64,000 nucleotides of DNA from Vicugna vicugna (taxonomy: Eukaryota). How positions within the stretch are numbered: position 1 is the stretch's first letter; every line of letters begins with the position of its first letter. Below, in pieces: positions 1 through 64,000 of the stretch. Made by a program: the position numbers and the translations under genes. The DNA lies in NCBI GenBank assembly GCA_013265495.1, contig MU057398.1, positions 1-64,000 of the forward strand, written 5' to 3'. The notes below the pieces were generated by a model. The model worked only from the letters and a program-made list of their open reading frames with translations, ran no database searches and was not told where the DNA came from.

Positions 1-77
1 ACCTCCAGGACAGTATTAAGTGGTAATGGACATTTTGGGCATTTTCAGACTGTTCTTGACTGTAGTTGGGATGCCTA

Positions 78-1660
78 TCAAAATCCCAATGGCTTTTTTA
101 TAGACATGGAAAAGGTGATCCTCAAATTATACAGAATAGCAAGGGCCTCCAAAACTAAAGAAAACATGAAAAAAAGGACAAAATTGGAGGATGCACATTT
201 CCCAATTTCAAAACTTGTTATGAAGGTACAGCAATCAAGACAGTGTGGTCCTGTCACAAGCCCAGACATATGGACAAGTAGACTGGAATTGAGAGTCTAG
301 AAACAAACATATACACATATGGTCACTGATTTTCAACAAGGGTGCCAAGACCATTGGGTGGGAAAAGGACTGTCTTTTCAACAAATGATGCTGGGACAAC
401 TGTGTATCCACATGCAAAAGAAGGAAGCTGAACCTTCACCTCACAACATACATAAAATTAACTCAAAATGGATCAAAGACTTAAATAAAAGAGTTAAAAC
501 TATAAAACTCTTTAAAGAAAACATAGGGGTAAATCCTCATGACCTTTTGTTTGGTAATGGTTTTTAGCTACAACACCAAAAGTGCAAACAACAAAAGAAA
601 AATACATGAATAGGACTTAATCAAAATTTAAAACTTTTAGCATCAAAGAACACTACCAAAAGGGTGAAAAGAATCCATAGAATGGGAGAAAATATTTTCA
701 AATTATTTACCTGATAAGGATCTAGTATCCAAAAAATATATAAAGAACTCTTGTAACTCAACAACAGAAAGACAAACAACCAAATTTTAAAATGAAAAAA
801 AGACTTGAATACAGGTTTTCTCCAAGAAGATATAGAAACAGCCAACAGGCACATAAAAAGATACTCAACATTATTAGTCCTTAGGGAAATGAAAATCAAA
901 ATCACAATGAGATATCACTTCACATCCACTAAGATGGCTATAATATTTTTTAAAGGAAAATAATTAGTGTCACTAAAAATGTGGGGAAACTGGAACCCTC
1001 ATATGTTGTTGGTGGAAATATAAACTGGTGTGGTCACTATGTAAAACAATTTGGTGATTCCTGAATACATTAAATATAAAATTACCATATGACCCATCAA
1101 TTCCATGCCCAGGTATATACCCAAAAGAACTGAAAACATGTATTTAAACAAAAACACGAACAAGAATGTTTATAGAAGCACTATTCACAATAGCTAAAAA
1201 TGGAAACAACCCAAATTTCCTTCAAATGAAGAATGGATAAACAAATGGTATATCCATACAATTGAATGCTATTCAGTCAATTAAAATCAGTGATGTTCTA
1301 ATATATGCTACAACACTTAAAAACCTTAAAAACTCCTTATGCTGAGAAAAAGATGCCAGACACAAAAGACCAAATGTTGTTTGATTTCATTAATATGAAA
1401 TATCCAGAACAGGGCACTTCAAAAAGACACAAAACAGATTAGTGTTTGCCAGGACCTGGGGAGTAGGAGTATAGGAGTGACTGCTTAATGGGTAAAGGTT
1501 TCCTTTTGGGGTGATGAAGTATTCTGGAACTATTTAGTGGTGATGGTTGCAAAACTTTTTGAATATACTAAATGCTGCTGAATTGTAACAACTTTAAAAT
1601 GGTTAAAATAGTAAATTTGATGTTATGTGAATTTTGTCACAATTAAAAAGAAATGGGAAA
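78..1660 (+). mobile_element. LINE-1 3' part (degenerate ORF2 C-terminus and 3' UTR)
   Basis: Broken ORF2-like peptides (KINSKWIKDLN..TIKL, ORF 319-567). Typical L1 3' motifs such as tggaaacaacccaaat and gaatggataaac, ending in an A-rich tract. Confidence 0.9.
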
Positions 1661-2356
1661 AGAAAAATATGGAGGAGAATCATGTAGATTACAAGAGATT
1701 TAAGAGACATCTCTACCAATCACAAGTATGGAACTTCTTTGGTTTCTGATTTGAATAATCAAATGGCTTTTAAATTTTTTAACCATTGTTCAATGTTGTT
1801 TAATGGTTTCTAATGGTTTTTAATACAATTGAAGCAGCTTGATCACTAACTGGATACTTAATGATATTAGGAAATAATTTTTAGGTGTGACAATGGTATT
1901 GTAGTTGGTTATTGAGTCCTCATCTTTTAAAAGCAAGTACTGAAATATTTACTGATGAACATATGGAGATATAGATATAAAAATTATAGATGAATATATA
2001 TATATATAAAGAGAAAAAAAGAGCAAAAATTGGCAAACTAAAAAGAAAAATAGGCAAATCCACACCCGAGATTTCAACACACCTCCCTCAGTAACAGAGG
2101 ACAAGCATACATGCAAACATCAGTAAGGATTTAGAAGATTTGAACAACATAATCAACATGCTTAACCTAATTGTATTCTACACTCAACAACTACAGAATA
2201 TACATTCCTTTCAAATATTAGCCTTATGCTGGAACATATTAAGTGTCAACAAACTGCAAAGGAGTTGAATCATATAGAATATGTTCTCTGACCACAGTGC
2301 AGCTAGGCTAAAAATGAAACTAGAAAATTCCTAAATGCTTAAAAATAAAGAATATA

Positions 2357-4844
2357 CAAGTGTACCTCATTCTGTTGCACTTTACATGACAGTTCTTACA
2401 AAATGAAGATTTGTGGCAACCCCCTGTTGAGCAAGTCTATTGGTGCCATTTTTCTAACAGCGTTTCCCCACTTCCTGTCTCTGTGTCACATTTCGGTGAT
2501 TCTCATAGTTCAGACTTTTTCAGTATCATATTTATCATGGTGATCTATGATCAGTGATCTTTGATATTACTATTGTAATTGTTTGGGGGGCACCATGAAC
2601 CACACCCACATGAGACGGCAAAATTAATACATAAATGTATGTGTTCTGACTGCTCCACCAACCGGTTGTCTCCCCTATCTCTCCCTCTCCTTGGGCCTCC
2701 CCATTCCCAGAGACACAACAACAGTGAAATTAAGCCAACTAATAACCCCAAAGTGGTCTCTAAGTGTTCAAGTGCAAGGAAGAGTCACATGCCTCTCATT
2801 TTAAATCAAAAGCTAGAAATGATTAAGCTTAGTGAAGAAGGTATGTCCGAAAGCTGAGATAGGCCAAAAGTTAGACTTCCTGTGCCAAAGAGTCAGCCAA
2901 GTTGTGACTGCAAAGGAGAAGTTCTTGAAGGAAATTAAAAATGCTACTCCAGTGAGCACAAAAGTGATAACAAAGAGAAACTGCCTTATTGCTAATCTGG
3001 AGAAAGTTGGATAGAAGATCAAACCAGCCACAACATTCCCTTAAGCCAAAGCCTAATCCATAACCAGGCCTGAACTCTCTTCAATTCTGTGAAGGCTGAG
3101 AGATGAGAAAGCTGCAGAAAAAAAGTTTGAAGCCAGCAGAGTTTGGTTCATGAGGTTTAAGAAAAGAAGCAAAATCTAGAACATAAAAGTGCAAAGTGAA
3201 GCAGCAAGTGCTGATGTAGAAGCTGCAGCAAGTTTTCCAGAAGATCCAGCTCAGATCATTCATGAAGGTGTCTACACTGAACAACAGATTTTCAATGGAG
3301 ATGAAACAGCCTTCTTTTTTTTTAATTTTTTATTGAAGTACATACAGTCAGTTACAATATGTCAATTTCTGGTGCACAGCACAATGTCCCAGTCATGCAT
3401 ATACATACATATATTCATTTTAACAGCCTTCTACTGAAAGAAGATGCCATCTAGGATTTTCATAACTAGAGAGAAGTCAATGCCTGACTTCAAAGCTTCA
3501 AAAGACAGCCTGACTCTTGTTAGGAGCTAATGCAGCTGATGACTCTAAATTGAAGCCACTGGTCATTTACCATTCTGAAAATTCTAGGGCCCTTAAGAAT
3601 GATGTTAAATCTACTCTGCCTGTGCTCTATAAATGCAACAACAAAGCCTGGATGACACCACATCTGTTTACAACCTGGTTTACTGACTATTTTAAGCCCG
3701 TTGTTGAGATCTACTGCTCAGAAAAAAAAAGATTCCTTTCAAAATATCACTGCTCAGTGACGGTTCACCTGATCACCCAAGACCTCTGGAGATGGACAAT
3801 GAGATTAATGTTTTCATGTCTGATAACACTACATCCATTCTGCAGCCCATGGATCAAGGGGAAATTTCAACTTTCAGCCCATATTATTTAAGATCTATAT
3901 TTTGTAAGGGTATAGCTGCCATTGATAGTGATTCTTCTGATGCATCTAGGCAAAATAAATTGAAAGCTTTCTGGAAATGATTTGTCATTCTTGATACCAT
4001 GAGTAACATTTATGATTCATGGGAAGAAGTAATAATATCAACAGTAACGGGTTTGGAAGAAGTTAATTCCAACCTTCGTGGATGACTTTGAGGGGTTCAG
4101 GATGTCAGTGGAGGAAGTAACTGCAGATGTGGTGCAAATAGCAAGAGAACTAGAATTAGAAGTGGAGCCTGGAGATGTGACTGAATTTCTGCAATCTCAT
4201 GATGAAACTTTAACAGATGAGAAGTTGCTTCTTATGGATGAACAAAGGAAGTGGTTTCTTGAGATAAAATCTACTCCTGGTGAAGATGCTGTGAAGATTG
4301 TTGAAGTGATAGCAAAGGATTTAGAATAATACATAAACTTACTTGATAGAGCAATGGCAGGGTTTGAGAGCGCTGACTCCAGTTTTGAAGGAAGTTCTGC
4401 TGTGGGTAAAGTGCTATCAAACAGCATTGCACACTACAGAGAAATTGTTTGTGAAACAAGAGTCAATTGATGTGGGAAGTTTCATTGTTGTCTTATTTTA
4501 AGAAATTATCACAACCACCCCAGCCTTCAGCAACCACCACTCTGATCAGTCAGCAACCATCAACATTGAGGAAAGACCCTTCACTAGCAAAAAGAATATG
4601 ATATGCTGAAGGCTAAGTTGATAGTTAGCATTTTTTTAGCAATTAAGCATTTTTAATTAAGGCATGTACATTGTTTTTTAGACCTAATGCTATTGCACAC
4701 TTAATAGACTACCATATAGTGTAAACATAACTTTTACATGCACTGCACTGAGAAACCAAAAAATTTTGTGATTCACTTTATTGTGATACTCACTTTATTG
4801 CAGTGATCTGGAACCAAACCTGCAATATCTATGAGGTATGCTTG
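2357..4844 (+). mobile_element. Tigger1 (pogo-like DNA transposon), near full length, transposase disrupted
   Basis: Degenerate TIRs caagtgtacctca / tgaggtatgcttg flanked by TA (2355-56, 4845-46). Transposase fragments include [54 protein letters not shown] and DDFEGF. Confidence 0.95.
3316..3421 (-). mobile_element. Short 5'-truncated young L1 3' tail inserted in Tigger1
   Basis: Poly-T followed by attgaagta..cagtcagttacaat. Exact target-site duplication aacagccttct at 3305-3315 and 3422-3432. Confidence 0.85.
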
Positions 4845-5719
4845 TACTTCTAAATAACCTATGAATCAAAGAAGAAATAACAATGGAAAGTAACTGAATG
4901 ATCATGAAAATGTTGCACATCAAAAGTGTGGTATCTAGTAGCAGCTAATGCTGCCCATAAAGGAAAAATTATAGCCCTAAAATACACATAGTAGAAAATA
5001 CAAAAAGCTGAAGGTAAATGATCTAACCTTACATCTCAAGACAAAAAAAGCATCTCCTGTTAGAAACAGAATAGCAGACTAAACCCAAAGAAAAGAGAAG
5101 GAAAGAAATAAAAAAGACAAGTACAGATTCCTTTGTCAGGAACACAACTTAAAAGTGATACTCTTCACTGCAACACACATCCCATTAGCCAGAACTTAGT
5201 CACATGGACACATTGAGCTGCAAAGGAGGCTTGGACATGTAGTTTCTTCCTGGACAGTCATGTGCATAGCTAAGCTGCAGGAGTTCTACTGTCAAAGGAA
5301 GCAAGAAATCATACTGGTGCACAATTAAGCCTCTGTCATAGGCATGTGGAAACACCAGTCAGACACCCAAGTGGAGATGCTGAGTTGAATACATTAGTCT
5401 GGAACTCAAGGGAGTACCCAGGGCTACAGATGGGAATGCAGGAGTCACCAGCATATAGGTGGTATTTGAACCACGAGACAGAATGACATCATAGAGGAGC
5501 ATACAGAGAGAAGAAACAGGAACCCAATCTTAGAAACTGGGCACAGAAGAAGGATTCAGTACCTCAGGATAGCGTGGTGCCCTTTGTCAGACAGAAAGGG
5601 CTGGGGGGAGGAGGAGATTTGGGGGGGAAATAAAAATCAAGATGAAAATAATGTAAATAAGGTGCATTTAGAGAGACTTGGAGGTAGCATCAGCTATTTT
5701 CCCAAACCAACATCAACTT

Positions 5720-6156
5720 TAATAGTATACTCACAACCAGTTATCTTACCAGCAAAAGTGCATTTTTTCAGGAATAATCAAAGGAATTGCAATTCAGGAA
5801 ATGCAAGCTATGTCAGACCATAGTCAAATTCAAAGAATAAGGAAGGAGAACTTGCTTTTAAAGGGAAAAGTGGGAAGTTGGGAAGGACTGTAATAACCAA
5901 AGTGTCCACTGGAGGAGATGGGAGTCCAAACTATGGAGGTGTCTCATTGGTTGGGCTGCTACAGTCTCTGACTGGCTGGGCTCTGTGAGGCAAAGGGAAG
6001 TTTTCTTCTTCCTGTTGGATACTAAAGTAGATGCAACTTCCTATAGGAGATGTAGACAATCTCTTCCTGTCTGGAGCAACTGATGCACAGCAGGGTGTGA
6101 GAGCACCCCCTATAGGCCTGTCCCAACTCCAATTTTAGCTGTTCTTTAATTTCACA
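5720..6156 (-). mobile_element. Probable ERV solo-LTR fragment
   Basis: Minus strand begins TGTGAAATTAAAGAAC and contains CCAAT-like motifs and LTR-like composition. The far boundary is uncertain. Confidence 0.45.
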
Positions 6157-6199
6157 TCATTCAAAACTATTATTTTAATCAACATATAATATGCCATCA

Positions 6200-8060
6200 T
6201 TTAAACATGTCATCATTCTCCATTGTTTGATATTTGGCTTGACTGTAATTTCTCATTATTAGAAATAACACTATGTTGAAATTTCTTGTTTTAATATTTT
6301 TGCACATGTCTAACTATTTCTTTAAGATAAATTCGAAGAAGTATAATTATGGGGTCAAATAGAATGAGGACTTTTAAAGCTTGTGGTATGTTGTACAAAA
6401 CTTTGCCTCCAGAAAGGCCGTTCCAATTTACCACAGTAGTATACCACATTATTTCCCTTTGCCCTTTCAACTGTAGAGATTATCATCCTAAAAAGGAAAA
6501 AGATATCTTACCAACTTATCAATAGAAAATGGTGTCTCTGTATCTTAATTTCATTCTGTTTGATTACTTTTGAGATTCAACTTTTTTTCTTCTTTATTTG
6601 CCGCTTATGTTTCTTCTTTGGTGAAATCACATTCAAATGTGGGGTGCAAGGTTCTATATGTCCATTAAATCAAGCCTGTCCATTGTGCTGCTCATATTCT
6701 GTGTTTCTTATTGTACTTGGCCCATTTTTATATTATGATCATCTTTTTCTTATTGATTCACATGAGCTCTTTATGTATTAAAGATATTAACCCTTTTGTC
6801 TGTTTTATATTTTGCAAATTATTTCCCCAGTTTGCTATTGGCTTTCTGTTTATGGTAGGCTGTACATTTTTATAGCCCCAAATCTATCACTCTGCCTTTA
6901 TGATTTCTTCACTTAAATTTATTTATGCTTTGAAAGCCCTCTCTACCTCCAATTCAGAGAAATAGCCACCTCTTTTTTCTACCAGGTTTTTTATGATTTC
7001 TATATCTAATTATTTTATACATTTAGAATTATTTTAGTATATGGTAACATCTTGATTTTACTCCAAATATTGAAACACTTTACTACTTCTTAGAAAATCA
7101 GAAAGTGCATATTTGCCTCTGTAAAGAAATTTCATAATTAGGTTAACATCATAGTGAAAGCTACGTTTGCTTGCTTATTCCTCCAAACCAAATTCAGTTC
7201 TGCTGAAGACTCTAAGCCTGTTAAATATTTTAGCTTAATGAAAGTGAGATGAGGCTGGACTAGAATTATAAACACCATTCTTTAAGCAACTCACTTACTC
7301 AAAGTGAGTTTTTCTTTCTTTTATCGTGTTTTCTTTGGCAAAGTAACAGTAACCACTTTACAAGAGGGATTTTGTGTTGTGCTCCCATTCTTTCCTTGAA
7401 GAGAGAAACTTTTCAAGTTAAAAAAAAGCCAGAAAGAAATTCATGGACTGCTATTTCCTTTTAATATCACACACGAAAACTCATATGAAAATTCTCTCTA
7501 TTTAATATTATTTGGGGCATTAATTTCTACTGTAATTGCACCATATTTGGGAAATGTTGTATAGTATAAATTCTTTGAAATGTGTTGAGACTGATTTTAT
7601 GACTTACCATGTTGTCAATAATTTTTAAGTGGTATACATATACTTGAAAAGAATATGTACTCTCCAAATATGGGGTGCAAGTTTCTATATGTCTATTAGA
7701 TCAAGCCTATCTGTTATGCTGTTCATCTTCTGTGTATCTTACTGTGTATTTTACTTCAGTGTGTCTTACTGACTTTTTGTCCAATTAAAATCTTAACTTC
7801 TGGGAGGAGTGGATTAAATTTTCCTAATATTATAGTGGTTCTGTCAATTTTGCTCTGTATTTCTATCAAATTTTACTTTATACGTTTTGAACATATATTA
7901 TCAGGTGATTCAAGCTGTAAATTGATTTAGCCTCTAATGAAATGAAACTTTTACCATTATCGAATGACCTTCTTTGTCTCTAGAACTGCTACTTGCTCTA
8001 AAGTTTCTTTTGTCTAAGAGTAATATAGCTACCCCAGCTTCTTACCCTTTCCCTTTGCCC
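6200..8060 (-). mobile_element. Ancient L1 (L1M-type) fragments, antisense
   Basis: T-rich antisense L1 motifs such as gagctctttatgtattaaagatattaaccct, tgtgttgagactgattttatg and aatatagctaccccagctt. Confidence 0.65.
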
Positions 8061-8419
8061 TATATCTGGGAGGCCAGTGTTTCCAAAGGAGCCACTGTAG
8101 GATTTCAAGCAGCCACATAACATGATTTATATTTGAATTTTTGAGTGGTCACTCAGGCAGTTATATGGAGGATGGATTAGAACAATGTGAAACCTTGGAT
8201 GCTGTTACAATAGTTTCTAGCATGGGACTTTTCCATCCATCTATCATATTCTGGGACTTGACTTTCATCTTTAGGCTTCTAATCATGGATGCAAGATGGC
8301 TATTGCCATCCTAGACATCACATCCTTTATAACAATGCCCTCAAAAAGGAAGGCTGAGTGAGGAAAAGGCCCTTCTCTCTCTTCTTATTTTATCAGGGAG
8401 AAAATTCTGGATTAGAGGT

Positions 8420-8794
8420 GCCTCTGTTTGTGTCCTCCCAAAATTCATATGTTGACATCTAATGCCCAATGTGATGGTATTTGGAGGTGGAGCCTTTGGG
8501 AGATAATTAGGTTGGATGAGAACATGAGGGTGGAGTCATCATGAATGGGATCAGTACCCTTATGAAAAGAGGATAAAAAGCTAACTTGCTCCTGTTTTGC
8601 TACCATGTGAGGATACTACAAGTCAGTAACTCAGAAGAGGGCCTTCACCAGACACCAACTCTGCTTATGCCTTGAACTTGGACTTCCAGCCCCTAGAGCC
8701 ATGAAAAATAAATTTCTGTTGTTGATAAGTCACCTGGTGGTATTTTGTATTGGTATAAGGTATTTTGTTCTAGCAGCCCGAATGGACTAAGACA
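8420..8794 (+). mobile_element. MLT1A-type MaLR solo LTR
   Basis: Starts tgtttgtgtcctcccaaaattcatatgttga, contains aataaatttctgttg, ends agcagcccgaatggactaagaca. Confidence 0.85.
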
Positions 8795-9734
8795 CTGTGG
8801 AAGCTGTAGATGGAAATAACCAGAGATGGGTCATCATATACGTGTGGAGGTCAGAGGAGAGGTTTGGGCAGGAGTAGAGGTTCAGAAGTCAGTAGCAAAA
8901 GAGAGTGGGAGGTCATGGACAGGGATAGGAGAGAAGCAAGTGAGCATGACATCTTGGAAGAAGAAGAGAGGGTCCACAGTGTCATATCATAGGAGTCCCA
9001 GTAAATGGGGCTTATTTATCAGGCCTTTCATGAGCACCTACTTGCTTTCAGGCACTGTGCTGATTCTTATAGGTTCAGAAGAGTATAATCCATCACCGTC
9101 TTTGGGCTGAATATGCACTCCAGACCCTGATCTAAGCAGCAAAAACCACAGGTCATGGAGAGAATGCAGAATGGAAACTGAGACTACCTGGACTGCAGTT
9201 CTAGTGCCTCTGACCTGCCGATGCTGATACACGTGCTGAACTCAGGTAGAAAGGGAAAACTCCCAAGTTTTATTTTGAAGGCAAGACCCTCAGCTCTCCA
9301 AAGCATTAAAGCCTCGTAAGGGTATTGCAACAAATCAAAGCCTGGTCCCAGTACTTTCCTGAGGGGTGCACAGACCTTAGAATAATATCATCGTCCCCTA
9401 ACACACCACATACTCAGCTGCCATGGGGCCAGAGAGCTCAGGTTGCCAAGCCTGTACTTTTTTTTGCTGGTGAGAAAACCTCCTTGGGCAGTGAGATAAA
9501 ATAGAAACTTTTCTGGAAGTGGGATGATTTTAAATACCCTACCGTAAAGTTAATATAGTTAGGTCTCTGAGATAATCCTAAAGGCCTGGAGCCATGTGTT
9601 CCAAGACTAGGCCAAGGGATTTAGATTTATTGCCTTCTTTGCTCCTTGCTCCTCATTGCTACTTCTGGATCATTTTTCTTCCTCCTCCCTAAAGGTCTCT
9701 AATTCCTTTGAATTCCTGCATGCTATCAGGCTCC

Positions 9735-9873
9735 TGGTGACCAGATTTAGCAAATAAAAAGACTGAAAGCCTATTTAAATTTGAATTTCCCATAAGTGAT
9801 ACTTATTTTTAGTATAATATGTCCCATGCATATTCAAATTTAACTGGACTTCCGTATTTTCACCTGGCAGCCC
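9735..9873. mobile_element. MER53-like palindromic hAT MITE, internally deleted
   Basis: ccagatttagcaaataaaaa..aaatttgaattt paired with attcaaatttaactgga..tttcacctggcagccct. Confidence 0.7.
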
Positions 9874-11267
9874 TATACACGAACACTATCCCTCTTTACC
9901 CAGCCTAGATTCCTTGGCCCTGGGCAACAGTGGCTCTTGAGTCCCTATGGTGTACTCACCTAGCTCAACCTTAACCTTGTAGATATAATGAAGCATTCAA
10001 GAAGTTCAGGAGTCTTTAAAATGTAATCCACTTTTTTGCTTTGCCCCATGTTGTGATCTATCTAGATTCTCTCTACAAACTGCTATTAAGTCAGCATAAC
10101 TCAATCATTCTCTCCTCTTAAAACCACATAAATCATAGACACCTCCCTTATCCCTGATTTTAACAATACAGAGAAGGAATGATCATTTCAACTGATTGTC
10201 CACTTCTTCCAAGAGGGGATCAACGCCAAGGCCATCACACTTCACAAGCCCAGGCACCATCAAAGCCGGATTCTCTTTCCCTAGGCTGTTCCTCATCACC
10301 CAGACTCTCATCTGCATAAGGTGCTACATATACAGCCCCTAATCTGGCTTCAACTCCCACTGCCCCTTGCACTTGTGTGTGCTGGGAGATTTAGGGGACT
10401 GCCAGCAGCAAAACCCTTCATCCTCACCCTCTGCTGTGCCCCTCACTTTCTTGTGCTAACTGAAACCTTCCTCTGTGTCCCAATAGCATTGTTTCCCCTG
10501 CAATCCGTTCAGGCAGATGCCCATTCGGACCTCACACTCTGCAGGTAGAGTTGGTGCCCTTCCTGATCCCAAGCCCCACCCCCTTTTAGCACCTGCCATC
10601 TGACTAGAGGACACATGACCCCTCCCCACTGCAGTCATCTGCTGATGTCCTTGTCATCTCCCATCCCTTGTCTTCCTCACCACTAGTTCTGATCTGGCTC
10701 CTCAGGACTCCAGAACCCTAGTAAATTGTTTGTCCAATATCTTGGTCTGTCCATCCCACATCTTTCTCACCTCCTAAGACATTCTCAGCCATGCTGCCTC
10801 AGCCACCCATTGCTATGGTCATATCCCTTTTTTCCTACTACTAACTGATGCCAAGAATCCCACTCCCCTTCCATGTCTCCTACACATTCACCCAATTCCC
10901 TAACAATTACTCAGCCCCACCATTGAGCCTCCCACCTTCTCATCATCTGCAACCCTGAATGTCCTCACAGTTCTCTTTACCCTGCTTAAACTCCACAAAC
11001 CTGCATAATGATCACTCCTTCATTCCACTCTCCTCACATCTCACTCACCTGGTTTAACCCCAACACAGTGCTACTGCTGCCGACTGGTTTCCCTTTAAAT
11101 GCATCACCATTAATCTCTTAGAGCTGCTCAACAATCCTGCTACATTTTCCTATTCAGTTCACTCTCCCAGTTGGCTATTTCACATTGTCTCCTCTCTTCA
11201 AATATACTACTCTTCTCCTTCTCAACTCAGCTGATCATACCAGTACAGCATAATATTGCCCAATTTG

Positions 11268-11309
11268 AAAACAAAACAAAACAAAACAAAACAAAACAAA
11301 ACAAAACAA
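11268..11309. repeat. (AAAAC)n microsatellite
   Basis: About 8 tandem AAAAC units. Confidence 0.95.
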
Positions 11310-11753
11310 GGATCTCTCTTAATCCTACATCCCACTCCAGTTTCCATTTCATTTCTCCATCCCTTTTTAAGGAACATTCTTTGAAAGATCTGTTCCCACA
11401 TCCTGTCTCCACTTCCTCCCTGCCTGATCTTTCTTTAACCCACTGTATTAAGCTTCCGTCCATACCCACCACTGCAATAGCTCTTGCCAAAATCAGCAAT
11501 GACTTTTCTCTTGCTAAATACAATATAATTTCTCAGTCTTCAGCTCTCAAACTCTTCAGAAACATTCAATATAGTTTGATCATCCTGCTTTTTTCAAACT
11601 CTATTCCCCCAGCTTCCATAACACTTCCGACCCCAGGAGGATGTACCTCCTGCTTCTCCTTCCACTTTGTCTGCCCCTCCTCATACTCCTATCTCTAAAT
11701 CTAGGTTTAGTCTTCAGCTGCCTTCTGTTCCCAGCTACACTCACCCTCAAGGA

Positions 11754-11938
11754 GAGTGGTTTTCCAAGTGTGGGACCAGGAACATCACCATCCCCTGGGA
11801 GCCTGATGGGAAAGCAAATTCTTGGATGATGCCTCTGACTTACTGAATCAGAACTTCTGGAGGTGAGGCCAAGTAGTCTGTGTTTCACCAGCCTTTCTGG
11901 TGGTTCTAGTGCACCCTCAAGTTTGAGAACCTCTGCTC
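11754..11938. mobile_element. MER5A-type hAT-Charlie MITE
   Basis: gagtggttttccaagtgtgg...tactgaatcagaac...aagtttgagaacctctg. Confidence 0.75.
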
Positions 11939-14039
11939 TAGGTCATTTCAGTCAACTCCATGGCTTTAAGTGCCATCTGTTTCACTTCAAAATGCACTTG
12001 GCTACCAACAACAAACCCAACAAGAAACCTTCTTTGAGCACCTGCCTAAAGTAACCCTCGAGTCCTTCAACATCTTATCACATCATCCTACTCTGTTCTC
12101 ATTGGAGATTTGTCACCATTTGAAGTTATACTAAATATTTATTTTCTTACTTGTGTATGGTCTGTTTCCCTCGTGAGAATATAAGCTGTCAGACCAGGAG
12201 CCTTTATGCCCAGCTTGCCGAGGCTAGCAGATAGAAGGTGCTCAGTACATGTGTGCTGGCTGATGGAGTTCAGCCACGGTAAGTCCACACGGTGGGCACA
12301 TTCCTATATGCCAATCAAATCCTTTTAACTTGTTTCCCAGGCAAGTTAGTGGCAGAATCCTCCTCTGTCAGGTGACCCTGCCCTCTCTCCAACTTACCCC
12401 TGATGGTTTTCTACACCACAGCCCTGGGGGATGCCCCAGGGAAGGCCCTGCAGACGAGGAACTATGTGATCCAACTTTTTCAGGTCCAACTCTATCTCAG
12501 CCCTGTAATCCAAAAAAAAATACTGTCAAAAATAACTCATGTTTTCCTCTTCTTTAAATATACTACTCCCATTGTGTACGACTCCCACAGTATACTACTC
12601 CCAGTGGGAGTCTTCAAGCCAGAGTCAGCCCTCAGAGAAGTCCTGTGTCTCCTGGGAAGCAGCTGGCCTGAGTGCCCTAGCAGCACTCAGCCATTAGTGA
12701 GAAGCAGTACAAACATGATGATAGACTTCAGAGTATGGCAGCTGGGGCCCTTGGGCAGTGATGCTCCCTGCAGTCCAAAATGTGAGAGGCACAGTCTCAT
12801 ATTATGTTTTTAGCAAATGCTCTTTATTGTTATCAGTTCTAAACTCTGAAGAAAATCCCACAAGTAAAGAGAACTGTAGTGAAGATGCTGCTAACTAGCC
12901 ATTTGGTCCAGCTATTAGCCTCTTTGTACCTCCATTTCTCATCTCTATGACATAAGAAGCAGTAGCAAGCAGTACCTATATATTTCACAAATTTGCAACA
13001 AATGCAAAGGGCCAAAGGATGTTAAAACAAGCTATTGGATGTAAATAATCCACAAAAGTACAGAAAAAATGATAACCAGTGTTACCTATACCAGTGAGAG
13101 TACAACCCATTTCACTGGGGTGTAGGATTATTAAGTTAACTGTTGTCTTTAGGCTTTGACAGAACTCCAAGGGTATACTAACTGGGAAGAGGGTGAAAGT
13201 GTGATGAAGAGAGACAGCCAAAGCCCCAGAGCCTGGGGGCAGAGCACCCAGCAAAGCTTGCAGATTACAAAGGGTGATTCCTAACTTTCTTGGAATGTTA
13301 AGCCCATCTCAGTGTGTATTAGAGGCAGGCTAGTAGATTTCAGACTGAAGGAGGCAAAGATGTGACCTGAGAGGGACAGCTTTCTACATTCCAACTAATG
13401 ACAGAGAAGAATGTTACCCTAGACTTAATGAAGGAAATAGTATGAGAAGGAAGCTATAAAGTACAAGAGAGTATTTTGACAAATCAGCAATCAGTAGTTT
13501 CTGATAAGTGGAAATGCCTCAAAAGCTGAGTCCAGGCCCCAGAAATTTCAGAACATCAAACAGAGGAATAATAGGAGAAAAACAAAATGGATGACAACAA
13601 ATCTGCAGAAGATGCCTGCATCTTTCCACCCAGAGTGAGAGTGAGTGGGGACCAAAGATTTTGCTCCACAGGACTGATACAGGGACTGGGAAGAAATAAA
13701 TGCAGAGTCGTAAGGGATTGGAGAAGAATGTGACGTGCAAGAGCTGAAGGTGAGACTCATCCAACAGAGAGGAAACCTGACCAGATAGAAAAACTGGAAC
13801 TTGTGGAGAAGGAGCAGCTCCCTTACAGAAGGAGCCACCGAAAGTACAACTGAGAGCAAGAAATGTACTCTGGTCCAAAAGGGAAGAACTAAACTGAGAT
13901 TACGTCCCTTTAGGATTTATGCACACCACCTAACAGAGACCTGGCACATTGGTTCTCAGCAAATATTTGTTGAGTGAGTGAATGAATGAACAGATGAGAG
14001 TTCATATACTGGACAAAAAAGTCATAATCTTTCCCAAGT

Positions 14040-14157
14040 CTAAACAGACTAGAATGGTAAGATAAAACAGATAATCAACAAGGGCCTACTGTCTAGCACA
14101 GGAAACTAGAGCCAATGTCTTGTAATAACCTATAATGGAAAAGAATCTGAAAATATA

Positions 14158-14210
<53 letters not shown>

Positions 14211-14275
14211 CTGAATCGCTTTGCTATACACCTGAAACTAACATTATAAATCAACTACACTTCAATTTAAATTTT
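14040..14275 (+). mobile_element. L1 3' tail containing a (TG)n(TA)n microsatellite (about 14153-14209)
   Basis: gataatcaacaagggcctactg..ataacctataatggaaaagaatctgaaaa, then (TA)n, then ctgaatcgctttgctatacacctgaaactaac. Confidence 0.85.
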
Positions 14276-14299
14276 TTTAATTCAACATGGATAAATATC

Positions 14300-14830
14300 A
14301 GTCCTACACTTAATTTGTTTTTAAAAAAGGAATGAATTAATGGCTTAGTAAAAGCTAGAAAACAGTGACCATGGGGGTTTGATTACCAGTTAGCTTTGTG
14401 AACCAACAGTCTGATATAAAATGGGCACATTTCCTGAGGCTGTGTTAATAGGAGTATAGGCCATAAGCAAGGAGGAAGAGCATTGTTCAGCTTTTCTTAA
14501 CTCTTGTTGAACCAGACTTCGAGTGTCACATTTTCGCTCAGAGACACTTTGAAAGGAAAAAGACAAAAATTGATTCCTAAAAGACAGTGACCAGAATGGC
14601 AAAGGGGCACCAATTGGAGTCATAAAGAGAAGTCAGAGGAGCGTGGGATGTTTGCCCTAGAAGAGAAGGTGCAGGCAGACATGGTAACCAATCAGGTGTG
14701 GCTCAAAAGAGGAGAGCTGGACTTCAGCTTCTAACTCTGACAGTGACTAGTCCTCCCACCATACACCACTATAGAGTGGAAGCAAGGAGATGACATGACT
14801 GCTTTCCCTGCTGGAGGATCGGCAGCCAAG
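14300..14830 (+). mobile_element. Ancient L3/CR1 fragment
   Basis: ggctgtgttaataggagtatag and ggatgtttgccctagaagagaagg resemble the CR1 RT 3' region. Confidence 0.45.
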
Positions 14831-15219
14831 ACTACATTACCAAGAGAAGGAAACAGCCCAGGGAGGTCCTGCCATTTCTGCGACCCTCTGCCTCTGTCTC
14901 TGGCCCAAGGCAGGGCAGCAGATGCAAGAGGACAGAAGATATCAGGCAGAGAAGCCATGGCTGCTGCGGGGCTGAGAGCAAAACAGCAATACCAAAGGCT
15001 CAGCAGTGGAAGGTCTGCCTGGACCCCTCGTCAAACTCAAACATCCAGATAAGATGCCAGAAAGGTCACATCCCAGGAGTGAGGACCATGCCCAGGATAA
15101 TGGACCATTTCAGATCTGCCCAAACAAAAGCCAAAAACTCTGCTTTGACAAAAGGCAGAGGTAAGACAAGTTGGGGAGAGTGAGTCCTTTTAACTAAGGG
15201 GGGCTCTCAATCATTTTGT

Positions 15220-16260
15220 CCCTGCTGCTGCTGTCCTTCACATCACCCCTCTTTTAACCTCTCCAAGGACCAATGCGCAAATGTTCTGGGCAACTCTGCA
15301 AGCATGGTCCAGTGATCTGGATTGCCATGAGGTGCAGCAGATGGAGGGCTGCCCTAGGGTTGAGATGGCACTGAAGGGAGGAAGGGCAGGCCAGCTGGGC
15401 TGCTCCATGCCCCCAGCCGACCCCTGCCCTGGTGGCAGTGGGCCGGGTCACCTGTATACCTATTTGTGCTCCTGTGCCCCCAGGTCTGACTGACAAGGAG
15501 ACTGCCCAGGGTGGGGGCTCCAGTTCCAGGGCCGAGGCCTGACTCCTCCCAGAGGGGAGCTGCTTCAGGAGGGAAGGACACAGGGAATGGATGGAGAAGC
15601 AGCCTGGCCATATGGGAAAGGGTCCCCGAGGGGGCGGGAGGTGTACGAGCCTCTCTCTCCCCCTCCTTTGGGCGGCTGTCTGCCAACCACACCAGGCGAA
15701 TCCCCTGACTTAGCAGGAGAGCAGGGTGACTGGTGGCCAACAGGTAGAGTGGCTCAGGTGGCCTCTCGGAGGTCCTGGAAGGGGCAAGAGTGGGAGCAGG
15801 TCGGGGAGGAACCGAACCACACCCAGGTAGGGCCAAAGACCCCTGGTTCCTGGGGGTGGAGGGCAGGCCCCACAGACCTCAGGGCTCTGGGCTCTGACTG
15901 TGGGAAAGTTCCTGCTGATGCAGGTCTCTAGGTGCCCCCAAAGAGGGCCTGGAGGGAAGTGGGGAGGCCTCATCCTGCCTGCCCTGCAGGTGGTCACCCC
16001 GCTGACTCAAGGCCCCAGCAGATCTAGTGATGGAAACCGCCTTCTACCTCTGTAGGACATGCCTCTCAGAGCAGGGGCCAAGGACACATCCTGGGGTCTA
16101 TTTCTTTCATTGTTTCCCAACAAGGGGCCCCATGTCTGGTGCATTCCTCTCCAGGAACCAGGCATAGGGGCTGGGGCATTCAGTGGGGTTTGTTGCTGGC
16201 CTATTTCCTCACATCTGGGGTGGCTGTTCCGTTTGGTGGGGCCAGCCCCTCTGCCACCAT
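15220..16260 (+). repeat. Left arm of a 1,041-bp perfect inverted repeat
   Basis: Compared block by block, it is the exact reverse complement of 30511-31551 with no mismatch or indel. Mirrored ORF translations are identical. Confidence 0.98.
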
Positions 16261-16399
16261 TTGGGCACACAGAGAGGAAGGGATTAAAAGTCCATGCTCC
16301 AAGTTCCCACAGTCTTCCAAGGGAGAGAGGCAATGGAGGTCTTGTGGTCATCACCATGAAGGTCTAAAGAGGCTAGGCCATTGGGGCCTGTTAACTCTC

Positions 16400-17489
16400 A
16401 AAGCTTCCTTTGAGGGCAAAGACTTCCACTGAGGAGAAACTACTGGGAATAGAATACAAATAAAACAACACAGGAACAATAGGGGCAGAGAAAAGAGAAG
16501 ATCCAGATACAAATGAGGGAGGAGAACAAATTCAGATCACAGAAAGGTGACAAGTTTTAACAGTTCTCAAAGCCAACAGAAGAGGGCGTTCTTCATATTT
16601 GAGATTAGAAAGTTTGTCATTTATCTCGTACAGATTTGGGGTGAAAATGAGTAACAGGAAGAAATCAAAGGCAAATCTCACATAAAGTTATTAAAATAAA
16701 AGAGAGAATACAGAGCAGAATAACATCCCTCTAGATATTGAAAGCATCCTGGAAAAAAATACATGAAACAGATGAAACTACAATCATTTATTGTAAAGCA
16801 AGCTAAAGCCATTAAGAAAATGTTTCAAAACGTGAAGGAACAGTATATATCAGAGTTAGAAAGACTCAGAAATGAGATAATAGAAAAGAATTGGAAATAA
16901 AATATTTAAAAGATTTTTACCTTCAGAAATTAACACTAAATTAAAAAAAACTGAGAGTGAATAAATACAACATAGAATGCCTTAAGAAAAATAGAAGAAA
17001 ATATGAGAATTTGTTAAAGAAAGATAAATAAAGAGATAAAGAGAATTTGAAAGAAAATGACAAATATAGAAGGCAAGCAAAAAAATCTAATATACATATA
17101 ATAGGAGTCCCCAAAGATTAAAAATTACCAAAGCAAAGAAAAAGAACAAATACTAAAATATATAATTCAAAAAACAGTTCCTAGCAAAAAATAAGATTCA
17201 AAACTATGAATTCAAAGTGTACACCATGTACCCAGAAAAATCACCCCCAAACAAGCAAAACGAAAACATATTCTAGTAAAGTTTTTGGATTAAAGAAAGA
17301 AAATTTATTTGGATATCTAGGCAAAAAGAATAAGTATACAGTGGAAAGGAAATGAGACTCTGCTCAAATTTTTCAACAGCAGCACTTTCCACCAGAAGAA
17401 AATTTAAGATAATCATCAAGGGGAAAACATCTGAGCCAAGGATTTTATATCCAACCAAGCTCACTTTCAAGTGTAAATACAGCAAACTC
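16400..17489 (+). mobile_element. Ancient L1/HAL1 ORF1-like fragment
   Basis: A-rich, with ataggagtcccc (IGVP) and ccaaggattttatatccaaccaagctcactttc (PRILYP.KL.F) ORF1 motifs. Confidence 0.6.
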
Positions 17490-17525
17490 TCGGAGGCCAG
17501 ATCAAGATGGTGGAATAGAAGGATG

Positions 17526-17775
17526 TTTTAATTGGGAGTGGTTCCTCTGCTTCTTCACGTTACTTATGTTTCTCTGGCTCTATGAGTTTAGGAGAAACGG
17601 GTATCCACTGTGGTCTTGAAGGGCCGTTTTTATGTGGGAATGTCCGTGTAGACTGCGTAAGTCTAATGTTTTTGGTGTGAGGGCTGTTTTTATTATGGAT
17701 GCCTGCCACGCCTTTCTTCAGTGTGTGCTGGCCATTACTCCCTTGATGGGGGTGTGATTGGTTTTGTGGTGACCA
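17526..17775 (-). repeat. Inverted copy of L1 segment 19344-19593
   Basis: 17526-17710 is the exact reverse complement of 19409-19593 (185 bp). The remaining 65 bp has 5 mismatches. Confidence 0.95.
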
Positions 17776-18166
17776 CATCTCCTCCCACAAATACATCAAA
17801 AGTATATCTATACATGGAACAATTCTCACCTGCTGAATGCTGGCAGAAGATCTCATAACACCAGGATTGCAAGAAAGAGCACCACACAACCAGGTAGGAT
17901 GAAAGAAAAAAGGGGGGGTGGATTGGGAAGGGACCTGTGCCCTTGGAAGAAAGCTGTGAAGGAGGAAAGGTTTCCTCACCCTGGGAAGTCCCTCCATCAG
18001 CAAGGACATTAGCCAGGACAGAAAGGGAGCGTCAGAGGCTCAGCGGAGGGCGTAGCAACTGATCTGCAGCCGGCAGCTCGGGGGCAGGCCCGCCCGGGCT
18101 CGACACCGTCCTGCTGCTTCCCAAGACTGGGACCTGTGTCTGCTGGTGCCTTCAGGGGCTGAGTGC

Positions 18167-18667
18167 TGTGAAGGAAAAGTACTGCAAGCCATATATGTCA
18201 GTCAACAGAGAGTGCTGAAGCCATCAAGTCATCAGCGGCTGCCGCCATCCCCCAGTGGAGACCAGCCTGCAGCCCGGCCTCTGCAGCACTCACAATGGTG
18301 CCCTCTGAGGGGACTCAGAATAAGACAGGACAGGACACTGGCCCTAGCCAGCTAGGTGCTTGTCAAAGGAAGGAATTCAGTGAGCCCAAATGTTTGCTTC
18401 CTCCCATACATAGAAAAGCGCTAAATTCTTTAACTTGAGATGCCTGGTTTTCTTTAGTTAAAAAGTAAGCTTTTAATGCTCCTACTACCTGATCTCTGTT
18501 GTAAAGCTCCTGTATATCCTAGCCGTTCCCCTACCTCTTCGGAGCAGTCCCTCAGAGCCATGTGAGAGGGTGTCATCCCGGGCTCGAAGGGGTTCGAGTC
18601 CTCAGAAATGTCCACCAAATAAAACGTAACTCTCAACTTTTAGGCTGCGCATTTATTTCAGTCGACA
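18167..18667 (+). mobile_element. ERV (class I-like) solo LTR inserted in the L1 5' UTR
   Basis: TG...CA ends (tgtgaagg...gtcgaca), 4-bp TSD gtgc/gtgt, AATAAA at about 18618. L1 sequence rejoins across it. Confidence 0.85.
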
Positions 18668-20185
18668 GTGTTGAAACTCTGGCTTCGGAGAACAAACCCA
18701 GGGTGATGACTGGGGCTGGCTGTGCAGGGGAAGCCTGAAGGCGCTGGGGCGAGCTCCAGACCACAACCTGGGGTGTGCACAGGAAGGAGCCCGGTGCACC
18801 CTGGAAGCCCCAGTGCTAATGCACATGCATGAAGGGAGGGGGAAGGCCTGCTATAGCAGCTCTATTCTCGGCATGCTCACAGCCGGTGTGTCTCCAGCTG
18901 CAGGCTCCGCAAGGTGTGTGCACACGGAGTTTGGGCTGACTCAGTAGCTCCCACAGTGGGTCCAGTTGCACAACTACAGCAACCCCATTGCCCGGCCTCA
19001 GCGGCTCTGCACTAGTGGCTTTGTGAGCACAGCACTGAGGGATACCCAAGCCAATTGTCTCTATTCCCACAGTTGAGGCATGGCTAAGGGCAGTGCCAAA
19101 AACAGCACAATGAGTGACAGACAACATCACAAAGTGCATTTCCTGGTGGATATCTCCTGCAGAGGAGAAGTCAGTGGCTCATCTCCCAGCAGGAGCACTC
19201 CAGTCTCACCTACCTCACACTGCAGTTCAGAAGCAAATCCAGAGGTGTCTACTCTAACAACTGGGGAGCAGACCCTGCCCCCAACAGGGCTGTGACAACC
19301 ACAGAGCAAAGAAGAGGCCCTGCTCAACATCCAGTGCAGGCTCTGATCACCACAACACCAATCACATCCCCATCAAGGGAGTAATGGCCAGCACACACTG
19401 AGGAAAGACGTGGCAGGCATCCATAATAAAAACAGCCCTCACACCAAAAACATTAGACTTACGCAGTCTACACGGACATTCCCACATAAAAACGGCCCTT
19501 CAAGACCACAGTGGATACCCGTTTCTCCTAAACTCATAGAGCCAGAGAAACATAAGTAACGTGAAGAAGCAGAGGAACCACTCCCAATTAAAAGATAAAG
19601 AGAATTCCTGTGAAAGAACAAACTGTGAAACTGACATTTCCAGTTTACCAGATTCTGAGTTCAAAAAGAAGGTAATGAAAATACTGAAGAAATTAAGAAA
19701 GGCTATCCATAGTAATGCAGATTATCGTAAAAAGGAACTAGAAACTATTTTAAAAAAGAGCCAATTAAAATTAGAAAATTTATTTGCCAAGACACAAGCT
19801 GAACTAAAGGCAAAAATTAGCAAACTGGATAATGCAGAAGAACAAATAAGTGATCAGAAAGATAGAATAATGGAAATCACCCAATCAGAACAGCAGACAG
19901 AAAGACACATTTTAAAAAATGAAAGCAATATACAAGAACTATGGGATAATATGAAGCATCCCAATCTATGCATAATAGGGGTGCCAGAAGGAGAAGAAAG
20001 AGGAAAAGGGATCAAAAACATATTTGAAGAAATTATGGCTGAAAACTTCCCAATCCTAAAGAAGGAAACGGATATCCAGGTACAGGAAAGACAGAAGGTC
20101 CCAAACAAGATGAACCCAAACAGACCTACACCAAGATATATTGTAGTTAAAATGGCAAAATTTAAAGCTAAAAAGAGGATTCTAA

Positions 20186-20310
20186 ACACAACCCTTGACT
20201 TTAGCTCAGTGAGAACCATGTTGGACTTCTGACCTCCAGAACTGTAAAGCATTTGTGTTGTCTTACTGTATCTATGTCATTTGTTACAGAAGCAATAGAA
20301 AGCTAATATA
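20186..20310 (+). mobile_element. MLT1 3' fragment
   Basis: ttggacttctgacctccagaactgtaa..ttgttacagaagcaatagaaagctaata. Confidence 0.7.
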
Positions 20311-20769
20311 GAGTCCGTTTAGAGAAGTACATATTTATCTCCTATTTATCTCTAAATGAATTAGATTATCAAATGCCTGAGGGCAGAAACCAGGTCGGTC
20401 TTCCTGGTCTTTCCCTGGCATCCAGCACAGTGCCTTACACATTACTAATGTTTAATCCATTTCTAAGATTATTGTAAATAAGATGTGTGAAGAAGATTGC
20501 ATTAAAATAAAGTAACAGTAAGGTATCAGTGAGAAATATTCTATTTTCCTTAGATTTGTTTATTATTATTACTGTTATTATTATTACTATTATAAACTGC
20601 CTTGTGAAGTCTCTTATTGTATCATTGTTTAAATTTGATGACATGATTTAATTTCCTTTGTGTTCACCTTACATCCCCAACAGACTGATTACAACAGATT
20701 GATTACTGCAGGGCAGGAATTATTGCCCAGACTTCTCAGCACCCTAGCAGTATGTATGCATCTTGCTCA

Positions 20770-21185
20770 ATAGATTTCTAGTGCTGTTGTAACAAATTGC
20801 CACAAAGTAGGTGACTTAAACAACAGAAATATATCTTCCACAGTTTTGGAGACCAGACGTCCAAGATCAGAATATCAACAGGATTGATTCCTTCAAAGGG
20901 TTGGGAAGGAAGATTCTGTTCCAGGCCTCTTTCCTTCACTTGTGAATGACTGTCTTCTCTCTGTGTCTTCACGCTGTCTCCCCTCTGTGTGTGTCCATGG
21001 CTATGTCCCAATTTCACCTTTTTATAAGGGCACCAGTCATCCTGGATTAGGACCCACCCTGATGACCTCATATTGACTAATTACATCTGCAATGATCCTA
21101 TTTCCAAATAATGTCACATTCTGAGGTCCTGGGCATTAAGACTCCAACATATCTTCCAGAGGGAAATATAATTCAACCCACAACA
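20770..21185 (-). mobile_element. MLT1-type MaLR LTR
   Basis: gctgttgtaacaaattgccacaaa..ggattaggacccaccct..attcaacccacaaca. Confidence 0.85.
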
Positions 21186-21994
21186 TCCTCAAAACACCCT
21201 CTGATCGCTATCACCCCACATCCATAGTGTGGTGATATAATTATTGCCTTCCACATTGCAAACCAAGTTGAATTCCCAACCAATGCATTTCCTTTCTATG
21301 GACTTGGATCATGTTAAGGGAAAAAAAGAGGTCCTCACAAACCTCCTCCTTGCCACACCAGAGGGCAGGCATTGTGCAGGAGAATGACTGGCCAATGAAT
21401 GAATGAAGACTGTGGCTTTCAGCAGTAGTGACTGGACACCCAAGGTTGCTGGTGGGCTGGGATGTGAGCAGCTTACCAGAATGCTGTGCCGTGAGATGAA
21501 CAGCTGTGAGACCAGCACAAGGCCAGGCTACAAAGCAAGCGTGAGGAAGCAGAGGCCAGGGCCTTCTGGCCTGGGATGGGAAAGCTGGAGGCAGGAAGGT
21601 CATGCTTGGGAATGTGGAAGGTGACTGAGGGTTTTGGAGTAAAGAACCACTTGAGAACTGGATGAATTATATGGGCCCTCCTCTGGAAACAGGCACATAT
21701 TCACAGACTCACAGAAGGATGGGCATTCACAGGCAGGGCATCCACAGGCATCCTGGCCCCATTTGTGGCTGCAATGTGAGCTGACTCCCCCCAACACCAA
21801 ATAAGAACAAAACTGAACTGAAGAATGGAAGAGAAAGGAAGCTTTATGCTGCTCCCATGATGATGCATTTTCATTGTAACAGACACTGGGGGAAATCAGG
21901 ACAAAAACAATCAATGATTTGATTTATTTACAGAATTTTTATTTGAAAATTTAGGAGAGGCTTGTTTTTTGTTTTTAAAAAAGAAAAGCTAGCA

Positions 21995-22725
21995 AACGGT
22001 CAGGCAGCTCTTCAAAAGGTTAAACATAGAATTACCATACAATCCAGCAATTCCACTTCTGGATATCTACCCAAAAGGATCAAAATCAGGGTCTCAAAGA
22101 AATATTTGTGCATTCATGTTCATAGCAGCATTATTCACAATAACCAAAACATGGAAGGAACCCAAGTGTCCACTGATGGATGAATGGACAAAGAAAATAT
22201 GGTCTATCCAGACAAAGGAATGTTATTGCACCTTAAAAAGGAAGGAAGTTCTGACATCTGCTACAACATGGATGAAGCTTGAGGACTTTATGCCGAGTTC
22301 AGTAAGTCAGACACAAAAGAAGAGTGTATGATTTCATTTGTATGAGGTCCGTAGAGCAGTCAGATTCATGGAGACAGAAAGTAGAATGGTGTTTACCAGG
22401 GGCTGGGGGAGGAGGGACTGTGGAAGGGGGAGGGGGAGTTAGTGTTTAGTGGGGACAGAGTTTCACTTTTGCAAGGTGAAAAAGTTCTGGAGATTGGTTG
22501 TACAATCACATGAGTATACTTAACACTCCTGAACAGTACACTTAAAATGGTTAAGATATTCATGTAAAATTTATGTTACATGTATTTTACCACCATTAAA
22601 AATGAGTGTGTATATGTCCATGAATGACTGAAAAATTGTGCTGAACACTGGAATTTGACACAACACTGTAAAATGATTATGAATCAATAAAAAATGTAAA
22701 AAAATGTTTTAAAAAGAAAAAGAAA
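21995..22725 (+). mobile_element. L1 3' end (L1MA/MB-like) with an appended younger L1 tail
   Basis: MFIAALFTITKTWKEPKCP..DEW peptide, then a second tail tgaatgactgaaaaattgtgctgaacac..aataaaaaa. Confidence 0.85.
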
Positions 22726-23832
22726 ACCTAGCTAAGCATTTTAATTTCAGCATACTAACACTCCACATTACAAATAAGGACGAGCAATTTCAACCACGGG
22801 AATTTTAGAAACTCTGAAACTGCTGACAGCCAGTTAAAACCACCTTGTACTGACATTTCTGATCCACAACCCATCTGGGAGATGAGGCTTTCAATATCCA
22901 GCGCTGGCCTGCAGAAGATGCACAGGCTGTCTGAGCAGCACAATCAGCATCCTGAATTCAAAGGTCTAGGACAATGGGAAGGAGCCTCAAGAAATAGTCT
23001 GGCTACTGCTGTTTTATAAATAGTCACATCGCTGACCTGCTAGAAGTCACTTGGCAATTCCTGGAAGAAAAGTCTTTTCTTCTAATGTACCCAGAATGCT
23101 TAGCCTGAGCATCCTGGCCTGATGTGGCCAGCCCCTGGCTATAGTGTGTGCACTGGAAACCTAGGGACTGGCTCACACACCTCTCAACTCCTACCCCTAG
23201 CTTTGTGTGTGCCTGCGTGGACCCCTCCCTCCCACCTCTTTAATTGGCAGATCACTAACAAAGTCCTCTTCTCTGTCCTCTGTGCTGAATAAAAACATAC
23301 ATAAACAAGTAGATGGCACAAACATTTTTGTCCTTTGGATTGATTCATTCTTGATTGGAAAACAATCTGGGTTAAGATCAAGAGGAATTTGTGATTTCTT
23401 TCCCACCCTCTGAAAACACAGGAATGTAAACTGAGTTATCCCAGTCGACCACAAAGCTGAGTTCTGGTGTTTATCTAACTGAAAGCCTATTTAATTTTAG
23501 CACAGAGAGGCATTCATTCATTTGACAAGCACTTTCAGAGCACCTCTGACATGCCAATGACTAGGCTGGGAACTGGGGTTCCAGCACACCCCAGCACTGC
23601 ACGCACAAACCAGCGCCCAGTGGAGGAGATGTGGAAACACGCACTTGGAAATCAGAGGATGCACGCTACAAGATCAAAGATGATGGAAGCCAGAGGACTC
23701 AGCAGATAGGGACGGCTTCCAGAGGGAACTCTTTAAGCAGAAAAAGGCATAATGAGTCACCCAGGCCAAGGGGCGGGAATAAGAGGCAAAGAGAAGCACT
23801 GACAGGCAAAAAGGAGCATAGTGAGTCAAAAG

Positions 23833-24510
23833 TGGGGATGGCAAACTGCTTCTGTAAAGGGCCGGAGGGTAAATATTTTCAATTTTGCGGGCTCAACTCT
23901 GCTGGAAATGAATGGGCGTGGCTGTGTGCTGATACAGCCCTCCTTATGACACACATTTGAATTGCATATAATTTTCACATGTCATGGAGATATTTTTCCT
24001 TTGATGTTTTTAAAATTCAATCCACTTTTTTTTTCTATTAAAATATGGTCAGTTTGCAATGTTGTGTCAATTTCTGGTGCACAGCATAATGTTTCAGTCA
24101 CAGATATACATACATATATTCCTTTTCATATTTTTTATTATAGGTTACTACAAGATATTGGATATAGTTCCTTGTGCTATACAGTAGAAACTTGTTATTT
24201 ATCTAGTTTATATAGAAGTTAGTATCTACAAATCTTGAGTTCCCAATTTATCCCTTCCCAACCGCTTTCCCCCCGGTAACCATAAGTTTGTTTTCTATGT
24301 CTGTGAGTCTGTTTCTGTTTTGTAAATAAGTTCATTGTGTCTTTTTAGATTCCACATATAAGTGATATCATCTGGTATTTTTCTTTCTCTTTCTGGCTTG
24401 CTTCACTTAGAATGACGATCTCTCAACCATTTTAAAATGTTAAAAACCATTCTTTACTTGCCAGTCATACAAAAATAGATGATGGGTTGGATTTGGCTGA
24501 GCCCTGGTCT
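23833..24510. mobile_element. MER58-type hAT MITE interrupted by an antisense L1 3' tail (about 24026-24422)
   Basis: gggatggcaaactgcttctgtaaagggcc start. The MER sequence resumes at tcaaccattttaaaatgttaaaaaccattc, with an imperfect TSD tcaatccac / tcaaccat. Confidence 0.75.
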
Positions 24511-27500
24511 GAGATGCTGAAATTGTTCCAGAAGGCTAGAATACCGTGGGGGAGTGCTGAGCATGAGGCTGGAGTGAGAAAGTGACTTTGTTTAAATGCC
24601 ACTCACTCCGTTTATGCCCAGTCCTCAAGGTTAGCAGTCTACAAACCAGGTGACTGGCCCCAGGTGGAAGGAGGCAAGAGGACATCTCCTATTGTTCTTA
24701 CATCACTTTTAAGTGTCTAGTTTGTGGCTATTTCCTAGTGTGGCACATACTACATTACAGTAGTAACATGTATGTGACTTAGAAATAGCTAGACACACAC
24801 ATATTTCGGAGGGGAGCAGCACTTGAGTCCTCCCGGGACACCAAGAGGGCCTTTGGAGTGCACAGTCTCTGCCAGCCACAAACGGATGAAAAGTTGGGTC
24901 CTTGCTTCACATACACAGTGCTCTGGATATATGTGTACAAATCCACCCTGGGGAAGCCTTCCAGAGTGCCCACACAAGACGAGTTCCCCTTCATGCACCT
25001 CCATTGCCCTGAGAACCTCTCCATTTCATGGCTGTAACTGTAAATCACACTGTGTGGATATTTGAATAATGTCTCTAAGCCTCATTAGCCTGGAGACCAC
25101 GTGAGGCAAGGGACCGTGTGAGTTTGTGTTCACTGAAGTTTCCTCAGAGCCTAAAGCTGCCTGGCACACAGTGGGAGCTCAGTAGTAAACCCTTGCTGAT
25201 ATATGAAGAACAACGTCACCCATCAGTTTTAGGTCCTCCACAGTACTGAGCACCAGAATTCACACTCAGTAAAGTAGATACTCGTGAAGTTGAATTTCTT
25301 AAATCACATATATTCTAAAATGACTCCAGTGCAAAGAACCTCAAGAAGTAATGCCTACAAAGGGAAATTATGGTGACACAGCTCATGGAAGGAGGAAGAG
25401 GACATAGGTTGAATTCTTGGCTCTACCAAAGACCTGCTTTGTGTTTGGCAAGTCACCCAACCTGTTTTGGTTTCTTTATCTGAAAAATGGTCATACTGGG
25501 TTCTTGCGAGGTGTTGATGAAATAAGCTACACAGAGTTTTCCGCTCATAGCCTGGCCCATCATGATCCCTTGATGCTTGCATCCTACTGCACAATTAGAT
25601 CATGGAGTTCAGCCCCCTCCTGGCCCATGTCACCTGCATGGGCCTTACCCCACGCCACCTCACATACTTAGTAGCCATGAATCTCTCATCCAATGACTCA
25701 TCTATGTTTCTCCTTAGCACACACGAATATTTATTTACCTATTCTTTCTCAGCCCAGGTCATTCAATCCAGTGCTAAATCCCACTTCCACACCCGTGGCC
25801 CTGCACACCTGATTACCGAGAATGGCTTCTGGTGACCTGGCTACTAAACACATCACTTACAGATTTCTAATTCCAAAGAATTTGAATATGATGAAACACT
25901 AAAAATATGCTCTAAAATTATACTCTGAAGCTTGGAGTCTTGGTCAATTCTAAACCTGTCTGGTGCTCTCCAAGGCCATCTTTCAGGGCCTTCCCCATAT
26001 ATGCACTGCTCCATGACCTTGGAAATGACAGCTTTGCTAGAGAACACCACCAGTGCCCACCCGCCAGAGTTGCAAACGTTGTTTCTCAGCCTCACCGTGC
26101 CCATGAGACTCAAATGCAGATTTCAGGACCCCACCCCTGCGAGTCTGGGATCTGGGCTGTGAAACACTGGCATCTGCATTTTCATATGCCACGTGAGGAT
26201 GTGTGTGCACATGGTGCCCGCTGACTCGCTCTGCTGGAGTCCAGCCCTGTGAACAGCGTCTAGATGCTAGAAAGGTGCACGGAGCTCACTGCGCCTACAA
26301 CATCCTGAGTCGCATTGCTCAGAGCCTCTAAACTCATCTTTTCACCCAAGTCACCACGGGCAGCCCGGCCTACCTCGCCAGCTACGCAAGCCAGAGGAGC
26401 CACTGGAAGAGGCACCCAGAGGTGGAGGCGGAGGCGGGACCGGGGCGGGGTGAGAGCAGGGCTGGGCTCTCAGTGACACCTCTAGGAAAACCGCAGGGCT
26501 TCTTCCCACAATAACGCTGCAGGAGCGCCCCCTCTGGAAGGTGATACTGGGCACAAGTGGAAGGACAATCCCCGCCATGAAGAAATGGACAAAATGGAGA
26601 GAAATGCAAGAAACGGAGAGGGTGGCAACCAATGGGCGGGAGAGACTGTCCAGTAATCTCACTGCCTCGCTCCACCCCAGGAGCACATCTCATGATCTCC
26701 CTTCTCCAGATGAGGAAACTGAGAAGGGAAGGGACTGATGTCTACTGGGATGAAATGGGTAATCGCCAAAAAGCAAGTCAATTGAGCAAGGGAACATGCT
26801 TGAGTGAGCCCAGTTCCATACCAAGGGCCGTCATATGGAGAAGGGCAGGCAAGAGATGGCGCTCTAGTTGGTCAGCTGAGGGCTGCATCTGAGAACCTGC
26901 CCAAGTGCTGTGTGCACACTGCCCCATCCAAGCCTCCCTGCATGCTGATCAGAGAGATATATTTATTACAGTCACTTCAGAGTTGCAGAAACTGGGGTTT
27001 CAAAAGGTTGAGTATTGCTTAGGGTCACAAGGCTGATAAGCTGTGGGACCAGGCTTAGAATCTGGTCACACTATCCCCTGTTCTCTTAACCCAATGCTGG
27101 GCTGCCGTGGTCCTAGAACTTTCCTCCCTGTCAGAACCACTTGAAAAACTGGTTAAAATTCAGAGTGCTGGGCTCCACTCCTAAAGTATCTGGAGTAGGG
27201 TAGGGCCTGAGAATTTGCATTTCTGAAAGTTCCCAGGGGTTGCTGATGCTGTGGTTCCCAGGTCTCTACGTCATCTCACAGGCCCCCAGCACTGGCCCAG
27301 CAGTACCCTCAACACTGGAGATACAGTCCTGCCTGCATGCTTTGGGGCATGCCCTTCACTCAGTCTGGAATGTTCCCTTCCCAGGTCACCCTAGGAAAAT
27401 TCTCCAGGTCCACCCATAAGAGATGGCTTTCTCTGATCTGTTCTCTGCCTGCGACAATCTGTTCCCACGTTCTGTTGCTACTTCTTGTAACTGATCTCAT

Positions 27501-27887
27501 GGTTTTATACGATACTTATGTTTGTCTTTATCTGTCCCTCTGGGCTGGCTTCTTACTTTTCCAAGGGAATGACCTTGTCCTATATATCTTTTTATGCCCA
27601 ACTGCAAGTACAGGCTTGCAAAAATGCTTGTTCACAGATTCATGTCTCCTTGCTGAGTAACTTTCAGGTCCCTCCATAGCCCTGGCCAAACCACTGTTTC
27701 ATTCTTATCTTTTGGCATTCCTTTGAGTTTCTGGTGCTGCTCCAGATTGTTTTCCATGTAGTAACAGCAGCAGACAGTGGAGTCACGAGCATCCACAAAC
27801 ATAAAATGTATGATTAAGGCTAACAGTGACGAGGATCAGTGTAATTAATAAATACATCCCCAGGACCCAAGAAGTATGGTGTAACAC

Positions 27888-28412
27888 TACGGTTCTCAAA
27901 GCAGAATCCGGGGAACGCTAGGGGTCCTTGAGACCCTTTAAGTCAGAATCCATAAGATGAAATCTCTTTTCACAATGATATTAAGATGTTTTTGCATTTT
28001 GTACTGTTTCTCAAAGGTAAAGTGGACTTTTCCAGAAGCAATCTAAGTGTGATATCATGGCAGACTGAAGTCAGAAACAGACACGATTACCCAGCTATCT
28101 CCTACTAATCCAAACATCAGAGAGTTGCAAAAATGTAAAACAATACCACTCTTCTCACTAAATTTCATTTGTTTTCTATAGATGTTTTGCATAAAATATG
28201 TTATTCATGTTAATCTGTCATGGTTTTATGACTGTCATCTTTGAATGAATTAATAATTTTTTAATTTCTCATCTTCAATTTTCATACTTAATTTTCAATT
28301 TTAATATTTAATAAATAGTGATATGTATAACCCACATAAACAAGAGATCTTCAGGGTCCCTAAATAAATTTTAAGAGCGTAAAGGGGTCCTGGGACCAAA
28401 AAGTCTAAAGAC
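27888..28412. mobile_element. hAT-Charlie non-autonomous element
   Basis: ggttctcaaa..ggggtccttgagaccctt start and ggggtcctgggaccaaaaagt end. Confidence 0.6.
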
Positions 28413-28743
28413 TTGCTTAATTTGATGCTGTGCATTATAATGAAGAAAAAAAATCTCTCATGGTATATTACATTATGGAAAAAAGGAGGCTTTACTTTTT
28501 TAACAATGACTTTGTGTTTTTTTCCCTTTGATGATCCTGCAGATACCACAGAATGCAAATTTAGGAGGGTAGGCAAAGATTTTTGCAATCCATGAAAAAC
28601 AGCAGATATTTGCACTAACAGTTTCTCTGCCTTAATTTTTAAAATTCTCCTTACTTGCTTTTCTATGGGAAGGGTCTATAAATGGAATACAAATACGGAG
28701 CTATAGATTCAGCTTGAAAATTGCCTGAGAGAAATAAACGGCT

Positions 28744-29160
28744 GTATTAGTTTGCTAGAGCTGCTGTAACAAAGTACCACCAACGGAGTAGCTTAAACGA
28801 AATTGATGAGCTCAGTCTGAAGGCCAGAATTCTGAGATCAGGGTGTCAGCAGGGCCACACTCCCTCTGAAATTTCTAGGGAAGGATCTGCTCCAGGCTTC
28901 TCTCCCAACTTCTGATATTTTCTTGGCTTGTGGCAGCACCACTCCAATATTCACAGTGTTCTCCCTGTGCTCATGTGTGTTACATTTTTTCCCTTTTTAT
29001 AAGGAAGCACATTCTATCGGATTAGGGCCCACCCTAATCATTTCATCACAACTCGTTGATCTCCATGAACACCCTGTCTCCAAAATCAAGTCACTTTCTG
29101 AAGCACTGGGGGTTAGGATTCCAACACATCCTTTTAGAGGTGCACAATTCAACCCATAAC
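28744..29160 (-). mobile_element. MLT1-type MaLR LTR
   Basis: tgtattagtttgctagagctgctgtaacaaagtaccac...caattcaacccataac. Confidence 0.85.
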
Positions 29161-30510
29161 GATGGACAATGATACAAGTTAGAGAAATTACAAAGGAAAA
29201 AGGTATGAGTTAAAATCATGGTGCTCAAATCAAAGAAGCCAATTCTATATTTTGGTCCATGATAGTAAATCCAGAGCTGAGGAAGTTTCCAGGCCAAAAC
29301 CTTAACTTTCTTTCTTATATTGTTGCTATTTGTCACCACATACATGGAACTGTTACTTAGGGAACTGAATCTTCTGCTGCTACATCTCTTGCCAGGCCTC
29401 ACAGAGGCCAGGAGTGTCTGCTGGGCTCGGGGAGTGAGTTCAATTTCTTTTAAGTCAGTCTCGCTCAGATGGTGCTAGTGGGGAGACTGATCGGGACCTG
29501 CGAGTTTTAGAACCAATTCCAGTATCCTTGCAGCAAAAGTCTGGGAGAAGAGAAGGGTACAGAGGAAGAGAAAGAAGAAAAGTGGAGTCCTCAGAAAGTC
29601 TAAAATCTTCTAAAACTTATAGTTTTTTTCACTAAAATGGAGGTGTTTAAGAGGAACCAGAGGAATGGTTACAATTACACAGTCCAACACAAAAATGGAC
29701 CTTGAGGCTATTTAAAGATGCAGCTTGCGGTGATGAGAAACGTTGCTAGGAAAGAAAAAAGTTGAGTTCGTGAATTTAGGGAAGGAGATCTTGTAAAAAG
29801 AGACAAATGAAGGCAAAAACACCGCCAAATTGTTGTAGTGAATTGAGCGAGGAAAACAGTGGGAAGTTGACCTAAGGGAGCGGGGAGACAAGAAGGTTGA
29901 GCCCATCAGCCACACCCATGGGAAGGAGCTGCACTTACATGATCCAGCTTCTTGTGACCCATTGCTACAAATTTAGAAGCTTAAAATAATGCCCACTGAT
30001 TATGCACACTTGCTCTGGGTCAGGCGTCCAGGCACAGCCTAGCTTCCAAGGCTGCAACGGGAGTGGCAGCTGGCTGGGGTCTTCCAAATTGCTTTCCAGT
30101 CAAATCTCGACTTGTAATTGCAGCCGCTCCCTTTGCAACAACTGGGGCTGGCCACCTCCTTCCTAATGCAGACCACCACTTATGTCTTCCAGCCTTTAGC
30201 ACTGGCTGGGCCTTTAAGACCAAGCTCAGAACATGCCTCCTCCAGGGAGCCCCTGTGGATTCCCCACAGACTGAGTGTCATGTCATCAAAGTTGATCCCT
30301 CTCTGGCCCATGCACACATCTCTTGCCAAGCACACTCAGCCCCAGGTGCTCTGTGCTGCCTGAACAAAGGACGTTGATAACTACAAAGCCCTAAGGAGGT
30401 GCCCAGCATTTAGCAAGCACTCCATGATACCAGCTGCTGTCCCTCCACCACGACCTATATCAGGGTGCCTCTCTCCTCTAACACTGGCCCCTTTTTCTCT
30501 GTGTGCCTAG

Positions 30511-31551
30511 ATGGTGGCAGAGGGGCTGGCCCCACCAAACGGAACAGCCACCCCAGATGTGAGGAAATAGGCCAGCAACAAACCCCACTGAATGCCCCAG
30601 CCCCTATGCCTGGTTCCTGGAGAGGAATGCACCAGACATGGGGCCCCTTGTTGGGAAACAATGAAAGAAATAGACCCCAGGATGTGTCCTTGGCCCCTGC
30701 TCTGAGAGGCATGTCCTACAGAGGTAGAAGGCGGTTTCCATCACTAGATCTGCTGGGGCCTTGAGTCAGCGGGGTGACCACCTGCAGGGCAGGCAGGATG
30801 AGGCCTCCCCACTTCCCTCCAGGCCCTCTTTGGGGGCACCTAGAGACCTGCATCAGCAGGAACTTTCCCACAGTCAGAGCCCAGAGCCCTGAGGTCTGTG
30901 GGGCCTGCCCTCCACCCCCAGGAACCAGGGGTCTTTGGCCCTACCTGGGTGTGGTTCGGTTCCTCCCCGACCTGCTCCCACTCTTGCCCCTTCCAGGACC
31001 TCCGAGAGGCCACCTGAGCCACTCTACCTGTTGGCCACCAGTCACCCTGCTCTCCTGCTAAGTCAGGGGATTCGCCTGGTGTGGTTGGCAGACAGCCGCC
31101 CAAAGGAGGGGGAGAGAGAGGCTCGTACACCTCCCGCCCCCTCGGGGACCCTTTCCCATATGGCCAGGCTGCTTCTCCATCCATTCCCTGTGTCCTTCCC
31201 TCCTGAAGCAGCTCCCCTCTGGGAGGAGTCAGGCCTCGGCCCTGGAACTGGAGCCCCCACCCTGGGCAGTCTCCTTGTCAGTCAGACCTGGGGGCACAGG
31301 AGCACAAATAGGTATACAGGTGACCCGGCCCACTGCCACCAGGGCAGGGGTCGGCTGGGGGCATGGAGCAGCCCAGCTGGCCTGCCCTTCCTCCCTTCAG
31401 TGCCATCTCAACCCTAGGGCAGCCCTCCATCTGCTGCACCTCATGGCAATCCAGATCACTGGACCATGCTTGCAGAGTTGCCCAGAACATTTGCGCATTG
31501 GTCCTTGGAGAGGTTAAAAGAGGGGTGATGTGAAGGACAGCAGCAGCAGGG
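30511..31551 (-). repeat. Right arm of the 1,041-bp perfect inverted repeat
   Basis: Exact reverse complement of 15220-16260. Confidence 0.98.
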
Positions 31552-31911
31552 CCAGATTCATTCAGAGTCAAGAGTCTTCTAAGTGTTTGCTCCAGGTCCT
31601 TTTTTTATATGTTACCATGTAATGATTTCACGAGAAAGCAATCCAGAGTAACCTCAATGTAGTCTTCCCATCCTTTGTGCTGTGGACCAGGGGAGTTCGA
31701 TGTGGCTTTACCCCTGTACCCTGGAATATTGATCACGGCTGATGTTCCTTAGAGCTGCACAGATGACGTGAGGATGCACACATAGAAGTGCTCTTTGGTG
31801 TGTGTAGGGAGAAGCCATGATGGCCAGTTCCACAATCCGCTTCTGTGTGTGCTGCTGTGGGCTGACTCAGGAGCTGTAGTGGCCTCCAATGTAAAGAAAT
31901 CACTTGTTTTT

Positions 31912-33033
31912 ACTTATAAGCATTTGCACAGCAAAGGAAACCATAAATAAAATGAAAAGACAACCTACAGAATGGGAGAAGATATTTGCAAATGATGTAA
32001 CTGACAAGAGCTTAATTTCCAGAATATACAAACAGCTCATACAACTCAACAACAAAAAAACCAAACAACCCAATCAAAAAATGGGTAGAAAACCTAAACA
32101 AACATTTCTCCAATGAAGACATATAGACAGCCAATAGGCCATGAAAAGATACTCAACATTGCTAATTTAGAGAAATGCAAATCAAAACTGCAATGAAGTA
32201 TCACCTCACACTAGTCAGAATGGCCATCATTAGAAAGTCTATAAATAAATATCAAATGCTGGGGAGGGTGTGGAGAAAAGGGAACCCTCCTACACTATTG
32301 GTGGGAACGCACTTTGGTGCAGCCACTGTGGAAAACAGTATGGAAATTCATTAAAAAAAAAAAAACTAAAAATAGACTTACTGTATGATCCAGCAATCTC
32401 ACTCCTGGGCATATATCTAGAGAAAACTCTAATGTGAAAAGGTACCTGCACCCCATCTTCATAGCAGCACTATTTACAATAGCCAAGACATGGAAACAAC
32501 CTAAACATCCATTCACAGATGACTGGATAAAGAAGATGTGGTATATATATATATACAACAGAATACTACTCAGCCATAAAAAAGAATAAAATAATGTCAT
32601 TTGCAACAACATGGATGGACCTGGAGATCATTATTCTAAGTGAAGTAAGCCAGAAAGAGAAAGAAAAATACCATACAATATCGCTTATATGTGGAATCTA
32701 AAAAAAAGACACAAATGAACTTATTTACAAAATACAAACAGACTCATAGATATAGAGAAACTTATGGTTACCTGGAGGAAATGGGATGGGAAGGGATAAA
32801 TTGGGAGTTTGAGATTTGTAGATACCAACTACTATATATAAAATAGATAAACAAATTTCTACTGTATAGCATGGGAAATGATATTCAATATCTTGTAGTA
32901 ACCTATAATGAATAAGAATATGTAATGTATATATATATAACTGGATCACTATGCTGTACACTAGAAACTAACACAACAGTGTAAATCAACTATATACTTC
33001 GATAAAAACAAATCAATTAATTAATTTTTAAAA
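31912..33033 (+). mobile_element. 5'-truncated L1 (ORF2 end and 3' UTR)
   Basis: [23 protein letters not shown] peptide. Imperfect TSD aaagaaatcacttgtttt (about 31893) / aaagaaatagcttgtttt (about 33034). Confidence 0.92.
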
Positions 33034-33050
33034 AAGAAATAGCTTGTTTT

Positions 33051-33900
33051 CAAATTGAGATAGAATTCCCATTCCATACAACTGATTCTTTTAAAGTGGA
33101 CAATTCAGTGCCATTTAGTGCATTCACAGTGTTATGTAATCCTCAAATCCTCACCTCTATCCAGCTGCAGAACATTTTCATTATCCCAAAAAAGACCCTA
33201 CTCCTATTAAGCAGTTACCCTGCAATTCACCCTCTGTCAGGCCCTGCCAACCACTACTTTTCATTCTCTATAGATTTACCTGTTCTGAACATTTCTTGTG
33301 AATAGAATCAAACAATGTGTTGCATTTTCACTCTGGCATCTTTCATTTAGCATTATATTTTCAAGTTTCATCCATATTGTAGCATATATTGGTACCTCAT
33401 TATTTTTATGGCTGAATAATATTCCATTCAATGGATAAACTACACTTTATCCATTCACCAGTTAGTGAACATTTGGATTATTTTCACTTTTCAGCTATTA
33501 TGAATAATTTTACTATGAACATTTCCGTGCAAGTTTTTGTTTTTGTGTGAACATATATTTTCATTTCTCTTGGGTAGGTATCTAGGGATGGGATTGCTGG
33601 GTCCTATGGTAACTCTATGTTTGACCTTTCAAAGAACTGTCAGACTATTTTCCAAAGTGGCTGCACCATTTTACATTCCCACTAGCAATGTATGCAGGTT
33701 CCAGTTTCTTCACTTCTTCACATTTGCTATTGTTCATCTCTTGCTTTTTGTCTTCTTTTTTAATTGAAGTATAGTCAGTTTATAATGTTGTGACAATTTT
33801 ATTGCCCATCTTTTTGATTCTAGACATCTTGGTTGGTGTGAAGGGCTATCCCACTGTGGTTTTCATTTGTATTTCCTTAGAAAGAAATTATGTTGGGCAT
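33051..33900 (-). mobile_element. L1MB-like 3' end, antisense, with a tiny L1 tail inserted at about 33745-33799
   Basis: tttttatggctgaataatattccatt, gggattgctgggtcctatggtaactctatg and ccattttacattcccac motifs. Confidence 0.85.
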
Positions 33901-36094
33901 CTTTAATCTTTAATCCATTTATATTTAATGTAATTCCTGATAAGATTTGATTATGTTTGCCACTCTTTTCTATATGTTTTATATCATTTTCACACTGCTA
34001 TTCCCCCATTATGCCCTCTTTTGTGTTAAATAGATCATTTCTAGTGGACCATGTTAATCTGTTCTCATTTCTTTTACTGTTTTTGAACTATTTTCTTAGT
34101 GGTTGTGCTGGAGAATACAACTCAAGTCCTCTGCCTTCCCTCTGGAGCATTCCCCTCCCCTGGCCCCACTGCCAGCCCCAAGTCACCCAAGTCACCCAAA
34201 TCACTAGGCTGAGGGCTACAGCAAAGGCAGAGAGACTGGAGAGAAGCAAGAGGACTGGCTCCTGCATGCAGAGCAAGGGTCTTGGAGGAAGGGGTGAGCC
34301 CAACACAGCTGGAGACAAAGAAGTGAAAGAAGAGAAACCTGGGTCTGCCAGCCTGGGGAAGGAGGGCGGCCTCTTCCTATGAGTGGCAGGGCCCAGCTGG
34401 CTTCTCTGAGGCCTTAGGGAGAGGCCCTGCCCCCACTGCCCAATGACCCCTGCACTCCTGAGCCCCCACAACAGAGGGGACACTTGGGCCCTCTGTGGGG
34501 CGAAGGCAACATGAAAGGGGAGCCTCGGCTCTGGTCAAGGTGGGCTGGACAGACAGTGCCTCTGAGCTAAGGCAGTGTGGATGCTGTCCCCACCCCTCTG
34601 TACTTGAATAACAGAGGAATGGAAGACCGCCCTGCTCCACAGGCACGCACACAGACGTCAGTGGGGAGAGGGTGTGCACCAAGTTTGGCCTGGAGACAGC
34701 CACCAAGAACTTAAGGTCCCTCGGGAAATCTTTGAGAGACAGGGACAGGGCCTGAGACACAGGCCTAGCTGGGAGCTGTGCCACTAGAGCCCCAGGAGAG
34801 GGAGGAGCTGTTCCAGAGCCACCAAGGATGCAGATACAGATGCCGATGGGAGGCTGTGGGGGAGCTGCCCTGGGGGCTGTGCCCAGCAAGGCTGAGGGCC
34901 TCCAAGGACAGGCCATGCGCTTGGCTTCGGGTCAAGGAGGCACAGTCCTGGGAACACCAAGTGCAGCCTCGGGGGACAGGACCTCCTTGTTTCAAACCAC
35001 ACGGGTGCTGCAGGCTGAGGGGCTACGGCCCACACCCCTTGGCAGGGGCCAAGGGGTCTGGAACCCACGTGTGGGCAGCGGCTCTGCCTTGCTCACCCCA
35101 GGCCCTGCTGCAGATCTGGCGCCTTTCCCAGGCCTCCCCCAGAACCAGTTCCTGCCCCAGGAAGGACCCCGCAGGCTCTGGAATGAGATGGTCAAAGGCG
35201 TCCCTCAGTCAAGCTCAGCCCCACCCCAGCCCCACAGGGGGATCTCCACATCCCTGCACAGCCTCATCCTGCCCCCCCACACTTGTCCTGGCACCCCTCC
35301 GACTACAAGACTGTGCCAGGCCCCTTCAGTCTGCTCCATGGCCTCCACTGTGGGGCCTGACTCCCAAGAAGGGTGGGGGAGGGGTGGGGCCCAGGTCTTC
35401 CCTGAACTGTGCCTCACACCCACACCCCCAATCCGCCCTGCTCTGGGTGTCGCACCTCACCCCTGGCCTCCCTCCACAGGGCCCTGGCACTGGTCTCCTC
35501 ATCTCGCGGCCTGAGGGCAGCTGCAGCACCAGACGGCAGGCCGAGGAGGGCACGGGGTCCCCCAGGGTTGGGAACGGGGGTCAGAGCCCACATCTGCTGG
35601 CCCCGGTCTGGCATCAAGTGTGCTTTCCAGGACAGGGGCTCAGTAAGGTGAGCCCAATGGCCTGTTTCGTTTCCGCCTTAGCCCTTAACCCTCTTTCGCT
35701 GTCTTCCTTCCCATTTTCAGGAGGAGGGAGGACCTGGCCACCCCGGCTGGTCCTCACACTTGGACGAGGGAGCCTCGGGTGAAACAAGCTGGCGCTGCCT
35801 GAGAGCCAGCTGGGCCGTCTGCAGAGACAATGATGCACAAGGAGATACCCAGCGGGGCCCTGAGGACCAGGAAAGGGTGACAGCCCAGGAGACGCCAGAG
35901 AGACACCCCAACACCTGCCCCAGCAGAGGGTGGGCAACAGGCCGTGCCTGGGAGCAGGTGGCAGCGGAAGACCAGGGCCACCACCCCGTTGTCACCATTC
36001 GCAGTCTGCCTTGCATCCCCCAGCTGTGTTTCCGGGTCTGTCACTGCTAACCACACGTCTCCAGCCAGGCTCACAGCTGTGTTTCCAGGGCCTG

Positions 36095-36300
36095 AACTGT
36101 GGGGTCTGCCAGCCTGATCTGGATCCCAGGGCCTCCACTGAGGAGCTGGGGGACCTGGGCAAGACTCTGAACCTTCCTGTGCCCAGTGTCCTCAACTGGA
36201 GAGGAGGGGGCATAACGGTGCTCCTGTGAGGACTCAGCATGCAGTGGAGTGAGTGTAGGCCCAGCGGCTCAGCCCAGTGCCTGGTACATAATAAGAATTC
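36095..36300 (+). mobile_element. MIR SINE remnant
   Basis: gacctgggcaagactctgaaccttcctgtgcccagtgtcctca..cagtgcctggtacata. Confidence 0.6.
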
Positions 36301-39300
36301 ATGTTTCTTTTAGCTGTTTTTTCATAGTTAAGGTTATGCTATATATGTGCCTAATTTCACGTTTTGGATTTTTCCCCTGGATTCGTCAACTCTTTATTTT
36401 TGCATGATTGATATATTCTGTCATAAGCTATCATATCATATCTAGCACAATTTAGTGCTTTTGTAACATTTTGATTAAGTATTTTTACATGAATATTTAT
36501 TCGCATTTCAGATGATCTCAGAAATATCATTACTACAGGGTCAGGGAATGTGAACATCTTTAAGACTGTTGATCTTCTGTAGCAGGACTTTTGGCAGACA
36601 ATACCAATTTGCTTTCTTACTGTCAGCAAATGAAATTGCTCCTTTGTTTTCACTCAAATTATCATTTTCATTGCTCTTCTATGAATGGGAAAAGCTATCG
36701 TCTCTTTATTTGCATTTCTTTGGTGACTAATTACAGCAGGACTTAATGGCTATTTGTATTTTTCCTTTAGTGAAAGTAACATAACAGTGCCCACCTCGCC
36801 CCAGGGCTCCTCTGAGGCCTCGGGGAGTGAGCACAGGCACTGCGGCTCAGCCCAGTGCCGGATGTCTAGTCAGCGCTCAGAGATGGAAGCTGTTAGGAGG
36901 GGCTCACGCTTCTCCCTGGCTCCAAACCTTTGCAGTGGATGACTGCTGGGTGCACAGCCATTAGTGCCAGGTGTCTGCAGTGGGATCATGGCTCTCAGAC
37001 TGCCATGTGGGACTAGAAGCAAGGTGTGAGAGTGCCGGAGGGCATGGCCGTGAGCCCGGCAGCAGGAGGGCATACGGCGTTGTGATGATGCAGTTCAGGG
37101 CCCAGGTGGGCGTGTGCTGGGACACCTGGATCCAGCCTCCAGGAGAAGATGAAGGCCCAGTGGTAAGGGGCACAACCTGCCCTGTAACAGGGCCATGGGC
37201 CGCAAGCTCACTCCCTGCTAATCTGGGCTGGCTGTCAGCCCTGGTGGAGAGAAACCTGCCCCTTCCAGCCATATCTGGTCATCTGTTTAAGGGCTTGACG
37301 TCCCTGCTTTGTGATGGGGACTGTGGTTGGCAATGACATGCTAGGGAGATAGGGACTTATCTACTGTGACAACGGGAGCCATGGGTTTGATCCCAGGTGG
37401 ACAACAGTGTAAGAAGCAGGGCAGTGGGTGGTGCTGGAGGCCAAAGTGCTCACGAGGACTCCATGTACAGGGACAGCAACCTCAGGCAGGCCTCACTCCA
37501 GGCTCCAGGAGGAGAAGGTGGGGATCTAGTGGAGGATGGCAGCCTTGAGAAGGGCTGCACCCCAAATGATGGGAGCTTCAAGTGGGAAAAATCTCAGAGG
37601 GTAGAGTGGGCCCCCAGGACACGAGTCCAGCCTGGCCAGGGAAGAATGTGGCATACACATCTCTGGGAGCCCTAGCAGCCTGGGGCTCTGGGCCCACCCC
37701 CCAGGCTTGGAGAAGTGGCTTGTGATCACGTGGACTCTGAACCATGCCTACCAGTCCCAGGCAAAGGAGCCAGTAGGTGGTGGGGTTTGGGTGGCATGGG
37801 GTTCCACTGAACAGGCAAAGGAAAACCGGAGTCTATGGGGAGAAACTCGCATGTTCCTCTCTTTCCAAATCGTCTGCCTACCCATGAAGGACAAAAGGCT
37901 TGGAGGGATTGGGCTTCAGCGGGTGGCAGCCTCTCTCTTCTGTGCCATGCTCAGGAGGAGAGCTGAATCCCAGGGCTCGTCTTGGCCAGCCTGCCTGGGG
38001 TCCGGCACTCCTTATGACCTCCTATCCATGAGAAGGGTGGAAAGTGGTGCCCCATGCAACCTGAGAAGGGCTCAGACCCACCAGTCACCCCCCACACGCA
38101 CACATACACCTTGTCACACACATTCAATGACACACACTCACACACATGCACTCACACCTGCCCAGGGAACACATACACAACAGGTACACTCTGAAAGGGG
38201 GAGAGAGAGGGATCAGCCCCCTCGATGCCCTCACTTCTTGTCCTACCCTGGAGGGGAGTAGAGCCCACCTGCAGCCTTCCCCTGTTCCTGCACTGCACTG
38301 TCACAGACACATCCACGTGTCCCCACAACACGGGACCAAGCCCATTGGGCTAAGCAGGCTGCAGGCATGGACCTTGGGACCACCTTCCAGCAACCCCTGT
38401 ACAGAGGGGTCCAATTACTCTTTCTGTCTCCCACAGAACCTGAATCAGTTCAAAGGCAGTTGGAGGGCACCCCTCAACTTGCACTGGGCTCACCCGTCCC
38501 CTGGGGTGAGAAGGCAGTACCAAGGAGGGTTGAGAAGAACGGTTCCTGGCTCCTCACTCCTGATTACAGGCCCCTCTGAGAGCTGCCCTTCCAGCCACGG
38601 TGCTCAGATAGGGGGTTGCCCAGATCAGCAGTGCCTTCCACCCTGGGCGATGCCCCCCTCAGGTGGCACTGAGGGCTCTCAGGGCCCAGAGTCAGCCTCT
38701 GGACAGGAAGGGGCCATCTCCAGGCCCTGCCTACAGCCCCCTACTTACAGCCCTCCACCTCCTGCCTGCTCCCAGAACACAGGACTGTGCAGGGGAGTGG
38801 AACAGAGAGGAGGCGCCCCTGCCCTTCTGGGGGCTGCCTTGCCCTGGAATTTAAGAGGAGGACACCTCCCCTGCCTTTCCCCACCCCCACCCAGGGCATG
38901 AGGGCTGTGGAACTCCTGCTGGCCCGCCCTCCTTCCATCGGCCATCACAAACCCCCAGGTCACCAAAAGTCTCTCAGTGCCTACACCAACCCCAGCCACT
39001 GTCGGCTGGCAGGGGACACTGGTCACAGTAATGGTGGACAAACCCCCCCCACCCCGGAGTCCTGCACTGAGGTCCTGGCAGGGGCTTCTGACCTCACACC
39101 TGGACCCTTCTGTGGCCGGCTGGTCCTTGGGACTGCACACGTGACCTCCCTGAAGGATCTGCATGCCCTGAAAACACACAGTGCTACCAGGGATCCTGTG
39201 GCTTCGGGTTCTGCCTGCGGCCCCCCTCCCCCATCCAACGTGCAACCACTTATTCCTGGGGGCTCCCCCAGTTTCCTGGGACCCAGCCAGCCACTGGCCG

Positions 39301-39495
39301 TACCCACAAGTCCTGTCACCTGGCTCCGTCCAGCCCAGGGGACCACACAGACCCCCTTGGACCCTGCTCTAACCATACTCCAGTGCTGACTCGAGGTCCC
39401 AGGCCACTGTCACCTCCCCCTACCCCCATCCCCAGTAGACCCTTCCTTCAAATGCCCACAGCAGAGGCCAGACTCAGCTGAAACTTTCAACGAAA

Positions 39496-39501
39496 TTTAT
39501 T
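39496..39501 (-). terminator. Polyadenylation signal AATAAA of the PNMA6-like gene
   Basis: tttatt on the + strand. It lies in an AT-rich island within GC-rich DNA about 1.3 kb after the stop codon. Confidence 0.7.
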
Positions 39502-40770
39502 AAAGAGAAACATTGACTGAAACTACCGAAAAGAGGGAATGACCACACAGGCAGGAACTTCTAACGGCCACTAAAGCCCACAGATCTCAGCCCCCTCCTC
39601 CTCCCAGGGTCCCTCACCAGGTGTCTCAGCTGCCCCCCACCGTGCTGCGGCCCTCCCCACATAGTCTCCCTTCCTGAGGGCCCCACGGTCAGCCTCTGGC
39701 CAGGACGGTGGACCCCAGCAATGACCGCTGCCCCCAGGGCACCCCTCCCCCTCTGGCCCACATGCTGGGGCCTGGCCCTGCCCTCTGGCCCCCACAGGAC
39801 AGTCCAGGACACTGCAGAACACGGCGGGGAACGCTCCCCCAAGCCCAGGACAAGGGGTCACGAGGAACAGCGATGGCAGATCACAGCACGGTCCCCAAGG
39901 ACCCTCCGCAGCCCCCAACCTTCCCCGGCCCAGTTCTTCCTTCCCGAGGCCACCAGGTGGGCGTCGTCCATCTGTCCATCCCGCCGTCTCCTGGGACCGG
40001 GCTGGGGTCTCCGGGCTGGGCTGGGGGTACTGCTCAGAGAAGAACACACACACATCTCCACAGGAACAAGCAGCGTTTGGCCTAAATCTACTCCGACAAA
40101 GCGGACGTGGCGCTCACGACACTGGGCCAGAGCGAGCAGAGCCTTGGTGCCCTGAGCTCAGGGCACGTGGCCGGGCCCAGAGGTGGCGGCCCGGGTAGGA
40201 GGGACACCCGGCCTGGGTCCACGGGCACCTCAGGGCTCTGCACGTAAACGGGCGCTGGTGTGGGGGGTGGTGAGGAGATCACTATGGGGCCACAGAGACA
40301 CAGGCTTCCTATGGGCTTCCTAGTACAGGGAGCAGCCTGCCCCAGGGGACGGTGACTAGGGGCCCCTCTCGGAGGCCCAGGCACCTTGACATGGCCCCTG
40401 ACATCTCCCAGGGCAGTGTGGGGGCAGACGTCTTCAGGTGGCCCTCACCGAGGCCGGGGCTGGGCACTCAGGGATCCTCCCGGGCCGGCTGCCCCAGTTG
40501 GCAGGGCTTGGGGCTGAGGCTGGTGTGGTGTTGCCATGGTGGGGGAGGCGCACCTCTCCCCGCCCCATTTGGTGTCTAACATGGTCATCGTGGTCACTTG
40601 GAAGGACTCATGGTGGTGGGTGGGGTCTCTTGCAGGTAATAGGGGGCCCAGGGAGTTGGTTTGGGCTGGGCTGGCCCTTCCCTCCACCCTGCTCCCCACC
40701 TGGGGCGAGGTGGCTGCCTGGCCTGGCCTCTACCTGCCTCCAGGCCAGGGGGGCCCTGGGCCTGCTGAGC

Positions 40771-44000
<3,230 letters not shown>

Positions 44001-44499
44001 GCCCTAAGTAGTTGAGGGAGCCAGGTCTCAGCCTCTCTGTGCAAGACAAATGGCCGGATCAGGAGAGCATTTGAGGTGTCAGTGTTGCTGCCACGGGACC
44101 TGCTTGGTAAAGGCTTGCTGTGGCAAGGTTTGGAGCCTGCAGAAGCAACAGGCATACCCATTGGCCCTCCAGCAACAAAATGGCCTCCATCAGTAATTGT
44201 GCCCAATGGTGGGGAGTATGTAGGGGCTGGGAACCAGGAGTCCTGGGGGTAGTGGAACCTAATAACAGGTCCCCAGTGCCACTCTGCACTCACATCCTGC
44301 CCTCATTAATCCTGGAATCTCTAGGAGAGACTCAGATTGGCTAGTCCCAGGCCAGGAGCCTCATCACACCTCTTTACACTGTGAAGCCAGCCCTCAACCA
44401 CCCAGGCAGCCACTGCATTGGGTCAGGTGAACACAGAGTCTCCTAAGAGCTGGGTGGCCTATACAATTCATCGAACAACTGTGCCCCACGTCTGTAAAT

Positions 44500-46850
44500 A
44501 GGCAATAGGAAAACTTTCTTATTTATGCATTGCTGGATTTGATTTGCTGATAGTTGAGTATTTTTGTTACACTGTTCATGAGAGGTATTTTTCTGTAATT
44601 ATTTTCCCATAATGTTTTTATCATGTTTAGTAACGTCTATCGTAGCTTCACAAAAGGATTTGGGAATTGACCCCTGCTCCTCTATTTTCTGTAAGTGTTT
44701 GTTTAAGTTGGTGACTTTTGTTCCTTAAATATTTGCTAGTATTCGCCCATAAAATAGTCTTGGTCTGGCTTTTTCTTTCATTATGTTTATTTTTAGGAAA
44801 GTTTTTTTTTGGTAGCAAATTAATTTATAAGAAATAGGGCTACTCATATTTTGTATTTAATCTCTTGTCAGTTTTGATAAATTGCTTTGTTTCCAAGGAT
44901 TGACAAATTTTTATCTAAGTTATCAAAATTATTGGCATAAGGATGCTTATAACAATCCCACATTATTTTTGGATACTTGTATGATTTATAGTGATATTCC
45001 TCTTTCGTTCTTGATATTGATGATTAATGTACTTTCTCTTTGTTCTTGATTAATCTTGCTGAGGGTTATAAATTCTATTGTTCTCTTACAAATGTATGAC
45101 TTTGCTAATTTTCTCCATAGTTTGTTTCCTACTTCATTTATTTCTGCTCTTGTCTCTATTATTTCCTTTGTTCTACTTATTTTGGGTTTACTTTGCTTTT
45201 CCTTTTCTAACTTCTTTAGATGGAAGCTTAGGGCATTGCTTTTATGCCTTTCTTCTCTAATATAAGCATTTAAAGCAATAAATTTTCTTATAATCATTTC
45301 TTTAGCTGCCTCCCACTCATTTTGGCATTTTATTTTTTATTATTTTTCCATTTGAAATACTTTCTAAGTTCCTTTGTGTTTTCTTCTTTGACCCATGGGT
45401 TTTCTAGAAGTGTGATGTTGAAGTTCCAAATATTTGGAGATATATTCTTGTTATTACTTTGTAATGGAATGTCACTGTGGACTCAGATAACTTATTATGT
45501 AAATTTCCTATCTTTCTAAATTTGTTGAGGCTTGTTTCATGGCCCAGCATTTGATCTACCCAGGTGAATGTACAAGGTGGCTTTGTAAATAATCTATATT
45601 CTTCAGTTGTTAGGTACCGTGTTCTATAAATATCAATGAAGTAACAGTGATTGATAATGTCATACAGACCTTCTATATGTTTACTGATATCTTGTCCAGT
45701 TGTATCAATTGCTGAGGCAGGGATATTAAAATCTGTTATTATAATTGTGGAAATGTCTATTTCTCCCTTTATTCTGTCAAATTTTATTTAATATATTTTA
45801 AGTTCTGTTTTGGGGTACAAATATGCTTATGAATTCTGTGTGTTCCTGATTAATTGACCCTTACATCATTATTATCCTTTACCTCAGGTAATATTCTTTG
45901 TCTTTAACTCTACTCTGTCTAGTATTAATATAGCCCTTCCCACTTTCTTATGCTTACTCTTTGCACGGTATATTTTGCATCCTCTTCCTATCAAACATCT
46001 GTGTCTTTATATTTAAATGAATCTCTTAAGAACAGCAAAGACCTTGCTCATTTATCTACTTTGATAATCTCTGCCTTTTAATTGGAGTGTTTAGCCCATT
46101 TACACTGCATGTAATTTTTTAAACAGTTGGAGCTAGGTTATTCTTTTATTATTTGTCCCATCTATTTTTGCTCCTGTGTTCCCCTTTCCTGTCTTGGTTA
46201 ACCACTTTTTTTTACAATTCCATTTTATTTATATGTTATATTTTTAGCTACACCTCTTTGCACTTTTTTTTAGTGGTTTCTCTAGAGATTATCTTTTCAC
46301 TGTCTACTTAGAGTTAATATTGTACATAAATGTAAGACTATTTCCACCACATAAATTCATTCCCCTCTACCCCATCCTTAATGCTGTAGTTGTCATATAT
46401 ATTATATCTACATGTGTTAGAAACTCTATAATACACTGTGAACATTTTTACTTTAAAAAGCCATATATGTTATAAAGAAATTAAGAGAATATTTACCCAC
46501 ATATTTACCACTTCTGGTGTTCCTCAGATCAAGGTTTCATATTTCTTCAGATTGAAAGACCTCCTTTAGCATTTCTTTTAGTGCAGGTCTGTTGATGAAT
46601 TCTTTTAACTTTCATCTATCTCAAAAGGTTCTTATTTCATCTTTATTCTTGAAGGATATTTTCCCTGGATATAGAGTTCTGAGTTGAAAAGTTCTTTTCC
46701 TTTCAGAACTTTAAAGATGTTGTTCCACTATCTCCTGGCTTCCACTGTTTCTAATGAGAATTCAGTGAAATTCTTGTTAATGATCTCCTATATGTAATGC
46801 TTCATTTTACTCTGACTTTTTCTTTGCTAAAATATCCTATTTTATAAATT
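44500..46850 (-). mobile_element. L1 fragments (ORF2 EN/RT-proximal), antisense
   Basis: ORF 44986-45297 RKFIALNAYI..LKKLEKEKQSKPKISRTKEIIE is L1 ORF2p-like. Confidence 0.85.
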
Positions 46851-46964
46851 CATTATTAGTCCCTTGGACCATATTTTTTTGTTTTTACATTTTACATTTT
46901 ACACTTAACATTTACATTTTTACATTACACACTTGGTTATGTATAGGTCATAATAAACACAATA

Positions 46965-47930
46965 GCTGAAGTGTTAAGTAGTAGGTTTGGTGCATAGCAG
47001 TCATTCATGTATTCATCCATTCAACAAGCATCTACTATGAGCCTACTGTGTCAGACAATGTCCAAGTTCCTAAGGATTTAGGAACAAACTAGAAATGGTC
47101 TCCAGAATGGCAAGGAGAGGCAGAAATATAAATAATGGAGTGATACAATATTACTGGGGTGGTGGTAGGATAGTATACAGAATGCAGCAGGAAAACCAGG
47201 TGAGCAGATCCATCTAGGCAGGGTCAGGAAGGTCCTCACAGAGAAAGTGACCTTTGCATTGGTGTAGAGGAGCTTGAAGAACATCAGAGAAAGATGTCCA
47301 GTGGGCAGATGGAAATTGGGATTTGGAAAACAGAAGAGAATTTGGTCCTAGAGAACCAGGTCTGGTGGTCTTTAGATTTGAGTTGGTTGTGTGATGCTGA
47401 GGGAATGGCTGAGCTTCCCCAGATCATACTACAGGTAGACTAAGAAGATGAGGGTGAAAAAGAGCTGGTCTGAGCCTTCATCAACAAAGGAGAGCTGAGC
47501 AGGATGTGTTAGAACCGAGGTCCAGTCTCCAAGCCTGAGTCACCTGGAGTAAGTTTATCTTAATCCTCTAAGGACAGAGACTGTGGATCAAACAGTCTGA
47601 GTTCTAAAGCCGGCTATGTGGCCTTAAAGAGATTGCTTAAAATCTATTTGGCTCACTATCTATAACAGTAGAATGGGAATAATAATGGTACCTACCTCAG
47701 GGTCACTGTAAGAATGAGATACTATTTATAAAACAGTGCCTGGCACATATCAAACAATCATCAACTAGTAGATTTTGTTATTGATTCATTATTAAAATGA
47801 ATATGAAAAACCAAAGAGCAAATTTTAATTCCTTAACCACTAGATTGGAACACACATGAATTCATTTATTTAAGAAATATTTATTGAACACCCACTATAT
47901 GCCAGACATAGTTTTTGGTCCTACTGGGGA
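46965..47930. mobile_element. L2 and MIR remnants
   Basis: cattcaacaagcatctactatgagcctactgtg (antisense L2 end). aatgggaataataatggtacctacctc..cagtgcctggcacata (MIR). Confidence 0.7.
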
Positions 47931-48143
47931 AAAACAGTATCTGTGACCTTAAGATCTAAAACTGACATTAAGAACTTAAGGAATCTGTAAACTTGAATGG
48001 GGGAAATGCATATTTATTTTTACTAAACTAAGTAAAATTTAGCATTTCCTTCCATTATGAATGTGAACAGCAAACCACAGTAATATCGGCAGTACATGTT
48101 ACTTTGTCACCAACAGAAATAAATATTTTCAAATCCCATTACG

Positions 48144-48542
48144 TTTTTTTTTGAAGTATAGTCAGTTTACAATGTTCTGTTAGTTTCTAGTATGCATCAT
48201 AGTGGTTCAGTTATACATATATATTCCTTTTCATATTCTTTTTTACTATAGGCTATTACAAGGTATTGAATGTAGTTCACTGTGCTCTACAGTAGGACCT
48301 TGTTGTTTATCTATTTTATATATAGTACTTTGTATCTGAAAATCCCAAACTCCCAATATATCCCTCCCTACCTCCATTCCCCTCTGGTAACCATAAGTTT
48401 ATTTTCTATGTCTGTGAGTCTGTCTCTGTTTTGTAAATAAGTTCATTTGTGTCATTTTTTTTAGATTCCACATATAAGTGATATCATATGGTATTTTTCT
48501 GTCTCTTTCTGGCTCACTTCACTTAGTATGACGATCTCCAGG
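48144..48542 (-). mobile_element. Young L1 3' tail (about 400 bp) inserted in an older element
   Basis: Poly-T followed by ttgaagtatagtcagtttac. 15-bp TSD tcaaatcccatta(c/t)g at 48129-48143 and 48543-48557. Confidence 0.9.
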
Positions 48543-49249
48543 TCAAATCCCATTATGGTTATTGCAGATATTTAGAAATAGCATTACCTCAAAATTAGAG
48601 AGTTGGTAGACCACTTTTAGATACTGTTACTTTGTGTGTTGGTGAAGAAGCACATAAAGCGTTATAAAATGTAATTATGAGCATGCTTTAGGTCCTTAAG
48701 CATATTTATAATAGCTGCTTTAAAAATATCATCTGTGAATTATAGTATCAGGGTCATCTCAGGGTAAGGTTCCCTTGAATGCTTTTTTTCTTGAGAACCG
48801 CCACATTTTCTTGTTTCTCCTGGTAACTAAGCATCATATCCCAGACTTTGTCAATAACATGTTCTAGTGGCTCTGGCTTCTTGCTTCCTATTGGCTTTCT
48901 CCAGAGAGGTGTTGTTGTTATTGTTGCTGCTGTTGCTGTAGCAGGCAGTGAACTTAACCTAAGCACAAACTCCAAACTCCCTCTCCGCTGTGCTGAGCAT
49001 CATCTGAAATCTCTGCTGAGTTATTTTCTTCGAGTCTACCCTGTGCATACACAGCCTGGTGGCACCAGAGATTTGGGCAGAATTTATATGCCAAATTTCA
49101 CTTCTCCAGCTGTGGTTCTTTCCTCTCCAGGATTTTCCTTCTCACTTCCCCTCTGCTGTGGTCACCCTGAACTGCGTCCTCTGTATCTCTGAGTTTTAGC
49201 CACCTGGCGTGGCATCCCCTGCAGCCTCCCCTCACATGTGAACAAATAT

Positions 49250-52200
49250 GCAAATAGGGATCTCAAATTCTACCAATTTTTAAAGGAAGAAGCAATGTCA
49301 GTACTACACAAACTCTTCCATAAAAATAACAAGGAAAGAATACATCTAACTCATTCAGTGAGGCCAGCCAGGATTACTTTGATATCAAACCATGCAAAGA
49401 CACTATGTAAAACAAAACTACAGACTGATGTGCTTCATGAACATACATGTAAAAATTTGAAACAAAATTTTAGCAAATGGAGTTCAACATGATATAAAAA
49501 TGCTATTATGACTATGTAGTCCAACATAAGAATGCAAGTTTAGTTTAAACCTTTGAAATTTTATCAACATAACTCAGCATATTAATAAAATCAAAAATAA
49601 AAACCAAATGATGTATCTTATTCTATTCAGGCTGGTATAACAAAATATCACTGAGTACCTTATACACAACAGAAATTTATTTCTCACAGTTCTGGAAGCT
49701 GGAAATTCAAGATTAAGGTGCCAGTATGGTCCAGTTGCTATGTCCTCATGTGCTAAAGGGGCAAGGCATCTCTGGAGCCTCTTTTATAAGGGCATTAATC
49801 CCCTTGGGACCTAAATACTTCCCAAAGGCCCTACCTCCTAATATCATCACCTTCTGGGGTTAGGATTTTAACATATAATTTGGGGGCTGGGATACATTCT
49901 GACTGTAGCAATCTTCTCAATAGATGCAGGAAAACATTTGACAGAATCCAACATCCATGCTGGATAAAAACTCCCAGAAAACTAGGAATAGAAGGGAATT
50001 TCCTCAACCTGATAAATGGCATCTACAAAAAACCTACAGCTAACATCATCCTTAGTGATGAAAGACTGAGTGCTCTCCCCCAAAATCAGAAAGAAGACAG
50101 GGATGTCCACTCTTATACCTTCTATTCAACATTGGAGGTTCAAGCTTGGGAAATTAAGCAAGGAAAAGACATAAACTGCATCCAGGTTGGAAAGGAAGAA
50201 CTAAACTGTCTGTGTTCACAGATGACAAGATTATCTATTTAGAAAATGCAATGGAGTCTACAGAAAAGTTCCAAGAACTAATATGTAAGTCTAGCAGTTT
50301 GTAGGATATAAGATCAGTGTACCAGACTTAGTTCAAAGCTCAAAAGACTCAATATTAGTAAGGTGTCAGTTCTCTCCAAAGTAATCTACAGAATTTAATC
50401 CAGCCTCAGTCAAAATCCCAGCAAGCTTTTTTTCTGGAAATGAAGACGATTCTAAAATTTATATGGGAGTGCAAAAAACTTAGACTAGTTAAAACAACAC
50501 TGAAAAGAACAAAGTTACAGAACTTACCCTATCTGACTCCAAAGATTATTATAAAACTACACTAATCAAAACTTCACATTATCGGCATAAAGATAGAAAA
50601 TACATCAGCAGAACAGCATAGGCAGTTCTGAATCCACAAACTGATGGACAACTGATCTTTGATATAGGCAAACAAACACAGTAGAGAAAGATGGTCTTTT
50701 CAACAAATGATGCTGGAATGATTGGATAGCCATAGGCACAAAAATGAACTTTAACCCATATCTCACAAAACATACAAAAATTGACTCAAAAGGGATTAGA
50801 AACTTAAGTAAATATAAAACTTAAAACCATAAAACTTTTAAAAGAAAACAAGATCTTTGTGACCTTAGGCTAGACAAAGATGTCTTAGATATGACACCAA
50901 AAGTCATACAAGAGCAGATTGATCAATTTCACTTCATCAAACATAAGAATTTCTGCTCTTCAAAAGGCAAGCTACAGACTGAGAGAAAATGTTTGCAAAG
51001 CATATATCTGACAGAAGACTTGTATTCAGAATATATAAAGAGATTTTACAACTTAATAAGAAGACAAACAACCTGATAAAACAAAATGGGCAAAAGGTTT
51101 AAGTGGACACTTCACCAAAGAAGATTAACAAATGGCTAATGAAGATGTGAAAATATGCTCAACATCACTAGTCAGGGAAATTCAGATTAAAATCATGGAT
51201 TACACTACATACATATTAGCATGGCTAAAATTAAAAAGAAGACTGGCTGTAACAAGTACTGACTGACAAGGATGTGGAACAACTGGAGCTCTCCTACACT
51301 GTTGCTGGGGATGTAAAATGGTACAACCATTTTGGAAAACAGTTTAGTGGTTTTTTAAAAGTTAAACACACCTCTAACATATTCTAGCTGTACTACTCCT
51401 TGCTATTTACCCAAGATAAAAGGAAACATATGTCCATTTAAAGTCTTGTACATGAATGTTCATAGAGCTTTATTTATAGTTGCCTCAAACTGGAAACAAC
51501 CCAAATGTCCATCAACCAATGAATGGATAAACCCATTGTGCTACCTCCATGAAAAGGACTATTATTCAGCAACAGACACGAGTGAACTGTTGATACATGC
51601 AACAATATGGATGAATCGCAGAATAATTTTGTTGAATGAAAAGAACCAGATATGAGAGAATATTTATTATATGATTCCATTTACATAAAATTCTAGAAAA
51701 TGCAAACTACTCTATAGTAACATAGTAACAGAAAGCAGATCAGTGGTTGCTTGAGGAGTGGAGCAAGAAGACACAGAAGGGACAACAAAGGGGCACGAGG
51801 AAACTGACAGTAATGGATAAATGTATTGCTTTGATTGTGGTGTTTGTGGTATATATATATAGCAAACCTTATCAGATAGTACAGTTTAAACATGTCCAGG
51901 TTATCTTTGCCAAATATACCTCAAGTAGGCGGGTTTTTTAAAATATACTTACAAGTAAATAATAAAAGGACAAACAACCCCATAAAAGTGGAAAGCTATT
52001 TGAACAGACACTCTCACAAAGGAAGATATAGAAATGGCCAGTATGCACATAAAAACATCATACTCAGCATGACTAGTCATCAGGGAGATGATAATTAAAA
52101 TCACAATGAATTACCACTTCACACCCACTTAAAGGGCTAAAAATAAAGGCTGACAACCCCAAATGTAGAGGAAGATTGGAAAGAAAAGGAACTCTCATAC

Positions 52201-53040
52201 ATATCTGGTGGAAATACAAGTTGTACAACCGCTTTGGAGAATATTCTGGCAGTTTCTTATGAAAGAACTCTCCTATAACATGGTAATTCCCTTTCTAGGT
52301 AGTTAGCCAAGTCAAATGAAAGCATATGTCTACACCAACTTGTACATGAATGTTCACAGTAGCTTTATTTATAACATTCCAAAATGAAAACAGCCCAGAT
52401 GATAAGGTGGTGAATGAATAAACCAACTCAAATATATCCAGACAATGGAATCCTACTCAGTAATAAAAGGAAAGAAGTAACAATTCAACATACATAAATC
52501 TCCAAACCATCATATCATACTGAATGAAAGAATCCAGACACAGAATAGTACACACTACATGATTCCATTCATACTAAGTTCTCAAATAGGCGAAAGTAAT
52601 TTATAGTAGAAAAAATTTAGAACAGTAGTTACCTCTGTGTGGAATTGTGGTGGAGACTGGGAATGGACACAGGGAAAATTTCTGGGGTGTTGATAGTGTT
52701 CTGTATCTTGACAAGAGCTTAGAGTATGCATTTGTCAAAATACACTGCATGGGGCACTTAAGATTTCTGCATTTCACTGTATGTAAATTTTACCTCCAAA
52801 AAACAAAAAGAACAGTAAACAGGTATTGATCTCTAGCTAATGCCATGCATGCTGAAGTGTTAAGAAGTGAAGGGTACTTGTATGTCTGCAACTTACTTTG
52901 AAATGGATCAGTAAAATAAGGATAACCATGCAATCAAGCAAGTATAGCATAATGCTAATTGTAGAATACTGGTAATTGGTACATGGGTAAATCTTTCAAT
53001 TGATCTGTACGTTGCAAAGTTTTCATAATAAAACGTGGAG
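49250..53040 (+). mobile_element. L1 ORF2/3' UTR fragments (two tandem 3' ends) with an MLT1A-type LTR inserted at about 49613-49908
   Basis: RT-like KTFDRIQHP..LGIEGNFLNLINGIYKKPTANIIL and WKQPKCPSTNEWIN peptides. Confidence 0.88.
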
Positions 53041-53849
53041 GGTAAATAAGAAAGAGTTGTTAGCATCTAACGGATAAAACTGTTACAAGAATATTTAAGA
53101 AGTTGGTTATAATCATTATCACTAATAAAGCATTAAATGTTTATTTTTTTCAAATGAAGAAAAAATTAGACCATGTCCTTCAGATTCAATTTCAGTGTCT
53201 AGCTTCACCCCTACAATGTGGCTGTGTTTCCCTTGACTTACTGCACTCCAGCATTTTCCTTTTCATCCTAGGGAAATCCTTAGGAAACAGGAATCTTCAA
53301 GAAAGCATTGATGGGCTTAGCACACTGCAAGGGGCAGCTGCTTAGATTTTTGTTGACTGGCAGCAAATTCATCTGGAACTGGCGGTCACTACTGCAGCAC
53401 CCGCGGTCCAAGAATTCTGTTTTCTCTTCATAGTATACGACCTGCTATTTTGAAATTAAGTCAAGTGCGTTTCCCCTCCACCTTTACCCCTGCACGAGCG
53501 CGCGCACGCGCACACGCACACATACTCACTGGAGCTCTTGGGCGCCAAATGCGCGCCCCCTGAGGGCAGGGATGCAGCTGTTTTGCTTACAGCTTTATTC
53601 TCAGTGCCTGGCACAGCAAGGACTCACAATACCTTTGGTGACTGAGTAAGGCTCTTTGACCCCTCCAGTGGAAGCTGGCTCTGCTCTGCTTCGCTCTCCG
53701 TTGTCATTCCCCCCACCCATATTCCCGACCAGAAGGCGCCCAAGGCAGAGGGGTCCTTTCCATTCCTTCGTTCCCTGCTTCATGGGCTGGTCGGTTCATT
53801 CGCTCGTTCATTCATTCATTCATTAATACATTCCACCCACTCCTCCCGC

Positions 53850-54480
53850 CTCCACCCAAGCATCTGGCCCGCGTGCGCGGCTCTCCGGGGTCTGGCCGGA
53901 CCCTCTTCACCAGAGCTCAGCCCCGCCCCCGCCCCGCCTCACCCCCTCTCCAAGCCAATCGAGGCCGGCGGGCTGGGCGGGACCGGAGCCGGGGCGGGGC
54001 CTCGCTCTCCCACTACCCACGGCGGCGCCCGCGGCTCCGGAAACGCGCCGCGGGGCTGCTGGGCTCTGCCGGGCGCTGGCGGGTCCGTGGCGCTTCCTGC
54101 CACGCCGGGCCTGGCCGCGCCAGCGCTGCTCCGCTGACGGCCTCGCGTCGGCCGCCGCCGGGCCAGGGTGAGCGTGCGGGCCACGAGAGGATTGCGCGGG
54201 GCGCGCGAGGGTGTGCGGGGCCGGAGTGATCGTTTGGGCCACGGGAAGATGTGCAGGGGGTGCAGCCCAGGAAAGTGTGCAGGGCCCGGGTGAGAGTTCC
54301 AGAGTGCGGTAGGGGTGGGGGGCAGGGGCGACCAAGCCTTACTGGTGGAGTGTCTCCGTTCCCGCGGGAAGCTACTTGGCCCTGGGGCCAGCTGAAGCGG
54401 GGAACGGGTAGATGGCGGGTATGAGGCCGAAGGCCTTCCCGCGGCGGGCGTGGGGCGACGGTGGGGGGCGGGAATCACTA
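53850..54480 (+). promoter_or_regulatory. ZNF275: CpG-island promoter and non-coding first exon of a ZNF275-like gene
   Basis: Dense CpG, tandem GC boxes (ccccgccccgccccgcc, ggggcgggg), CCAAT at about 53955, ETS-like ccggaa. Donor CAGG|GTGAGC after 54167. Confidence 0.75.
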
Positions 54481-56324
54481 GACGTGCTCAGGCCAATGCT
54501 GCTTTTAGGATAGCCCTGGGGAATGGGAACCGATCGGTATGGGAAGTAGAAGACCCTCCCACCCCAAGCGCAATGGAGGCCGGGGGGACTGGGCGTTGAG
54601 GGGGGGTGTTAAAGGGCTTTTCCCCGGTCTGGGGGAGGGGCTGAGCAGCAGTCTGGGACGCGGGATGGGTGAATAGGGGACGGTTCCTGCTAGTTGGAGG
54701 AGGAGTCCTTTCCTTTTGAGTCAGGGTCGAGCCTCAGCTTGGCGGGGAGGTTGGGGCGGGTAGCCTAGGGCCCAAGTGCTGTGAAGGAGGGGGAGGGGCA
54801 GCCCTTGCTAATTGAAGATGAGCTCAAGGCCCTGGGTGAACAGGGCTATTTTTCTGTCGCCCTTCTGGGGCCACCATCTCCCGCTCCAGTGGGCCCCCCC
54901 CCCACTTAAACTCCTTTGCTGCCTCCTCTAGTCTATATTTGGGTGATTAATTATATGTCTTTCTCCATCCTCCCCACACACACACTCGTCTGCCGCCCAA
55001 AGCCCATGGTCCCTTTCAAACCCCCCCCAAATCCTGGCCCTCTTCCCGGAGGTCCCACCCTGTTCCAACTGACACCCTCCAGCCAGCGTTGGCCCAGCCA
55101 GGGCTGCCACCCCTCCAGACTCCTTGGTCAGTGAAATATTTCCTCTTCAACCTCAGACCTGACATTTTTCTTTTACCAAAGGCTTTCAGAGGGGATTGCT
55201 AGAACAGCACCCACTCTGGGTACTAATGCCGCCTCACCCCATCCCCCAACCTCCCTCCCCAACTGGGCCTTTAAGTAAAAGCTGCTTGCACAATGCCTGG
55301 CACAGTCCAATCCGTGTCCCCAAAACGGCTCAGGATCTATATTTAGAATCCTATTGAACAGTGATTTCCAACATTCTTTGGTTAAGAGACCCCTTAGAAA
55401 ATCACCCAAAAGTGTGAATTCTCTTCTGAGAAACCTGACAGCACAGAGATTAGGATCCCATTCAGGAGGCTCATGGGCCAGAATCCTGTCTACCAAGTGC
55501 TGGTTGAAAATGCAGATTTCTTGGCCCCACCCACACCTGCTACTCTGCCCCTTGAGTTCTTAGCAAACCCCAAGCCAGGGTTCTAATCCACTGATTCAGC
55601 CCTAGCCCTAACCTGCCCAGGCTCTGCAACTGGCCCGGGGCCCCTTGGGATTTGCACAGTATTCCCACCCCCATTTAGAATCTTTCATATCCAGGACAGT
55701 GTAACTTAAAGGAAGCTATACTTGCAATTTATTTTGATTTTCAATGAGATACCATGCATCTTCTTGGGGAAATGGGAACATAAACCTTCCCTCAATTAAG
55801 TACAACAAACACTAAAAATCCCCTTCTGGTCTACCTTCTGGTTTTTTATAGAAGGGAAAGAAAATGGAAACCTAAACAGAGAGGGACAGGTGCCCAGGCA
55901 TCGTGAAAGAGGAAAACTGGGGAAGACGGAGACAGATGCCTCCTACCCACGCACACAGAAAAAGACACACACAGACGCAAACATCCTGAGAGAAGCAGAC
56001 ATTCCTGGGGAAACACCCTCTCTTTTGGCCCTTTAGGATTCACTTCTAGTAGCAATGCATTTGTACAGCACAGGGTGGGCCCAAATCAGGCCTTCGCAGC
56101 CACATCCTGGTGGGACGTGTTGGGAGCCCCTGAAGGCTAAGCCCAGCGCTGCCTGACTCAGGTGGATTGGGGTCTCAGCAGTGTGTGGGTGTGTTCAGTC
56201 TCACAACCCAAAACGACGTTCCCAGAAGGTGTACCCAAGTCTGCTTCTGTGCCCCCAGATTATTTCAGTCCAACAAGTGGGACCTTACCTACCTGGTTAA
56301 TCACTCAGATTGTTCTGAGATGCG

Positions 56325-56349
56325 ATGCCATCCTGTGTGTCTCTTTTGG
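56325..56349 (+). CDS. ZNF275: First coding exon of a ZNF275-like C2H2 zinc-finger gene (MPSCVSLL-G, phase 1). The remaining exons appear to lie beyond the window.
   Basis: Acceptor ttctgtgcccccag (56258) and donor G|GTAAGC (56350). The peptide matches my recollection of the human ZNF275 N-terminus (..PCVSLLG). It lies about 2 kb downstream of the CpG island. Confidence 0.6.
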
Positions 56350-58424
56350 GTAAGCCTGGGTGTTTACAGACCATGTCTGTTGGCCTTCAAGCTGGCCGTG
56401 CTGTTACCAGATCCCATGGGTGGGGATGCAAGAGGGTGAGAAGTGTCATTTTTGTTCTGGAAGCACTTATGTTTTCATATGTGCCAGTGTCATCAAACCA
56501 TCTTTGCCAAGAGACAGTTCTCTCAATCTAAGTAACACAACTCAAGGGAGAACAGATACACAGGAAGGAGAATTGAGAGTCCAGGTGATCGTTTGAACGG
56601 GAGAGGGAGCTGAAGGCACCCATCTGAATTAGCTAATGGAGAGTGCGGTCTCCCATGTGACCTATAAAGACACCCTCCAGGGCATTTATGCTCTGGCATA
56701 GAACTGAAATGAACACCATGAGCCACCCTTTGTCTTCTGGGGTCGGAGGACATTCTGCTCGGGTCCTTACTTAGATGCTCCAGGGAGTCCAGGTGCTTCT
56801 GGCATCCCTTTGAAGTTTCTGGACGCCGCCAGCTCTGACTTGGGTGCCCCTGCTCCCTGTCCCCTGCCCCCGCTGCTCAGCTGAGGAGGCTGCTTGGCTA
56901 TCTGTGCTGCAGAATCAGTCAAACACTGATCTTTTAGGTTCAGAAATGACCTTTCCTAGTAGCCATACATTCTAAGGAGGGGTCCTGGGCTCAAAGGTGA
57001 CCTGAAGACACCTGATTATTCACCTCTTTTTGTGACATCGGTTGGCTTTTGTCTCCATTGAATTCAACTCTTAACTTCTGTTCTTTCAAGTCAAAAGGAA
57101 TGAATGTTTTGGTTGTCAATGTTTCTGATTCCCTATGGAAAATTCAATTTAAAGAACTTGGTTAAAGTTTACATTGCTGTCTTAAGCACATATCAAGAAG
57201 GTTCGTTCACTCACACAAACTCTTATGTTGTAGGAAACAGGATTTTTCAGATTTTCAGGCAGTGAGTTAGCATTGCCACTGTTTCCTGTGTCCATGAAGC
57301 AGCTTCAGTGTCCATGGCACTTGGCTAGGTCCAGGGTGGACTCCACAGTCAACCTTGATAGCAGCGTCTCTGGTCTCTGGGAGTACATAGTCATTAGATG
57401 ACACTTCAGATCCCACTTAAGGAAGGAAGATATTGTTTATATTAAGAGGCAGAGATTTGTTTTCCCATAGTCTTTCTCCTAACTTCTCTTTCCCGCTTGT
57501 GTAAAGGAGTTGAGGCATGCCTTTCCATGGTGAATGAAAGTGCCTTACATTCAAGGTCAGCCTTACCCTCTGTATCCATTGGGTGCATGACAATGCTTTT
57601 CACTTTCTCCCTGGAATTGCTTTGACCTTGAGCCCCCAAGGTCCACTTTTGGAAGGCAGTGGGTACCTGTCTTTGTCACTTTGGTCACAGAGTCCAGCTT
57701 CTTTTCCAGACTAGTTCCACCGTTTTAAAGTAGAGCAGTTGGGCAACATGGCTTCTAAATTATCAGACTGTCTTCAGGATTGATAAAGATTTTATTTTTA
57801 ACTGCAGTGAGATTAATGTGTATTATCTTTTTTAATGATCTTCCTTTGCATCTCCTAAAACTTTTACCCAATATACTTTGTTAATTGCGCAGAATTTAGC
57901 CTTCTTTTGTGAAAACAAGGCTCACATTTTCCCTCCCATTTTTATGAACGCCTTCTAAGTGGTCTCTGTGTGTCCATGGGTTCTGTCACTGTGGGTGGGT
58001 GATCGGAAGTGTGCTTTGGTTGAGTCCCCTGGGCAAACCTGGTACAGGAAGGGCCACTCCTGCTGTTACACAGGGAAAGATAGTTAACAGTTCACTTGGG
58101 GGTTGTGGTTCCAGGACTTCAACAGTTAATCATGCCAATTAAGTAAAACACTTCGGTAGGATCTGCTCAATTACATGAAACACTTTGGAAGGTCTTGCTC
58201 AATTAAACGTGGGTGGCTTGGAAGAACTGTGAGCGAGTGAGAGAGAATGACGTGTGTCTCTACTGCGCAGGGAGGGTCTGCGATGGCGTGTTCACAGGAG
58301 GATGGAAAGCCAGTCCCCTAAACCCATATAGACCACTAGGCTTCAAGGGCATTCAGTGGCTGCCTGCCCTCTGGATATGGCCTGGAGTTAGATATTACTG
58401 CTCTCTTCTCTGGAGTGGTTCAAA

Positions 58425-58610
58425 ATGTCTCAAATCTTGGGAGCTAGACCTTAGGCAAGTTACTTAACCTCTCAGATCCATGACTTCCTTCTCTGTAAAT
58501 TGGAAGTGGGAATAACTATAGGTTGCAACAGTTACATTAAATTAAGTGAAGAGAGAAGCACCGTGGCAAGCATGCAGCAGGTACTCTGTAAATGGAAGTT
58601 CACTGCATTG
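58425..58610 (+). mobile_element. MIR SINE remnant
   Basis: gaccttaggcaagttacttaacctctc..ttctctgtaaattggaa. Confidence 0.7.
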
Positions 58611-60149
58611 AACACAGCCCTCCCCCAAAGTTAATCACATGCCCCCCTGGAGCTAGCTGGGGATGCAAGTTGACCAGGAAAGAGAAGGCCCCTGTCCTGT
58701 GAGAGGTGACATTTCTCCCAGGGAAAATCAGATAAAAATGTGCAATTCCAGAGGATAAATTTTAGGTAGTGAAGAGTGTTACAAGTAACCCTGATGGGGC
58801 TGGGAGGCCGAATTCTGAATTCTCCAAAGGAGCCACCCACTTGTGGCAGGTTCAGAGGCCCTGAGGGCTGTCACCTTGCATATTTAGGACAGAATGAAAA
58901 CCAAGTGTCTGGAAGGAATGACTGAGATGTGGGGTGCAGGAAATAGGCCTGATGGGCTCAGCCAGGACCTTGTCGGGGGCTAAGGTGTCTGGCCTGAGGG
59001 CAGTGAGATGAGGTTTGTCATGGACTGTCCTTCTCAGAAGGTGCATGTCAGGTGTTCTCTCCATTCCACTGGGCAACAAAACCTCAATGTCAATTGGACG
59101 TGAATTTTTAAAAACGAATTGTATAAGTAACCTATGAGCAGGTCATTTTGTATTGGAAGCCTGAGTCAAACCAGACATCAGATATACCAGGAAAAATCCA
59201 ACTGCCCAGAGAGTGCCCTGCCCAGGTGACAGTGGGGTATAGATGGCTTGGCTGCTGGGCACCTGGGACTTCCCTCACATGCTGGGGAAGCATCTGTGCT
59301 GGGCAGTCTGTTAAAGATGCAAGTGGGGTTTCCGTGGACACTGGGGCCAAAGGAGGCCTTCTGCTCACACCTGTCCATGGTGCTGATAGCTGGGGCGGGG
59401 GTGGCGGTGGGAGCCCTGGAAGTCACAACCCCATGGACCTGTCTCTAAGCTTTCTGGGTCTGCCCACACATTCCTGCTAGCACTGCTCCACTGTGCCTGC
59501 CTCGTCTTTGCCGGCACCTCAGGATGTTGCCCAGTTTCAAGGACCATTCCCTCTTGTCTCCTTGGCCTCAGCCCTGTCCTCTCACGTGCTGGGCATCTCT
59601 CTTATCCAAAGTCTACCCAAACCTTTTCAAATTGTTTTTTCCTTTCTGATCACCAGAGAAATGCAGCTTGGTTACTAAAACTTCCTTATGGAAACAGAAA
59701 GCCAAAGACCTTTCTAGACCTGAACTCTACCCCAGGGTGGCACACATTGCGGTCTAGATGTGCTCAATTTAGCTATGAGTCACCCTCAGTTTATTCCTTT
59801 TTTCTCCTAAAATGCAAATATATACTGTTCTCTCCCCTCCCCCTACCTTCTTTAGATTTTTAAATAAATAGTTGCTGTCTGTCTACAATCTTCTTTGAAG
59901 GATTCAAATTTTGTAATCTGCTGTCTGTCATCCTGCATAGGCTACCTGTTGGTTTTTATTCTCATTTTCAGTTACTTATGTCTCTTTTTTGTTGTTGTTG
60001 TTGTTTCTTGTTTCCTCTTACCTATTGATTTTATACTTAAGTTCTTCAATTTTCTTCCTATTCTGAGTTCTAGGATTCCTCACAAAGGTCTCCCTCTTGT
60101 TTTTCTGACATTAGGATTATTGAGATCCTTCCTGTTGGGTATAGTATGT

Positions 60150-62335
60150 TTTCCACCTGTTTACTTGTAACCTATCTATGTCTTTACATTTAAAGTCTTT
60201 ATATTTAAAGTTTCTTGTAGACAGCATACAGATGAGTCTTGTTTTTTTAAATATAGTCTGATGATCTCTGTGTATTAATTGGTGTGTTTAGTCCATTTAT
60301 ATTTAACTTAATTATCCATATGGTTGGATTTAAGTTTGCCTCTTGCTATTTGTTTCTATTTGTCCCATATGTTCTTTTCCCTTTGTTTTTACCTTTCTTC
60401 TTTTGGATTTTTTTTTTGAATTGTATTTTATCTTCACTACTGGCATACATGAGAGTCTTGGAGGGCTTCCTAAAACACGAAATCATATGTTTTATTTCTA
60501 CATATGTTATAAGCCCCACACTGCCTTATTATTTTTGCTTTAAATGTTCAGTTTTCTCTTAAAGATGTCAAAATGAAGGAAGTAAAAGCATTTTATATTT
60601 CCCCACATACTTAACATTCCTCATGTTCTTCATTCCCTATGACCCAAGTTTCCATCTGGTATCATTTCCCTTCACCTGAAGAACTTTCTTTAATATGCCT
60701 TGTAGTACAGGTCTGCTGGTGACAAATTCTCTCAGCTGTTCTTTGTCTAAAAAAGTTTTTTATTTTGCCTTCATTTTTGAAGGATACCTGTCCTGAATAT
60801 AGACTTCTAGATTGACAGGGTTTTTTTTTTCCTTTAGCTCTTTAAAAATGCCATTCAGTTATTTTCTGACTTGTACACTTTCTGATAAGAAGTCAGCAGT
60901 TATTCTTATCTTTGTTCCTCTGTCTATAACATCTTTTTTTCCTCTTGGTTCTTTAAGATTTTCTCTTTTATCACTAGTTTTCTGCAATTTGATTATGATG
61001 TGTCTCGGTATACATGTTTGGGTTTGGGGAGTTTTGTTTAGTCTTGCTAGGGATTGACTGAGCTTCTTGGACCTAGGTTTCATCAAATTTGGAAAATAAA
61101 TTTTATTTGTTATTTCTTCAGTTATACTTTTATCCCCCTCCTCCTCTTCCTCATCTTCTCAGATTCCAGTTACATGTATGTTAGAATACTTTCTGTTATC
61201 CCCAAATCACTGTGACTCTGTTCTTTTAATATTTTTTTCTTTCTGATATTTATCTGGAATAGTTTCGATTGCTGTCTTCAAGTTTTCTAATCTTTTTGGG
61301 GGGGGGCAGGAGGGCTGTGTCTAATCTGCTGTTAATCACATCCGGAGAAATTATCATTTTAAATGTTACAGCTTTTACCTCAGTAAGTCCCATTTGGTTC
61401 TTGTTTACATCATCCATTTCTCTCATTATATTCCTGTTTTCCTTTCAATACTTATACATAGTTAAACTAGATGTTATCCTTGTTTGTAAGTTCTATCAGC
61501 GATCATTTCTGAGTGTTTCTATTGATATTTCCTTGCCATGAGTCACATTTTCCTGTTTCTTGGCATTTATGTAACTTTTTATTGGATGGTGGACATTATA
61601 GAGATTATGTTGTTGAGTGTCTGGGTTTTGTTGTTTCACTGTGAAAAGTGTTGGACTTTGTTTTGGGAGGTAGTTATTTATAGAACAGTTTCATCCTTCT
61701 GAGGGCTATTTTTAAGCTTTTCTAGAGCAGGTCCAGGGTAGCTGTGGCTCCAGGGATACATCAGTCCTACTACTAAGGGATGGCCCCTTGATTCTCTACT
61801 AAATACCCCAGTTGATCACTGAAGCTTCTCTACTCTGGTTGATTGGACCCTGAACATCTCCCTACCTTTGTGTGTCCCAGGAATTGTTTAGATTACAGCT
61901 TCCTGGTCATTATTTTCTTATTCTTTGGGAGTTTCACTCTATGCATGCATGGCTTGGTAGTCAAGAACAACTCAAAGGGAGCCTTACACAGATTTTTTGG
62001 AACTCTTCTGCATACCTCCCTCCTTTTTGGACCTCTGCTCTACAACCTCTAGCTGCTTCAGCTTCCCTGAGCACTGGTCTGTATTAATGATGAAACCACC
62101 AAGCTCTGTTTCGGGCCCCCTTCCCTACACTCTTAATCTGGAAATTGCCTCCAGGAAGATATCTGGGCCAATGATCAAACTCACCTCATTTGTTTCTGTT
62201 TTCTCACAAATCTGATCCAGTGCTGCCTACTGTCCGATATCTAAAAACTATTGTTTCACATCTGTTTTGTCCAGTTTCCTACTTACTTATGGCAGGAGAT
62301 TAAATCTGTTCCTTTTACTCCATCATGGCCAAAAG
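60150..62335 (-). mobile_element. Old L1 (5' region/ORF1), antisense, intronic
   Basis: ORF 60859-61086 PRHIIIKL..GTKIRITADFLSE is ORF1p-like. Confidence 0.8.
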
Positions 62336-63805
62336 TGGGCGTCTCTGTCTATCCCTTTTAATATAACATCTTACTTTATGTAAAAGTCTTTCTGGAGTAT
62401 CTGGGTTTTATACTCCTTGAGCTGGTGTAAAAATGCTTCCTTTTCGTTTAACTGTGAAACAATTTGACCTGACATCATAACAGAAACGGTATTCCTGTGT
62501 CTGTGAACTTACTGAGTGGGAGGCTTGTGATGCATGCACACCAGTGGTGGGATCTGACAGAAGAAGTTCACTTGCATGTGTGGTTCTTTTATTTCACAAC
62601 TTACTGTTTGAAGATCTTTTTTTTTTTTGAGGCTTCTTTTTCCAGCAATTTTGTTCAACTTTTCATTTTGTTAGCTATGTTACAGAAATGTTCTTGCCTG
62701 CAGCCGTCTTGTTGTCACCTGGCGAGTTGTTTCAGTGGGGTGGGGAGGGGCTCCTGCTCTTTCTTACCTCTCTCCTCTCCAGTGGCCCAATCCAGTTTTT
62801 TATGGTCCCTACAAAGTTGAAAAGGCTCTCTCACTTCCTAGTTATTTATTCCAATGTTCTTTTGGGGGATGCTTCCTTTCTGTGCAGTATGAGCATTGAT
62901 GTATTGGAGGCCTACTGCTTGGAGGCCTGTGGCCGACCTGCCTCTGGGAGCCAGTCCCCCTGCTATTGGCTCTAGGTCTATGTTTGTCCTCAGTGTGTGC
63001 CTGGGCTAACATTCATTTGTCCTGTCCAGGTTCTTTCTGGCCTGCCTGTATTAGTTCTTTGCCAGCCCACTTTCCCCACTGTTTAGGATCTGTTTTTTCA
63101 GGCATACCCGTGCTCTGGCTTGTCACTCAGCCTATGTGCAAGGGAAGGTGCTACAAGATCTAAAACCAGGGAAAGGGAAATTGCCAGTTTCACCCCAGGG
63201 GACCCAGAGGCAGGGCTGCTAGCACTCACAGCTCTTTTCACTTTCCTTAGCTCTGCCTGTCCCCCAGGGTCTTGCCCTTTCCTGAGATGGGTTCCCAGGA
63301 ACCCAAGTCCTGGCAGGCCCTCTTGAGATGCTGGAAGCCCAGGTGAGCTGTGCTTCCCTCTGCCTGGCTTGGGAATCTGTCACTGCTCCCTGATTCTGGC
63401 CTCAGCCTCTGACTCTTGCCCCAGCATGACATACAACAGGGCCTGAACCCCAGCTGCTGCCTGCCCTCTCTCTCTCTGCTTTTGTCCCCAGAGTCTGCCA
63501 AGGAAGGGATGCCTGCTGGCTTGTAATTCCCATTGTAGTGATGGGGGAGCTGAGTGTCAATCCAGGAAAGTGATTGAACTGAGGTCCCTTGGGAGGACAG
63601 TGGGATCCAGGGCCACAGCCCAGGTCTCCTGGCACACGGTCAGGTTCTCTTTCCAGGACTTCTTGAGGCTTGCAGTGATACGTCCATGTTAGCAATGCAC
63701 ACCCACTCTCCAGACTCTCACCTCTTGTCCCTGGGGTTACTGGCACTACCCTTGCCTCATTCTCAAATGGATGGAAGGACAGATTATCCATGGGAATTCT
63801 TTCAG

Positions 63806-63914
63806 GATTCGGTGACATTTGGTGACGTGGCCTAATACCTCACAAAAAGGGAGTGGTTGAGATTGGACCCTGAGCAGAGGGTGCCGGCATATTGAAGATA
63901 CATGACCTCCTTGG
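63806..63914 (+). pseudogene. Degenerate KRAB-A box pseudo-exon
   Basis: ttctttcag|GAT TCG GTG ACA TTT GGT GAC GTG GCC TAA ... TCC TTG G|gtaagg translates as DSVTFGDVA*YLTKREWLRLDPEQRVPAY*RYMTSL-G. KRAB-A consensus for comparison: VTFEDVAV.FT.EEW.LLDP.QR.LY....ENY.NLVSLG. Confidence 0.85.
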
Positions 63915-64000
63915 GTAAGGATGCCCCTAGCCCTTTCACCAGCCTGGCCAGCTGCTTCCTGCTCCTATGAAGCAGAGAGTGAGATGAGGGGCACCAGGCA

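Follow-up and report, generated by a model that had tools for sequence, protein, structure and literature searches.

A 1,041-bp sequence occurs twice, in inverted orientation and without a single difference, in the 64-kb window (the whole stretch of DNA that was analysed), and the pair is probably an old duplication whose arms have been kept identical by arm-to-arm conversion, a reading that we draw from the sequence. The repeat would be a small, gene-free instance of a known process in which one arm overwrites the other; the repeat itself is apparently new, as no published description of it was found in the literature. Its parts, in order along the window, are:

15202..15219, plus strand: outer fringe of the left arm, 12/18 identical to 31552-31569
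15220..16260, plus strand: left arm, perfect core; putative derived copy, non-coding, 61.6% GC, CpG observed/expected 0.15
16261..16282, plus strand: inner fringe of the left arm, 18/22 identical to 30489-30510; polarised with homologue P0106
16283..30488, no strand: spacer interior, potentially invertible, with several old interspersed repeats
30489..30510, minus strand: inner fringe of the right arm, where 2 of the 3 derived changes that could be polarised are located
30511..31551, minus strand: right arm, perfect core; putative ancestral site, reverse-complementary to the left arm throughout
31552..31569, minus strand: outer fringe of the right arm, partner of 15202-15219

Direct comparison of 15220-16260 with the reverse complement of 30511-31551 gave 1041/1041 identical bases and no indels, with the perfect run ending exactly at these limits and the arms enclosing a spacer of 14,250 bp; recomputation thus reproduced the exact inverted repeat described in the initial annotation. 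With 0 differences in 1041 bases, the 95% upper bound on core divergence is 0.29%, and even at only 1% divergence the chance of a perfect core is 3e-5. Core and fringes together span about 1,080 bp per arm. The 64-kb window contains no third copy of the arm, and a sensitive self-BLAST of 9000-36000 revealed no further homology in the flanks, apart from hits read as interspersed repeats. It is highly unlikely that assembly or polishing made near-identical arms exactly identical, or created the second copy: each of the four junctions is unique, the fringes align in register yet remain diverged, and the assembly of the 64-kb window contains no N bases and resolves the 63-bp and 18-bp arrays. Such an artefact could mask a few differences, but could not generate diverged fringes. 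Moreover, a 253-bp inverted pair nested in an L1 element of the spacer (17523-17775 versus 19344-19596, 97.6% identical) retains its 6 differences. In general, read pairs anchored in the flanks would span most of a 1-kb arm. The element concerned is:

17500..20190, plus strand: 5' part of an L1 element inside the spacer, limits read by eye

Conversion is favoured because fringes diverged by about 21% adjoin a core diverged by less than 0.3%. The inner-fringe match of 18/22 given in the initial annotation was recovered unchanged (18/21 without the boundary mismatch, binomial p 3e-8), while the outer match of 13/20, although above-chance homology does extend there, had counted the core base 15220 and is corrected to 12/18 (12/17 without the boundary mismatch, p 2e-4; 12/20 in a fixed 20-base window, p 0.002). 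Among 199,988 random anti-diagonal starts, 2 matched the inner score and 155 the outer score, and when the partner was slid along the sequence these scores were reached in 0/4000 and 2/4000 positions, respectively. Both fringes exceed chance. The 40 bases beyond each fringe are at background (11/40 and 13/40). Combined fringe divergence is 8/38, about 21% (95% interval 10-37%); the age estimate draws on 38-40 fringe bases, with outer limits picked by score. No zone of intermediate identity separates core from fringe, and divergence jumps sharply from 0% to about 21%.

The history of the two copies can be read from homologues elsewhere. Twelve public sequences have spurious ORFs that cover the arm with many frameshifts (3-9 against each homologue), and a search among 1.84 billion representatives gave three clusters for the arm. 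Their translations are 58-72% identical to the arm, over peptide windows picked with the alignments already in view, and simulation puts their DNA divergence at about 15-22%, of the same order as that of the fringes. All six homologues that cross an arm edge continue into the flanks of the right copy, and none of the 12 has a left-type flank; because of the former, we infer that the left copy is the duplicate and the right copy the ancestral site. The flanks concerned are:

30473..30488, plus strand: ancestral inner flank, matched by P0106 and absent beside the left arm
31571..31601, plus strand: ancestral outer flank, matched by P0107, P0110, P0111, P0112 and P0113 and absent beside the left arm

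In the inner flank, P0106 differs from the right copy at 1 of 15 bases and from the left at 5, and 0 of 2000 random places fitted as well. The five homologues at the outer edge are all related to one another, and P0107 and P0111 are weak taken alone (61/2000 random places as good). P0106 also reads through the inner fringe in register, which allowed 3 of its 4 differences to be polarised: the right copy acquired 2 of these changes and the left copy 1, all from G/C to A/T, a polarisation given by three sites and one distant sequence. Over 24 bases the left fringe is nearer to P0106 than the right fringe is (1 versus 2 minimal differences). The left fringe would thus hold older bases than its source, and the left copy would therefore not have been made recently.

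This last comparison bears directly on a very unlikely alternative, in which replication template switching produced the inverted duplication within less than about 1 million years and the fringes are prior partial matches that guided the switches, with no conversion involved. Perfect identity and an abrupt edge are what such an event would leave, and template switching near X low-copy repeats has been described (PMC8327919). The missing left-type flank among the homologues fits as well, but has little bearing on camelids because the homologues come from distant species. Such an origin, however, would require stretches of about 20 bases at both ends to match by chance and in exact register, at the frequencies of 2 and 155 in 199,988 given above, and it leaves the left fringe fitting the homologue better than its supposed template.

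The neighbourhood of the repeat, and one further patch within the spacer, include the following features:

26300..26700, no strand: GC-box/CCAAT patch in the spacer, promoter-like by sequence, CpG observed/expected 0.3-0.6
39496..39501, minus strand: candidate poly(A) signal for the PNMA6F-like gene; the right arm lies 7.9 kb away
40800..43211, minus strand: PNMA6F-like ORF of 803 aa, basis for assigning the locus to a camelid and to the X
53900..56349, plus strand: CpG-island promoter and first exons of a presumably ZNF275-like gene, so named from a short exon-2 peptide; CpG observed/expected 0.76 at 53900-54800

The poly(A) signal is the only minus-strand AATAAA between 38500 and 40800, and its distance agrees with the earlier placement of the repeat about 8 kb downstream of a PNMA6 poly(A) site. 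The spacer patch was considered as a copy of the promoter at 54 kb and rejected, as higher scores were reached by 4 of the 76 real GC-rich windows compared. The PNMA6F-like neighbour suggests that the locus is X-linked; PNMA6E/F are assigned to the X (PMC10516033).

Under the favoured conversion model, some 1.08 kb of ancestral non-coding DNA at 30489-31569 would have been copied once, inverted, to 15202-16282, 14.2 kb away, in an event that is probably over 20 million years old. Since the copies lie close together and presumably on the X, which males carry without a pairing partner, breaks in either arm could have been repaired repeatedly from the other, so that new mutations in the 1,041-bp core were either removed or passed to the second arm. 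At each end, the final 20 bases would have remained outside the conversion tracts, being too near the end of homology, and would have drifted apart; conversion halts where pairing fails (PMC3924837). A crossover in place of conversion would invert the spacer, which is invertible in principle. The same model, as put forward in the initial annotation, gains indirect support from the identical core between diverged fringes, from fringe mutations on both copies and from the ancestral context of the right copy. A single, long and recent conversion tract that homogenised long-diverged copies, in place of steady conversion, is extremely unlikely, even though the step at the core edge is sharp and one genome cannot count events: conversion requires a few hundred bases of high similarity (PMC3924837), which copies 20% apart would not offer, mammalian tracts rarely exceed 1 kb (PMC3961182), and such a tract would have had to leave about 20 bases unconverted at each end.

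Judged by its sequence, the arm is ancestral non-coding DNA, neither gene nor transposon, because the homologous ORFs over it are spurious and rich in frameshifts. Pfam searches of 56 ORFs (52 of the 116 listed in the window and 4 others) returned only L1 ORF1 above the cut-off, namely a fragment in the spacer at 19540-20232 (Transposase_22, E 1.5e-15), the sole protein family there; the 15 ORFs overlapping an arm had no Pfam family. The 145-codon plus-strand ORF in the arm gave 0 hits from 38 candidates, and four window ORFs had no exact match in the sequence collection searched. Metagenome scans for host DNA returned 0 matches to a 20-base arm pattern and 72 to a PNMA6F pattern, 0 of which were confirmed. 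There was no Rfam hit in the arms, and no structured RNA or tRNA in the arms or spacer. A transposable element pair was rejected on low copy number, the lack of element proteins and the lack of a target-site duplication of at least 8 bases around the left copy (one 7-mer was present); the absence of a third copy in the window and of element protein, together with just three homologue clusters, upholds the initial view that the arms are no recognised transposable element.

Arm GC, at 61.6%, exceeds that of 576 other windows of 1-34 kb (at most 55.9%), and is equally high in two of the three homologue groups at comparable sites (0.656 vs 0.656; 0.686 vs 0.708). On the window's branch we counted 8 changes from A/T to G/C against 7 from G/C to A/T (12:7 and 8:4 with other filters). 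Reported equilibrium GC is 0.40 for flanking and 0.61 for palindrome sequence (PMC8981503); the A/T-to-G/C changes exceed expectation at 0.40 (one-sided p 0.0008-0.04) and only marginally at 0.50 (p 0.01-0.17), and are compatible with 0.61. Neither a camelid-specific GC gain (the window's branch did not differ from others, Fisher p 0.27-1.0) nor a GC dome toward the arm centre (rise not significant, p 0.12) was retained.

As an addition to any of these histories, the arm might be a regulatory element for PNMA6F or ZNF275, with selection keeping two matching copies, an idea to which we give little credence. Both arms are free of recognisable repeat insertions, of which the spacer has several, the converted core retains 96% of the duplicated length, and the arm contains single AP-1-like and ARE-like motifs. 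Single short motifs are, however, expected by chance, the arm is CpG-depleted (observed/expected 0.15), and the homologues differ by 15-22% with many indels, like neutral DNA.

The FLNA-EMD inverted repeat was reportedly described by Caceres et al. in 2007. Catalogued in humans as X palindrome P24 and HsInv0389 (PMC8327919, PMC3961182), it likewise comprises near-identical, inverted, non-coding repeats, X linkage being assigned here by homology; its arms are also GC-rich relative to their flanks, a property that the present arm has in common with two of its three homologue groups, and its spacer is invertible by non-allelic recombination, as here in principle. It differs in arm length (11.3 kb versus 1.04 kb) and in holding two genes in its spacer, where we found none, and both of its orientations and the repeats of 15 other mammals are documented, whereas the present repeat is known from one assembly. 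Human P23 presumably ends just proximal of PNMA6F. P22 (PNMA6A/B) and P23 (PWWP4 arms, MAGEA1 spacer; end at hg38 153,293,919) would share the chromosomal neighbourhood of the repeat (PMC8327919), but their arms, of 8.4 and 43 kb, bear genes; their inversions measure 1.2 kb and 106 kb (PMC10150506). No PWWP or MAGE family hit occurred among the 56 scanned ORFs, and the entries of the human inversion table in PMC10150506 that carry the searched prefixes include none with its start or end within CHM13 151.53-151.69 Mb.

HsInv0393 (4.7-kb repeats, 14.1 kb, X) and HsInv0347 (1.6-kb THE1C repeats, 7.1 kb) resemble the present repeat in spacer size and in identical or near-identical arms (PMC3961182), and by analogy the same mechanism would be expected; their arms, however, are longer and include portions of genes or copies of transposons, and their orientation polymorphism is proven. 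Identical patches in old duplicates are likewise known from the mosaic concerted evolution of BMP8A/B, DDX19A/B and TUBG1/2, there with stable borders (PMC2720389), and from PNMA6E/F, for which concerted evolution has been suggested (PMC10516033); these patches lie within genes, where selection may hold them, whereas no gene was found in the present arms. Surveys of X palindromes begin at 8-kb arms (PMC8327919). Against the definition used in that study, the repeat has over 99% identity (100%) at less than 500 kb (14,250 bp), but its 1,041-bp core is shorter than the required arms of over 8 kb, and it lacks the protein-coding, often testis-biased arm genes of 21 of 26 human cases.

Long-lived conversion has been documented mostly inside genes. 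If the long-lived reading holds, proximity on the X alone could keep a 1-kb, apparently gene-free pair from diverging over tens of millions of years. The process is a familiar one, no affected gene was found, and the present value of the case is modest. It is quite unlikely that the fullest version is correct, in which a 1-kb repeat, free of genes and transposons, has stayed 100% identical for 40-80 million years, its borders moving by only 20 bases, with a 14-kb spacer and its promoter-like patch still flipping in living camelids, and with other mammalian orders sharing it; in that case no smaller long-lived relative of the FLNA-EMD repeat would be known, and the pair would serve as a clean, neutral measure of how near to the end of homology conversion can come.

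Beyond conversion, crossovers between the arms might flip the 14.25-kb spacer repeatedly, with both orientations segregating in living animals, which we regard as doubtful. Among primate X palindromes whose spacers can be oriented, about half have spacers that differ between species (PMC8327919), recurrence is enriched among X inversions (bioRxiv 2021.12.20.472354), and a human inversion with 1.6-kb repeats, HsInv0347, exists (PMC3961182); an inversion here may be invisible to short-read genotyping of camelids. However, no flip is visible in the single assembly analysed, because both ancestral flanks adjoin the right copy, and of the recurrent inversion proposed in the initial annotation it shows no trace. 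Recurrence rises with the ratio of repeat to inversion size (PMC7263195), which is only about 0.07 here, well below the 0.24 of FLNA-EMD and the 0.33 of HsInv0393 on the human X (PMC3961182).

The inverted repeat proposed in the initial annotation was borne out: positions 15220-16260 (left arm) and 30511-31551 (right arm) match as reverse complements at every base (1041 of 1041), the perfect run beginning and ending exactly at these coordinates, and they enclose a spacer of 14,250 bp. In register with this core, similarity continued into an inner fringe on the spacer side (18 matches over 22 bases) and an outer fringe on the far side (12 matches over 18 bases), past which arm-to-arm matching was at background (11/40 and 13/40). 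Both fringes exceed chance, the inner more clearly than the outer: among 199,988 random starts, 2 reached the inner score and 155 the outer score, and among 4000 slid partners 0 and 2 did so. When 9000-36000 was compared with itself at high sensitivity, no further flank homology emerged except matches that we read as interspersed repeats. The repeat is real. An assembly or polishing artefact would have to account for four unique junctions, diverged fringes and gap-free sequence, and a nested 253-bp inverted pair retains 6 differences; on this evidence, polishing could have removed no more than a few arm-to-arm differences. Metagenome scans returned no confirmed match to the locus.

To characterize the arm, we combined family and homology searches. 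No third copy was found within the window, the arm gave no Rfam or tRNA match, and no Pfam family was detected in 15 arm-overlapping ORFs (56 ORFs scanned, 52 from a list of 116); the arms thus appear gene-free across the ORFs scanned. One arm ORF matched 3 clusters among 1.84 billion representatives, and a profile search yielded 8 matches which, together with cluster members, gave 12 translated database sequences (P0105-P0116); a plus-strand arm ORF search returned no match. Each of the 12 aligned to the arm at 58-72% residue identity with 3 to 9 frameshifts, some of which the aligner may have inserted spuriously, although tblastn likewise gave these sequences in two or three frames. By simulation, they differ from the arm by ~15-22% at the DNA level; visual inspection sorts them into three groups, and we infer that they come from mammals. 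The frameshifts and DNA difference, the few matches, and the lack of a Pfam family, Rfam match or third copy indicate that the arm is low-copy, ancestral non-coding DNA, evolving about neutrally and translated by chance in other assemblies, and so neither gene nor transposon, in agreement with the earlier view that the arms are not a transposable element.

Six of the 12 homologues cross an arm edge and all six match the flanks of the right copy, suggesting that the left copy is the duplicate and the right copy occupies the ancestral site. P0106 extends into 30473-30488, where it differs at 1 of 15 bases, compared with 5 against the left flank. Random places fitted as well in 0 of 2000 cases, and in 147 of 2000 when residues 1-6 of P0106 were taken without a frameshift. 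P0110, P0112 and P0113 extend into 31571-31597 (1, 6 and 1 of 2000 random places as good), and P0107 and P0111 follow the right outer flank weakly (61 of 2000), these five forming one related group and the test windows having been chosen after the alignments were viewed. No target-site duplication of at least 8 bases surrounds the left copy, compatible with either a templated insertion or an inversion with staggered breaks that subsequently reverted.

Divergence was 8 of 38 bases in the fringes (21%, 95% interval 10-37%, boundary mismatches excluded) versus 0 of 1041 in the core (upper bound 0.29%). Assuming 1.5-3e-9 neutral substitutions per site and year, the fringes date to at least 17-34 million years (point estimate 41-82) and the core to less than 0.5-1 million years. 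P0106 polarised 3 of the 4 inner-fringe differences; two of these changes arose on the right copy and one on the left, each toward A/T. Had the left arm been copied recently from the right, it would bear the right arm's derived bases, which the left fringe lacks. Although thin, at three sites and one sequence, this is the strongest argument for an old duplication. With diverged fringes around an unbroken core and changes on both copies, the probable reading is that non-coding DNA was duplicated in inverted orientation long ago and, as first proposed, has been kept identical by conversion.

According to PMC3924837, conversion depends on close similarity across a few hundred bases and ends where pairing fails; it has been described between the arms of X palindromes in mouse and primates (bioRxiv 800185; PMC8981503). 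Once the arms had diverged to the extent seen in the fringes, conversion could scarcely have resumed, so core identity was most likely maintained by it continuously rather than regained, the 20 bases at each end lying beyond its reach. Across 1-34 kb, no kilobase is richer in GC than the arm (61.6% versus at most 55.9% in 576 windows), whose value is near the equilibrium of 60.9% given for primate palindrome arms in PMC8981503. Changes on the window branch toward versus away from G/C numbered 8:7, 12:7 or 8:4 under three filters, exceeding an equilibrium of 0.40 (p 0.0008-0.04) and marginally one of 0.50 (p 0.01-0.17). Two of the three homologue groups are as GC-rich as the arm, branches were alike (Fisher p 0.27-1.0), and a GC peak at the arm centre was not significant (p 0.12). 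The GC evidence for conversion is mixed.

An arm-to-arm crossover would move the inner flank of the ancestral site next to the left arm. Because both ancestral flanks lie on the right arm, no flip is visible in this assembly, provided that the homologues derive from single-copy loci. The contigs carrying them, up to 3.3-5.1 kb, exceed the arm, compatible with one copy, or longer arms, in the source organisms. Large primate palindrome spacers often invert (PMC8327919), and recurrence is reported to rise with the repeat-to-inversion ratio (PMC7263195), which is ~0.07 here versus 0.23-0.33 for the human inversions HsInv0347, HsInv0389 and HsInv0393 (PMC3961182). The recurrent inversion initially suggested would make spacer orientation polymorphic in present-day animals, which we consider unlikely. 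The arms would work in the manner of the FLNA-EMD repeat but are without genes, and fall below the 8-kb arm-size criterion for X palindromes. No published description of the repeat was found in the largely open-access literature searched, so a catalogue entry may have been missed.

The neighbourhood is marked by a coding feature:

40800-43211, minus strand, PNMA6F-like ORF, nearest relatives the dromedary PNMA6F-like proteins

A gene beginning at ~54 kb appears to be ZNF275-like, and human PNMA6F adjoins the human X palindromes P22 and P23. A 138-codon ORF (63402-63818, minus strand) has no Pfam match; a few of its residues resemble the MAGEA N-terminus, probably by chance. The PNMA6F-like ORF is identical to its dromedary relatives over the first 100 columns and 91% identical overall to P0102, a figure that includes the tail running through a 63-bp repeat; this points to a camelid other than the dromedary. 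The 63-bp array (7.8 copies, 40939-41429) is absent from the dromedary proteins, and a different frame encodes the C-terminus, giving 803 aa versus 684. Rfam RF01093 (Ma3 gene frameshift signal; 40766-40828, minus strand, 42.6 bits) spans the stop codon. Dromedary P0001 and P0102, both PNMA6F-like, are near-identical and are each recorded on a contig of 114,202,744 bases, consistent with the PNMA6E-PNMA6F conversion suggested in PMC10516033, which places both genes on the X. P22 and P23 lie in the same neighbourhood (PMC8327919, Tables S1 and S2), and both are reported to invert in human (PMC10150506).

Within the spacer, 26300-26700 shows a slight elevation of CpG together with GC-box and CCAAT motifs, and no gene was found behind this patch. 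An L1 element ends within ORF1 near 20190, and its 5' region contains a segment recognised by eye as solitary-LTR-like (~18190-18670). The nested inverted pair (17523-17775 versus 19344-19596) is formed by a 253-bp inverted copy of a portion of the L1 5' region, just past the element start, matching perfectly over 185 bp and mismatched at 5 positions within the inner 65 bp; a run this long arose in 1285 of 200,000 random placements, and the pair is possibly the core-and-fringe pattern in miniature.
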